64,000 nucleotides of DNA, taken from the IMG/VR virus record IMGVR_UViG_3300029906_000160. The stretch is one strand, 5' to 3'. The notes beneath the pieces were generated by a model. The model was given only the letters and a program-made list of their open reading frames with translations. It was not told where the DNA came from and did not search any database. This stretch comes from a virus (Duplodnaviria > Heunggongvirae > Uroviricota > Caudoviricetes). The translations under genes were made by a program, and so were the position numbers. Shown here piece by piece: positions 1-64,000 of this stretch (positions within the stretch are counted from its first letter, which is position 1; each line of letters opens with the position of its first letter).

Positions 1-156
1 TGTATATCTTGGCATATAAACAGGCTTTGCATTCATTGTTCTATTAATAGCTCTAACTGAACCATTAGCATCAGTATAAACCATCTTTGAACTCTTTACA
101 ACAGGTGTGCTATAAACAAACTTTGCACGTGAATCTTTTCCATTAAACTCTTTCAT
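1..156 (-). CDS. hypothetical protein, 3' end truncated by window edge (starts MKEFNGKDSRAKFVYSTP)
   Basis: ATG at 154-156 on the minus strand; open frame runs to the window edge. Confidence 0.35.
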   Translation of the reverse strand, partial: MKEFNGKDSRAKFVYSTPVVKSSKMVYTDANGSVRAINRTMNAKPVYMPRYT

Positions 157-160
157 AATT

Positions 161-349
161 TTACTTTTTAAAATTAAAATAAAAAATAATAAGTATTATT
201 GATAAAATAAGATCAATTATCATTATAAAAATAAGAGGACTAAGTATCCAAAACCAAGTCCAGCAAATTACTCCAGTGATTTGGAGAACTATAAAAAGGA
301 TGGTCAATAAAATTGCTAAATTCCATCCTGTACAACCTATTCTTGCCAT
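161..349 (-). CDS. small hydrophobic membrane protein (2 predicted TM segments)
   Basis: ORF track; strongly hydrophobic 62 aa. Confidence 0.4.
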   Translation of the reverse strand: MARIGCTGWNLAILLTILFIVLQITGVICWTWFWILSPLIFIMIIDLILSIILIIFYFNFKK

Positions 350-1070
350 GTAAAATAATATGGATTATAAGTCGGAATATATTGTTCGTTGAGATAACTT
401 ACTTGGCGTACTAAAGTACCATTTTCAGATTTTTCCCAATCATGATTAGCAGAATGTAGGTGCCCGCATAAACAATATTTTACTTTCTTATTTTCTATTG
501 CTTCTCTTAAAGGTTGATTTCCTATACTATATGGCTTTTTTCCTAATTCATACCAACCAAAACATTTATCGCACAATCCGTAAGGAGCATCGTGACTTAA
601 TACAATATCACAATTTTCTGGAATTTCAGAATATTTTTCTTTAAGTGCATCATCACTTAACATATTCCACCAATTTCCAAATATTGTACAATAAGGAGTA
701 CCAAAAATCTTTAATTCTTTTATACCTTCGTCATCATCAAGATATTCAAAAGTATATTCTTGATTATGAAGATATACAGCCCTTCCTTTACATGGAGCTA
801 TTATGTTAGAATAAACACTAGGTGATTCTTCTCCCTCTTGTGCGAGATAGACGCTATGATTTCCACTTATAAATATAACTTTACTCCATACATCTTTAAA
901 TGGAAGATTAAGAACCCATGGTACAAACTCGTTTTGATACCATTTCTTTTGATAATGATGATTGTGATTTTTAGCTGGTTCAAGATCTCCAGCAAGCAAC
1001 ATTAAATCAAATGGTTTAGTTATCTCCGGTAAATGACCATGAAAATCAGAACTAGCTACTATGTCTAACA

Positions 1071-1071
<1 letters not shown>
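337..1071 (-). CDS. calcineurin-like metallophosphoesterase
   Basis: motifs SDFHGH, AGDLEP, SGNHS, SHDAPYG, CGHLH; no in-frame TGA; Trp written as TGG. Confidence 0.8.
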
Positions 1072-2696
<1,625 letters not shown>

Positions 2697-3155
2697 TTAT
2701 CCTAAATATAAATAATCTACATTTAAAGAGATCTTTTCATAGTTTCTTTTAGAGATATAATCATTTACACTATCTTCACTAGTAGAAACAAAAGCATAAT
2801 CTATATGTCCATATTCTTCAATAACAGAAGCAAGTGTCTCTCCAGTTTCAATTATATCATCAACAAAAATCACAATTCCTTCTGGTTCCTGTCTAGCGTA
2901 ATCATGATGAGTTACATGTTTACGTGATAGAATGATCTTAACATCTGTATAACCTGCATTATACAGTCCATTGATAACATAGCCACAACAAATAGCACCA
3001 GAAGTTCCGCGAGCAATTAATGTAATTGTATCTTTTTTATTAGTATTAAATAAAATTTCTAAAATTACTTTTTCTAGATAATTTGCTGCCATAATAAAGT
3101 TATTTCCAAAAATTGGATAAACAACTTCACCACATTTTAGTTTCTTAACTAACAT
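2697..3155 (-). CDS. phosphoribosyltransferase-domain protein (type I PRTase)
   Basis: PRPP-binding motif VIFVDDIIETGETL. Confidence 0.6.
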   Translation of the reverse strand: MLVKKLKCGEVVYPIFGNNFIMAANYLEKVILEILFNTNKKDTITLIARGTSGAICCGYVINGLYNAGYTDVKIILSRKHVTHHDYARQEPEGIVIFVDDIIETGETLASVIEEYGHIDYAFVSTSEDSVNDYISKRNYEKISLNVDYLYLG

Positions 3156-3158
3156 AAT

Positions 3159-3575
3159 TTAAGATTTGTATTTATTTTCAATTACAATGTATTCTTTTTT
3201 CTTAATTAAATTATTCCACAAATCAATAAACTGTTGTTCTTCTTCTGTATTTTCTCCAGTATTATATTGAATTAATTCTCCTTCAGAGGTTTCTTCAGTA
3301 ATTGTATCAGGAGTATTCCCTTCCCAAACTATTTTTTCATCATATTGAGATGCCAAAGCTTGATAAACTGGAGATTCCTGTAAAGTTTCTTTAACAAGAT
3401 CTGCAGACATTCTAATAATTGATTCTTTAGATGAATTTAAGATACTCATAAGAATTGTAGAAATAGTACTAACTAGATCTTGTGCAGAATTAACAGGATG
3501 TTCGTTTATTAAATCATGAAAAATTTCAAGGATTGATTCTCTTTCTTCTGGAGATACTTCTAAGTGTATTTTCAT
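3159..3575 (-). CDS. acidic hypothetical protein
   Basis: ORF track; 138 aa, translationally coupled to neighbours. Confidence 0.5.
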   Translation of the reverse strand: MKIHLEVSPEERESILEIFHDLINEHPVNSAQDLVSTISTILMSILNSSKESIIRMSADLVKETLQESPVYQALASQYDEKIVWEGNTPDTITEETSEGELIQYNTGENTEEEQQFIDLWNNLIKKKEYIVIENKYKS

Positions 3576-4696
3576 TAGAATCCAATTTTCTTTTTAGTTT
3601 CTTGTGATTTATAATTATCAGATATTTCTGAATTATATATTTCGGCAAGAGTCATTTCTTTTATTTCTGGGAGATTAAGTTTATATTTCTTATTAAGAGC
3701 TGCAACCTTTTCTTTACAAAGTGGTCTAAACTCATAATTTGCATAACAACGACCTTTACGAAGAAGAGCTTGATCAATCTTATTTATATCTGCATTAAAT
3801 GTACAGATAAACTTAATATTAAATATATCAGATAATAAACCATCTGACATATTAAGAATATTTGCTATTGCTCCACCAAAAGTATTTTCTGATCGCTCCA
3901 TAAGAATCTGTTCACAGTCTTCCAAAATAAATATAGAATCTTTATGTTCCAACATAAATGCTATAAATTCTGGTTGTGCTAGATGTCCTGCGATCGCATT
4001 AGTAACAACTATGTATTCTTTTGGATGTTGTGATAGCAAATGACGAATCATTGTTGTTTTCCCTGAACCAATCTCCCCACGCATGACAATTAAGCCTGAT
4101 TCCCGTTGATCTAAGAACTTTATAATATCATCGTATACTGGAAGAAAGTCATCATTATAATTTTCTTCTATACGAGCATCAGTTGGCTTAACTTTAGAAG
4201 TAATTGTGTAATAATCTCGTCCATCATACGCGATCAATTTAACTTCTGCTTCTTGAGGTTTCTCTTCTTTAAATGGAAGTTTAGATACAAGATCTTTTAT
4301 CTGTTCGTTAAGCTGTTCTATATCGCATATAAAGAATGCAGAAATACTTCCAGATTTAATTTCCCAAAGAATGTCGTCATTAAAAACACAAATTCCAAGA
4401 TCTTGATAATGACCATCAATATAAATATCTTCATCTAATTCTGGTTCTTCATCATCTCTATGAACTTCTTCTTCAACAGCACTTGTTTTTAATTCTGTTT
4501 TAGTTCTTGTAGACCAAACTTCTTTATGATTTGGAAATATCTCTTTAATTAAATCATCTGTAATTTTATCTACATCTACTTCTCTTCCATCAAAAGCATA
4601 TAAAAAAGTACTTGGAATAGCACCCATCTTTTGCATATAAAAAGCAGACTTAGATAAATTACCATAACTATTTAAACATTTTGTGTAATCTATCAT
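3575..4696 (-). CDS. AAA+ ATPase
   Basis: Walker A GEIGSGKTT, Walker B IFILEDCEQ, sensor/arginine-finger-like RKGRCYANYEF. Confidence 0.75.
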   Translation of the reverse strand: MIDYTKCLNSYGNLSKSAFYMQKMGAIPSTFLYAFDGREVDVDKITDDLIKEIFPNHKEVWSTRTKTELKTSAVEEEVHRDDEEPELDEDIYIDGHYQDLGICVFNDDILWEIKSGSISAFFICDIEQLNEQIKDLVSKLPFKEEKPQEAEVKLIAYDGRDYYTITSKVKPTDARIEENYNDDFLPVYDDIIKFLDQRESGLIVMRGEIGSGKTTMIRHLLSQHPKEYIVVTNAIAGHLAQPEFIAFMLEHKDSIFILEDCEQILMERSENTFGGAIANILNMSDGLLSDIFNIKFICTFNADINKIDQALLRKGRCYANYEFRPLCKEKVAALNKKYKLNLPEIKEMTLAEIYNSEISDNYKSQETKKKIGF

Positions 4697-4962
4697 ATTA
4701 ATTTTTATTAAAGAAAAAACTCTTTTATATTCACTATTAACTGAAATAAATTTATTATTGGAATAATAGACATTAACATTAATACGTTTGCTGTTAGTAA
4801 GTCTATCCTTCCATTAGAATATTCTCTATTTGTAAACCATGCGTTTAATAAACATGGAATAATATAAAACATACAAAAATAAAACATAATAAGATAATTT
4901 AAGCCTTATTTCAGGCTAGAGTTAACTTAACCTTAAAATAAGGCTGAAAATGTATCATAATT

Positions 4963-5052
4963 GTCTTAGAGCAGGAGCTGAACGGGTCGAACGCTCACCT
5001 GAGGCTTTGGAGGCCCCCTTTACGGTTTTGAAGACCGCTGTGCTACCATTAC
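4963..5052 (-). tRNA. tRNA with anticodon UCA (reads UGA); tRNA-Trp-like backbone; atypical 25-nt variable region
   Basis: acceptor GGAGCUU/AGCUCC; D-arm UAGUGUAAUGGUAGCAC; anticodon arm GCGGU-CUUCAAA-ACCGU (E. coli tRNA-Trp has ..GGUCUCCAAAACCG..); T-arm GAGCG-UUCGACC-CGUUC; 90 nt. Confidence 0.6.
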
Positions 5053-5168
5053 ACTAAGCTCCTATTAAAATAAAGAACTCTCTATTTGCTTAGATTTATA
5101 ATCTCTCTAAATATTTGTTCTTTTAATTTCTAATACAAATATATAAAGAAATTTTTAATCTTACAAAT

Positions 5169-5630
5169 TTATTTTTGAGAGTTCGAATCGGAAAAGAATG
5201 CAATTACTTTATCAGTAATTTCGTCGGTTAAACCAGTTTCATAATCAATTCCAAAGAATGGTTGACCTGGAATCATATCTGTACGATCATCGATTATACA
5301 CCATCGATCATCTTTAGTTAAATGTTGATCTACCCAATTCTGAATTTCTTTACCACGACTTAATTCTTTTGGAGAAAAGATACTCATTTCAGTACGACCA
5401 ATAATTACACCAGTTAAGCCAGCAGTATATAGTCTTTTACAAGAACAGTTAAAATCGTATCTCCAATCTGAAGACATAACAAGATATGCCCCTGTTTCAG
5501 AGCATATCCTGTTTAGCCTTTCAATACATTTTGGATCTAGATCCTCGTCTATTGCGTTTGGATGATATGATTGATACCAAGTCTCAGAATTAAGAGTTCC
5601 ATCAATATCGAACATAATAAAATTAGCCAT
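5169..5630 (-). CDS. HAD-superfamily hydrolase/phosphatase
   Basis: N-terminal FDIDGTL (DxDGT motif). Confidence 0.55.
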   Translation of the reverse strand: MANFIMFDIDGTLNSETWYQSYHPNAIDEDLDPKCIERLNRICSETGAYLVMSSDWRYDFNCSCKRLYTAGLTGVIIGRTEMSIFSPKELSRGKEIQNWVDQHLTKDDRWCIIDDRTDMIPGQPFFGIDYETGLTDEITDKVIAFFSDSNSQK

Positions 5631-6430
5631 TATATAAACTTATAAAATTCAGCAGATTCAAGTTTGGCATAATCTCTTAGTTCTTGCTCAAAATAAGGAA
5701 GTATATACTGTGCTACTTTTTGTCGCATCCAAGCTGGAACTCCTCCGTAATAAGCTTCGGCGATAGATCCTGCAATAGCAGCTTGAGTATCTGCATCTCC
5801 TCCAAGACTAATAGCAAGTTTAATCGTCTCTTCGTATGAACGACCTTCAAGAAAACATAAAATTGCTTCTGGTACTGAACCTTGACATGTGGCATCAAAT
5901 TTATAATCTGATCGTATATCATCAAGTTTTCTCTCAAGATTATATCCAAAATTATTAATAATATACGCCTTTATATAATTCTTTGTCTGTCCAATACGAG
6001 CGAGATAAATAGCAGATGCTGTAGCTTGAGCACCCTTTATTCCTTCTGGATCATTATGTGTACATTCAGCAGTAATCTTAGCATCTTTCATTACATCTCT
6101 AAGACAATGATTCATCCAAGCTACTGGAGAAACCCTCATTGCTGAACCATTACCGAATGAACCATAAGCTCCCATTTTAGGATCTACAAGCCACTTTCTA
6201 AACATTCCACCATATCCTACTTTTGGATATTTAAGGCCATACCAACGATAATAAGTTTCTATAGGGCTCTTTTTACCATCAACATACCATTTCATAGTAG
6301 CGATAGTCATTACTGTATCATCAGTAAATTTAGATCCTGGCTGAAACAAAAATGGATTTTTAGATTTAGTTCTATGATCTCCAAATTCGTAATAAGATCC
6401 GCAAACATCACCTATAATTGCTCCGTACAT
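5630..6430 (-). CDS. ADP-ribosylglycohydrolase (DraG/ARH family)
   Basis: family-typical glycine/acidic-rich signatures; C-terminal GGDADTQAAIAGSIAEAYYG. Confidence 0.8.
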   Translation of the reverse strand: MYGAIIGDVCGSYYEFGDHRTKSKNPFLFQPGSKFTDDTVMTIATMKWYVDGKKSPIETYYRWYGLKYPKVGYGGMFRKWLVDPKMGAYGSFGNGSAMRVSPVAWMNHCLRDVMKDAKITAECTHNDPEGIKGAQATASAIYLARIGQTKNYIKAYIINNFGYNLERKLDDIRSDYKFDATCQGSVPEAILCFLEGRSYEETIKLAISLGGDADTQAAIAGSIAEAYYGGVPAWMRQKVAQYILPYFEQELRDYAKLESAEFYKFI

Positions 6431-6437
6431 AATTTAA

Positions 6438-7118
6438 TTATTTATAATAAGCATTAAATGAACTTGCACTTATTTGTTCTATATGTGCGTTTTTTCTAAA
6501 TTCTTCAAGAGTTCTTGAATTACAGTAAGACATTGCTGAACGAAAATAACTAATAAAATTGTCACACCATCCAGCTAAAGTATATTTAATAGGAACAAGA
6601 GTTTCTATTCCTTCTGCTGTTTTTGTTGCTTCTCCACTTATTTCTGTTTGAGCTCTTTTTGTAGACATTCCATAATACTTACGTACTCTTTCGCCATTAT
6701 GATTAAATATAACTTTTCCACAAGCTTCTTCACTCATAGCAAATATCTTACCCAACATTACATAATCAGCACCAATTGCAAGAGCTTTGATTATTTGATC
6801 AAAATTAGAGAATCCTCCATCTGCAACTATTTTTGGAATAGATCTATAAGGACTGTAATAAATATATTTTTCTCCATCACAATTTTTTCGTTCTTTTCCA
6901 TTATACTCAGTTGAAACACTTACTGTATTCTTATGAAAAACTAATTTCTGAAGTAAAGAAACCATTGGATAATGAATACTCGAATTTGCCGAAGTAGTAC
7001 AATTGTGAACAACAAAATCATTAGCGATATATTGATGCTCTTTTTCAACTTCAATATCAAAAACCTCTGTAGATTGATACTTAATTTCTACAGAGGTTAT
7101 TTCTACAAAATTAATCAT
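6438..7118 (-). CDS. C-terminal split-intein half (IntC, 39 aa) fused to the C-extein of an IMPDH/GMP-reductase family enzyme
   Basis: N-term MINFVEITSVEIKYQSTEVFDIEVEKEHQYIANDFVVHN (intein blocks F/G ending HN) followed by CTTSAN (IMPDH catalytic-loop remainder); ADGGF..KALAIGADYVMLG TIM-barrel motifs. Confidence 0.8.
   Translation of the reverse strand: MINFVEITSVEIKYQSTEVFDIEVEKEHQYIANDFVVHNCTTSANSSIHYPMVSLLQKLVFHKNTVSVSTEYNGKERKNCDGEKYIYYSPYRSIPKIVADGGFSNFDQIIKALAIGADYVMLGKIFAMSEEACGKVIFNHNGERVRKYYGMSTKRAQTEISGEATKTAEGIETLVPIKYTLAGWCDNFISYFRSAMSYCNSRTLEEFRKNAHIEQISASSFNAYYK
7002..7118 (-). other. IntC split-intein segment
   Basis: blocks F and G; terminal Asn followed by +1 Cys. Confidence 0.7.
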
Positions 7119-8160
7119 ACATTAATTGTCTTATTTTATTTATTGTTTCTGGATTTTTAATATCATCTTTAGTTAAACGTAAAAATTTATATCCATTATC
7201 TTTAGCAAACTGTTCTTTTAATTGATCCCTTTCTTTTTCATCCTCTTTATGATATTTTCCTGTAGAATCATATTCGATTAAAACAGTTTTATTTATAAAG
7301 TAATCATAAATAACATATCCATCACTTAATTCAAACTTTTTTCCAAGTATAATTAAGTTTCCAATTTCAGGAAAATAAAATTTTAAAACTTGATAAAATT
7401 CAAATTCTTCATTAGAGTGAAGACCATAAGATAAATAAATATCTATTTCATCGCCATACAATCGTTTAAGATTTTTATAAACAGTTTCAGCAGATTTGGT
7501 TATTTTTTCATCATGTTTTTCGTTATAATATTTAACTAAAGAATGAATTGTATATTTTTGTGGATTTGCTTTAATCAAAAGATACATCCATGTATATGAA
7601 TTATTAGATTCTGTTTCGATAAAACCTTTACTCTCTACAACAAAATTATATCGATAAAAATCAGTTAATTCTGTGATTTCTTTTTCTGTACAAATTTCTA
7701 AAGCAATTCATACTTTTTTAAGAGTTCTTTTATCTATATTATATTGTTTTGCTACATCTATTAAAGGAGTTTCTTTATTAGAAAACATTTGAAAAGCTTC
7801 TGTAAAAGTTTTTTCATCATAACGATTCTTATACCATTGTTTTACATCAAAAGTATTCTTTAAAGATGGCTTTATTTTTTCTTTTATTTCTTGATTCGCT
7901 TGCTTAAGCATCCGCCCCATACAAGAATCTGTAGCATATTTATTAAATTCCCAACGCTTTCCTCCCGTACGTAAATGTAACGGATTTCCACAACCACAAG
8001 GGCATATAGGATGAACTCCGTTGTATCAAAATTTAACAATATAATCTTCTAATTCCATTTGATGATCTATTTTAATATGAGATCTCAATTTTGCTTTACA
8101 TGAACTTTCTTTTTCATATGTAAATTCTTTACCACAAATTTCGCATTTCAATGTTACCAT
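7111..8160 (-). CDS. free-standing homing endonuclease: N-terminal Zn-finger plus C-terminal Vsr/PD-(D/E)xK-like domain; 2 in-frame TGA read as Trp
   Basis: continuous 349-codon frame once TGA is sense (joins track ORFs 7111-7587 and 7708-7920 plus 7921-8160); CEICGKEF..CPCGCG; C-term VIYDYFINKTVLIEYDSTGKYH..DQLKEQFAKDNGYKFLRL. Confidence 0.65.
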
Positions 8161-8255
8161 ATTTTTAAAATTTTATAAGTTATACAATGTGCTATAGTTG
8201 TACCTCAACTACTAATACAAAAATAAGTATAAAATTTTAAAAATACAAATAAATG

Positions 8256-9047
8256 TTACACAATTTTATCCTCTACCAATAAATATTCAGAAGTTAAATT
8301 TTTTGCTTCAATATAAAAAGAATACTCAGATAAATTATTTTCTGTTACTTTATCTTTGTCTTTTTTATTTATAACAAGAAATTTATGATCTGGAGTACAT
8401 TTTATTTTATTATTTATCATTATTGTAGAATCGGTTGTCTTTTTAAAAGTAGAAACTACTTTTTGATTTCCAAAAATGGTTTTTACTTGTTCTCCAACAT
8501 CAATATCTTCGATATTCTTTTTCGTTCCATTTGCCATTGTAACTTTTGTTCCAGCAACAAAACAGCAACTTCCACCACCAATTCCACAACGAACATAGTC
8601 TATTCCTGCTCTAGCATATTCAAAATATGTATCTGGATTAGCTATATTACCCGCCATTATCTTAATCTCATCTCCGAACTTTTCTTTAGCTTGTTTACAG
8701 AGATTAAGAAGCCTCTTCATATGACCATTAGCTATATCTACACAAACATAGATAGTTTGAATTGGATGATAAAAATCAATCAATCTTTCAAATTCAGATA
8801 AAGATACAGCTATAAAAGTTTTATTAGATAAATCTAGTCTAGTTTCCCAATTAACTGACCTTGGAATAATAGTATTTATCTTATTATCTTGAAACATCTT
8901 CCAGTTATTTTCATCTATAACTGAGGTCATAGGCGCAGTAAATAATGGAAGCATACCATTATCCAAATAAGGATTACATTCACTTCTATGTTCTATTTCA
9001 GAAATGTCTGCTGGAACAAGACAAATGTCGTTAAATGAAAGTAACAT
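8256..9047 (-). CDS. N-extein of an IMPDH/GMP-reductase family enzyme (161 aa) fused to N-terminal split-intein half (IntN, 102 aa)
   Basis: ..YVRCGIGGGSC|CFVAGTKVTMANG (intein block A starting with Cys); block B CTPDHKF; ends with TAA. Confidence 0.8.
   Translation of the reverse strand: MLLSFNDICLVPADISEIEHRSECNPYLDNGMLPLFTAPMTSVIDENNWKMFQDNKINTIIPRSVNWETRLDLSNKTFIAVSLSEFERLIDFYHPIQTIYVCVDIANGHMKRLLNLCKQAKEKFGDEIKIMAGNIANPDTYFEYARAGIDYVRCGIGGGSCCFVAGTKVTMANGTKKNIEDIDVGEQVKTIFGNQKVVSTFKKTTDSTIMINNKIKCTPDHKFLVINKKDKDKVTENNLSEYSFYIEAKNLTSEYLLVEDKIV
8259..8564 (-). other. IntN split-intein segment
   Basis: blocks A (CFVAG) and B (TPDH) located in the last 102 codons. Confidence 0.7.
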
Positions 9048-9788
9048 TTTAAATAACTTTTCTAATTTATATTAATAAAAAATTTTGGATAATTTTATTA
9101 TGTATCTTCTTCATAATAAAACGACAAATATTGTAAAGCACGATGTATTCAATTGCATATATTATTTGTTCCAACTCTATAAGTGGATCTTGAATAAAAA
9201 TCTTTTGGATACGGAACACCTAGATAACGCACATCTTTTGTTTTTACTCCTATTTGAGAATTAACATATTCTTCCATTTCAGGAGTAAATCCATCTAATT
9301 CTATTTTAATTTTAAATGGACCTAATTCTTTATTTATTTCCACAAGTTAAAGATTTTATATTTTCTATATATACTCTAACAGAGTCATTAATTAAAAAAC
9401 AACCATATCTATCACTCCATTTAATAGAAGTAGTACGACGATCTCCAATTCTATATTTACGACCATCAAAAGTAATTATCTCTGCTATCATACACATATA
9501 AATTTTATTTTTTAACGTAAATAACCCTAACCAATTCTTTAATTGGAATTATAATAAATTCTGATAAATCATGAAATACTAATGTAATTAAAGTATCATT
9601 CTCTTCATATACCAGCCAATTCTTTTCTCCAATATAATAAAGAGTATCTTTAGTTACAATTCTATCTATTCTATAATTAGATTTATCAAAATTTGGTATA
9701 TCGTAAATCATAATAAAAAAATAAGCTCCCAGTTTATTTACTGAGAGCCTTGTGTATTAACTGTTTAATTCTTGTATAAATCTAATCA

Positions 9789-10358
9789 TTATATAACTTG
9801 CATATGAAGTCCCTTCATTATGTCAAGTGTTTTTTGATGCATTTCTGGATCATTAGATGCACAGCAATCACTATGTACTATAATTTCAGAACGAGTAAAC
9901 AAATTCTGAAAATTTAAAGCAACAGATAGAACACACATATTTGTTACAACTCCGCAGATATGGATTTCATATTCAGAATTTGGATCTAAACCAAATGGAC
10001 TTGCTAGTTTAAGACAATCATTTAAATTCCGAAAACCAAAAGCATCAACTTTAGCTATTTCACCAACCCGAACATTATCTACAAACTTTTTTAGTTCAGG
10101 AATTAGATTCCATCCTTCAGTTCCATATAAACAATGTGGAATTGGAAGATGTCGACCCTCTCTAGTTTGTGTGTATGTAGTATCACTATGTGTATCTAAA
10201 GTAAATATAACTGAAAGATTATCATCTACAAATTCATTTACTAGTTTAACAACATTAGGAACTATTGCTTTTGTATACTCATTACCAAGAACATTGTCGT
10301 TTATTAAAAAATCTTGCTGCATATCAACCACAACAAGAAATTTATTCTTTGTACTCAT
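9789..10358 (-). CDS. isochorismatase-family cysteine hydrolase (nicotinamidase PncA-like)
   Basis: VVVDMQQDF and catalytic-Cys motif CGVVTNMCV. Confidence 0.75.
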   Translation of the reverse strand: MSTKNKFLVVVDMQQDFLINDNVLGNEYTKAIVPNVVKLVNEFVDDNLSVIFTLDTHSDTTYTQTREGRHLPIPHCLYGTEGWNLIPELKKFVDNVRVGEIAKVDAFGFRNLNDCLKLASPFGLDPNSEYEIHICGVVTNMCVLSVALNFQNLFTRSEIIVHSDCCASNDPEMHQKTLDIMKGLHMQVI

Positions 10359-10722
10359 ATTTATTTAAATATAATGTTTTATTATTAAATTTAATTATTG
10401 ATCGAGTATATGGACGAGTTATTGGAATAACTGTTTCCACATATTTAGTTTCAGGAGTATCATAACATACAATTAATCTATTTTTAAATACTCCAGATAT
10501 CCATCCATTATAAAAAATATTATCTATTACAATTATTACATCATCATATAAGCTAATATTTTCTAATGTTTTATGATCTTTTATTTGTGGTTCTTCTTTA
10601 ATCCTCTTCCTCGTAAATAAACTCTTTATTTTTTCTACGAGATTCATTCTTTTTATGTTTTTTACTTGGATTTGATTTGTGTTTTTTAATTTTTTGAACT
10701 GTCGGCTGATAATCATCTTCAT
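10342..10722 (-). CDS. hypothetical protein
   Basis: ORF track. Confidence 0.45.
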   Translation of the reverse strand: MKMIISRQFKKLKNTNQIQVKNIKRMNLVEKIKSLFTRKRIKEEPQIKDHKTLENISLYDDVIIVIDNIFYNGWISGVFKNRLIVCYDTPETKYVETVIPITRPYTRSIIKFNNKTLYLNKYEYKE

Positions 10723-10864
10723 TTTCTTCCAGCCAATCCATTCTAAATTTTCCCATTTTGGAAATTAAAGAAAAATTAAATAGTTAAACTTAAGTAATAA
10801 AAATGTTGCTTCAACGTGTTGATTTAAAAGATCAATGTTTTAATAAGATTATAAGCAACATTAG

Positions 10865-10937
10865 TGGAACTTTAGGGATTCGAACCCTAACTCTTAGAAT
10901 GCAAATCTAAAGTGCTAACCATTATCACTAAAGCCCC
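10865..10937 (-). tRNA. tRNA-Ala (UGC)
   Basis: cloverleaf by hand; G3:U70; anticodon loop UUUGCAU; T-arm GGGUUCGAAUCCC. Confidence 0.7.
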
Positions 10938-11035
10938 ATAACATTAAATATTTAAATTAAAAATTAAAGAATTGATACTAAATGCCGCTACATACGAATT
11001 ATCAAATTCCATTTATAGTATTATAAGTATCAAGA

Positions 11036-11109
11036 GAGCAGCATAGGTGAATCGAACACCCATATTCAGATTGGAAGTCTGACATAATAACCGTTATACT
11101 AATGCTGCT
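11036..11109 (-). tRNA. tRNA-Gly (UCC)
   Basis: acceptor AGCAGCA/UGCUGCU; anticodon loop CUUCCAA; T-arm GGUGUUCGAUUCACC. Confidence 0.7.
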
Positions 11110-11185
11110 AATAATAGAAAGGCTTAGGACTTCTTTTGGTAAGTTTTACTCAGGATCCTGGAGATTTTCCCTTTCCTTTCTATTG

Positions 11186-11258
11186 AGCCTTCTGTCGGAA
11201 TCGAACCAACAACCTGAACTTTACAAAAGTCCTGCTCTGCCTATTGAGCTAAGAAGGC
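11186..11258 (-). tRNA. tRNA-Thr (UGU)
   Basis: acceptor GCCUUCU/AGAAGGC; D-arm UAGCUCAAUAGGCAGAGCA; anticodon loop UUUGUAA. Confidence 0.7.
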
Positions 11259-11265
11259 GTATCTA

Positions 11266-11831
11266 TTATTTTGTATATTTCTTTCGTTCTTTTCTTCCAT
11301 TACCTTTATTAGCACCTTTATACGTAGCAGTTAAAGAATGACAATTTGGACATAATAGTATTAAATTTTCTTCAGAATTATTTAAATAATTTCCATCTAT
11401 GTGTTCGACTTCTAATGGAATTTTATTAGTATATGGATTTGTTTCTCCTCACCCACATCTAGCACATTTATTATTATATTTTTTAAACAAATAACACTTT
11501 AAATAAGAACTAACTTGATACTCGCCTTTTAATCCTGTTTCTTTTCCCTCTTTTCAACGTTTTTCTCATTCCTTTTGTTCTCAATTTTGTTGACATTGGT
11601 GAGAACAAAATTTTAAGTGAGCTTTATGTAAATTCTGTCCACAATTAAGGCAAACGCCATAATCTTTTTCTTTTTGAGTTGTTAATAAAATATCTAATTT
11701 TATTGCTCATCTTTTTATAGTTCGTCAATTAACATTATATAGTCTTCCTATTTCTGCATAAGAAAGTTGTTGAACGTTAATTAAATTGTTTAATGTTTCT
11801 TTGTCAATCATTTTAAAAATCTACTGTAATA
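11266..11831 (-). CDS. HNH homing endonuclease with N-terminal HTH; 5 in-frame TGA read as Trp
   Basis: CARCGW..LEVEHIDGN..NLILLCPNCH; HTH LSYAEIGRLYNVNWRTIKRW; unreadable in the standard code. Confidence 0.75.
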
Positions 11832-12152
11832 ACCATTATACTAAAAAGGCAATAAATGTTACTAATACGTAGCCAACGGAGCATTTTATGGTTGCACAAC
11901 CTGGAGCAGAATACATAATTCCACACAGTACATGTTAAATAAGTATTATAAGTAACATAATGGCTTGCGGGAGTTGAAGGTAACGCTCCTCCGTACTCAC
12001 GTTAACAGCGTGAAGTTCTACTTTTGAACTAAACTCCCAACAATCTACTTTATCCTACATACGAAAAGTAGTAAAACGTATCTCCATACGATGAGATTCA
12101 TGAGCGACAGGGCTTCAAGATGCTACGATTCACTCGTCAGTGACTAATTATT

Positions 12153-12227
12153 GAGCGCCAGTGGGACTCGAACCCACGTAGAATGGCTTATGAGACCATG
12201 CTGGGACCATCTCCAGTCTACAGCGCT
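12153..12227 (-). tRNA. tRNA-Met/Ile2 (CAU)
   Basis: acceptor AGCGCUG/UGGCGCU; anticodon loop CUCAUAA; T-arm GUGGGUUCGAGUCCCAC. Confidence 0.6.
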
Positions 12228-12261
12228 ATATTGTATCGCATAAATGTTTATTTATAATATA

Positions 12262-12720
12262 TCAAAGAGTACCTTTACTCTTTATATTATATTTTTTCAT
12301 TAAATCTTTATAAGAAAGCCCAAGATGTTTATCGCTTCGAATTTGTTTTATTAATTCATTAGAATAAATTCTATTTGCTAACGCAGATTTCTTTATTCTT
12401 ACTTTTTCTGGAATATCAAACATATTATCAGAATTAGTTCCAATTTCAATATTTTCCTCTTTATTGTTTAAAGAATTTCCATCTAAATGTCTAATAACCA
12501 TATCTTTTTCATAAATCTTTTCTTTAAACTTTTTATATGCTTGAAATCTATGATGATATACCTTAATATTCTTTCCATTTAACTTAAAAGAAAAATATAA
12601 ATAAGGTTGTTTTCCTCTAGTTCCAACAATGTTGCCTTTTGGACTTGTAACAATTCCATCTTTAGAAATTACATAACCTTTATTTCAAGCTAATTCTTCA
12701 TAATGATTATAATTTACCAT
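12262..12720 (-). CDS. HNH (HNH_3-type) endonuclease; 1 internal TGA read as Trp; annotated stop is itself TGA
   Basis: YHHRF..VIRHLDGNSLNNKEENIEIGTNSDN; track ORF 12262-12501 extends upstream through a TGA to an ATG at 12720. Confidence 0.65.
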
Positions 12721-12741
12721 TTTTGTTATATTTTTATATTG

Positions 12742-12900
12742 TGACTCCTGTGGGACTTGAACCCGACGACCCCATCATTAATTTCAGACAAGTCTGGATA
12801 GTTGGGCACGATCCAACGACCTCCAGTTCCCAAAACTGGCGTTCTACCAACTGAACTACATCCAGAAAGTGATGTGCTCTACCAACTGAGCTAAGGAGTC
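12742..12900 (-). tRNA. tRNA-Lys (UUU)-like gene interrupted in its anticodon loop by about 85 nt that contain a complete tRNA-Pro
   Basis: 5' half GACUCCU-UA-GCUCAGUUGGUAGAGC-A-CAUCA-CUUU; 3' half UAA-UGAUG-..UUCAAGU..-AGGAGUC-A; perfect 7-bp acceptor and 5-bp anticodon stems between the halves. Confidence 0.5.
12793..12865 (-). tRNA. tRNA-Pro (UGG), nested inside the tRNA-Lys-like gene
   Basis: C1:G72 acceptor CUGGAUG/UAUCCAG; D-arm GUUCAGUUGGUAGAAC; anticodon arm CCAGU-UUUGGGA-ACUGG; T-stem GUUGG/CCAAC; 73 nt. Confidence 0.65.
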
Positions 12901-13009
12901 GCTCTTAAGATACTTATTTTAAACCTAACTTATCAATTAATGTAAATATAAACTTGTAAGTATCTTATTTTATGTTAATCTTCAGTATTATAAATTTCTC
13001 TAGTTACTT

Positions 13010-13081
13010 TATTGATGTTGGAATCGAACCAACGAACTCTGCGTGACTCGCAAATGTTAAAACCACTTAACTAATCAATTG
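13010..13081 (-). tRNA. tRNA-like, anticodon region GUC (Asp?) with non-canonical position 33
   Basis: D-arm UAGUUAAGUGGUUUUAAC; T-arm GUUGGUUCGAUUCCAAC; acceptor mismatch at 1:72. Confidence 0.45.
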
Positions 13082-13143
13082 ATTTTATAAGTAACTTAAA
13101 CTAAACCTATAAGTTTGAGTAAATTCAGGGACTTATAGGTACA

Positions 13144-13485
13144 CTAAATTTTTTCAATTATAATTTTAATATTTCCCCAACTTTTTGGAATCACATCTTT
13201 AAATTGAGATTCCCAAAGTAAAGATTGATTTGTAAAATAATAATTACCATAAATAGAAGAAATATAATGTTTTATTTGACTTATTTGCTTTTCAAATTCT
13301 TTATATTTTTTATTCTTCTTACTTATCTGGCATTGAGCTAATTCTAGATTATATATTTCTTCTAAACGAGGTTTGATATCATTTATATAATCAGAATATT
13401 CGATTAAATATTTATATTGAGATACTGTATATTTAAGTTTAGTATCATGAACATAAGTAATTTTATATTTACCTAAAGTTTTCAT
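13144..13485 (-). CDS. hypothetical protein
   Basis: ORF track. Confidence 0.45.
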   Translation of the reverse strand: MKTLGKYKITYVHDTKLKYTVSQYKYLIEYSDYINDIKPRLEEIYNLELAQCQISKKNKKYKEFEKQISQIKHYISSIYGNYYFTNQSLLWESQFKDVIPKSWGNIKIIIEKI

Positions 13486-13501
13486 ATTTAAATAAATTTA
13501 G

Positions 13502-13575
13502 TACTCGGTGGGAGATTCGAACTCACCGTGAAGGGAATGAAAATCCCTCATACTAACCAACTATATGAACCGAGC
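13502..13575 (-). tRNA. tRNA-Glu (UUC)
   Basis: anticodon arm AGGGA-UUUUCAU-UCCCU; T-loop UUCGAAU; acceptor GCUCGGU/ACCGAGU. Confidence 0.55.
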
Positions 13576-13576
13576 A

Positions 13577-13612
13577 AAAAAGAGGAGAGCTAGAACCCTC
13601 CTCGAACTAACA
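13577..13612 (-). terminator. putative rho-independent terminator (minus strand)
   Basis: minus-strand GAGGAG-(10 nt loop)-CUCCUC followed by UUUUUU. Confidence 0.4.
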
Positions 13613-13918
13613 AAGAAATGTTAGCGATTCGAAATGCTACTTATTTCAACGAGCTAATTTAAAAGATTAGAGTTTTAAAATGTTATTATAAGTAGCATAA
13701 TATAATTTTTTTTAAATTTAACCTTTTAATGTAACCTCTTTATTAATTGGATCTCATACAACAAATCAAAGATTTGTTTTTAGTTAACCATCCACTAACA
13801 TAATTAACTGCTCCTGCATGAGTTGAATCTATTGATAATTTTATTCTGTCTTCTATACTGCTCGTCCAGTCACAGTTATGAGAAATGGATTACTAACCGT
13901 AGCTCCATGAAAGTCATA

Positions 13919-14365
13919 TCAAGTACCAGCAGTCATCTGAATAGCACTAGCTGGTCTATCGTCCTGAAGTCTACCTGACATGCTATATGCGAATGAGGTA
14001 TTTATTGGTACTGTTCCTGTCACTCGTGTTATCTTAATCCCACTGATTGCTTTAGTCTCATGCCTATAGTCAAGATCAGGAGATCCATTAACCATATAAT
14101 TAACTGGATTAGTAGTAGATATCTGATATTGTACTTGCATTTGTCCATCATATCCTATTAATCCTTGGAATAGAATATAGCAGTAAATCCTTGCTGCTAT
14201 ATCAGCCTCCTGTACTAACTGATTATTACTATAAGTACCCTTTATAGTAAATTCACTAGCATTTTTAATATCTTGATACGTAGGACATTGAGAGTAAGTA
14301 TTAGGATAAGTTACCTTATATCCGAAATTATCATATAAATACTGATAAGTTGCAATTTTACCCAT
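13919..14365 (-). CDS. hypothetical protein
   Basis: ORF track. Confidence 0.45.
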   Translation of the reverse strand: MGKIATYQYLYDNFGYKVTYPNTYSQCPTYQDIKNASEFTIKGTYSNNQLVQEADIAARIYCYILFQGLIGYDGQMQVQYQISTTNPVNYMVNGSPDLDYRHETKAISGIKITRVTGTVPINTSFAYSMSGRLQDDRPASAIQMTAGT

Positions 14366-14510
14366 GATACACCTCCTCCCTTTCCTTAATTTGAGATTGA
14401 TTAAACTTTGTAAACATAATGATAATTAATTTAATTGTCAAACAATAATTGCTATTACTAGTTTACCGATTTCCTCATTATGTCAAGCAATTACGATAAA
14501 ACTATAATAG

Positions 14511-14585
14511 ATTGAACTCACAGTAGGATTCGAACCTACATCTTCCTATAATAATATAGGTGTTCTGTCATTAAACTACATGAGT
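14511..14585 (-). tRNA. tRNA-like element (T-arm UAGGUUCGAAUCCUA); identity unresolved (6-nt anticodon loop by hand)
   Basis: acceptor ACUCAUG/UGUGAGU with G:U pairs; canonical T-arm. Confidence 0.4.
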
Positions 14586-14690
14586 TAGTAAATTTCTAGT
14601 TACTAAATTATAGCAGAGTATTTAGTTATAGGATAATTCAGGAATAGTAGTATATAAGTTACTTACTTCTTGATTAGTTCTATTATCTAA

Positions 14691-15350
14691 TTATTTAATT
14701 AATACTTCATCGATTAAACCATAAGATTTTGCTTCTTCTGCATTAAACCAACAATCTCTATCTGCATTCTCTACAATTTGAGAATATATAATTCCTGTGT
14801 TCTTAGAAAGTATTTCATATAGAGTTTGTTTGTATTGTTTAATTTCTTCGTAAGCAATTTTTATATCTGATTCTTGAGTTCCTGGAGCAATTCCACCCAT
14901 AGGTTGATGAATCATTATCTTACTATGTGGTAATGCGAATCGTTTACCTTTAGTTCCACTAGATAATAAAACTGCTCCCATAGATGCTGCTAATCCAATT
15001 GCATAAGTTTCTACATTTGGAGATATATACTGCATCATATCATAAATAGCAAGTCCATCAACTATCGAACCTCCAGGACTATTTATAAATAATTTAATCT
15101 CAGTTTTATCATCCATTGTATTTAAATACAACAACTGAGAAGTAATAATATTAGCAACATCTGCGTCAATGTCTGTTCCAAGAAAGATAATTCTATCAGC
15201 CATCAATCTTGAAAATATATCCATAGTTGCTACATTATTTCGTCTTTCTTCTACAATAGTTGGACTTATAATATCATTAGTAAACTTTTGATAATCCCAC
15301 ATTTTATGAGATCCTACTCGCGAACTCAGAAACTTTTCGTAATCTTTCAT
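14691..15350 (-). CDS. clpP: ATP-dependent Clp protease proteolytic subunit ClpP
   Basis: catalytic-Ser region GLAASMGAVLL, His region MIHQPMGG; 219 aa; no TGA. Confidence 0.9.
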   Translation of the reverse strand: MKDYEKFLSSRVGSHKMWDYQKFTNDIISPTIVEERRNNVATMDIFSRLMADRIIFLGTDIDADVANIITSQLLYLNTMDDKTEIKLFINSPGGSIVDGLAIYDMMQYISPNVETYAIGLAASMGAVLLSSGTKGKRFALPHSKIMIHQPMGGIAPGTQESDIKIAYEEIKQYKQTLYEILSKNTGIIYSQIVENADRDCWFNAEEAKSYGLIDEVLIK

Positions 15351-15693
15351 TATATAAATATATTATTTTATCTTTTTTAACATCATAATATTCTGCATCA
15401 ACAGGATTGTAATGTCCCCAACATATAGTTACATCTGGAAACAAAGAATTAAATTCATTAAGTTCTTTACCTATAAATTCTTTAAATCCTGTATTATTTG
15501 CATGAATTTCATCAACATGAATTACAAACAAATTAATATCTAACTTATCGTAATAACATCTAAGTTTTATATCACGATATTTATTTGTAATTCTATTACA
15601 CAAATTCTTTATAGAAAATTCTAAAATTCTTCTAGCTTGAATTTCAGCCCAATCACGTATTTTATTTATTATTTTAAATATAAATTTTAGCAT
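15304..15693 (-). CDS. hypothetical protein
   Basis: ORF track; promoter-like motif 35 nt upstream. Confidence 0.45.
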   Translation of the reverse strand: MLKFIFKIINKIRDWAEIQARRILEFSIKNLCNRITNKYRDIKLRCYYDKLDINLFVIHVDEIHANNTGFKEFIGKELNEFNSLFPDVTICWGHYNPVDAEYYDVKKDKIIYLYNERLRKVSEFASRIS

Positions 15694-15744
15694 ATTTATA
15701 ATGATACTATTTGACTGAAGACTTATTAAATATTGTAAGTATCA

Positions 15745-16954
15745 GTCGTATATTTTATTTTATAAGCTTAATGTTATAATATTCACAGAGAGAATTTAAA
15801 ACATTTCTTTTAATGTTAAATATTTCAAATAGTTTCTGTTTTGTCTTATATTTACTTCAAGCTTCTAATAAGTCTTCTTTAGAAACTATAGGATTTCCAT
15901 TTTCATCTAATATAGACCTCAATTTTAATCATTTAGCGTTACATTCGCGAGAACAACAAACACTTTTTCTATCTTGAGGTTTATATTCTTTCCCACAAAC
16001 GATACAAATTCGTTTTGGAACAGGTTGTTTATTATTTAAACCTAACTCTGTTTTAGTAGATGGAAGATTATATTGTCTACATCATCTTCTAACAGTATTA
16101 TCTGTAACTCCAAATTGTTTAGCGATATTACGAAAACTTCTAGTTTGAATTGCTTCTTTTAATCATTCTTTTGTCGGATATTCTAAATTTGCGTTTTCAT
16201 TATTCTTTAATCTAGATTTTTGTAAAGTATCTAATCTAGATTTTGTACTACATTCTTTAGAACAAAAATCAGATGTACCAGAAAACTCTTTACCACAATA
16301 CTTACATTTCTTAATTTTGTGTTTTACTATAAGCTGATTTTCTTTCTTTATATTTTTACCACAATAATTATCTGTTATTGCATGACAATTTGGACACAAT
16401 AGTTGTAAATTTTCAATTCTATTATCAGTATTAATTCCATTAATATGATGGACTTCTAATGGAATTTGTTGTCCTTCTCATTCTGTTTTATTACATTTTT
16501 CACATTTTCATTCTTTTAATCCAAATTCCACTAATCTAATTTTTAATTTAGATTTTTGATAATCTGAATTTTCTTTAAATATATCTTCTTTAGTATATTT
16601 CTTTCTAACTTTTTCTTTTGTATTATCTATACAAAAATGAGAAGTATCAATATTATATTTTTCTATAATTTTGTTAATACGAGAATAATTTGTATTTGTC
16701 GCTCTAATTCCTAAATTTTTACAAACATCGTTTATATTCTTACATTTTGGAATTAAATCAACAATAATTTGTTCATATTCTTGTTTAGCTTTTTCTCGTT
16801 CGATTATCTTTTCTCTATCTTTTTGTCATTTAGTACCAAGATAATAAGCTACTAATGATTTTGTAGAATTACATTTTGATGCAATTTGAGTATAACTTAA
16901 TCCTTGATTATGTAATTCTTTAAATAATTTATATTTTTCTTCAGCTTCAGTCAT
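15745..16954 (-). CDS. HNH homing endonuclease with multiple HTH domains (about 402 aa); 7 in-frame TGA read as Trp
   Basis: LEVHHINGINTDNRIENLQLLCPNCH; C-terminal HTH ..NTVRRWCRQYNL with W=TGA; track shows only a 78-aa fragment (16163-16399). Confidence 0.75.
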
Positions 16955-17013
16955 TTTATAAAGAAAAATTAAAAATTAATAAAATCTTTTATATTTTAAT
17001 CTAAACAATATTC

Positions 17014-17088
17014 GTAGATCTGGCTGGGCACGATCCAGCAACCTTCTGAGTCAAAGTCAGATGTTCTAAACCAATTGAACTACAGATC
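17014..17088 (-). tRNA. tRNA-Gln (UUG)
   Basis: acceptor AGAUCUG/CAGAUCU; anticodon arm UCUGA-CUUUGAC-UCAGA; T-arm GCUGG-AUCGUGC-CCAGC. Confidence 0.65.
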
Positions 17089-17240
17089 TATTACCATATT
17101 TTTAGTTTGATTTGAATTCCAAACTAAAAATATTATTAAAAATGAAACTTAATTAATTTTGTAAAGTACAACCAAAGAACTAAGAAATTATTAATTATAT
17201 TATATTGTAAGTTTCATTTTATATATTTCAACGTTACTAT

Positions 17241-17313
17241 TACATGATATTGGAATCGAACCAATTACATTTTGTGCCTTAAGCAAATGCTCTACCTAAT
17301 GAGCTAATCATAT
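17241..17313 (-). tRNA. tRNA-like (anticodon loop region UUAAGGC; Leu?)
   Basis: acceptor AUAUGAU/AUCAUGU; canonical D-arm UAGCUCAUUAGGUAGAGCA; T-arm UUGGUUCGAUUCCAA. Confidence 0.5.
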
Positions 17314-17345
17314 TAGTTTTATAAGTAACGTATATTATCAATTAA

Positions 17346-17465
17346 AATGCTACTATTGTACGTGCTCTAACCATCTGAGCTATACGCAAAATGCGCAACC
17401 GGACTTGAACCGATGACCACGAGATTACGAATCTAAAACTTTGATTTTGTAAGTAGCAATTATTT
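17346..17465 (-). other. tRNA-derived modules in non-canonical order (T-arm AUCGGUUCAAGUCCGGU upstream of D-arm UAGCUCAGAUGGUUAGAGCA)
   Basis: hand alignment; no complete cloverleaf. Confidence 0.35.
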
Positions 17466-17800
17466 TATTCTGCCTTAATTATCTTTTTATCTTCATCAAG
17501 TTTATAGGGAGCTTTTTCCTCTTTATTAAATGTAGAAGCTGTTTCCATAAACTGATCAAGAAAATAACTTTTTAAATATCCGAAATGTGGATGAGCTTTA
17601 TATTTATTACAAAGCCAAGAGTAAACATTATCGTAATTTTGATTTACAGATCTTTTAAGTTTTCTATCTATTATGCGATAATCCTTATTCAGATCTTTAT
17701 CAACAGGAGCAACATTATAATATTCTGTAAAGTCTTTAGCCTCCTGCTTATGAGAATCTCGCATTGATTCTCTCATCGGCATATTATCAAAATCCTGCAT
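17465..17800 (-). CDS. hypothetical protein
   Basis: ORF track. Confidence 0.45.
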   Translation of the reverse strand: MQDFDNMPMRESMRDSHKQEAKDFTEYYNVAPVDKDLNKDYRIIDRKLKRSVNQNYDNVYSWLCNKYKAHPHFGYLKSYFLDQFMETASTFNKEEKAPYKLDEDKKIIKAE

Positions 17801-17884
17801 AATTAAATAAAATTAAAATGTTACTTTATAATAAAACTTGCCCGCAACAAGTCACGTAAACCATTCCGTCTTTCCAGAACATAT

Positions 17885-18235
17885 TCTAGAAGTTGGATTC
17901 GAACCAACAATTATTTAATAGTTTTATAAGTAACATAATTAATAAAAGTCTATTGACACTTTATACGTTGCTCTACTAATGAGCTTTATTGATAATTCAA
18001 TAAAAGGATTTGCACCTTTAACCTACGGGTTACAAGCCAGATTTTGTTTTATAAGTGTCAAATTATAAGTCTAATGATACATTTATACTTATGCTCTACC
18101 ACTGAGCTAATTAATCAATTTTTTGGCGATTAATACTGGATTTGAACCAGTTACCTTAAGTTCCCCACAATAGTTTTATATGTATCATATTTGGGAGTTA
18201 AAAGATATTCGAAATCTTTCCTTTTCAGTCACAGT
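17885..18235 (-). other. array of tRNA modules (3 canonical D-arms, 4 T-arms) interleaved with promoter-like motifs; order and acceptor complementarity suggest permuted or fragmented tRNA genes
   Basis: minus strand: T-arm(ACUGG-UUCAAAU-CCAGU)+AUUAAUC..GAUUAAU+D-arm(UAGCUCAGUGGUAGAGC); repeated pattern. Confidence 0.35.
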
Positions 18236-18291
18236 GAAATATGCTAGCCAATTACACCATTAACTCCATCTGCAAATATATAACAAAAATT

Positions 18292-18630
18292 TTATTCTTC
18301 CAAATTATTTTCAAAATTTATTTTTCCAACACAACTAACAAAAGTTGTATGAAATTTATCATCTTGAAAAATATAATAATTGTCCAAATAAGAATACGCA
18401 ACACCAACAAGTGTTTGAAGTCGTCCTTCTATTTTAGATTTTTCTCCAAAATGTTTTGCTGCTTCTTTTAGACATTCTGGAAATTCTTCTCCATCTAACA
18501 TTGTATCATATAATACAATATTTGGATCATAAACAGATATTTCTTCTCCTTCATCAAAAGGATTATAAAGAGAAGAGGGTCTATTTCTAAACCACTCTTC
18601 TCTTCGTAATATGTATTCAGGATCTCTCAT
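18292..18630 (-). CDS. hypothetical protein
   Basis: ORF track. Confidence 0.45.
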   Translation of the reverse strand: MRDPEYILRREEWFRNRPSSLYNPFDEGEEISVYDPNIVLYDTMLDGEEFPECLKEAAKHFGEKSKIEGRLQTLVGVAYSYLDNYYIFQDDKFHTTFVSCVGKINFENNLEE

Positions 18631-20498
18631 TATAGAACATTCTGTCTTACAAGGTCATAGCGATTTGATCTATAGAGACTCTGAAGTGGAGTATATACAT
18701 CAAATATATCCATATCCTTGAAGTTAGTAAGAATCTGCTCGATCTGCTCTGGATTACCTGGAACATACATAAAATTGTCTATTCCAGAAAACCTATTCAT
18801 ATCTACTCGATTCCATTTATCTATAACAATAGCGATGATAAATGGCTTATATCCGAAATACTTCTCACAACGGCGCATAAAATCATTCATACAAGCCTCT
18901 GGTGATCCCATTGATGTATTAAAGTCACCATCCGATATGATAGTCCATACAGGATAGTTCCTAAGAGCATCTAAAAGATCTGGATTGACCTCTGCCATAT
19001 TATGAAATCCTTCTGGAATTGCTGAAACATCAGTCCAACCTCCTCTATACTTGCATTCCATGAAATTAGCAATATTCAGATAATTATCATAGAAACTCTT
19101 TGTTGGATCTACAAATGCATGAGGAGCACAAGAGACATAACCATTATTTCTACGAGCAAAAATCTGATTTGGAGCAGTATTACGAGCCTTTACATCAATA
19201 TACTGATACAAGACTGAATCTGCACCAAACAATCCAAGCATATTTCGACCAGTATCATCTGGATTCTTAACAAGACATACAGAAGCCATAAACTTAGCAA
19301 AGTTAAATGGAGCGCCTTGCATAGAACCAGAATCATCAACAATTACGAGACTATTATATGGCAAATTTACTTTACCTACAAAAGACTCCAACTTCAGTTT
19401 ATCTACATTTCCATTTAATATGTCCTGATAGATAGACTTAAATGTTGATGCACCAGTAGTTACTTTAGCTTGCTTTTTAACTTCCTTAAGCTTTTCGAGA
19501 TCTTCAGTTGTGGCTTCTCCCTGTCTTACTTTCTCCTCAAGAACTCTCTGTTGAGCCTGAGCTTCCTCTTTCTGAGATTCCCACTCTGCATACCACTGAC
19601 GAAGATTAGGCCACTTAAACGTTCCATTCTCTTCGGGGAACTGTACTCTATTTCTAATTCTAAAACGGGCTCCTGCAGGCTGCTTATTAAGCCATTCAAT
19701 GAATTCATCGTGAGTGAATTCATTTATCTTACCTGTTGCAAAGAGTACAGCTTCATTTTCGCCATTATAATCCTTTCTCCACGATCTATAACCTCGAAAG
19801 TCAGAATAATTACCTTTATAGATGTAATCCCAACCCATCAAATCGCTTAATTCCTTCAAGAACTCAGCTTTAGCTTTCATGGCTCTAAGAGTTTCTGGGA
19901 GCATCTTCTGATGTTTAGATCTCTTACCAAGTCTCGGAAGTGTGAGGAACTTTGCAATAAGCTGCTTATTAAATGGATTGGAACCATTAATCACTTTATA
20001 GAAATACTCAGCAAGAATAGTTCTATAAGTTGGATTAGAGAGCATTGTATAAGTCTCAAGAACAGTTCCAGCTCTGTTTGTCTTTACTCTATTACGAAGC
20101 AGAGTATCAAAACAGTTATACTCATTAAACAGACCTGCAAACAAAAACTTCTTAAACTGTTCAAGATTCTTAGAAAGCAGCCAGTTAACAAATATAAAGA
20201 AGCTCTCACGACTTGACATTCCTCCAGAGTCAATCTTCTTTTTACCAAAGATATTATGCTGTCTATTGGTCACATCACCTATAGAAAAACAAAGAGAATA
20301 GAACATCTTTACTTTTTCTGGATCTTTAGATACTTCACGCCATGCTGCGTCAAGCTGATTTGTAGTTATATGATCATTATCCTGAAAAAGCTCAAGACAC
20401 TTCTTACATCCATAAAACGGATTCTCGTTTTTCTTATTAAATTCTACTTGTACCATAACTAAATTAAATTCAGTCTTTTTAAATATTCTTTTTCGCAT
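18630..20498 (-). CDS. von Willebrand factor A (vWA) domain protein, 622 aa
   Basis: MIDAS motif LVIVDDSGSMQG; about 12 Trp all TGG; no TGA. Confidence 0.65.
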   Translation of the reverse strand: MRKRIFKKTEFNLVMVQVEFNKKNENPFYGCKKCLELFQDNDHITTNQLDAAWREVSKDPEKVKMFYSLCFSIGDVTNRQHNIFGKKKIDSGGMSSRESFFIFVNWLLSKNLEQFKKFLFAGLFNEYNCFDTLLRNRVKTNRAGTVLETYTMLSNPTYRTILAEYFYKVINGSNPFNKQLIAKFLTLPRLGKRSKHQKMLPETLRAMKAKAEFLKELSDLMGWDYIYKGNYSDFRGYRSWRKDYNGENEAVLFATGKINEFTHDEFIEWLNKQPAGARFRIRNRVQFPEENGTFKWPNLRQWYAEWESQKEEAQAQQRVLEEKVRQGEATTEDLEKLKEVKKQAKVTTGASTFKSIYQDILNGNVDKLKLESFVGKVNLPYNSLVIVDDSGSMQGAPFNFAKFMASVCLVKNPDDTGRNMLGLFGADSVLYQYIDVKARNTAPNQIFARRNNGYVSCAPHAFVDPTKSFYDNYLNIANFMECKYRGGWTDVSAIPEGFHNMAEVNPDLLDALRNYPVWTIISDGDFNTSMGSPEACMNDFMRRCEKYFGYKPFIIAIVIDKWNRVDMNRFSGIDNFMYVPGNPEQIEQILTNFKDMDIFDVYTPLQSLYRSNRYDLVRQNVL

Positions 20499-20834
20499 TT
20501 ATTAGATACTGTTACACACTGATAATTTATAAGTTTATCAGCAACTTGTAACAGATATTCTTTTTCTTCTTCACCTGGAAGATCACAGACCTTTACATTA
20601 TCTATAAAACTTTTAAGTCTTATAGCAAAAGTTTGATCATTAACTAAACGATTCTCTTTAATTGGATTTTCCATTATAAAATACCTGCTTCGTAATCTAA
20701 TTTCTTACAGACGTTTTTAATTTCCCAATCCATTTCGGAAAGAAGCTTACGAGAAACTTTCTTTCCCGCAAACTTCTTGTCAAACTGCTTACTCCACGTT
20801 TCGTGGATTCGGCGAGAAGATGATTTACACATAA

Positions 20835-21269
20835 CTACGCATCAAGAGCTGCACGAGCTGCTTCAAGTTCTTTGAGTTTATCTTCAGGAGTCTTCTGACT
20901 TTCCTTAAGTTCATCAATCATCTTATCCAGATCAGCTTTCTTCTGTGCTATCTCATTCTGATAAGCAATGTATTTCTTCCATCCGATAACAAGATTGATA
21001 AGCTCACTGTCAGCTTTCATTACAGTAAGTTTACGCTGCTCTTCGTCAGTCATAGACCACTCATCTGCAGATTCCTTAGCAGCGATCTTCTTATCAAGAG
21101 CCTGTTTCATCTGTACAAGCGTATTTACTGTAGTCTGATGAAGAAGTTCCTGAATAGTAGCAGTTCCACCCATAGGAGTGCTGAAGAACCTATTGTTAAA
21201 TACTGCAAGATTAGCAGCATTAAACAACTTTACCTGATGGTCTTTTGTAAAATTGATTTTAGTTGCCAT
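20835..21269 (-). CDS. coiled-coil hypothetical protein
   Basis: ORF track. Confidence 0.45.
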   Translation of the reverse strand: MATKINFTKDHQVKLFNAANLAVFNNRFFSTPMGGTATIQELLHQTTVNTLVQMKQALDKKIAAKESADEWSMTDEEQRKLTVMKADSELINLVIGWKKYIAYQNEIAQKKADLDKMIDELKESQKTPEDKLKELEAARAALDA

Positions 21270-21271
21270 AA

Positions 21272-22306
21272 TTAAAATACATAATTAATAAATGAAGTTT
21301 TCTTTCTTCTAAGTATAATTTTTACATTATGTTCTTTAAGATGATAGATACGTTCATCTTTTGTTACCACATCTGGAATATATAAATCAGGACTAAAATA
21401 GAAATCTAACCAGTCTCCATCTTTATCCTTCTGGACATTTGAAGTACACCAAAAACCACTATCCCATCTTCCATCATCTTGTAGTTTTACTGTAGTTTTA
21501 TATATAGGTACTCCATCTTCTTCTTCAAATGCTTCGTAATAAGAAGATTCCATAAGAACATTCATATAACGAACAACTTGCTTTGGAGACTCTTTAAATA
21601 GATTAGAATCAGAACAAATTGACATAATTACATCAAATGTACATTCAGTCATTTTCTGAGAAATCTCTACAAGTTCTTCAATCCAATCCTTATTATCAAG
21701 AAGATCATTTCCTATATCTTGAACAGTATCTTCATCTAATCCAGTAAACTCCTTAAGAAAATGAATTCTAGACGGACGATTCTTCATCATAGAATTTATT
21801 CTATAAAATTCATTTGCAGTAAAGATAAAGATGTGATGAGTGTTATATGGACCATCGAGAAGACTTAAAAGTTTATTAGAATCTGCATTTTGTCCATCGT
21901 AAAGTTTTTCAAACTCATCAATAAGAATAACGCAATTTCCAAGAGCGGGGTCAGTTAAGAATGAGATGAACTCTGGATCGTCATAACCTTCAGATACAAC
22001 AATAACTGGAAGATTAAGAAGATTTGCAATAGCTCTTGCAGTGATTGTTTTACCCGCACCTTTAGTCCCAACTAACAATACTCCTAAATTGCGATCTTTA
22101 GAATTATATTTGGCGCAAACTCTTTTAGCAAATGGTACTATATCTCCATAAATCTTATTTGGAATCTGAATATCATCTATTAAATGAAGATAATAAGAAT
22201 TACTATCTTTATTAAATAAAATAGAATATGTTCCAAGTGGCAATTTATTTGGCAGACTTCCAAAATTGCCAAGAATAAAATTCTGTCCGTTTTGAATAAG
22301 TTGCAT
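21272..22306 (-). CDS. AAA+ ATPase (MoxR-like partner of the vWA protein)
   Basis: Walker A GTKGAGKTITARAIA; Walker B ILIDEFEKL. Confidence 0.65.
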   Translation of the reverse strand: MQLIQNGQNFILGNFGSLPNKLPLGTYSILFNKDSNSYYLHLIDDIQIPNKIYGDIVPFAKRVCAKYNSKDRNLGVLLVGTKGAGKTITARAIANLLNLPVIVVSEGYDDPEFISFLTDPALGNCVILIDEFEKLYDGQNADSNKLLSLLDGPYNTHHIFIFTANEFYRINSMMKNRPSRIHFLKEFTGLDEDTVQDIGNDLLDNKDWIEELVEISQKMTECTFDVIMSICSDSNLFKESPKQVVRYMNVLMESSYYEAFEEEDGVPIYKTTVKLQDDGRWDSGFWCTSNVQKDKDGDWLDFYFSPDLYIPDVVTKDERIYHLKEHNVKIILRRKKTSFINYVF

Positions 22307-22309
22307 AAT

Positions 22310-23200
22310 TTAACTAATTTCTTCTATTTCGTGAGACACGGTATCTAAATTAAGAAAAAATTGAACTTTTTCATATTTTCTAGGCAATCATATATTATCT
22401 TTTTCTGCATAAATTTTTTCAACAAAAAATTTTATTTCTTGAGAATTACAATTACGAATATAAGAACTACATCCAGTTTTTGTTTGTCTTTGAATAACTT
22501 TTGTTTTTAAACCAAAGTATTCTAAAAGCTTTTGCATTCCAGTTCAATCCTGATTATATGAACTAGTAATACTAAATGTTGTACTAAAAGTAGTTTTCTT
22601 AGACTGAATATAATAACATCCATCACCGTCTATATAACCTCTCAAAAAGTAAGATCAATATTCTTTTGGAACATAGTCTATAATTTTTTGATGTGATTCT
22701 ATGGATTTACTATATTTGCCTAATTGCTGTAATTGTTCTGCAATATCAATTCGATTTGTATGAATTTCAATTTGAGGTTTTCTGTTTTTTCTTATTTGAT
22801 GATAAATATTAAATTGCCCTAACTTTTGAAATATAGGAAATACTTTATCTCCGTCTTCTTGAACAATTTTAATAGATAAACCTCCTTTTTTAGAAATATA
22901 TCCATCTGCTCAAAAATATCCTAAAAAATATGCTAATTCTTTTGGAAACTTTGTTTTAGAAAAATCAATAGTAAAATCAAAATGTTTGTCTTGCTCACCA
23001 TTGAATGTTAAACTCTTTATTTCTTCCTCTGTGACATTAATTGGATGTTTGTTCGTTCCAATTTTTAAACGAGACCCCATTCCGACAATACTAGCAACAG
23101 TTCTATCTAATTTTTCTCCACAAACGATTGCTCCAAATTTTTTAAGATTCTGTTTTAAAAATTCAATTTCATCTTTAGTTCAGGATTTATTTTGTTTCAT
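22310..23200 (-). CDS. LAGLIDADG homing endonuclease (two motifs), free-standing; 5 in-frame TGA read as Trp
   Basis: LAYFLGYFWADGYIS and WSYFLRGYIDGDGCYY; 297-codon continuous frame only with TGA as sense. Confidence 0.75.
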
Positions 23201-23278
23201 ATTTGTTAAAACTTAAAATTAAAAAATCTCTTATTTTTATTAACAAATATATGACAAAATTTTTAAATTTCCAAATAT

Positions 23279-23737
23279 TTATAACTCTGAAACTTGATGT
23301 GATACTGTATCGATAACAAATGCGCGTCTACAATCTAAATCTACAAAATTTTCTAAAATTATGGGATTTTCCTTCGTTTGGGAATGTCCGAAAACCTGGA
23401 ATAAAGTATCGTCACAATCAGATTCACGAACATCATGCCAAATTGGAGAACCAGTAGAATACCAACCACCTCTTTCCCAACTCATTTCCCAAAATATTTC
23501 AGGAGATGCTTTATATATCTCATTTAGATAAATATCTGCATCAGTTTCTGGAAGTTTTAGATCATGACGCTTTAACCAATCTTTAGATACTCCTGCATGC
23601 GTGAACAGAGTATCATCAATTTGTTTAGCTATCTGAAAAAACTCTATATCTTCAGTATATATTTGATGTAATTCATCCCACCTAAAAGAATCTATTCTAG
23701 ATGCATTATAACTCGAATAAATATAGTGCCAATCCGT
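23279..23737 (-). CDS. C-terminal half of a PPP-family Ser/Thr phosphatase (lambda-PPase/ApaH-like)
   Basis: DTLFTHAGVS, VFGHSQTK motifs; frame opens right after a TAA with no ATG; 1 TGA read as Trp upstream of the first Met. Confidence 0.6.
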   Translation of the reverse strand, partial: TDWHYIYSSYNASRIDSFRWDELHQIYTEDIEFFQIAKQIDDTLFTHAGVSKDWLKRHDLKLPETDADIYLNEIYKASPEIFWEMSWERGGWYSTGSPIWHDVRESDCDDTLFQVFGHSQTKENPIILENFVDLDCRRAFVIDTVSHQVSEL

Positions 23738-23829
23738 TTATGTTCAATGTAAATCGTTAGTTTACACCCGTTATTAACTGCTTATACTTCATTTTCGTAT
23801 AAGACCTGACTATATCTTCACCTTCGACA

Positions 23830-24702
23830 TTACTCGTTAAGGGCGGAGCATTCCGAAGCACTTGCTTCTACCACCATTTCAGGAATAGTCGATGAACCTT
23901 CAACCTCATTAGAGGAAGCTTGGCTGCTGATTACCATCTCAGGCGTCCCAGCAATTAACTCCGTTTCACTTAATGATTTCTCATTAAGAGCACAAATTAT
24001 TTCTTCAAATTTTTTCTTTTTTCTTGGAAGGAAAACTGTTGCGTCTTTATATATAAAATCATAAAACTTTTTAATATTTTGTCTACCAGAATATTCCATT
24101 GTACAAATATCGGAATTAATTCTACGTGAGTTTAACTTAGTTTGTTTAAATCCTAGATTATCAATTAAATATTGTTGATAAGCTGAAATAAAAGAAACGT
24201 ATCCGGTAATATTAAATTTAACATTATGAATAATACGTTCTCTACGTCCCTCTTTTCGTGTGGGATCGTTTACTCACATTTTCTTTCTTTTTCCATTTCA
24301 AATACAACCGTCTCCATCAAAATAACCTCGCATAAAGTGAGAAATTAAATCTTCTGGGACTTGTCATTCTGTTGGTCAAGACAAATTTTTAGTTTTACGT
24401 TTAACACATCCTTGTTTTTCTAATGATTCTGCAATATGTTTTCCGTATACATAAAATCGAATTTGATCCTCATGATTTTCATTTGTATCTTTTCTAATAA
24501 GTAATGGATAATCCGATTTCATTTCTTCTTTTAATTTATCAACAACACATCTATCTTCAATTTGAAGTGATATTGATATCTCTCCAGTAGTTGGATGTTC
24601 ATGATTACATCCATCTGCATACAATAATCCAAGAAAATATGCCTTTTCTGGCGTATTTATCTCATCAAAATAAGTTTCATCATAATTATGTTTTCTTTTC
24701 AT
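23830..24702 (-). CDS. LAGLIDADG homing endonuclease between the two phosphatase halves; several in-frame TGA read as Trp
   Basis: KAYFLGLLYADGC and HFMRGYFDGDGCIW; joins track ORFs 24376-24702 and 23830-24099. Confidence 0.7.
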
Positions 24703-24765
24703 ATATTTATAAATTTAATTGATTTAACTTTACAAATATACAAATATTTATTATGATTTCCAAAT

Positions 24766-25014
24766 TTATTTTGATGATTTCCAAAAATTTGATAATTTAT
24801 GATTACCTAGTAAAAGAGTGACTCTATCAGGGTTTTGATCCTTAAAATTTAGTATATCTAAAAGATATTGTATAGAATTAGGATATTCATCTTTCCATTC
24901 GTATGGATAAGGATCAAGATAATCTCCTAAAAATATAATTGAATCATTCCACTTTTTTACAGCATCTTTCCAAAACTCACGAAGATGTAAATCGGGAATT
25001 ATTAGCGCTTTCAT
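24766..25014 (-). CDS. N-terminal half of a PPP-family Ser/Thr phosphatase
   Basis: IIPDLHL, FLGDYLDPYP, LLLGNHK (GDxHG / GDxxDRG / GNHE motifs). Confidence 0.7.
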   Translation of the reverse strand: MKALIIPDLHLREFWKDAVKKWNDSIIFLGDYLDPYPYEWKDEYPNSIQYLLDILNFKDQNPDRVTLLLGNHKLSNFWKSSK

Positions 25015-27980
25015 TTTAAAACTTTAAATCATAATGTTCATGCATATACTGACGAAGCTTTCTTTTAATAGACTTAGAAACGTAACCTTTAATTAAGCGT
25101 ACTTTTTCTTTATTAAAATCTATTATAAAAAGAGCTTTTTGCTTCTTGACTTTAAATAAGAGATTATTATTCTTATCATAGCCAAGAAGCATTATTTTAT
25201 TACGCATTACCAACCGAATTCTTTCTTCAACTTTTCAAGTCGAGAAAGTCCATCTTCGAGATTCTCCACTTCAACCTGAAGATTAATAATATCTTTGGTA
25301 TTAAGTGGAGATGTGGTTATTGCTACTTCAAGCTCGTCTTTCTTATCTGCCAGAGCATACTTGGTAGCTGAGATGTCCGCTGCAAGTTGCAGTTTTGCAT
25401 TTTCCACTGCTCTGTTGATTTCCCTCTGGGAGAGTTCCTCTGATGACAGTGCTTTTCCTTCTTTGAAATTTAATCTCATTTTCTTTTGTTTTATAAGGTT
25501 GTTCTATATTTATATCTTTAACTGGTTCTAAATGGGTAGTATCCAATGTTCTTGCCACCTTACGCCAAAAACCACATTTTTCAGTATTACTGAATACAAA
25601 CCAAGAGTTAATATTATGTTCTATATATGCCTTAAACCGCTGTAAACCACATTGTGAGAGACAATTCTTGATTGCTTCTTCAAGAATTTCTGGTTTAAGA
25701 TTAAGACATGGCCAATCTGGAATATTCCCAGCCGTTCTTGTACATGGTTTCCATTTATCTTGAGGATAATCACTATATAAGAAACCATTGTGTGCCTTAT
25801 CTGGAAATGCTAGTCCATTACAGTCCCTCAGATGCTCTACATCAGGTTCATTCCCTGACATGACTTGTCGTATCAATGCAAGACATAATGACCTCTGTTC
25901 TATCGAACCATCATTTAAATAATCTGATTCTTCTACAACATCAAACCATTGTGGAATCCAATAAAATTCTCTTGTATCTTTTAATCGATAACTAGTGGAA
26001 TCTCGTGCTGAAATCTTACTTATTTTTCCACAAAAAGTTCGCATGTCAGAATTAAAATAAGTTCCGTTGCACCTATGACTTTTATCTAAGGTTTTTTGTA
26101 TTTCTGTCCAAGACTTAATTCTTACTTTAGTTCCGATATCTAACATGATAAATAGTATCTATTGGCTGTTTTTGAGTATCATAAGTAATTTGAATTTTAT
26201 AAATTACTATTTCGTTATTTAGATATTTCCGAATGCCCTGTGTTTCATATTCAATTCTACTTGCCTGAAATATACCAACTATTACAAACCACAAAACAAT
26301 TATAGTTAAAACAACAATCCAAGCATCCTTTAACCAATCTTTAAAAGAATCATTATTTACTTTTATTAGTATCAGAACATACGTCAGCATCCCCAGAACT
26401 ATTCCGAGAAGTAGTATCACAAAATTCATAATTATTTATGATTTCAGAATATTTTTCAGTAATAAAATCACGAATTCTCTTTGGAAAATAAATTAATCTA
26501 TTTCGCATAGCATAATATGCTGCTTTAAGATTATTCCAAGAGTTAATAGATTCATCTGCAAGAACTACATCTCTAGTGCGCTTATGAGTTAATATACGCT
26601 CAAGAAGATCCTCTGCTTTAATTAACTGGAGAAATTTATTCTCTTCAAGAGATGGATTCTCAGTTACTAATTCAAGATTAAGATCATCTAAAGGCAACGA
26701 TAATTCATCAGTCATAGTATAGACAAGAAATTCTGTGTCAGAGTTTTTAAATTTGTATTTATTCAACTTCATCGAATATTTTATCTATCGCGTGTATAAA
26801 TTTATAGAAAGCATCTAAAAGAGATTTCTCTTGTTCTGTAGTAATCATATCAATATCACAGAAATAATCTAGACTATCTTTGAAATCCCTCCAAGTATTT
26901 GTAGCCTCATTCCAACCTCGTCCATATTTATCTATATTATCTGCAATATCTCTACAAATTTGTTCTTTGAGTTCTTCTTTTATGTCCATTAGTTTATTTA
27001 AGTGAATCTAACATTCCCATAAATGAATTAAAATCTTCCCAAAGATATTCGCCTTTTGTTTCATAGAAATTTTCAGATCCATTTTCAGCAATCCAATGAT
27101 CAAATTCTATTACGGCATTCTCACGATTTTTATCCTTTTTATATTGAGTAAGAATTTCAATTACTTTATCACAGACTTTATTTTTAGTTACCATTATAGT
27201 GAATATTCAATATGTGAACCTTCGGGCATAGTAACAAGAGCCTTTATAAACTCTTCTACAAAATTACAGAGTTGTTCATAAGTTCCCCAGCCATTTTCAG
27301 GATTAAACTGTTTAAAATGGTCTGGATCATTTTTAAGAACATATAAACAATATGCAAGATGAGCTATGTAAATATTGAGATAAACTCCAGTAAATGGAAC
27401 TTGTGTATCTCTCCAGAGTAAATCATAGAGATTATAATGTTGGTATTCTTCTTCAAAAGAAAGACAATCTTCAGCCATTTCTGCAAGATTATGGGTTATA
27501 TTTCTAGACCAAAACTCATCTGTTTCATATTCTTGTACAGGAACTTCGTCAATTGTGTGAAAGACATCAGGAAACTTTTGAAGACATTCTTCGGATGTTG
27601 CTTCTCGTGTAGAACCATTATCTCTTATAAAGATACCTGTACTTTTAACTATACGAGGTTCTGGACTTATAATAGTTATATCTAATGACATATATTTCTA
27701 TTAATTACATTTTGAAGTTTTAAAAATTCTTCATAAAGATTATGTGGTTTGACATAATTGTATATATCAAACGAATCTTCTTTTAATAGACTAAATTGTT
27801 CTTTCCGGAAATAGAAATGACCTTCATTTATATTGACTCGTCTATTATCAGATGGATCAAAATTAAAGGGATGTTTCATTACCATATCTCCAGAAAGAAC
27901 AACTCCTGAAATATATTCAGTATCATCTGGAATTACAACAGAATGCTTTTTGTTATAGCAATCTCGAAGATAAATAATCA

Positions 27981-28628
27981 TTATAATCTGATTTTATAGT
28001 AGTTAAGACGACTTTGTAAATCATCAATAGGATAATGTTCCTTTATATAAGAAATTTTTGATTTGAGCTTATCTTCATAATGAGGATCTGTAGCATATCT
28101 GTTTCCATTAATGTCTACAAAGTTTTCAAGTAGATCTTCTATTGTTTTGGATGGAAGATAATTATCAACAAGTAAAGCCAGATAAGGTATAACACTATCA
28201 TTAGGATTACTGAACTTATGCTGAATCTCACTGATGCTATGGCCGTCATAAGCACCAACATTCCAGACAGAATTAGTTCGAAAAGCCAAACCTTTGGTAC
28301 CAAAATGGCTTTCAACTTCTCCTTGAGCAAGCGTAAACGAAATCGGGATTCCATATTTTTCACAATTTTCTACTAATATAAGAGCACGTAATCCTGAATT
28401 AGGTGCAACTGAATCTATATAATATTGAGTAAGATCAACAAGATCAGATTTAACACCTTGATAAGAGGTTTGTAATTCTCTTATATATTCAGTAGCTGTA
28501 TCATATCCAGTTTGTTCTTCTTGTTTTGGCATTGACCATGTAAACGCAAGTATTGCGAATACAGCAACTACAACAAGACAAATTGAATTTATGATACTAT
28601 TCAATGTTACTTGATGTTCTATGTTCAT
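27981..28628 (-). CDS. membrane-anchored lysozyme-like / lytic transglycosylase-like protein
   Basis: N-terminal TM segment; AQGEVESHFG..GAYDG resembles the SLT catalytic region. Confidence 0.4.
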   Translation of the reverse strand: MNIEHQVTLNSIINSICLVVVAVFAILAFTWSMPKQEEQTGYDTATEYIRELQTSYQGVKSDLVDLTQYYIDSVAPNSGLRALILVENCEKYGIPISFTLAQGEVESHFGTKGLAFRTNSVWNVGAYDGHSISEIQHKFSNPNDSVIPYLALLVDNYLPSKTIEDLLENFVDINGNRYATDPHYEDKLKSKISYIKEHYPIDDLQSRLNYYKIRL

Positions 28629-29540
28629 AATTAAAATTTCTAGTTAATATAACAACTCCAAAAGCATCAGTTCTTTCAGAAACGAAATCAAAATTTTCTG
28701 CTATTTGAACATCTTCGTTATCTGTATTGAAACAATAAACTAATGCATCATCATCCGAGCATTTATTTAATTTAGCTTTGAGTTCTCTTACTGTTAACAT
28801 TACAATAATATTTTTGCTGTTTCACATAAATCTCTGAAGCAATTATGAAAATCTTTAGCCATTTGTTCTGAAGGGAATGATAACAATCTATGGCTTGTAT
28901 TCCACCTTACAACAGAAATAGGTTTGTTAAACATATCGTGTCTGCATATTATACAAAAAGGTTTCTCAAATTCCTCCTCATTCCCAACCCAGGCTTTTCT
29001 AAGTTGTCTTAACTGCATAAGAGCAAGAAAGGCTTCTGCTTCCTTTTTGGAAATACAGACATTTTTGTCAGTCTTCTTATCTCTTTGAACAGGGCCACTA
29101 TAGATTCCTATATTGGAAACAGAGTCAATATAAGCCTCTCCCTTTTGTTTAGGATACCTCTCACAGAACTTCTCCCAACTTCTTGGAGGTCCTTGCTTCT
29201 TTTCTCTTACAATATATGTGTCCCCATCCTTGATGAGTTCACAATTGTCTGGTATTTGAATTTTTACTTCATTCATAACTATTAAAGATTATTAAATTCT
29301 TCTTGTAATTCCTTAACCTTATTTTTCAGGGTAGATAATACCTCTTCCTGAAACTTTGAAGCGTCAATATAATTAAGAACTTCTCTTTCTTCGAATTCTT
29401 TTGGAAAACCAGAACTATCATAATTTTGTATAATAATACATCTAATTTTAGTAAGAGTTTCCCACCTGTTTATTGCCTCATGTAAAGATCTTATTTCTTT
29501 AAGAATTCTTTGACCTTTCGCTAATTGTTTTTCTGTCATA

Positions 29541-29697
29541 ACTATTCTCTATAATTAGGCCATATATAAACCATATTCATTTCTGGATCAAAATCAACAG
29601 AATCTATAAAATATCTATCGCCTCCAATACAAATTGAAAGAGATTTGTCATCAATCTTGTTGAGTTCATCTATGAATTCTTGTACTGTTGCTATCAT
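29541..29697 (-). CDS. small protein, TVxEL family (MIATVQEFIDELNKIDDKS..)
   Basis: 52 aa, below ORF-track cutoff; stop abuts next ATG. Confidence 0.5.
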
Positions 29698-29699
29698 AA

Positions 29700-29897
29700 C
29701 TATTCTTCTTTAAGTTCAACTGGTTTATCTTCCCATGTGAGGTCTCTACCGATAAGTTTCTTAATAGAACTTTTTGGTAAAATAATTGGTGCAGATAATC
29801 TCACATACATAGGACAAGTCCAATAATCCAAAACTCTATAAGGCTCTTGAGGAAATATTTTCTCAGTACCATCTTTATCTACTGCTACCCATGCCAT
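29700..29897 (-). CDS. Trp-rich 65-aa protein (paralog of 30056-30247)
   Basis: MAWVAVDKDG..WEDKPVELKEE vs MWIVRDKCGELW..WEDEEPRELILK. Confidence 0.5.
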   Translation of the reverse strand: MAWVAVDKDGTEKIFPQEPYRVLDYWTCPMYVRLSAPIILPKSSIKKLIGRDLTWEDKPVELKEE

Positions 29898-30054
29898 ATT
29901 ATTTCATTGGATTATATATAAGATTGATTTCCTCCCAAACAGGACTCGCTTCAACATCATTTATATAGATGTTTTCTTTAATACCAATTACACAAACTGT
30001 TTTGGATTTGTCATCAATCTCTTCAAGTTTATCTATTAATTCTTGTACTGTCAT
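29898..30054 (-). CDS. small protein, TVxEL family (MTVQELIDKLEEIDDKS..)
   Basis: 51 aa; TAA immediately adjacent to downstream ATG. Confidence 0.5.
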
Positions 30055-30055
30055 A

Positions 30056-30247
30056 TTACTTCAGTATTAGTTCTCTTGGTTCCTCATCCTCCCATTTGAC
30101 TTCAGAAAAGAAACTTTTATCCATAAGTCTAATCAGTGCTATTTCACCTGTAGAGCACCATTGGTCTTTAATTTTTTTAGGTTTTTCTACATGAAGCCAT
30201 AATTCACCACATTTATCTCTGACTATCCACATAGCTATTCCTCCCAT
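30056..30247 (-). CDS. Trp-rich 63-aa protein (paralog of 29700-29897)
   Basis: ORF track; paralogy. Confidence 0.5.
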   Translation of the reverse strand: MGGIAMWIVRDKCGELWLHVEKPKKIKDQWCSTGEIALIRLMDKSFFSEVKWEDEEPRELILK

Positions 30248-31591
30248 TCTACCTTTATGGTCTTTATATAGTCCTTGAATAGTTCTGTGTCCTTCAATGC
30301 AATCTCTTCAGATTCATAGAGGTCACTTTTGCATATTATTGCCCACCCCTTTTTCTTTTCAGGGAGCATCATAAGGTCATAGCAACAAGGGGAAGTAATT
30401 GATATTCCATCCTCATTATAGTGTAAGACAATCTCACGCCCATTAACCTCAACAAGGGCCACTATTGGGGCGGTACTTCCTTTCACATCAAAGCAGAGGA
30501 TTCTTACCTTTCGTCCCTCTCTTGTACAAACTGGATGCCCTGCCTTTGCAAGTTCAATATCAAATGGTTTCATAACTATTTATTTTCTGGAGTTGCTAAA
30601 TAAGTTTTAAAGCAAAATGCATAACCTGCATCAAATGCTTTGTCTACAAGTTCTTTAATGTTAATTTTTTTGTTTTTAAATTGTGAGAGAAGATCGTTCT
30701 TAACGTTCTTCATCTCTTTAACTGTTGGTATCATAATATTTAATAATTAATTTCAAATTAAAAATGGCACTATAAATAAAGCTCAAAATTATTTAAACTA
30801 ATATTATAAGTGCCATTGATTATGTCAGTATGGTATGTACGCAATATTTCTATTTAAAAAGAGAGTAAGAATCTATTTCCAACTATGATCAGTAGTTTCT
30901 AGAAAATTCTATTAGATTCCCTAAGAGTTGATAGGTGCTACGCGTTTGCAGAGCTATGCTAATGGTATACAGGACCAGTATTACTGGATGTATATTACTC
31001 TCTTTTAATTAGTACTCCTGAGAGGATTCAAACCTCTGTTACCCTTTTAGATGAATTTATATTCGAGGCGTCCTTGATCACTAGACGACAGGAGCATAAA
31101 CTAGTTTATAACGGAAAACTAGCAACCCGATCCATTTATATAGAACTTGAATAAACTACCAGTGTAACGCTTTGGATGCGTGTTGATTTCTGGATGAACA
31201 ACAACCTAACTTGTCTCGTCAATACGCAACGCTTCTATATTCACCCAAAGAAGTAAGGGCTAATTAAGTGCTGAGTACAGCTTACCTATATTAACATAGT
31301 TCGCGACCTATATTATCCTTAATTAGAATTCTTTATTTAATAGATTCTTGATTTTTTCTACAATACTTTGTTTTCCATTCTTTAATTTAAAATCTTCATT
31401 AAATATCATACCTAAAGTAAATATAAATGGAAATAAAAAATTACAAAATGGAATAAACAGAAAAACTAATCCAATTAAATACACCCACAATGGAGCTTTA
31501 AGTGGCTCTCCATTACATTCTCTTGTACTCTTTATATAGAAAAACCATATCCAGAAAATTAGAGATAAGATGGTAGTAAATGGATAAAACA

Positions 31592-32383
31592 TTACTTCTG
31601 GAGATTAAGCATCAGAGCTGCTTCTTCTCCCGTTACAACCTTCGGCAAGGTACCGTCCCATTTTTCAATCCACTGCTGCTGAAGAATTTCTGGAGTAAGA
31701 GCCTTTGTTCTAAGTTCATTAGCCTTCTTTTCAGCTTCTGCGGCAACTATCTTTTTCTCAGCTTCGGCTTTAACTATCTCAAGTTCTCGTTCTACACGAA
31801 GAGCATCTTGAGTAGCTTTATCTTTCGCCGCAATTGCTTCTTGAATTGAATTTGGATATGTAAGTCCAGTTGTAAGTCTTTCTAGATAAAAATTCTCATT
31901 TTCGAGTTCGTGACGAAGTTGATTTTCTATTGCAGTTTCTACAGAATCTCTATTAGAGGTAATTTCATCTGGAGTAAATTTATTTACTTGGATACGACAT
32001 GCATTAACTACAACTGTATAAAGTGTAGTGTTTACTATATCATCAAGATTAAGGCGATATTTCTGAAATATTTCTGGAGTTTTACCATCAATAATTTTTA
32101 TAGATACTGTTGGATCCATAGTAAACGCTAAACCTCCTTTTGCATTGACTGTAAATGCTGGATAATCAACAGTCTGAACAAAAGTTGGATATTCATATAC
32201 TTTAGTTGTCAATGGATTGAAAATCACCCAACCAGTAACAAGAGAAACCTCATCAACACCCTTATTAGAGCCATATAAATTTACCTTAATACCTTCATGA
32301 CCTGCATCAATACGAGTACATGAGGAAAAGGTAATAAGCATTGCAAGAATAGCAACAAAAATAAGTTTAATGTGATTCTTCAT
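31592..32383 (-). CDS. SPFH/band-7 (prohibitin/HflKC-like) lipoprotein
   Basis: signal peptide plus lipobox (LITFSSC); SPFH-domain pattern; C-terminal coiled coil. Confidence 0.6.
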   Translation of the reverse strand: MKNHIKLIFVAILAMLITFSSCTRIDAGHEGIKVNLYGSNKGVDEVSLVTGWVIFNPLTTKVYEYPTFVQTVDYPAFTVNAKGGLAFTMDPTVSIKIIDGKTPEIFQKYRLNLDDIVNTTLYTVVVNACRIQVNKFTPDEITSNRDSVETAIENQLRHELENENFYLERLTTGLTYPNSIQEAIAAKDKATQDALRVERELEIVKAEAEKKIVAAEAEKKANELRTKALTPEILQQQWIEKWDGTLPKVVTGEEAALMLNLQK

Positions 32384-32804
32384 TATTTTTAGATTTAATT
32401 GTGTTAATCAACTTAAAAGTCCATGAGAAAAAGATAATTGCCAATACAATGGCAAGAACGCCAGCAAGATTTGCAATACTGGATGGAATTGAAAGCAAAG
32501 ATCCAATCCCTGTAAGAGCCGCCATTAAAGCAGCAATCCACAGAATGTATAAACAAAATTTAACCATTTGGAATTATTTTATATGTTGTCGTTGTTATTT
32601 CTTCTTGAATTATATTATAATGTTCAAAGATAACTTTGTCTTTAATGGTATCTCGCCAAGCAATAGTTACAAAAATGCTAATAATAAACATAAGAACTGC
32701 CATTATATAAGATATAATACGAGTTCCTTTATCATCGTTATCTGAAAGACCTATAATCCATCCACATAACATACAACCGATAAATCCAAATAAAATTATA
32801 CCAA

Positions 32805-33158
32805 TCATGATATATCTTTATTTAAAAAGTTTCCAATTTTGGCGAAAAAACTTATTACTTTGTTTTCTTTTGGAATCAGAAATTCGTAATGTAAAGAGTC
32901 TGGGCAAGAACTTGCTAGAAACATTATACTTAAAAAGACATTAGCTACTGGAATCCATAAAAATAAAAATCCAACAACAATATACCAAATTTTAATTGGA
33001 ATCTTTTTTCTGTGTTTTGGATTTTCTTTAGCTAGTTCTATACTTGGAAATACAGAATATCCATTAGCTAGAGCCTCATATTTACATGAAGCAATACAAT
33101 ATGCTAGAATAAATAATAGAAGGGATATAATCCAAAATATCCAATAAACCATTGCCAT
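32805..33158 (-). CDS. membrane protein (part of the 31323-33158 cluster of small TM proteins)
   Basis: ORF track; hydrophobic. Confidence 0.45.
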   Translation of the reverse strand: MAMVYWIFWIISLLLFILAYCIASCKYEALANGYSVFPSIELAKENPKHRKKIPIKIWYIVVGFLFLWIPVANVFLSIMFLASSCPDSLHYEFLIPKENKVISFFAKIGNFLNKDIS

Positions 33159-33296
33159 ATTATATAATTTAATGATTAGACAAAATAAAAAACTTCAGCG
33201 TGCATCACTGCAGACTGGAGGACTTCCACTTATATGTGGATAAGTTAGTTAATCTTAGGTATAACTTCATTCTAACTTAAAAATTAAAGAGTATTG

Positions 33297-33611
33297 TAGC
33301 TCCGATGCGATTTGAACGCACACTTCCACTGCTGGAAAAGGGATTTTAAGCAAAAATACTTGATTCTTGGACTATCTCATTACCATGCGTATAAACGTTT
33401 AGGTATCGGACGCTCTAGTTGGTTATTAAGAAGACTAAACTTCTCCAATAGTCTCTACACGTTCAGTAATTGTAACTACTGCTTCGCTCGCCCTCTGTGT
33501 TTTCTCACTTCAGCCGAATTCATCCGATTATGCGATATAGATTTCTCTATAAAGGGGACTTCTGTCTAATATTGACAGTTCCCTCGTGTCTACCTATTCC
33601 ACCACGGAGCC
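33297..33611 (-). tRNA. tRNA-Leu (UAA) interrupted by about 229 nt in the anticodon loop (probable group I intron)
   Basis: 5' exon GGCUCCG-UGGUGGAAUAGGUAGACACG-AGGGA (cf. E. coli tRNA-Leu ..UGGUGGAAUCGGUAGACACAAGGGA..); 3' exon CUUAAAA-UCCCU-long variable arm-GUGCG-UUCAAAU-CGCAU-CGGAGCU-A. Confidence 0.55.
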
Positions 33612-33631
33612 TTATTTAATATTAATTTATA

Positions 33632-33772
33632 AGTAATACATCTGAATAAGCTGTACTCTTCTTATAAACTAAAGCAATTTCTTCATTTCCTGATATATTA
33701 TTTACAACTGTAGTGTTATCTGGAAGATCCTTTATAAATTCTTTTAGTTCTTTAACTGTCATAATCTTCAAA
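33632..33772 (-). CDS. small protein, TVxEL family (MTVKELKEFIKDLPDNTT..)
   Basis: 46 aa, not in ORF track. Confidence 0.45.
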
Positions 33773-33783
33773 ATAAGATATTA

Positions 33784-34272
33784 TTATTCTGTTTTATAAT
33801 AGAATTTTTTTGGTTTACGCTTAATTCCTAAGAAAGGTTTTCTTTGAATAAATGTATAACACTTTTTAGGAACAAAACAATCAGAAACTATTACATCATC
33901 ATTACCCCATATATTAGAACCTGCTGGTACTGTTCCCTCTAATATAGCAAAAGGACCCATACGTGCTGTTTCCATAAAAAGATCATCTTGATAATTTCTT
34001 AAATGTTGCTCTGGATCTTTTGTATAGAGATGAAGTCCAACATTTATATCATAATAGGTGTTTGACTGCAGAAAATGAGGTCTGGGAGTTATATGAGATA
34101 TTATACTTGATACTGGAAGAAAATACACTCTTCCTAGTTTCCATTCCTGTTTATAATAGATACTATTGATAGTAACTTTTTTGGAAGAAAGTTTATTAAT
34201 AGCAACTATTTTGTAGGCAACCATTGGTTCTCTGAGAACGATTGGTTCTATGTTATTTGTTATTAAACACAT
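33784..34272 (-). CDS. hypothetical protein
   Basis: ORF track. Confidence 0.45.
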   Translation of the reverse strand: MCLITNNIEPIVLREPMVAYKIVAINKLSSKKVTINSIYYKQEWKLGRVYFLPVSSIISHITPRPHFLQSNTYYDINVGLHLYTKDPEQHLRNYQDDLFMETARMGPFAILEGTVPAGSNIWGNDDVIVSDCFVPKKCYTFIQRKPFLGIKRKPKKFYYKTE

Positions 34273-34274
34273 GA

Positions 34275-34412
34275 TTACTCAATACAGATAAAGGTTTCTT
34301 CATCTCTAACTACAGTCACAGAGGACGATTCCAGTTTATATACATTAAATATTTTAACTGGAAGATTAGCAGGATACTTAGATAACTGCTGAATAAGTTG
34401 TTTTACTGTCAT
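34275..34412 (-). CDS. small protein, TVxEL family (MTVKQLIQQLSKYPANLP..)
   Basis: 45 aa, not in ORF track. Confidence 0.45.
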   Translation of the reverse strand: MTVKQLIQQLSKYPANLPVKIFNVYKLESSSVTVVRDEETFICIE

Positions 34413-34430
34413 AATTGAAAAGTTTTAATT

Positions 34431-34466
34431 AGTGGAGATATCGGGAATCGAACCCGAGTCTTTTAT
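34431..34466 (-). other. tRNA-like 3' fragment (T-arm UCGGG-UUCGAUU-CCCGA plus acceptor) bordering a 750-nt ORF-free region
   Basis: no matching 5' half found by hand; 9-nt direct repeat TGGAGATAT also at 34683. Confidence 0.35.
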
Positions 34467-35211
34467 TAATCCTATATAGTTTTTATTTATATGCTTAGTT
34501 AATTTTTCTAAACTAACAAAATAACTAAATTGATTAAAGAGTGTTTAGTAAAACTCTGAATTTAAAGAATTATAATGAAAAGAGCTATGCGAAACTATAA
34601 TTAAAAGGCATAGTGGGAGTAAAGAACTCTTTGAGTGTCTTCACTACTTTTGAGAAAAGATTTTTAATTCCGTTTATTTTTGGAGATATTTAAAGTAATC
34701 ACTTACTGCATAAAACATATACCAAATCAATAAAATCAAATCCAAGCATCCCCAATGCAAAGATAAGAAAAAGTTTTAAATATACAAATAAAAATGGATA
34801 CTAAGTATAAATAATTCGCCTGCCTTTCTAATTTCAAAATTGGACGCGCTATATAGCTATTTTATAAATATACTTAGTATCCAAATAAAAATGGAAGATC
34901 TGACTGTATGTTTAAGTAACCCAAAATGCTAGTTACATAACGCATAATCCCTACAGCTAGGCTCTATTCTCTTAAATAGACTTTAGCACCAGATCTTCCA
35001 AAAAATTGGTTATAAGGTTACCAACCCAGCCTAGGCAACTTTAATCTAGAATTCAGTTGCTTCGTTACTTCAGACGCCAAATAATATTGTCTGAGAGTCA
35101 CCTCTATCTTTAATATGTATATAAGGAAGCTGAGGAAGCTATTATACACATCCGGATCTTTATATACTTCTCCTAGTATAATCCGGCTATACTAAGAGGA
35201 CTTATAAAAGA

Positions 35212-35658
35212 TTATTTTCCGAGCTTTGAAAAGAGATAATCTATGAGTTCATCATTTGACATCTCTTCAAGCTTTTTCTCTGGTTTCTCCGAGCTTTCCT
35301 GTGGTTTCTGGGTATTGAGAATACGAGACTTTTCTTCTGAGATAATTTTGGTGATTTTCTCAAGAAGATTGTCAAGATATGCTGCAATACGCTCACGAAA
35401 TTCCGGTGATATTTCTGTAAGAACCGAAGTAGGAAGCATTACTGAACCAATAAGACTATCGAAATCGGATAAAAATATTTCTTTGATGCGAGGATCTGAA
35501 ACATCGGCTTTCAGGAACGTTTCATATTTTTTTCCTGAAAGGAGCGTATCAAGATCTTTGATGATCGCGTTGATTTCTTCTTTTGACCGAATATTAGCCT
35601 GGTCAAAGAGATTCTTAAGTATTTCTTCTATCATAATTATGGTATTTACCAGTCCCAA
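35212..35658 (-). CDS. hypothetical protein
   Basis: ORF track (the overlapping plus-strand ORF 35243-35695 is probably spurious). Confidence 0.4.
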   Translation of the reverse strand: MGLVNTIIMIEEILKNLFDQANIRSKEEINAIIKDLDTLLSGKKYETFLKADVSDPRIKEIFLSDFDSLIGSVMLPTSVLTEISPEFRERIAAYLDNLLEKITKIISEEKSRILNTQKPQESSEKPEKKLEEMSNDELIDYLFSKLGK

Positions 35659-36194
35659 TCAGGAACTGAGATTGATTCGTATTTCTTTCTCTTAGAAAAT
35701 ATTCTTTCTGCAATCTGGGAATAAAATTTCACTTTAGAGGGAGAAAGAGGTTTCTTGAGAGATTGTTTATGTGATTTACGGGACATAAAAGGTTTTTAAG
35801 GATGAATAGATATTAATTAAAGGATTTCGAGGAGTATTATCTATGTCGCCCGCATCGAGAGGGAAATTGGGGACATTTAAGGAAAGGGAAAGTTCAGGAT
35901 GGGGTGAGGAGGGGTGAGAGTGTATCCTCGCTTGCATCCCTCTCCAAAAATTTTTTAATTATTCTCCCTCGAACTCCCCAATCTCTCAACTCCCTATCGC
36001 AGCATCCTATGATTAGGCGGCACAGCTGCATTATAGTGAATTGTGAAGTACTGACCTACGAGCTGTTCACCTTTTTCAGTCACAATGCGCACACGACGCT
36101 TCGCCGTATATGCGCTGAGTTTTGTTTTTGACATGCGAAAATTTGTTAAAATTTGAGCTTTTATATAGTTCTATATTTATATAGTATTATATAG

Positions 36195-36290
36195 TTCGTG
36201 TGAAAATTCTGCACTTTGGTAGTGAAAAATCTGCACCCACCTATTGAAAATTCTGCACTTTCACTATGAAAATTCTGCACCCAATGAAAA
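36195..36290. repeat. iteron set 1: four copies of GAAAA(T/A)TCTGCAC at about 21-22 bp spacing
   Basis: direct reading. Confidence 0.8.
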
Positions 36291-36379
36291 AAAGTTTAAA
36301 TTTTGTTTGGATTTTCAGTGGGTTGAGATTTCGTGAAATCGAAACCATTATGTATAGTTCTTATGTATATTATGTATAG

Positions 36380-36475
36380 TTAGGGTTTAAAAATGTCGCG
36401 GAATAGTTTAAAAATGTACAGGTAATAGTTTAAAAATGTTGGGCTATAGTTTAAAAATGTTTATGATAAGTAAAA
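36380..36475. repeat. iteron set 2: five copies of TAGTTTAAAAATGT at about 21-22 bp spacing, followed by an AT-rich tract
   Basis: direct reading. Confidence 0.8.
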
Positions 36476-36589
36476 ACATATACATTTTTTATATTAAAAT
36501 TTGGATATTTCAATTTTTATGCGTATATTTGCTGTACATAAATAAACTAATTATAAACCTTAATCTATTTATATATGGACGAAAATAAA

Positions 36590-37408
36590 AATTCTCAGTA
36601 TGTTATCTTACCTAAAAAAGAGAATCTTCTACAAAAATACGAAATATTAATATATGTTTGTATTAGAAGATACATGAAAACAGCAACAATGGAAGCTTGA
36701 CCAGCATTAGATACAATTGTAAAAGATTCTGGATGTAGTAAACCAACAGTTATTAAGACTATTGATACTATTGAAGAAAAAGGTTATTTTAAAAGAATTC
36801 CAAAATCACAAGCTAAAACTACACCAAAACCAAAAGGTCGCGGATGTGTTTACGTATTTAATAATGCAAAACACTTTGAACCATTTAGTTATGACTTTTT
36901 AGATAATACTTCTTTATCTAAATCAGAAAAATTACAAATACTTTGTACTCAGCAATATATGGTATTAGATGAATCAACACAACAAGGTAAAATATCCTAT
37001 TCTGATAGGCAATTATCTGAACTTAGTGGATTAGATTATCGTACCATCAAAAAGAATCACGAAAGTCTAATAGACAAAGGTTATGCTAATCAAATTACTT
37101 TACAAACAAAAGATCCAATCACAGGTTTGATTAATAAAGAAACAATCTATCATTTAAATAAATTTGATCAAGCAATCGTATTTGCTATTAGAAAACATGA
37201 GCAACACTTAGCTCAACATGATACTCAAATTGAATCACTTGAAGAAAGAGTGCAAAAACTTGAAAAAATAGCAAAATCTAAAGATAAAGATAACGAATTG
37301 TTGATTAAAGAAAATTCAAGGCTTCGAAAAGAAATTGAATTACTTAAAATTTCTAAAGAAGCAATTGTTTTAGATATGCCATTAACAAAAGAGGAAGTTG
37401 GAGATTAA
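36590..37408 (+). CDS. putative replication initiator/organizer (two winged-helix/HTH modules plus C-terminal coiled coil); 1 in-frame TGA read as Trp
   Basis: ATG at 36590; TGA at codon 40 (MEAWPALD); track shows only the 36959-37408 fragment. Confidence 0.55.
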
Positions 37409-37427
37409 TCCAGCTCCCTCTTTCTTG

Positions 37428-37751
37428 TTATCCCCTGTTCACATGAATAACGCCTGTAAAATCAAATGTTCCGTACATTGACTCACGTACAAACGTATGA
37501 ATTCCCTCACTGAGAAGAAACTTTCCAGAATTGTTCCAGCGATATTCTCGTGTACCAGACTTTCTGGAGATCAAACCAGACTTTAAGAATCCTCTCATCA
37601 CTCTCTTTGCATATTGCTGGATAGTGGAAGTTTCTCCAAATATCCTCACAAAACTGTGAAGAGATTTAGTATATCCGCATGTACGAACATGCTTGATATA
37701 TAGAGCTGTATAAGTCTCAATTGGAGACCAACTCTTTAAATGCTGTTTCAT
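37428..37751 (-). CDS. hypothetical protein
   Basis: ORF track. Confidence 0.45.
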   Translation of the reverse strand: MKQHLKSWSPIETYTALYIKHVRTCGYTKSLHSFVRIFGETSTIQQYAKRVMRGFLKSGLISRKSGTREYRWNNSGKFLLSEGIHTFVRESMYGTFDFTGVIHVNRG

Positions 37752-38676
37752 TTATGTATAAGTTAACGACTTTTAAAAAATAACAGTTCAGCCGCCCCCA
37801 GTCTTGTTAGAACCGGGAGTACTGAACTGTTGGATAGCACATAACTACAAAAATAAGATTGCCAGTTCTTATTTAGGAATGGTTTAACGCAAGAACCATT
37901 AACGTTTTAAAGTTCGTCACATCTAACGAATAGATCCGGATCATCTAGAACTATTGTTCCGTCAGATCGCAGATCATAAGTGAGATCCGTTTCATCCTCA
38001 GCCAATATTAACCAAGGATGATCGAGATAACCATCGTTCTTTCCGAAACGAAGAATCTCAAACGAAAACTCTCTTTTTCTAGAAAATGGCTCAAAGTGTC
38101 TACCAAGTACTGATCGTACGTTGTAACCATATGACAACACAGTTACTGTCTTCGCTGTGCTATCTAGAACTTACTTCCAGGTCATGCCTATTTATTGTTA
38201 TTATCTTTTTTCTTTTTGCCATAAGGATTTGTCCATTGCTGACGCTTTGTATCTTGATCAGAATAGCTTGTTCCAAAATATACCCACATTATTTCGGGTA
38301 TAATGAACAATAATAGAAATATAAACATTCCCATAATTTATCGATTTAAATAATTAATAAATAACAGAGAGTATTTCACAACAGTCTCTGTTTGAATGCA
38401 TATGAAATGGAAGGCCTATGTAGATCGCTCTACCTCGATTTCTATCTTCTAGATAAAATCTTAGGCCTTTTAATTATAGAACTATCTGCAATATGATGTG
38501 TTATATAATGAGAGTTTATCCCTTCATTACTAACCTCATATCATCCTGCTGTATCTTTATAAGTCAGAGGATTTTTGACTTTAATAGTTCCATAATTCGA
38601 GATTATGTAATCACCATCCATATATCCACGGACAGTGATTACACTATATCTCGATTTTCTGGGGTCTCAAGCCAGA

Positions 38677-39189
38677 TTACGCCATTTCAGCATAAACTGG
38701 AATCTTCTGAGAGCGAACAACCTGCTTGTTGACAAGCTCGCCATTCTGCTCGATGACCTCAACCTTCGGCTTTCCTCCTTCGAACGCAGGAACCTGAATT
38801 TCACGCATACCGTTGCAGGTTAGCGTCTTGTGCTCGAACAGCCACTCCATGATCTGGGAGGCGTCCATATCCTCAAAGATAGGATATACGTAGTTCTGAT
38901 TGGCATCCCTCTTCTTCAGAGAGTTCAGATTGAACCATGACTGCTTCGGATCACCGTTTCTACGCTTTACCTCGCACATAACGAGTACGCAAGGATTCTG
39001 CGCTCCAGTGGGCGTTGCTTCACGATACTGTACATTGTCACGATCGAAGGTATATACTTCACCTTCGCGTCCAGTGTAGAAATTCTGGGTTACGAGGAGT
39101 TCTGACAATCTTGTTGCAGGATTCTCCATCTTCTTCACAGAGCCACGAAATGTAGGCTCAATAATCGTTACATTTGCTTCTTTTGCCAT
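38677..39189 (-). CDS. hypothetical protein in a GC-rich (about 50%) island
   Basis: ORF track; compositional shift. Confidence 0.5.
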   Translation of the reverse strand: MAKEANVTIIEPTFRGSVKKMENPATRLSELLVTQNFYTGREGEVYTFDRDNVQYREATPTGAQNPCVLVMCEVKRRNGDPKQSWFNLNSLKKRDANQNYVYPIFEDMDASQIMEWLFEHKTLTCNGMREIQVPAFEGGKPKVEVIEQNGELVNKQVVRSQKIPVYAEMA

Positions 39190-39298
39190 AATTTTGTTAT
39201 TTTATAATTTGTGTAGGGTAATGACATTAGTCTTGGTACACATATTATAAAAAAATATCCCATATGCGGATATACCACACATGGGATATTTGGAAGTG

Positions 39299-39808
39299 CT
39301 ACTTATCAGTAAATAGGTAGCAGATAAGCCGCACGGGATTATCATAGTCGGGCTTTCCAGCCTGCCTATCGAATCCTGGCTTATGTAGATCCAGAACACG
39401 GCTGACCTTAATGGTCTTGCCTGTGACCATCTCAGCTCTTTGGATGTCCTTCATGCTCGTGAGGAGCGGTTGACCGAAGTCATTCTCCTCACAGAAGAGC
39501 TGGTCTCTCTCTTCATCTAGAGGTGTACGCCTGAAGATGTTGAGCGGGAACCAGAACCACCCGAATCGCTCACAATGAGCAGCGATGTGCCCAATGTGAG
39601 TGATTGTTCCTGTACCAGTCTTGAATGGTACAGTCTTGAGTGCCTTCCCGAAAGTGATCACGTCACCTTCACGGAAGAACACTGGAAGACCTCTGTCAGT
39701 ATCTTCGCTCCAGACCTTATCCAGGTCTTTTGCGTCGATCTGCTGCCATCCGTTCTGCTGTGCAAGGAACTGAGCCTCTGATTTCACTGATGTCTCTTTC
39801 ATATGCAT
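39299..39808 (-). CDS. hypothetical protein in a GC-rich island
   Basis: ORF track; compositional shift. Confidence 0.5.
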   Translation of the reverse strand: MHMKETSVKSEAQFLAQQNGWQQIDAKDLDKVWSEDTDRGLPVFFREGDVITFGKALKTVPFKTGTGTITHIGHIAAHCERFGWFWFPLNIFRRTPLDEERDQLFCEENDFGQPLLTSMKDIQRAEMVTGKTIKVSRVLDLHKPGFDRQAGKPDYDNPVRLICYLFTDK

Positions 39809-40713
39809 TCGTGTGAGCTCATGTTAACGTACACCTCTCACTATCAACGTGTAGTACTGTCTAATACAGCGTGTTACACCGTGTAACTACATCAGTATTT
39901 TGATCAAACTACAGTATTTCTATTAGCTAGAAACATACAAAGAGCTAATAGTTCATATATCGTCTAACTAACAAAACGCTATGTTTATCGATACATAGAT
40001 CGCCACATTTATAGTGGAACTAGATCCCAGTTGGACTTCGAGATCCAATATATCTTTAGATATACCAACGAACTGGCTGGGATGATTTCTCACAGTTCTT
40101 CGAAGTCTTTCAGGAACTGGAGATATGCAGCTTTTTCTTGTGTATCCAGCATCTTTGTATTGTACTGGATCTTTACTTGTTCTTCGGCTCTGAATTCTGG
40201 CAGAGTTGAGAATCCATAGCCAATTTCACGAGCATCAGCTGCATGCTCTTGGACACAAAATGTCCAGCAGTTGTATGACATGTGATCATACTCAAATACA
40301 CTAAATTCGTGTCGTGCGCAACTTCTAGGGATTATAGATAATTTACCCGTTCAACGAGTAACGCAATATCTCTATTATCTGTGATATTAGAGAATTTAAG
40401 CCAACCGTTGCTAAATCGAGAAGCAAGTTCCTCAAATTCAATACCATGACGGTCTTTTACAATTTGACGAACCTTGTCAAGATCATCGACATGCTTGATA
40501 ATGCCAATGATGACCCCATTGTGGAAAACATTGTTACCAACAATGGAACATACATATGCAAAGTTCATAACCACAATTTATTTATTGTTTCCTGATCACC
40601 TTTGATCATTGCCCAGATGATTCTTGAGCAACGAATGATCTCACTGATCAGTATAGCGAGACAGAGAAGCCCCAGTGGTATTCCCACTAGGACTTGGAAG
40701 ATTCTCCAGAGTA

Positions 40714-40986
40714 TCATTTCTTTTCGATTATAGTGTACTCAAATCCAGCCGCCTCTAATCTTTCAATCCAGTCAAGTCCTTTCTGAACTTTCTGGCCGAA
40801 GAATGAGAACTCAACGCATTTGACAACACCTTGAGTCTTTTGTTTCTTGTACACCCGCTGATTGTAACGGGTCAGCTCTGCTTTCATTACATCAGAGCTA
40901 CTATTGTTTGCTCTGGTGACCACGGTAGAGTAGCAGAACTCTACTTTAGTCTCAACGACTGTGGATTTTTTGATTCTTTGTCTCAT
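40714..40986 (-). CDS. hypothetical protein
   Basis: ORF track. Confidence 0.4.
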   Translation of the reverse strand: MRQRIKKSTVVETKVEFCYSTVVTRANNSSSDVMKAELTRYNQRVYKKQKTQGVVKCVEFSFFGQKVQKGLDWIERLEAAGFEYTIIEKK

Positions 40987-40989
40987 AGA

Positions 40990-41238
40990 CTAGAACTTTT
41001 TGATATAGTTTTGCGTAAACACTTTGAGAGCACGTTTGATTCTATACTCTCTTCTAATCTCAACTGTTGGATCAAAGTGATAATCAAGATCCCATGTTGC
41101 AACAGTCCAGTATAAACCTTTTCTGTCCATGTAAGTTGAGATTTTAACGTCTGTGCCAGCCAGTACTGTTCTTCCTGTCCAGCTGATCGCTCCAGCAACT
41201 CTTGTGCGAGCAATTAATCGATTACTGTCAATGTACAT
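40990..41238 (-). CDS. hypothetical protein
   Basis: ORF track. Confidence 0.4.
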   Translation of the reverse strand: MYIDSNRLIARTRVAGAISWTGRTVLAGTDVKISTYMDRKGLYWTVATWDLDYHFDPTVEIRREYRIKRALKVFTQNYIKKF

Positions 41239-41460
41239 AATTTTAAAATCTTAGACCCTACCCGGGTACTTCATCGATTTGGATTTCATTTTCCATTTCG
41301 ATTAGGCAGGGGGTGATGTGAGTAAAGTGGCTTGTCATGTTCATAAAATATAGGGAATATTTATTTGGAAAATTAATTTTTAATACTTTTTGTATACCTA
41401 AACTAATTTTCACGCACCTTTATTTGGAAATTTCAAAAATTTTTCCTATCTTCACGGCAT

Positions 41461-42784
41461 GAATAGTATAGTATATAAACCACTTATTACTCGTGGAGAT
41501 CTCGCTACAGATACCACCAGTGGCTTAAATATATCTAATAATTCATCTTCTCCGACTTTTAAATACACTGGATACAAACCACAATATAATTGACGAGACT
41601 CCTCTGACTCTTCTACAGAATCTGAAACTACAGCTACTCAGGAAACTGCTGTAACTCCGGAAGATCACGAAGTAGATCAACAAATAGAATGGGAAGATCC
41701 CTCCACTATCAACTGAGAAACCACTCCCTCTACTGTAACTTCTATTGGAACTCAGCAACAATCAATAACTACTCCAATACAGCATGTATTTAAAACTCCA
41801 GACATAGATACCGGAGAAATGAAAGAATTTTTAGATGTATTAGCTGACGCAGGTATAGCAGTTAGAGTCACCTCTGGAGCGAGACCCGGAGCTAAAACAT
41901 CTTCAGGTAATACCTCATGACATTCACAAGGTCGTGCCCTAGATATAACACCAGTATCCGGAACAACAAGAGAAGATTTTAATAAATTAAAAGATCAGAT
42001 ATTAAATGCTCCTACTGTTATTAAATATATGCAGGATCATAATATTGGTATACTCGATGAAACTCTAGATGAAACTCTTCAAAAAACTGGAGGTTCAGGC
42101 TGACATTTTCACATAGGACCAGATCAAAGTGCTCTCAAAGGACTTCAAGCTTGACTTAATGATGCTAATCATCTGGCCAAACACGGAATGAAATTTCCTA
42201 TTTTAGCGAAACAAGGGACTAAGCTTCCAGTTATATTAGCCGCCAAAGGAACAAACATTCCTCGTAAGCAACAAAAACTTTATGATAGAGTAACAGAAAG
42301 ACTTACTCAACAGAATCAAAATAAGAATGTTTCTCCAATTACAGGACTTAAATATGAAGAGCCCTTACAACCGCTTGGACAAGAAATAGTTTCGTTTCTT
42401 CCTGGAATTGGGGATGTAATTGAAGCGGGAAATATAGTCAATGATATTAGAAACAAAAATTATTTACCTGCAATATTAGGTACAACTTTATTTTTATTAC
42501 CTGGAAATATCCCACAAATAGTTAGAAAACTCCCAGAAGGAACTAAAAATGCAATTAAAATTGAAACATTGCTTCCAGAAAGATTAGAATCTGGTGCAAT
42601 AACTAGAAATTATCTTCCAGAAAAAGTAAATGACAAATCAATAACTGATGCGATGCTTGATGTTCCTATTGAAATAGGTAATGCAAAAGATAAAGGTGGT
42701 GGCTTATATAACATAGTTGAGAATAAAATTATTTTGGATAAAAATATCGATAAAAATAATTATTCTGATGTTTTAAATCACTAA
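41461..42784 (+). CDS. peptidase M15-family peptidoglycan hydrolase (about 441 aa); 5 in-frame TGA read as Trp
   Basis: SWHSQGRALDI and GGSGWHFHIGP (H..D / H-x-H zinc-site pattern); track shows only 42188-42784. Confidence 0.65.
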
Positions 42785-42847
42785 TGGTCACATTGATTAG
42801 ATACACAAAGTACGCAGCCTTTAAATATATTAGGAACCTCTGGATTT

Positions 42848-43132
42848 ATGAAAGTACCAGAAGAAGAAATTCTTAAATTACCTACTCAGGTTCAAGAAAA
42901 ATTTCGTAAATATTTTGATCCTATTTCAAAACCAGGAACTACTCAGTTTACAACAGAAGTGGGTCCAAGATTAACACAATTGCTTAATTATGCTGGAATT
43001 AAAGATGGAAATAAAATTTTATCTTGAAAAGAATGAGAAGAAATAATAAATGCATATATAAAAGAACGTCCTTATAATATGAATATTTTAAAAGAATCAA
43101 TTAAAGATGAACGATTATTTACAAAATGAGCT
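42848..43132 (+). CDS. hypothetical protein (about 95 aa, TGA read as Trp)
   Basis: manual translation. Confidence 0.4.
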
Positions 43133-43652
43133 GAGACAAATTCAAAATAGAAATAATCTATTTGATAAATTTAGTATCGAAGCAAAAAATTATCTAAATG
43201 ATCCAACAGAAACATTATTAGAATTGCTTTGTATTTATCCAAATAAAATGTTTGAATTTAATCAAACAGTAAATGCTTTCTTATGAATTGATGAGTGATC
43301 AAGAAAATATAATAAACTATTTCCATTAGAGAATTTTGATAAAACATCTTCATATCAATCTTTTATTTGTATTAGAAATAAATGAATTAAATATAATTTG
43401 GCAGAATGATCTGAAAATGAAAAACGTTTTATAATCCCTGACAAAACCGTACAATTCTTTTCTATATATAATACAGAAGAAGAACTAATAAATAAATATT
43501 ACGGTGTAGAATCATTTTTTGATTATACATTTGAATATAATTTTGAAAGATCAAAACAAATAAAAGACCCTGATTTATATTCAGAATGGAGTTCATTATA
43601 TACCAATTCTCAAATTTATTTATATTTAATTACTAATTATGATATTAATAGA
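43097..43652 (+). CDS. hypothetical protein (about 185 aa, several TGA read as Trp)
   Basis: manual translation; overlaps the preceding gene end. Confidence 0.4.
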
Positions 43653-43717
43653 TAATTTAGCAACACTTGGCATCTGTCTTTTAACTATTTGTCTTTACAA
43701 ATTCTTTAAATATTTAA

Positions 43718-44436
43718 GTAATGGCAACACTCGCACAGAACATCAATAACACAATCGCTTATTTAGATGATATTCGAGACGCAATCATTAACACTGGTAT
43801 TGGAATGCCACTAGCTACTCCAGTTTCTGAATACGCTAATTGAATATCACAATTAGAATTTAAATTAATACTAGAAATATCTCAAGATTCATTTAACTTT
43901 AAAAATGATGGAATAGAAAAACAACAATTTGATCTTACGTGCAATTCTAATTGAGTAATTAATACTTTTCCATCTTGAATTACAGTAGATAAAACGTCAG
44001 GACATGGAGATGATGTAATTGAAGTATCTTGCGCGTATAATACTACATTGGAATCCAGATCTGGTACAATCACAATTACTTCTAATAATTTAAATAAAGT
44101 AATTAATATTACACAAGAAGCTCAAACTAGAGGAATTTGCAATATTCACTTTAGATCTGATTTTAATGTTCAATCAGGAATTCGTGTTGTTGGAGAACTA
44201 TTTTTAATTAGTAATCACAAAGTAGAAACTTCTATTTTATTTGATTTAATAAATGATGGTGCTCCAGTTGATTCATCTCCTTATTTATTAACTGATACTT
44301 GATCAATCAATAGAATTGAATATCAAGTACTAAGAAATGAATCTCCAATCGATAGTCAATGAATTGCAGATCCACCAGTTATCCATATAGGAAACGAAAC
44401 TTCGACTGAAATGTATATAACCTTTACAGATCCATA
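43718..44436 (+). CDS. hypothetical (structural?) protein, about 239 aa; TGA read as Trp
   Basis: manual translation; track fragment 44048-44302. Confidence 0.45.
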
Positions 44437-44437
44437 A

Positions 44438-44746
44438 TGAAGTATTTTTGAATATTTATAATTATTTTTCTTTTAACTTGTTGTGGAATTTCTAAAAATA
44501 TTTATTTGGAATATTATACATCAGAACCACAGCTTGTTATAGATTCTTTATATAATAGATATAATCTTATAGATACATCCAAATATGAAAATTGACATAA
44601 AATTCAATATTTTGGAAACGATTCTCTTGTTACAAGTACATATACTGAAATTTTTGAAATTGAAGATTCTTTATATATAACATCTATTACTGAAAAAGAA
44701 AATCAAGATACGGTTTTATTACGATTTAGAAAAGAAATAAAATAAT
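44438..44746 (+). CDS. lipoprotein (signal peptide plus Cys lipobox), possible spanin-like
   Basis: MKYFWIFIIIFLLTCCGIS..; TGA read as Trp. Confidence 0.45.
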
Positions 44747-45312
44747 GAAAACATTTGGATGTATTCAATCTGGAGAAAGTTCTAAAGATATTATATATAA
44801 TGGTACTTTATCTATGCCTTCTTATGTAAGAGAACCTATCACTCCTATTATTGATCAAGGTACTCTCGGTTCTTGTGTATCTCAATCTTTATATGAATTA
44901 TATGCTTTTTATAAAAATTTTAAGCATGAAAAACTAGATATTTCTCCAACTTATAGCTTTGATTTAAGAAAAGACAAATCAATTAATGGAATGCAACCGC
45001 GTGAAGCTCTTAATATTCTTCGACACAATAATAAAATACAATCTTATGCTCGTATTAATAATTCATTTGCTTTAAAAGACTCTATTATTGTAAATGGAGG
45101 AGCACTTATTGCACTTCCTGCTAAATCAGATGATCCAAATTTTTGAGATGGTTCATCCAATTTAGGTTATCATGCGGTTTGTGCTTATGGATTTGATAAA
45201 GATTTTATTTATTTTAAAAATTCTTGAGGAGTTAATTGAGCACAATCTGGGTGCTGAAAATTTCCATGAATTGATTTTACTCAAATTTTAGAAATATGAA
45301 CAATATTAACAT
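44745..45312 (+). CDS. papain-like cysteine peptidase (C1A family); TGA read as Trp
   Basis: catalytic Cys DQGTLGSCVSQS, His GYHAVCAYGFD, Asn motif NSWGVNW with W=TGA; track fragment 44745-45146. Confidence 0.7.
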
Positions 45313-45362
45313 AAAAAAGGAGACTCTCTTTCGAGGGCCTCCTTTTTTGTTTTATTATATAT
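45313..45362. terminator. putative bidirectional terminator between convergent genes
   Basis: AAAAAAGGAG-loop-CUCCUUUUUU. Confidence 0.4.
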
Positions 45363-45363
45363 T

Positions 45364-47805
45364 TTAATTTCCCATATAAAAATTATATCTTTCATAGACT
45401 TTTTTCAGCTGTTCTTCAGTTAGCTGTTCTTTAAAGGCTAGGAACTTATAGAATTTAAAGGTTGAAGAACCGTTAGATCCATCACTAGCAGTTCCAGGAG
45501 CAACACATCCTATGTATTTGGAAGTGTTAGTAACTCTACTATCACCTACTATAGCTACAGTAGTTCTTTTACCTCTAAGTGATGCAGCTGTTATTGTAGT
45601 GTTCTCCTGTCCATTTATATAGCATACAGAACCTTCTGGAACATCATAATAATATGCTAACTCAGTTCCTTCTTTGGATTCATTTATATCAATATTACCT
45701 AAATTTCCCTGACAATAGTATTCTGCTATATTATTGAGAGTGTTAGGAGCTTCAAATTCCATAATTAAGGTATTCCAAGTATCTCTATTAGTACTACCAT
45801 CTTTATTTAGAATATTGAAATAAGGAGAGCCATCCATACCTTTAAACTGGAAGAAATCAAAGAAGTTAGGAACTTGTTCAAATACAGTCTTTTCATTGCT
45901 GTAGAGAGCTAAAACTGACGTATTATAGTCTTCTCCTTTAAAAAGAACATATCCAGGATAATCAACAGAAACAAGTCCAGTATCTTCGTCTTTAGTAAAG
46001 ATAGTGTGGCTTACTATATTATCGCCAGCTGAGCTATATAGATGAGCGTCTACACTGGCACTATATAAATCATCTCCTTTAAAATTGGTTCTAAATGGAG
46101 GATAAACAACAATCTTATCATCCTCAAAAATAGGGTTTACTTTCTTTTGAACATTCCAAGCATATGCACAAGAAGATGAATCAATTTTATTTTTATTGAT
46201 TAGAACTGCGGGAATACTTTGCTCGTTACTCCAAGAAGTTAAATCTCCTACATTAGGATCATACCAAGCCCAACCAACATGAGTAGACAAGTCAACTACA
46301 GGAAAACAGATTATATAGAAATCAGTATTTGTTGCTATAAAATTTCCTTCAGCGTCTTTATCACAGAAAGAGCTTGGAATTTGGATATAAATATTATTAT
46401 TCTCAGTAAGAGAATGAACATTCGTTAAATCTATAACATTCATTCCTGAAGACAAAGCGTAATAAAAATCAACATTTTCCCCCGTATAACCGTCATAACA
46501 AGAAAATGATGCATCTGTAGAGAAGGTTCTACCAGAAGGAGTAGAAACATAAACACTAATTTTAGTACCCAATCCTCTAAAAGAAGACCCTGGGCAGCTA
46601 AAAAGTATCATGTTATAAAGACTATTAGTTGGACTTCCTGGAGGAGTAATTTTTGTTATATGATAGATTCCGTCTGATGGAGTATCATATTCACACCTTG
46701 AAGATATAGAACTAAAAATATTTGTAGCTCTTGCTACATTACTCAACTTATTATAATTCTTCAGTTGTGCATACAAGCCATTACCTGAATGGTCACAAAG
46801 CTGCCAAGCGCCAAATCCATAAGAATCTACATTAAAAGCACCATGATAATCTTTAGAAACATCAAAATAACATGCTGCATTGGGTAGTACATTCTTATTA
46901 TAATAATCTATGAGATAGTCAAGAGGAAGATCTCGATTTCATAGAATAAATCTGCTTACACAGTTAAGGTCATAATCAGGATCAAAAGAAATTACATTGT
47001 TATTTGACCCCTTTGAGCCTTTAGATAAAATTCCATTTGAAGAAATTGTTGACCATTCTTTAGAATTATAAATCAAAACTCCAGAATTAGGAACTGAGCT
47101 ATAGTTACCAAAAGAAAGTACAGAAGAGACACCTTCAACTGGAACTCTGATTTCAGTGCTATATGCTGAAACGCTGACAACCGTAGGAATAGTTAGGTCA
47201 GGAGCTAATGTTGAAACATTAGAAGGATTAATATCCTTGAAAACACAGATAACAGAGAACCCTGAATCAGGTTTGGTTCTCGCAGCAGGTAAACTGAGAG
47301 AAGCATAGTTGCTAGGTAAATTTATCTTACTGTTCTCATCACAGATAGGAAACTGTTTAAAATATAGATAACTTCCAGTTGGATCCCAAGCAGGATCTGA
47401 AGGTTCAAAAACATGTCTAAAGGTCGTTTTCCCTGAAGGAAGAATAATATTACAAGTTCCTCCAAATACTTGAATCTGTTCACCAGTATTATCTACTATA
47501 TATCCATTGCAATAATATGGATCAGTGGGAAGATTACCTATTGAAGTAAACTGAAAGAGAACATCTGAATTGAGTCTACTATATGTGGAAGTAATTGGCA
47601 AATTATATCCATTAAATGACTTGGAAAGTACATGAATAGAAATAGAATCAACAGATTGCTCTGTTATCTCAAAAGTGTCATCTGCTACTACTTGTGAAAG
47701 ATCAAATACATAATTGTTAGCATCACTAACATTCATATCTGAAGCGTCTACATCAAGAACAGGGGCAGGAAATGAATTATTAAGTAAATTACAAAAAGTA
47801 CTCAT
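45364..47805 (-). CDS. tail fibre protein (about 813 aa) with a single in-frame TGA at 46939-46941
   Basis: track ORFs 46939-47805 and 45364-46776 are in the same frame; 54 sense codons between them; no ATG or RBS for the downstream part. Confidence 0.6.
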
Positions 47806-47870
47806 AACTAAAACAATTTTATAAAAATATTTCCCCTCTAATAGAAACTACTAAAAGAGGGGAATATTAA

Positions 47871-49178
47871 TTAAAACTCACCCCAAACTCCAAGGTTGTT
47901 GATTATAGAAACTACATATCTATGATTGGCTCTTGTTATAGGTGCAACATCATTAACCCACTTTATACCATCTGCATAAGTGATGTTATAGAGAGTTGCT
48001 CCAACAGTAATATCATAGACTTTCTCTACAGTTGTTGCATTAGCAGGAATATTATAATCAGCAGTAAGTGTAGGTACTGTAGTATATACAGTTTGTTTAG
48101 ACTCTATAGTGTTAATAGAAGTTTGAAGCCCAGTTATAACAGTCTGAAGAGTTTGAGCATCTGCTGAATTAGTACCATCAAAACCACCTAATCCATAAAT
48201 GTAATGGTCTCCATTAATCTTAATCTCGTGAGCATTTTTTCTGTTAGTATTGGAAGAACCAATACCTACAGAATGAATTACCCTAACAGTGGAAGTGAAA
48301 GAATCATAAGACTTATTATACTTTCCTTCTGCATGTTCACATTCTGTTAAAGCCTGAGTGTTCTGTCCTTCGGCGTGAGAATTACCACCTGTAGCATTGG
48401 TGTTGGAACCTTCTGCATGAGAATAATCACCTGTAGCATTGGTGTTGGAACCTTCTGCATGAGAATTACCACCTGTAGCAGTGGTACCCCTGCCTTCTGC
48501 ATGAGAAGAACCGCCTGAAGCAGTGGTGTCGGAGCCTTCTGCGTGAGAATAACGGCCTTCAGCAGTGTTTCTGAAGCCTTCTGCATGAGAACAATCGCCT
48601 GTAGCAGTGGTGCTATCGCCTTCAGCATGAGAACAATAGACTGTAGCATTGGTCCGGGAACCTTCTGCATGAGAATTATTACCTGTAGCTTTGGTCTCGA
48701 TGCCTTCTGCGTGAGAATAACGGCCTGAAGCTACATTGGCATTACCACCTTCATAACTGTTAAAGATTTCACCGGTACCATTAGAATTAGGGTCTACTTT
48801 ACCAACTCCAGTAGCCTTAGGAAGAATCTCATTGATTGCACCAACTACAGTCTTATCTGTGGTGTTGAGAGTCTCATCAGTTGCATTCTGTTTATCAGCA
48901 AGTGCCGTATCTAAACCCGTAATCTTAGACTGAGGAAGTTCAGGAATATCGTCAGAAACAAGTGATTTCTTAGAAACTGAAACAACACCATTCTCTTGGG
49001 AAACAGAAGAAATTACCTCACCTGTGTCAGCAGATTGACCAGAAGAATCAAGAGCATTAATTGCTTTAGTAATATCAGCAGATACATCAATGCTATCAAT
49101 CTTACTATTAAGGGCTTTACCTTGTGCTGCACTTAAAGGAAGAGTAGTCTCATCAGAGTTAAGAGAGTTAATTACCAT
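47871..49178 (-). CDS. tail fibre protein with 11 tandem SHAEG-type repeats
   Basis: 435 aa; repeated ..SHAEG.[NT]T.ATG.. Confidence 0.6.
   Translation of the reverse strand: MVINSLNSDETTLPLSAAQGKALNSKIDSIDVSADITKAINALDSSGQSADTGEVISSVSQENGVVSVSKKSLVSDDIPELPQSKITGLDTALADKQNATDETLNTTDKTVVGAINEILPKATGVGKVDPNSNGTGEIFNSYEGGNANVASGRYSHAEGIETKATGNNSHAEGSRTNATVYCSHAEGDSTTATGDCSHAEGFRNTAEGRYSHAEGSDTTASGGSSHAEGRGTTATGGNSHAEGSNTNATGDYSHAEGSNTNATGGNSHAEGQNTQALTECEHAEGKYNKSYDSFTSTVRVIHSVGIGSSNTNRKNAHEIKINGDHYIYGLGGFDGTNSADAQTLQTVITGLQTSINTIESKQTVYTTVPTLTADYNIPANATTVEKVYDITVGATLYNITYADGIKWVNDVAPITRANHRYVVSIINNLGVWGEF
48320..48730. repeat. about 39-bp tandem repeat array (11 copies) inside the tail-fibre gene
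   Basis: direct reading; explains spurious overlapping ORFs 48347-48670 and 48543-48728. Confidence 0.75.
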
Positions 49179-49901
49179 ATTTTCAGTAAGAACCGAATGA
49201 GTAGTAACATTCTTAGATAAAGTACCAGAAGTATTAGTAATTGCTATCTCATTGAGCGTAAGACCTAATACAGAATCAAGTAAGTAGTATAAAGTAGTAA
49301 CATTACCAAGTATTCTGATAGATACTGAAACACTACCATTAGATATTGTTCCTACAATAATTCTATTATCTTGTACAGTGGCATTTAGATTATCTATACC
49401 GCCAATTGCAGTAGAAATTGATTCTGAATCTTCAGCAGAAAGAAGATTGGTAAGATTAATTTCATAAGGTACTACTAAATTTTCAGTAGCGTTAGTGATA
49501 TCTTGTATTGTTGCCGCTTTATTGGATTCTGCATTATATTCTGTGTTAAATGAAATTACATTTTGTTTAGAATCAACAGAATTCTTTAATTCATTAACTG
49601 CGTTTACGAGATTATCTTTTATCGTAGTTTCTAAAAGAGAAACATCTCCTATTGTGGATAATTTTTCAAATTCTTCGTCTGAAACACATTTAAAAAATTG
49701 TCCATGTGTTCAAATTTCTTTTGCATCTTGTATGAACACAATTGAAGTTCCAAGAAAATCACCAAAAGTTATACCGTTATCTGTTGATTCAGCATAACGA
49801 CTATTAAAATTGGATTTAGATTTAAAATGGATAAGTTTGTTATTAATTGTTGCCATTTTATAATATTTAAAAATTTTAAGTAATGAGATTGTTAGTCTTT
49901 A

Positions 49902-52394
49902 TTAATTTGTATTTATGTCCTCAATTAAGGACTGTAGTTGAGAAATAGTAGTATTTAAATTATTAATCTGACTTTCTAAAGACGTTTTCATTGTATTAAA
50001 TTCATCTTTAGTTATATACTTAGATAAATCAATGTTCTCTGGTTCTATACTAGTAATAGTTACCTTAATGTTACTATTTCCTTCAATAATAGTTCCATCT
50101 AAATTTATAAGTATTTCATATTTAGATACAACGTCATTGTTAGTATTAAGGCCAATAAATACTAATTTAATTTGATTTGCAGATTCAAATGCGGCATACT
50201 GAACAGGCATTCTGTAATAATAAGGATTGCCCATCAGCATAATACCATATTTAATATATTGAATTCCTTTATTAGCTATTTGCTTTTTTAATGCAGCTAT
50301 ATCTGAAACTCCAAACCATTCTAAAATTTCTTCTTGAGTATATACTCTATCTTCAGGACCATCTGATCCTCCAGAAGTTCTTATTGGAAAATTAACTTCA
50401 ATAGGTATTAATTCTATATCAGATTCAACAACAAGAGCTTCCTTTCCATCTGGAGTTTCAATTGTTGGTTTATCTGAAGAATTTAAATTAAGATGTACTT
50501 TAGATGTACCTACTTCAACTTGTTTTTCTTCATTATCTAATCCAGCATTATATATTCTTGCTCCAAGTAAACTAGAATTAGATTCACTTCCGCCAAAGTC
50601 TCCAAATACTTGTCCATTAGATGGAAGTACTATATTTTTAGTATTGTTATAATCAACCCAATCTACTTTAGATGTGATTTCTTCTTTAGTTGCTAAATTA
50701 CTAATATCAGATTTCTTAGCAAATGGATATTCATCAACAGCTAATGCAAAGGTTTCATTGACATACTGAATTTGATAAATAGTAGGAACAGTTCCAATCA
50801 TGAACATTAGATTAGCTGCACCGTTACCACCTGAAATATTACCAGTAGCGTGAATACAAGATTTATAATCCCCAGCAGAATTTCTATCCACAATTATTGT
50901 CTTATTCTCTCTAATAATTTCAATAAGACTTATAAAATCTATACCAAGAGCAGCTTCTATATTTGCACTTGATTCACCTGTTTCGAGTTCTGTTAAACCC
51001 TTTGTTTCAAATACATTGGGAACTTCTTCCTTTGTGACAAAATCAGATACATCTGGAAGTTCAGATTTAAGAGCATAATCATTTAATTCTTCCTTAGTCG
51101 CATATTCAGATAAATCAATATCTTCTGGCTCTATACTAGTAATAGTTACCTTAATGTTACTATTTCTTTCAATAACAGTTCCATCTAAATTCATGATCAT
51201 TTCATATTTAGATGCAACATCATCACGAGTATTTAATCCTACAAAAACTAACTTAATTTGATTTGCAGATTCAAATGCAGTATATTCGATAGGCATTTTA
51301 TAATACATTGGATTGCCAGATAATGAAATACCATAACGTAAATACATTTGACTTCCACGTGATATTTTTTGTTTAAGTTCAGGAACGCTAGTTACTCCAA
51401 ACCAATCAAAAATTTCTTCTTGTGTATAAACTTTATCTTGAAGTGATCGGATTGGAATATTAACTACATTAACTAATTCATCAGTAGTAGCAATTGTTTT
51501 CTTACCAGTAGAAGTTTCAATTGTAACATCAGAATCAGTGTTAATATTAGTATGTACTTTAGATGATCCAAGTTCGAGTTGTTTTGTACCATCGTAAACA
51601 GCAGCTTTAGCAACCGTTGCGTTTTCATCTCCATAATTACCAAGATAAGAACCTCCTTCTGGAAGTATAACATTTATGTTAGATTGTGTTTTCTCATCGT
51701 AAGCATATGGAATTTTATCTTTTTCAAGTCTACGAACTTCTGAATCACTATATTGAATCTTAGTTAAAGTATCTTCTGCAAGATTGATTATTTTATTAGG
51801 AGATTCCTCTATAATGCTAATACCTGCTCCAGGAAGTATATTTTTGGATTCCAAATTAGCTAATTTAGAATTTATTTCGTCATCTGCATCTTTTCTTTGA
51901 TCTATTTCTGCAACTAATGTTTCAGATAATTGTTTTGTGGACTCATTAATGACCACTAAACTATTATTAAGATTTTCATTAATAGAGTTAATAGATTTTA
52001 CAAGATTATTATTCAACGTCGAAATATCGGAATTAATTTTATCAGTACTTTCTTCAACTTCATTTTTTGTTGCATATATTGCTGCAACTTCGTCTTTAAA
52101 ACCTTCAAATTCTTCTTTATCAACGTAATCACCAACATCTTGTTTTTGGTTTACTTCATCATGGAGTTCGTTAATTGCATCAACTATACTTTTATTTAAA
52201 GTTTCAAGTCTATGATCGATTTTTGGTTGAGCTGCATCTAATTTTTGTTGTGCGTTTTCATCGAAAGCAACAATGATTTTATCAAATTCTTCTTTAGAAC
52301 CTGTAAATCCAGCTTTAACCGCATCATCATATGTTCCTTGAGTTAATCTTTGATCTATTTCTGTACCTGTGTATTTTGATTTATAAAACGCCAT
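49902..52394 (-). CDS. large tail fibre / adhesin, 830 aa, with an internal duplication of about 120 aa
   Basis: DNA 50030-50400 nearly identical to 51110-51480 (..NIKVTITSIEPE[DN]IDLS..). Confidence 0.65.
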   Translation of the reverse strand: MAFYKSKYTGTEIDQRLTQGTYDDAVKAGFTGSKEEFDKIIVAFDENAQQKLDAAQPKIDHRLETLNKSIVDAINELHDEVNQKQDVGDYVDKEEFEGFKDEVAAIYATKNEVEESTDKINSDISTLNNNLVKSINSINENLNNSLVVINESTKQLSETLVAEIDQRKDADDEINSKLANLESKNILPGAGISIIEESPNKIINLAEDTLTKIQYSDSEVRRLEKDKIPYAYDEKTQSNINVILPEGGSYLGNYGDENATVAKAAVYDGTKQLELGSSKVHTNINTDSDVTIETSTGKKTIATTDELVNVVNIPIRSLQDKVYTQEEIFDWFGVTSVPELKQKISRGSQMYLRYGISLSGNPMYYKMPIEYTAFESANQIKLVFVGLNTRDDVASKYEMIMNLDGTVIERNSNIKVTITSIEPEDIDLSEYATKEELNDYALKSELPDVSDFVTKEEVPNVFETKGLTELETGESSANIEAALGIDFISLIEIIRENKTIIVDRNSAGDYKSCIHATGNISGGNGAANLMFMIGTVPTIYQIQYVNETFALAVDEYPFAKKSDISNLATKEEITSKVDWVDYNNTKNIVLPSNGQVFGDFGGSESNSSLLGARIYNAGLDNEEKQVEVGTSKVHLNLNSSDKPTIETPDGKEALVVESDIELIPIEVNFPIRTSGGSDGPEDRVYTQEEILEWFGVSDIAALKKQIANKGIQYIKYGIMLMGNPYYYRMPVQYAAFESANQIKLVFIGLNTNNDVVSKYEILINLDGTIIEGNSNIKVTITSIEPENIDLSKYITKDEFNTMKTSLESQINNLNTTISQLQSLIEDINTN

Positions 52395-53025
52395 TGCACA
52401 AAATTGTTAAATTGTTATTATCTTGTATTACATAAGGTTCGCTTGACCAGAATTGTGTTGGTTCATAGCATATAAAAATTTGATCAACTTTATCTAAGAG
52501 TCCAGTAGACTGTTTAGGAATAAAGTATTCTACTACATCTGGATCTATTACTTCTAAATCTATAAAATATTGATATGTTGTTGGTTTATATATATAAAAT
52601 TGAAAATATAAAACCTTATCATCAGGATAATTTTCAAAATATGCTTCTAAATTATGAATATTTCCAACTCCCCATAATGATGCTCTTGGTGATCTATAAA
52701 CATCTCCGTGTACATCTTTAGGTTTATTTCCAAATCGTGTTAAACTAAAAGAAAACTCTTTAGTTGTATAAAAACTAACTATACAAGATTTCTTTTTAGA
52801 TAACATATTTAAATCAAGTAAAAAATAATTAGTATAAAGTTGATTTAAAAATAATGTATAACGATCACCATTTGGAATATGATCATAAGCATGTTTTAAA
52901 ATATCTCATGGTTGATCATTATCACTAGTTTCGTGTTTTAAATAATAATCTGGACCACCCGATGATATATATGTAAACAATGTTGAATTTAAAACTGTTT
53001 TATTATCTATAGGTTGGTATGCCAT
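52381..53025 (-). CDS. hypothetical (tail-associated?) protein, 214 aa; 1 TGA read as Trp
   Basis: track ORF 52381-52806 extends upstream through a TGA to an ATG at 53025. Confidence 0.5.
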
Positions 53026-53441
53026 TATTCTTCTATTTTAAATATTTGTTTTCTTTGTCTTCCTTTTGATCAAAGTCCTAAGTGAATCCATTGAGACTTC
53101 CCACTTTTTTCTATAATAGCTTGATCAAAAGATTTATCTTTTAAATAATCTACTATAAATTGTTTAAATTTAGTAAATTGTTTATTAATTGGATACATAT
53201 CAACTGCTCAGCCTTCACAGTGAGCTGATGTTGCTACTCCTCCAACTGCTTGATTCAATTCAGGACATCTGTATCCAGAATTAATACGAATTGCAGAACC
53301 TCAAGCTTCTCTCAAGGGATTTAAAAACTCTATTAGTTTTTTAAGATTTTCTTTAATATTATCTGGAGGAGTATTATCTATTCCTTGTTGTTCAGCTATA
53401 TCACTTTTAGAAAGTTCTTCAATTGTAAAGTAAGATTTCAT
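53025..53441 (-). CDS. peptidase M15A-type endolysin-like (L-Ala-D-Glu peptidase); 4 TGA read as Trp
   Basis: SGYRCPELN..SAHCEGWAVD (H-x6-D / H motifs); stop overlaps downstream ATG. Confidence 0.6.
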
Positions 53442-53823
53442 TTACTAATCTCTTAAAACAAACTTAAATATATGTTTTGCTCAAGCAAATCTATCTCTTA
53501 CTTCTTGATAACCTAAATTATTTTGATTATTATATGCTTCCTGTTCGAAACTTATGCTCCGGTATGCTCTAATCTTTCAATAAAATATATTACATATTAC
53601 TTTAATAAACCATTCTATTATATATAATAAGTAAAAGATTATCCAATTAATAAATCAAATAAACTTGTCATTCTTCTTATTTGGAATAAAGTCTTCACTC
53701 TGAAGAGTATGTATTGTCTCATGATTTAATGTTGTTTGTGATATTGGAGTATTTTTGTATTTTTCTCTCCTAATTAAATATCCAAACAAGTTCATACAAT
53801 AAAATCCAGAAAATGGAAGTATT

Positions 53824-54557
53824 TTACTGTATATTAATTTCACTTTTGATGTCTCCATTTTGTGTTTCTAATTTTTTACGAGCACGTCATTCTTTAGAAT
53901 ATTGTTTTCTATAAGCAGAAATTTGTTCTTTATGAGTTTCCTCATATATTTTACTAGTTTCTTTAATTTTTTCTTTGTTTTCTACTCTATATTGTTTCAT
54001 ATATTCTTTAATCTTTTTTTTATTACGTTCTCTATATTCTTTTTTCTTTCTTAACCGCTCAGCTCGTTGTTCCGGAGTTTCATTTAATAATTTTTGATGT
54101 CTTTTTTCTTTATTCTTTTCGTTATAAATTTTATCATATGCTTGTTTCTTTTCTTTATTTGCTTTAGTATAAGCTTTTCTACATTCAGATAAAGAATCAT
54201 AATCACAAATAGAAAATTTAGCATTTGGGTTTCTTCTTCCTCTACTGCCATTTCCTCCTTTTGTTAAGTTATATCCTAAATCTGGATAATCTTCTACATA
54301 TGAATGTAATTTTTCTATTCACAATATTTCTTGTTGATCTAATCTTTTATCACGAAGTTTTGGTGAAGTAGAACAAAAACAATAAAGAATTTTAAAATCA
54401 AAATTATCAATTCCATATTTTTGAATAGCTCGATCAATTAAACTTCGTCTATTGTCTCGAAGTTTTAAGTGTTCAGCCATTCTTCTTTTTAAATTAGCTG
54501 TTTGACCAACATATCTCTTTTTATTAATTTTATTTACATAAACATAAATTCATCCTT
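53824..54557 (-). CDS. GIY-YIG homing endonuclease; TGA read as Trp
   Basis: MIYKGWIYVYVNKINKKRYVGQTANLKRRMAEH..GYNLTKGG. Confidence 0.65.
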
Positions 54558-54805
54558 TATAAATCATTTTTCTTATTATCGTTTATTTTGTCTCTTCTAA
54601 ATGGCGACATAATTGCATCTATGCCAAGTAATCCAGAAGAACAATAAAAAAGAACTTCTGCAATTAAAGGAGCTTGTATGCACAATATCGTACAATAAAT
54701 AACTACGAATAAACATACAAGTCATCCAAGAAATCCAGCAATTCTTTTTGATGAGACTCCTGACCTTGACATAAAGATCTTCTGGAAATACTCTGATGCT
54801 TTCAT
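54547..54805 (-). CDS. small membrane protein, holin-like (about 85 aa, 1 TGA read as Trp)
   Basis: two hydrophobic segments; adjacent to the endolysin-like gene. Confidence 0.4.
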
Positions 54806-54808
54806 AAT

Positions 54809-55084
54809 CTATTTCTTATGCCAACGTCTTGCGTTTTGAGCAAATACGGCTTTCTTTCTTATTGCCGGATCGGGACTATTCTTTCCTCTTTGTATACATT
54901 CGTTTGTGACTTTTCCGTTACAATATTTTGTAAAGGATCCCCGATTTTTCTTCTTAATATGAATTTTGCCTCCACTTTTAAATATCTCTAATTCGTTATC
55001 GATCATATCTGGATAATCGATAGAATCTAATTCAATTTGTGTATATGCAAAATTCATCATTTTGTCTAATAATTCTGAAATCAT
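54809..55084 (-). CDS. hypothetical protein
   Basis: ORF track. Confidence 0.45.
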   Translation of the reverse strand: MISELLDKMMNFAYTQIELDSIDYPDMIDNELEIFKSGGKIHIKKKNRGSFTKYCNGKVTNECIQRGKNSPDPAIRKKAVFAQNARRWHKK

Positions 55085-55322
55085 CTTCTTAAATATTTTA
55101 AAATAAAATTTTTAAAATTTCTATAACTTTTATTTGGATTTTTGCAAATTTAATTATATTTTTGCAAATAACCAAATATGAATTAATATATTTATGAGAA
55201 TCATGATAATGTTTTATATAAAATCTTTACTATAATATTTTTATTAATTATTAAACGATTTGTAAAACAGGGAAATGAAAAGTTTAAAAGACAGTGGTTC
55301 TTTTATTGAGTGAATTGGAGAG

Positions 55323-55958
55323 ATGTCTGATGCAGTAGCTAATCACGGCTTATGGAAAATAATTAAAGGAACCATAGCTTTAGCTTTTGCATTAATTGTT
55401 CTTAATATTGCATTAAATCCAGAAATAGTATTTGACAAATTTACTCAATATACAGAACGTGTAGAAAGAGAAAATGTAGAATATAGAAGAGAAATAGATC
55501 CAGTTATAAGAGGTGAATTAAAGGAATTAGTTTATGCTACAGAAGCATCTCGTGCTTGTGTAATGGAATTTCATAACGGTACTTCCAATTTTTCATCTCT
55601 TGGTTTTTTGTATGCAGCTATGACTTATGAAGAAACTAGAGATGGTGTAGATAAAGTGTCTAAAGTTTATAGTGAAGTTAGCTTATCTTTATTTAATATA
55701 GCCGATGCAATGTATAATCGAGGGTTTTGATTTGGTAGTATTGATGATTTAGCTAAAATGGATTCTGCTTTAGCACAAGGAATTGCCGCTTCTGGTACAA
55801 AATGAGTTGCTGCATTATTACTTGAAAGCTCACGAGAACTTGGATTTTTAATTCTCTCTTTTGATTATATTCCACTAGATCAACAAAAGATTGGAAGAGA
55901 AATTAGACGTGTAGGTGTATCAATTGCATCTAAACTCGATTATATTCCAAGAACGTAA
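55323..55958 (+). CDS. hypothetical membrane-associated protein (211 aa; 2 TGA read as Trp)
   Basis: track 55323-55730 extends through two TGA to a TAA. Confidence 0.5.
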
Positions 55959-55965
55959 TTAAATA

Positions 55966-56904
55966 ATGTATATGCCAAGGTTAGATGGAAATGAAAGTTA
56001 TTATGATGGACGGTTAGTAGATAAAGAGACCGATTCAGTTGTGTATTTTGATGATACACACGAATATAAAGCTAAATCAGATGGTTTACAAGGTGTATCA
56101 GTTACAACAATGATACATTCATATGTTACTCCATTTGATGCTACTTTTTGAAGTTCATATAAAGCTCTTGAAGCTCTTTGTGAACCAGAAATTTTTGGAA
56201 TCTTAAAACCAAAATTACTTCAAACTAAAAGATTTAATAAGTCTATAATCGATAAATTAGATATTGATTTAGATGAATTTAATGTTAAAAAGCAAGAAAT
56301 ACTAGATTCTTACGATAGAAAAAGAGAGGCTTCTTGCGAATATGGAACAAAAGTTCATGCAGCTATAGAAAATGCTCTTTATGGTCGAGACCCTTCTACT
56401 TTAAAGAAATTCGGTCTCGGAGGTAAAATGGAAGTATTTAGAGGTAAGTATACGCTTGACTTAGGAACAGGAGTATATCCAGAGTTTATGATTAGCTATA
56501 GAGACGAAGATTTTCTATTATGTGGTCAAGTTGATCTATTAATAGTGCAAGGAAACGAGATTCACATAGGCGATCATAAAACAAATGAGAAAATTGAATT
56601 TAAATCATTCTATGATAAGTATAAGAAATCGCAAACTATGATGAAGTATCCATTAAATACTATTCAAGATTGTAATGGACAACACTATACTCTACAATTA
56701 AGTACTTATGCATGAATGATTCAGCAGTTAAATCCAAAATATGAAATTAAAAGATTGTTCATTCACTGAATCGATCATGACGGAAAAGAAAGTTTTATAG
56801 ATGTTCCTTATATGAAACAAGAAGTAGAAAAGATGCTCAAAGATTATAAGAAAAAACTTAAAATTCAGAGAGCACTTGATAGAGATAAACCATATATTAT
56901 ATAA
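55966..56904 (+). CDS. PD-(D/E)xK exonuclease (lambda-Exo/YqaJ-like), 312 aa; 3 TGA read as Trp
   Basis: VDLLIVQGNEIHIGDHKT..QLSTYAWMIQQL. Confidence 0.65.
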
Positions 56905-57179
56905 TGTCTAATGCACTTGATATATTACAGGGGCATATAAATGAAGTATTAAATAGAGAAGAAGATCTTTCTCAAAGTCGTTTAGAGATATGTAAACAAT
57001 GTCCTGGATTTAAAAACTCAGTTGCTTTTGGCCCTATATGTGATTCTACTAAATATATGTCTCCAGATGGTACAGATTGAGACTATAAATATCACGAAGG
57101 CTGAATTCGTCTTTGTGGCTGCAGACTTAAGGCTAAAACGCGATTAAAAAATGCCCATTGCCCTGTTAAAAAATGATAA
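56904..57179 (+). CDS. small Cys-rich (zinc-binding?) protein
   Basis: CKQCPG..CGCRL; overlapping TAATG start. Confidence 0.4.
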
Positions 57180-57238
57180 TGATAACATGTATACAAAAGA
57201 TATAAAAAATATTTACTCCTTAATGATAATGATTTAAT

Positions 57239-57634
57239 ATGGAAAATGTTGCAAAGAATATAGTAAATAAAAATATAAAGAATATAAATACAAATGATGT
57301 TGAAATAATTCCAGTTAATTTTGGAGTATTACTTAAACCCTATGAAGAAAACCCATATAGAAAGATTGAAACTACGGATTCGGGTCTCATAGTTGGTATT
57401 GAAAGTACTAAGAGATATAAATCAAATGAAACTGGAGAATATGAAGATAATCAACAACTTATTACATGTGGAAAAGTGTTGGCTGTTGGACCGGAATGTA
57501 AAAACGTTAAAGTTGGAGATGACGTTTATTTTCCAATGCATATCGCTACACCAATTCCATTTAGAAAGAAGGGATATTATGAAATTTCGGAGCAAAATAT
57601 TTACTGTGTGCTTCGACCAATTAATGATGTTTAA
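57239..57634 (+). CDS. groS: GroES-type co-chaperonin (Cpn10)
   Basis: PVNFGVLLKP..TDSGLIVG..GKVLAVGP..VKVGDDVYF mobile-loop/beta-barrel pattern. Confidence 0.7.
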   Translation: MENVAKNIVNKNIKNINTNDVEIIPVNFGVLLKPYEENPYRKIETTDSGLIVGIESTKRYKSNETGEYEDNQQLITCGKVLAVGPECKNVKVGDDVYFPMHIATPIPFRKKGYYEISEQNIYCVLRPINDV

Positions 57635-57636
57635 AT

Positions 57637-57870
57637 ATGATGAATTTAGAACCAGAAAAAATATTTTTCGCGCCTGGAGATTTAGTTGAAGTTAGGCACG
57701 ATATAGAAAATAAACCAAAAATGTTTGTGACAGAAAAAGTAACTAAATCTATTAAAGATAAAGATGGAAATGTTGAAAATGTATTCGTCGGCTTGCGAGT
57801 TAAGTGGTTTGATAAACAGCAGGTTCTTCATGAAGCAATATTTTCTACTAAAGATCTTAAACACGTATAA
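57637..57870 (+). CDS. small protein (DUF2158-like?)
   Basis: ORF track. Confidence 0.4.
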   Translation: MMNLEPEKIFFAPGDLVEVRHDIENKPKMFVTEKVTKSIKDKDGNVENVFVGLRVKWFDKQQVLHEAIFSTKDLKHV

Positions 57871-57872
57871 TT

Positions 57873-58148
57873 ATGCGAGTAAATATTTCAAATAATAATG
57901 TAATATCGATTGACTTTGATACAGTTGATCAAGTTATAGATTTTATAAAGAAATTTAATTCCAGTAATAGTATAACTGGCGGAACAAATCCTATAAAAAT
58001 AGATCCAAATGATTGGAAACAACCTTGGAATCCTTATAATCCTATTGTACAACCACTAGATGTTTATTATCGTAAATCAGACTTAGACACATATAAAGTA
58101 GCGGATCCAGTTCCAAATCCTTATACTGTTACAGCTAATACAAAATAA
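57873..58148 (+). CDS. hypothetical protein
   Basis: ORF track. Confidence 0.45.
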   Translation: MRVNISNNNVISIDFDTVDQVIDFIKKFNSSNSITGGTNPIKIDPNDWKQPWNPYNPIVQPLDVYYRKSDLDTYKVADPVPNPYTVTANTK

Positions 58149-58150
58149 TT

Positions 58151-58951
58151 ATGAATGAAGAACAACTAATAGAGTTTGTTAATTGACTTCCTTCAGTAGT
58201 TCCAGAATTTAAAAATGCAGAACCTGAACAGATCGTACAAGCCCTTAATCAGATGTATGAATCTGAAGAAGGACAACAAATGCTTTCACAGCTTTTTACT
58301 GCTTTTCAAGAATCTAAAGCTGATGCTCAATCACAAATGTTTAAAAAAGGTGGAAAACTTTCTCAGTTAGTTGAAAAAGCTAAGAAAGGTAAAAAGATGT
58401 GTTGCAAAAAGAAAGAAGTTCTTAAAGGTGGAATGGTTAACAAAATTACAGAGAAAATGCAAGAAGGAGGAGAATTAGCAACTAATACTTCTGCAAATAC
58501 TTTAAGTAATTTTGGTTTAATTCCTAAAGTAGACAGAGGAATTGACACATCTAAACTTAGGCAAAGAGGAACAACTCCAGCTTATGTAGGAGAACCAGAT
58601 TATTTTGGAACTTCGGAAACATGAACTCCATCTAAAAATAAAATTGGTGCAGATATTAAAAACGTATTTAATGGAAACACTTTACGTCAATATATAGTTA
58701 CAAAAGGGGAATGAGGAGTACCTAGAAAAGTATATAGAGAAATAACAAATTATAGTACTCCAGCGCAATCTGATACTATTTATGTTGATGCTCAAGGAAG
58801 ATCCGGAGTACGTAATCCGTCTTTTATTCAGAAAATGTTAGGAGATGCAAAACACAGTTCTGAATTTATGAACGGTATAGATCTTATTTTACAAGGATAT
58901 GATCCTATTCAATTATCTGGAAAGGAAGTTAGACAATCTCGTAAAAAGTAA
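58151..58951 (+). CDS. hypothetical protein, 266 aa (3 TGA read as Trp)
   Basis: manual translation; track fragment 58253-58624. Confidence 0.45.
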
Positions 58952-59544
58952 TGGAAATATTTATATTCGATAATGTAACTAATAAACTGCGAATCAATGA
59001 ATATGATATATTACTTATAAAAGAATTTGCTGATCTCTGAGATCAAAATAGAAACAAATGTGCTGAAGACAAAACTGGAGAGAAACGGCTTCTTGCCTAT
59101 AAAGAATTTACTTATATCTATTTGACTCTTGATTTTAAATCTCCTTATTTTAAATACCTAGAAAAAGATAAGCATGAAGCTGCACTAGCCGATTCTGGTC
59201 TAGAGGAATCTCATCTAAAAGATCCATTGTTCGTTGCAGCATATCATAAATATCAAGAGATACAAGAAGCCGATCCAGTTTTATCTCTTATAAAAACAGC
59301 ATATCATACATTATATAAAACTCAGGTTTTCTTAGATTCAATAGATTATAGTGAGAGAGATGATACGGGAAAACCAATATATAAGCCGAAAGATGTTATG
59401 AACGATATAGCAACAATCGGTAATTTAAGAGCAAAGCTTCAAGAACTAGAAGTCTTACATAAAACAAATATGGCTGCAGCATCTAAAGTACGTGGTGATA
59501 TTCAAACTGGATTTATGGAAGATTCTTATCCTTGACAGAAATAG
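58951..59544 (+). CDS. hypothetical protein, about 197 aa (TGA read as Trp)
   Basis: manual translation; track fragment 59122-59535. Confidence 0.45.
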
Positions 59545-59574
59545 ATTTAGTAATAGATAAGTAATAATAGATTC

Positions 59575-60384
59575 ATGGTAAAGAAAAGAGAGAGATTAGA
59601 AGATACGCCGGAATTTATGAAAAAATATGGTCAAGCTTTAAAGAGAATGGATGAACGTAACAAAACTGCAGAAGAAAAGAAATCCAAACTTAATAAGCAA
59701 GACTTACAAAAACTCCCCGGATTCGCAGAAAATTATGAAGAAAGTCTTATTCGACAATTATTCGAAGAAGATCTTAAGAAAAAGATTGAAAAATATCTTG
59801 GAGAAGATGATAAAGAATCGCAATATTATCAAGACTCATGAGAATTAAAACATCATAAAAGAGACGGATTGTGAGATGTTAAAGCTGATGAGAGAATTGA
59901 ATATTTTGATCCTGAGTTATCTTACGAATTAACTGGTTATCGTCCCATAACAATGACTGAAGGTTTGGACTTTGATCCAGAACCATTTAGAGAAGCAGCT
60001 AGAATTTATGAAGAAACTGGAAAATATACTGAATATCCAGCAGGTTGTAAACCATACAATGATTATTGAATGGAACAACTTAAACGATGTGCTGAAGGTT
60101 ATACCGTTGGAAAGTATAGAATAACTGGAGATCATTATTTCTTCTTAAATTTCTATCATATGCAAACCGTTAATAAGTCTAGTGCAAAACACGTAAGAGG
60201 TCGTATACAAAGCTTTCCAATGTTTGCTGTAAAACAGTATGAGTTCTTTCATTACGTAGAACTATGCGAATATACAGGACACGATGTTGTTATGTTAAAG
60301 GCAAGAGCTTTAAATATTATCTTGAAGCCATTAGCAGTAATGTTAATGTTAAATCCCGCAATATCGGTAAATACTGAGATGTAA
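59575..60384 (+). CDS. terL: terminase large subunit, N-terminal segment up to the Walker-A position (..DVVMLKAR)
   Basis: T4 gp17-like pattern ..FPMFAVKQYEFFHYV..VVMLKAR; 3 TGA read as Trp; frame ends 25 codons later in TAA. Confidence 0.55.
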
Positions 60385-60546
60385 ATACCGAGATAACTTG
60401 AAATCACAAGTATCGTAGAGCATAGAAGATGAGCGTTAAGAGAGCAATAATTCTTCCAAGAGTGTGGGCTCCATTATATGGATGAAAATATATGCCGAAC
60501 TATAAAGAACAACAATTTATAGAATTATGAGATAAAAAGCTCATAA

Positions 60547-60996
60547 GATAACAAATGAGGATTTTCAGAGATCTTAGCTGATCTTTGTGTTAGACCTTTC
60601 ATTACAACTCGTCAATTTAGAACAGTGGCCACTGCTGATTCTGATGGACACTTAGATCCATTACTTGATAAATGTTGGACTCAGCTTAACTGACTTAACC
60701 TTCATACTGATGGGGGTATGAAACGTTCACGCCAAAAAATCGATAATATTAAACAAAAGAGAGCATCACTTTTAAATAAAGAAGGAGTCGAATATGGATC
60801 AATGTCAGAAATAGAAGGAATTGTCGCAGATGATCCTAATAAGATTCGTGGCGATCGTGTTGAAAGATTAATATATGAAGAAGCTGGTTCTCAACCAAAA
60901 CTTATTAAAGCTTGAATACAAGGAAATGCATTAGTGGAGATAGGAGGTGAAAAGATAGGGGTTCGAATTGCCGGAGGAACGGGTAGATTAATGTAA
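60547..60996 (+). CDS. terL: terminase large subunit, central ATPase segment (Walker-B region)
   Basis: ..ADDPNKIRGDRVERLIYEEAGS.. (cf. gp17 [21 protein letters not shown]). Confidence 0.5.
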
Positions 60997-61022
60997 ATTA
61001 TTAACTAGTAATTTTTATTGTT

Positions 61023-61922
61023 ATGACTACAACAAAAATAGAACGTGAAAAAATAAAACAAATAATTATTGATGAATACATAAACACTCCAGAAAAAGAA
61101 AGAAGTTTAACTAAACTAGGAAATAAATATGGAGTTAAAAGACAAACAATTTCTAAATGATTAAAAGCTAAAGGATTTGAAATAATTAATTATCAAAATA
61201 GATGTAGAATTGACGAAACAGTTTTTGATAATATAGATACAGAAGAAAAAGCATATTGATTAGGTTTTCTTTATGCTGATGGAAATATTAGTACAGTAGG
61301 AAATCGTTTAGAAATGAATTTATCTTCTAAAGATTTAGATCATATGTTAAAATTTAAAAAATTTTTAAAATTAGAATCTGAAATTAGAATTGAGGATAAT
61401 CATGGAGAAGGAAAAGAAATTTGTAGATTAGCTGTCAGAAATAAACATATCTGGCAACAATTAAATGATAAAGGATGTGTTCCTTGTAAGTCTTTAATTT
61501 TAATATTTCCAGATAGGTCTATATTTAAATCAGAAATTTTAATTTATGATTTTATACGAGGATATTGCGATGGAGATGGAAGTTTAGGTATGTATATTAA
61601 AGAAAATACAAAAACTCATAAATGTTGAATATCTTTTGTAGGAACAAAAGATTTTTTAAATGGAATTGAAAATTTTCTTAATATTAAAGGAACAATTCGT
61701 AATAAAACTTGTACTAATTGACAAAATCAAGCTTATAATCTTAAATACGAAGGAGTAAAAGCTAGAAAAGTAGCAAGATTACTTTATGAAAATTCATCAA
61801 TTTATATGAATAGAAAATATAATAGATTTTTACAATTCTGCTCCTTTGAAGAGGGATCTTCAACAGCAAAATCGAGCAAAATCGAAAGACGCTGTAATGC
61901 GAATATCGAGGTAAATAACTAG
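61023..61922 (+). CDS. LAGLIDADG homing endonuclease inserted within terL; 4 TGA read as Trp
   Basis: AYWLGFLYADGNIS and FIRGYCDGDGSL; N-terminal HTH. Confidence 0.75.
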
Positions 61923-62079
61923 ATTGCGAAAGGCTAGTTATCACCGTAACGCGTAGTAATTGAATAAATATAATATTACCAAGAGTGCTCGACATCTAGA
62001 ACAGATGAAAATGTACGCTGAACTATAGAGAATAAGAATCTATAGAATTTAGAGATAAAAAACTCTAAAGATAACAAAA

Positions 62080-63261
62080 TTGGGTGATTCCGGAATTGCA
62101 CTTGCGGGATTATCTGAAATGTTTAATAATCCTCGTGCTTATAATGTATTACCTTACAAAAATAAATATACTCGTGATGGCAAGATTGCTTACACTGGTT
62201 TCTTCATTCCAGCTCATGAGTTCTCTTTAAATCCAGAATTTGTTGATTCTCGTGGAGTCACAGATTCCGTTAGATTTAAACAATGATATGAAGAACAACG
62301 AAAAAAGATGGAAGGTCAAGCTCTCTTAGATTATTGTGCAGAACACTGTTTTACTCCTGATGAAGCGCTTCTTAGACAAGGTGATAATATCTTTGACTCA
62401 ATTGTTATTTCTGAACGACTCACTCAAATTAGAGTATTTAAAGAAAATTATCAAAAACCTGAACCAACAGCACTTTTATGAGTTGGAGAAGAAAGAAAAT
62501 TTGTAAAAGCACAACCTCTAAGTACGAGTAAATTACTTGTTGTTGAACCTCCTCTTTTAGACATGGATGGAAATCCTTATAATAATTTATATGTTGCAGG
62601 AATAGATGCTATTGATATGGGTAAAGAAGATTCTGCTATAGATTCTGATGTATCTGATTTCTGCATTGTAATTAAAAAACGTGCATTTGGTATGGATTCT
62701 CCAAAATATGTGGCCATGTATAAAGATCGTCCACAGAAAATTAGAGATGCATACGAAATTGCTATGAAACTTTGTGTATGATATAATTGTAAAGCAATGT
62801 TGGAGTATACAAAAATATCTATACAAAAATACTTTGAACAATATAAAAAATCTCACTTATTTATGGCTCGTCCTGAATTTGCAGTATCGAATCGTGCAAA
62901 AAGAACCACAACTAAAAATCTTATTGGTTTACCTGCAACAGAATCTGTTATCAAGCATGGGTTGGAGTTAATCGAAATGTATGTTGAAGACTATTGACAA
63001 GATATTATGTTCGATGAAATGCTTGAACAACTTTTAAATTATTCTTATGAAGAAAAAAGAAAGTTTGATATTGTAGCAGCCTTATCAATGTGTGAGATTG
63101 GAGATGAAGCAATGCTGGGGTTCTCTGTTAAAAATGCTCAATCTACTAAACAAGAATGAAAAGACTACGGATATTATTATGATGAGAATGGGCATAAAAG
63201 ATTCGGAGTTATTCCAGATAAAAATAATAATATAATACAACCACCAAAATGACACTTTTAG
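62080..63261 (+). CDS. terL: terminase large subunit, C-terminal nuclease segment
   Basis: ..LLVVEPPLLDMDGNPYNNLYVAGIDAIDMGKEDSAIDSDVSDFCIVIKK.. (RNase-H-fold nuclease motif); several TGA read as Trp. Confidence 0.55.
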
Positions 63262-63560
63262 AACAAGAAATTCTTGATACTATTAACGAAGCTGTTGGAG
63301 GTAAATATATTGGTCAATTAAAAGTGTTTCATGAAGACAAAGTTGGATGAGTTCTTCTATTACACATGAACCAAGAACAAGCTCCAATGAATTTTGTATA
63401 TGATGGTACTTGAGAGCAGTTTAAGAAGTTCATTTATAACGAATTGCACTTTAGAAAAATGCATAAAGCATCTTTCTTTCAGGCAGTTCAAGAATTACCA
63501 TCGCTTATAGATAAGCATGGTGAATTAGAATTAGATTATGATACTGTAATAATCACATAG
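63249..63560 (+). CDS. hypothetical protein, 103 aa (2 TGA read as Trp)
   Basis: manual translation. Confidence 0.4.
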
Positions 63561-63561
63561 A

Positions 63562-64000
63562 ATGGACAAACAAAAAGAAATTGAAAGCATTAATAAATGT
63601 ATTCAAGATCTTGTCTACGAGAAAGTTGAGTTAAAAAAAGCTTATAACTATTATCACTGTATTCGAGATGCTGAACAATTTCGACATATAGAAGATAATT
63701 ATGGTATTGGTACACCAACATCAATCGGATTTACTCCACTTATCAAGAAGCATATTGATGTTTTAGTTGGTGAATATCTCGAATTAGATCCTGATTTGCA
63801 AATCACATGTAAAGATGAAAAGACAGTATCTAATATTATGAGAGATAAACAGTTAGAAATTAATAAACAAGTTTATAATTTATTAAAATCTAAATTACAA
63901 AATCTAATTGTACAGGTTTTTGTAGATAGAAAACAAGCAGCTAACGATCCTTATATAGAAAAGGAAATAGAAAAACTCAAAAAAGATATAGATAAAAATT
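63562..64000 (+). CDS. hypothetical protein (portal?), 5' part; continues beyond window
   Basis: open frame to window edge. Confidence 0.35.
   Translation, partial: MDKQKEIESINKCIQDLVYEKVELKKAYNYYHCIRDAEQFRHIEDNYGIGTPTSIGFTPLIKKHIDVLVGEYLELDPDLQITCKDEKTVSNIMRDKQLEINKQVYNLLKSKLQNLIVQVFVDRKQAANDPYIEKEIEKLKKDIDKN

Follow-up and report, generated by a model that had tools for sequence, protein, structure and literature searches.

The terminase large subunit gene (terL) of this crAss-like gut phage is very probably one functional gene split by two mobile group I introns that belong to a single subgroup-IA lineage. In the window, that is, the whole stretch of 64,000 nucleotides that was analysed, terL is found on the plus strand directly upstream of the portal gene, as usual, and comprises exon 1 (59575..60311; 245 codons plus 2 nt, delimited by translation with table 4, enumeration of junctions and alignments to the loci L001 and L128), exon 2 (60558..60984) and exon 3 (62083..63261). 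Exon 1 ends in ...AAG GCA AGA GCT TT, encoding K-A-R-A and the two first bases of a Leu codon. Exon 2 completes the P-loop as (L)GFSE, contains the Walker B motif RLIYEEAG and ends in ...GGA ACG GGT (G-T-G), and exon 3 begins with GGT GAT (G-D), encodes the nuclease domain with the motif YVAGIDAIDMG and terminates at the stop TAG in 63259-63261. The first-pass annotation had correctly located three coding pieces, the gaps between them and a LAGLIDADG open reading frame (ORF); the ends that it gave for the pieces, however, are those of the ORFs and not of the exons, since no stop is met directly at the start of either intron or just ahead of either 3' splice site.

In-silico splicing at the U|...G| sites produces a TerL of 780 amino acids, and this product aligns in one stretch (residues 137-746) with the profile PHROG 6681, "terminase large subunit" (E = 1.6e-70), in agreement with the initial assignment of the pieces to TerL. 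Compared with the uninterrupted TerL of L001 (46% identity), no gaps are observed across either junction. Moreover, site 1 is empty in L128 (88% identity), whose sequence is colinear with the predicted ligation, every base agreeing. Annotated crAss TerLs are also matched by tblastn, with E values down to 4e-54, and the N-terminal ATPase (P-loop and Walker B) and the C-terminal nuclease are present and colinear with the family, the motifs LKARALGFSE, LIYEEAG and YVAGIDAIDMG being kept in comparison with homologues. A Pfam search of the spliced TerL matched no family, the region 59000-64000 had no counterpart among deposited phages by megablast, and the sole match of a PDB sequence search, a glycoside hydrolase (E = 0.0014), was discarded as spurious. 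The predicted spliced junctions would be ...GCAAGAGCTTT|AGGATTTTCAG... and ...GGAACGGGT|GGTGATTCCGG..., or, as sequences to be spanned by reads, GCAAGAGCTTT|AGGATTTTCAGAG and GGAGGAACGGGT|GGTGATTCCGGA.

Both junctions fall within catalytic motifs. Junction 1 is inside the P-loop codons (K-A-R-A-L|G-F-S-E), which bears out the break reported at the Walker-A position, and junction 2 is inside the conserved G-T-G|G-D motif, so that the LAGLIDADG insertion indeed follows Walker B. The proposal that splicing restores the missing Walker A also holds for the in-silico product, where KARAL|GFSE is recovered. The sequence RQLGKT that was expected at this position is the T4 form and not the motif of crAss-like TerLs, whose uninterrupted members show L-K-x-R-x-x-G-[FY]-S without GK[ST]. 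Thus, although no GK[ST] exists in any frame, as had been stated, this is irrelevant to the integrity of the gene; its absence is unremarkable because a deviant P-loop is the norm in crAss-like TerLs.

With TGA as a stop codon, the terL pieces would not be continuous, since the gene contains 11 in-frame TGA codons and 1 TGG. These TGA positions align with Trp or aromatic positions of homologues. The endonuclease ORF has four in-frame TGA codons, two of which align with TGG in the ORF of the same-site intron of L002. From these alignments, TGA is predicted to be read as Trp in both terL and the endonuclease ORF. On the minus strand, a 93-nt tRNA with anticodon UCA and a long variable arm (4971..5063) is detected by ARAGORN, which labels it SeC, and by the Rfam tRNA model (52.4 bits); this tRNA(UCA) is the candidate UGA suppressor that translation of terL and of the intron ORF would need.

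Intron 1 (60312..60557, plus strand) is a group I intron of 246 nt that contains no ORF and scores 163.9 bits against the family model R1, built from 38 relatives. Its P1 is formed by the exon strand GCUUU (60307-60311) and the guide GAAGC (60324-60328), with a U.G pair at the cut, and P10 by the adjacent guide AUCUU (60319-60323) and the 3' exon AGGAU. The following helices are P2 (60329-60342), P3 (60355-60359 with 60464-60468), P4 (UCGGUA 60364-60369 with UACCGA 60386-60391), P5 (UAC/GUA) and P6 (60392-60414), after which P7 is made of G60418, the bulged A60419 and GCAUA 60420-60424 paired with UAUGCC 60491-60496. P7.1 (60425-60456), P8 (60471-60481), P9 (60500-60522) and P9.1 (60525-60546) complete the fold up to the omega-G at 60557, and the 3' end AUG leads to a P9.0 of 1 bp. 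The near-duplicated 13-mer noticed in this gap (60367-60380 and 60381-60394) is present, yet it has no function of its own as a repeat, its copies forming the opposite strands of the P4-P5 hairpin. The minimum free energy fold yields P1, P2, P4, P5, P6, P7, P9 and P9.1 (z = -4.2). Also, P1 covaries with the same-site introns of L005 (CGAU/GUCG) and L073 (GGGU/GCCC). In this intron, an endonuclease gene would have been lost or would never have been present.

Intron 2 (60985..62082, plus strand; 1098 nt) belongs to the same lineage, with an R1 score of 212.3 bits for 61868-62082; its junction 60984|62083 is in frame, position -1 being U and the last intron base G. The ribozyme part (61840..62082, plus strand) was delimited from the R1 match, the comparison of P1 at the same site and the family covariation. 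It begins with the guide GCUC (61840-61843), which pairs with the exon GGGU (60981-60984) as P1, and continues with P2 (61847-61862), P3 (61872-61877 with 61987-61992), P4-P5 (61882-61909), P6/P6a (61910-61945) and a P7 made of A61949, the bulged C61950 and GCGUA 61951-61955 with UACGCU 62014-62019, followed by P7.1 (61956-61979), P8 (61993-62007), P9 (62023-62045), P9.1 (62048-62069) and the omega-G at 62082. This P1 is weaker, having 4 bp (one G.U) formed across ~850 nt of ORF, P4 contains an A-A mismatch, and no clear P10 pairing was found in this intron. Introns at site 2 are also present in L002, L008 and L020, the P1 pairings being CGGU/GCCG in L002 and CCGGU/GCCGG in L008, and the intron-less site in L001 or L073 reads ...GGNACNGGNGGNGAY....

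The ORF of intron 2 (61023..61922, plus strand; stop TAG) sits in the P1 loop, from the 5' splice site toward the guide sequence, in a frame different from that of terL, and the ~80 nt at its 3' end coincide with the guide, P2, P3, P4, P5 and the 5' side of P6a. Its 299-amino-acid product, with an N-terminal HTH and the two motifs YWLGFLYADGN and IRGYCDGDGS, is a predicted double-motif LAGLIDADG homing endonuclease. It matches PHROG 4645 "endonuclease" (E = 5e-51) and the homing endonuclease of PDB 2dch (E = 0.0011), scores just under the Pfam cut-off for LAGLIDADG_3 (21.8 against 22.5 bits) and below that for LAGLIDADG_1 (17.5 against 23.1 bits), and is 57% identical to the ORF of the same-site intron of L002.

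Covariation supports the group I fold of both introns. Over their final 75 nt, the two gaps share 84% identity and differ in a compensatory manner, a likeness that far exceeds chance. In an alignment of 38 non-redundant relatives, 97.2% of the cells are paired under the P3-P9.1 scheme with the P3/P7 pseudoknot, versus 32-41% when the partners are slid; changes on both sides occur in 43 of the 55 pairs, and none of 500 shuffles was as high as the observed values. These sequences were picked by a regular expression that fixed several core motifs, leaving out divergent members, so the invariant columns are uninformative. For example, the G-C pair at columns 102-193 is invariant, but its bases were fixed by the selection; this is the proposed G-binding pair of P7 (G60420/C60495 in intron 1 and G61951/C62018 in intron 2), which we take to be the equivalent of Tetrahymena G264-C311. 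On the other hand, the P7 bulge (column 101), for which the expression allowed all combinations, covaries with the pair 100-194 in 38 of 38 and 93 of 94 sequences, and P9.0 GA[A/G]C covaries with the [U/C]UG-3' before the omega-G in 26 of the 38. Also, P1 and P10 covary among independent introns sharing the same sites.

Both gaps are therefore group I introns of one lineage, each having a P1 with U.G, a P3/P7 pseudoknot core and a terminal omega-G, in line with the earlier suggestion of one or two self-splicing introns, including an endonuclease-bearing group I intron, and from these features we infer that they are spliced. Within the scheme of Michel and Westhof, homology to established IA2 phage introns is found in the R1 match to the orf142 introns of phage Twort. 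However, the two separate hairpins P7.1 and P7.2 of IA2 are not seen between P7 and P3'; instead, P7.1 is one hairpin of 5 bp, with five of five pairs covarying and a conserved A-rich loop, into which a nested hairpin is inserted in some members. Since a single hairpin is closer to the P7.1/P7.1a arrangement, the introns are filed as subgroup IA, nearest to IA2/IA3, and not as strict IA2.

The late transcript would fold so that the 5' exon ends pair with the internal guide in P1, where a U.G wobble marks the cleavage site, and a free guanosine held in P7 would attack the 5' splice site. The released exon end would then attack after the omega-G, placed by P9.0 and P10, joining the exons. Removal of both introns would be required for the mRNA of the 780-amino-acid TerL, and its translation would also require UGA to be read as Trp, probably via the phage tRNA(UCA). 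The intron 2 endonuclease would cut the intron-less terL of co-infecting relatives at the conserved site, and repair would copy the intron in (homing).

It is unlikely that one or both of these introns, although genuine, lack self-sufficiency and depend on a protein cofactor, either the LAGLIDADG protein of intron 2 acting as maturase or a host factor, or splice so inefficiently that TerL becomes limiting. Some LAGLIDADG proteins are maturases, and the short P1 over a long loop, the imperfect P4 and the overlap between the ORF and the ribozyme core, where translation and folding could compete, would fit such a dependence. Nonetheless, neither intron has lost a core helix or the G-binding pair, their scores with the family model are 164 and 212 bits, and intron 1, like many relatives devoid of an ORF (those of L005, L008, L020 and L073), persists without a linked protein.

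Far less probable is a fractured, degenerating pseudogene, with packaging carried out by another intact copy. The split into three pieces would fit this reading, and the 64 kb of the window, out of a genome of probably ~177 kb, leave room for a second copy; however, the exons have neither frameshifts nor stops other than TGA, the catalytic motifs are conserved, the interruptions are precise, coincide with interrupted codons of relatives and show a conserved group I fold, and the gene keeps its usual place upstream of the portal gene. The alternatives of a degenerate or fractured gene raised by the first-pass annotation thus find no support. Removal of the inserts by other means, namely as inteins, group II introns or through ribosomal bypass or recoding, is the most improbable of all. 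Other crAss-like phages do have inteins at this TerL motif, such as cr53_1, where a single CDS of 3180 nt carries an in-frame insert near residue 390, but here TAA or TAG codons in the terL frame inside both inserts and the location of the LAGLIDADG ORF in another frame make read-through of an intein impossible. For group II introns, no model was matched, 246 nt is too short, and the covariation fits the group I topology. The preferred reading is then that of two group I introns.

The standard search would have told against it. With RF00028, the Rfam group I model (gathering threshold of 50 bits), Infernal gave no match over 60250-62150 even at E<=10, nor in 20 loci holding relatives of these introns, so the check proposed for the gaps would have wrongly dismissed them; the lone Rfam match in this region at E<=10, to a miRNA, was rejected as spurious. 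Over the whole window, Rfam returned only tRNAs at the gathering threshold, and no introns in a permissive scan. The same model detects the Twort introns at 64-101 bits and scores a third intron of this window at 69.5 bits. This canonical third intron was missed in the whole-window scans, being lost to speed filters. The failure of RF00028 on the terL introns is read as a limit of the model because both introns possess the structural features of group I. In turn, the three characterised Twort orf142 introns are aligned over the full length of R1, with scores of 54.6 (E = 7.5e-17), 33.9 and 11.2 bits.

The core motif was found in >120 viral contigs, and candidates of the lineage come from many environments and also from phages of Bacillus, Staphylococcus, Clostridioides and Streptococcus. 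In line with mobility, occupancy is sporadic among TerL homologues, with introns at none of the sites, at site 1 only, at site 2 only or at both; a search for related loci with a single protein returned one locus. The boundary of the site 1 intron of L002 departs from the U(-1)/omega-G rule, and no in-frame U(-1)/omega-G junction was found for the site 2 intron of L128. The best annotated DNA match, Bacillus phage PJN02, carries its intron between the exonuclease V and Dda-like helicase ORFs, where it lacks both an intron annotation and a linked experiment. For a candidate tRNA intron, enumeration of splice junctions with ARAGORN was too permissive to fix the junction.

Split terL genes with group I introns are already documented in phages. 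In one report, group I introns break terL up into two to three parts, and splicing was confirmed with metatranscriptome or cDNA reads (PMC12880540); the likeness to our case includes up to three pieces and ribozymes of ~200 nt, some with endonuclease ORFs, although those genes belong to other phage groups and TerL families. Intron-rich, stop-codon-recoded crAss-like phages of the Delta and Zeta groups have also been described (Yutin et al. 2021, PMC7886860), with introns located through endonuclease protein domains and inteins typically held by the Delta-group TerL. These phages resemble the present one in their crAss-like TerL, human-gut relatives, TGA-to-Trp recoding in late genes with suppressor tRNAs, and core genes rich in group I introns that carry homing endonuclease ORFs, and the contig of the closest relative (176.9 kb) falls inside the range of 145-192 kb given for Zeta; however, PMC7886860 does not describe the two terL introns seen here, the structure of their RNA or the ORF-less copies.

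The orf142 introns of Staphylococcus phage Twort (subgroup IA2; AF132670, annotated "contains group 1 introns") have their helices, from P3 up to the omega-G, in the same order as here, with an additional helix separating P7 from P3' and the same 3' end P7'-UGAAC-P9(GAAA loop)-P9.1-...AAUUG. Nevertheless, P7 is GACUA/UAGUC in Twort and GCRUA/UAYGC here, with A-U versus C-G beside the G-binding pair, J8/7 is GAUAU versus AAAAU, and separate P7.1 and P7.2 replace the single P7.1 seen here, which in some members has a nested extension. The crystal structure of the Twort orf142 intron is PDB 1Y0Q. The terL intron of Lactobacillus phage LL-H likewise belongs to group I, carries a homing endonuclease gene and has a similar UGAAC-P9-P9.1 tail, but its P7' is the canonical UAGUC, its ORF is HNH rather than LAGLIDADG and its TerL is unrelated (NC_009554, joined CDS). 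Considered as a possible experimentally validated member of the lineage, it was rejected, with only 28 bits against R1, mostly in the 3' part, and a canonical P7 that places it in a different lineage.

Current understanding is unchanged by a split terL. Through introns and TGA recoding, this essential gene would be annotated by gene callers as three to ten fragments with an apparently absent ATPase P-loop, though intact after splicing, and the homing endonuclease gene itself would be written in the altered code of the phage. The case offers a worked example of exact junctions and covariation-supported structure for mobile introns targeting TerL catalytic motifs in recoded crAss-like phages, in which comparative evidence was needed because the RF00028/Infernal check was a false negative for both introns and every relative tested. 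Finally, we tentatively propose, as a real possibility, that the terL introns belong to a large, structurally distinct subgroup-IA phage lineage undetected by the Rfam group I model, which may be marked by P7 GCRUA/UAYGC with C-G under the G-binding pair, by AAAAU in J8/7 and by a single P7.1 whose loop is A-rich, and which resources seeded from that model may miss too. If so, phage intron counts would be systematically too low, and the lineage would merit its own covariance model.

The long ORFs of the window (31% G+C) are unbroken only with TGA as a sense codon, and under this code the three pieces of the terminase large subunit gene (terL, 59575-63261) share one frame, TAA and TAG stops occur in the intervening stretches, and the 299-aa ORF within the second gap lies in a frame different from that of terL. 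Junctions were enumerated under the group I rules (U at the end of the 5' exon, G at the end of the intron, spacing of conserved residues kept), which left a single in-frame junction per gap, between KARAL and GFSE and between AGGTG and GDSG. This places exon 1 at 59575-60311, exon 2 at 60558-60984, and exon 3 at 62083-63261, separated by intron 1 (60312-60557, 246 nt, without an ORF) and intron 2 (60985-62082, 1098 nt). The limits of the three pieces in the first-pass annotation hold for the ORFs but not for the exons, whose inner boundaries are those derived here. As had been expected of the pieces, the spliced 780-aa product aligns to a TerL profile (PHROG 6681, "terminase large subunit"), being matched in one stretch over residues 137-746 with E = 1.6e-70, and it also matches annotated crAss-like TerLs. 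Moreover, the alignment with the uninterrupted TerL of MT835470 (46% identity) has no gaps across either junction. In the closest relative, the 176.9-kb IMG/VR contig L128 (88% identity), the insertion point of intron 1 (site 1) is empty, its DNA ATGTTAAAAGCTAGAGGTCTCGGATTCTCAGAA being colinear at every base with the predicted ligation of ATGTTAAAGGCAAGAGCTTT to AGGATTTTCAGAG. By sequence comparison, the pieces belong to one terminase gene. Its exon structure and the agreement with the empty site are established, and both introns would be spliced in vivo, unaided or with help.

The Walker A motif, reported as missing where a T4-style RQLGKT was expected, is present in a different form: that is not the motif of crAss-like TerLs, which carry, uninterrupted ones included, L-K-x-R-x-x-G-[FY]-S at this position (for example, KARGVGFSE, KSRRKGYSY, and KGRGLGFSE). 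The aligned proteins indicate a P-loop that is deviant but conserved, and its codons house intron 1. Intron 2 interrupts the conserved GTGGD motif, ~30 residues past Walker B (LIYEEAG). At this same motif, the terL of cr53_1 (NC_055889, 974-4153), annotated as a single 3180-nt CDS, has a ~1-kb in-frame insert, presumably an intein; intein and intron would then share one conserved target in different lineages.

The final 75 nt of the two terL gaps are 84% identical, with differences that compensate each other inside two hairpins. In the TAG-recoded relative MT835539 the same two codons are interrupted by related sequences, each with a LAGLIDADG ORF, and a viral-contig scan found the conserved 3' motif in at least 120 DNA stretches, which came from many environments. 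For the fold, 38 non-redundant compact cores of the intron family were aligned and a scheme comprising P3, P4, P5, P6, P6a, P7 with its bulge, P7.1, P8, P9, P9.1, and the P3/P7 pseudoknot was tested. Standard pairs occupy 97.2% of the cells, a share that falls to 32-41% once the 3' partners are shifted by 1-3 columns; both sides vary in 43 of the 55 pairs, and the observed values were reached by none of 500 shuffles for any measure. For P9.0, covariation links the GA[A/G]C that follows P7' to a 3'-terminal [U/C]UG in 26 of the 38 sequences. The bulged base of P7 tracks the adjacent pair in all 38, and in 93 of 94 in a larger set, being A where that pair is G-C and C where it is A-U, which is consistent with a base triple next to the G-C pair that binds guanosine, an arrangement seen in solved group I structures. 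The cores were selected by a regular expression fixing several motifs, which makes invariant columns uninformative and leaves out divergent members; it constrained the covarying helices in length only, and for the two covarying P7 pairs it prescribed no more than purine/pyrimidine class, in any combination. The two introns are homologous and have a conserved, covarying group I fold. The initial reading of group I introns in the terL gaps is borne out by gap homology, covariation, and junction match.

In intron 1, P1 pairs the exon end GCUUU with GAAGC (60324-60328), with U.G at the cut, and P10 pairs AUCUU, adjoining this guide, with the start of exon 2, AGGAU. Site-1 introns of the relatives L005 (CGAU/GUCG) and L073 (GGGU/GCCC), which are independent of intron 1, keep the pairings by compensatory change. 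A minimum free energy fold of intron 1, limited to nested pairs, recovers P1, P2, P4, P5, P6, P7, P9, and P9.1 (z = -4.2). For intron 2, the guide GCUC (61840-61843), pairing with exon GGGU, lies on the 3' side of the ORF, which locates the endonuclease ORF within the P1 loop; the last ~80 nt of the ORF overlap the guide, P2, P3, P4, P5, and P6a. This P1 is short and no clear P10 pairing was found for intron 2, being the weakest part of the structure. At site 2, the insertion point of intron 2, P1 is CGGU/GCCG in MT835539 and CCGGU/GCCGG in the ORF-less intron of L008. The L128 intron at or beside site 2 (5159-5388) has a strong P1 (GGUGGU/GCCACC) and no P2, and no junction was found for it that has both U(-1) and a terminal G and also keeps the frame; the 5' exon at the site-1 intron of MT835539 (~1936-3004) apparently ends in C or G, not U. 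These boundaries could reflect errors in the sequence, a shift of the site, or atypical splice sites.

The ORF of intron 2 (61023-61922) encodes two LAGLIDADG motifs and an N-terminal HTH, matches PHROG 4645 (E = 5e-51), falls just under the Pfam cut-offs, weakly matches a solved homing endonuclease, and is 57% identical to the ORF of the same-site intron in MT835539. Four TGA codons occur in its frame, and two of these align with TGG in that phage; terL has 11 TGA codons and one TGG, its TGA codons aligning with Trp or aromatic residues of homologues. These codon alignments indicate that TGA is a sense codon and that the gene of the mobile element uses the recoded code of the phage; UGA would be decoded as Trp by a tRNA with anticodon UCA (4971-5063, minus strand). 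This 93-nt tRNA has a long variable arm, is labeled SeC by ARAGORN, and is unlike a normal tRNA-Trp. Among the relatives, both sites are empty in MT835470, only site 1 is occupied in L073, only site 2 in L008 and L020, and L128 combines an empty site 1 with an intron at or beside site 2; both are occupied in MT835539, L068 (first insertion a few nt 3' of site 1), and the window, and some copies have an ORF and others none. Such sporadic occupancy among related TerLs is typical of homing introns, and the LAGLIDADG protein may well be active and drive homing.

A third group I intron (23735-24798, minus strand, 1064 nt), with a canonical P7 and 69.5 bits against the Rfam group I model RF00028 (1.2 kb scanned), splits a calcineurin-like metallophosphatase gene (23279-25014, minus strand) exactly between GNH and D; the spliced 223-aa product matches Pfam Metallophos (42.7 bits) in an unbroken alignment that spans the junction. 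This intron has its own LAGLIDADG ORF (24702-23830, minus strand; PF14528, 32.5 bits), and a double-motif one (~22500-23160, minus strand; FLGYFWADGY ... LRGYIDGDGC) lies directly 3' of the phosphatase gene. Also, a split class II tRNA (~33300-33611, minus strand), with acceptor GGCUCCG/CGGAGCU, long variable arm, T arm, and anticodon loop CUUAAAA, contains ~230 nt between its halves with group I-like R/S elements GUAGAGACUAUUGG ... GAGAUAGUCC. RF00028 gave no match in this region, and the insert scores 22.7 bits with R1, a covariance model built from the 38 cores. Joining 33580 to 33350 in silico, an approximate junction, yields an 87-nt tRNA-Leu(UAA), making the insert a candidate group I intron in the anticodon loop of a phage tRNA, as in cyanobacterial and plastid tRNA-Leu. 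ARAGORN also reports a tmRNA-like gene (34430-34753, minus strand; tag peptide GIKNLFSKVVKTLKEFFTPTMPFNYSFA) scoring 44 bits against RF00023 (gathering score 47). Within an array of 12 tRNA genes (10864-18266, minus strand), the one at 14514-14585 received an odd two-base anticodon call, and a YrlA-like (Y RNA-like) match at 17361-17421 beside tRNAs is sub-threshold (38.9 bits; gathering score 69).

The terL introns score 164 (intron 1) and 212 bits (intron 2) with R1, which also gives full-length alignments to each of the three orf142 introns of phage Twort (54.6, 33.9, and 11.2 bits), annotated as group I in the GenBank record. The terL introns are thus related to those of Twort, and their lineage belongs to subgroup IA, nearest the phage IA2 introns. 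However, P7 is GCRUA/UAYGC in this lineage and GACUA/UAGUC in Twort, J8/7 is AAAAU, unlike that of Twort, and a single P7.1 hairpin, at times with a nested extension, stands in place of P7.1 and P7.2 as distinct hairpins. The silence of RF00028 is probably due to these differences: the Infernal search of the terL gaps, proposed in the first-pass annotation, gave no match to either intron even at E ≤ 10, nor did RF00028 match 20 loci holding relatives, whereas the Twort introns receive 64-101 bits from this model. The terL intron of LL-H is of a different lineage, with a canonical P7. The terL lineage also has unannotated members in deposited phages of Bacillus, Staphylococcus/Mammaliicoccus, Clostridioides, Streptococcus, Alicyclobacillus, and Arcanobacterium (hits H33-H52). 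For example, in Bacillus phage vB_BsuS_PJN02 an intron (3501-3746) is flanked by ORFs labeled "exonuclease V" and "Dda-like helicase" and adjoins an endonuclease and a "mobile intron protein", a setting that suggests that the helicase gene is split. Moreover, whole-window Rfam scans, at the gathering threshold and permissive, miss the 69.5-bit intron at 23.8 kb, which is recovered when that region alone is scanned, a loss to speed filters. Together with the failure of RF00028 on the terL lineage, a routine scan reports none of the three to four introns of the window.

Published Zeta crAss-like genomes measure 145-192 kb (Yutin et al., PMC7886860). In gut Jug phages, group I introns divide terL into two or three pieces, and metatranscriptomes confirmed that they are spliced (PMC12880540), and such splitting was confirmed experimentally in Bastillevirinae (PMC11878797), whose authors warn that phage variants may escape the Rfam and GISSD models; RF00028 hits served as the seed of an intron database from 2025 (PMC11835236). 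Given these split genes, the terL of the window is a well-resolved case of a known architecture, and the only element that is mildly new is a widespread intron lineage undetected by the Rfam model.
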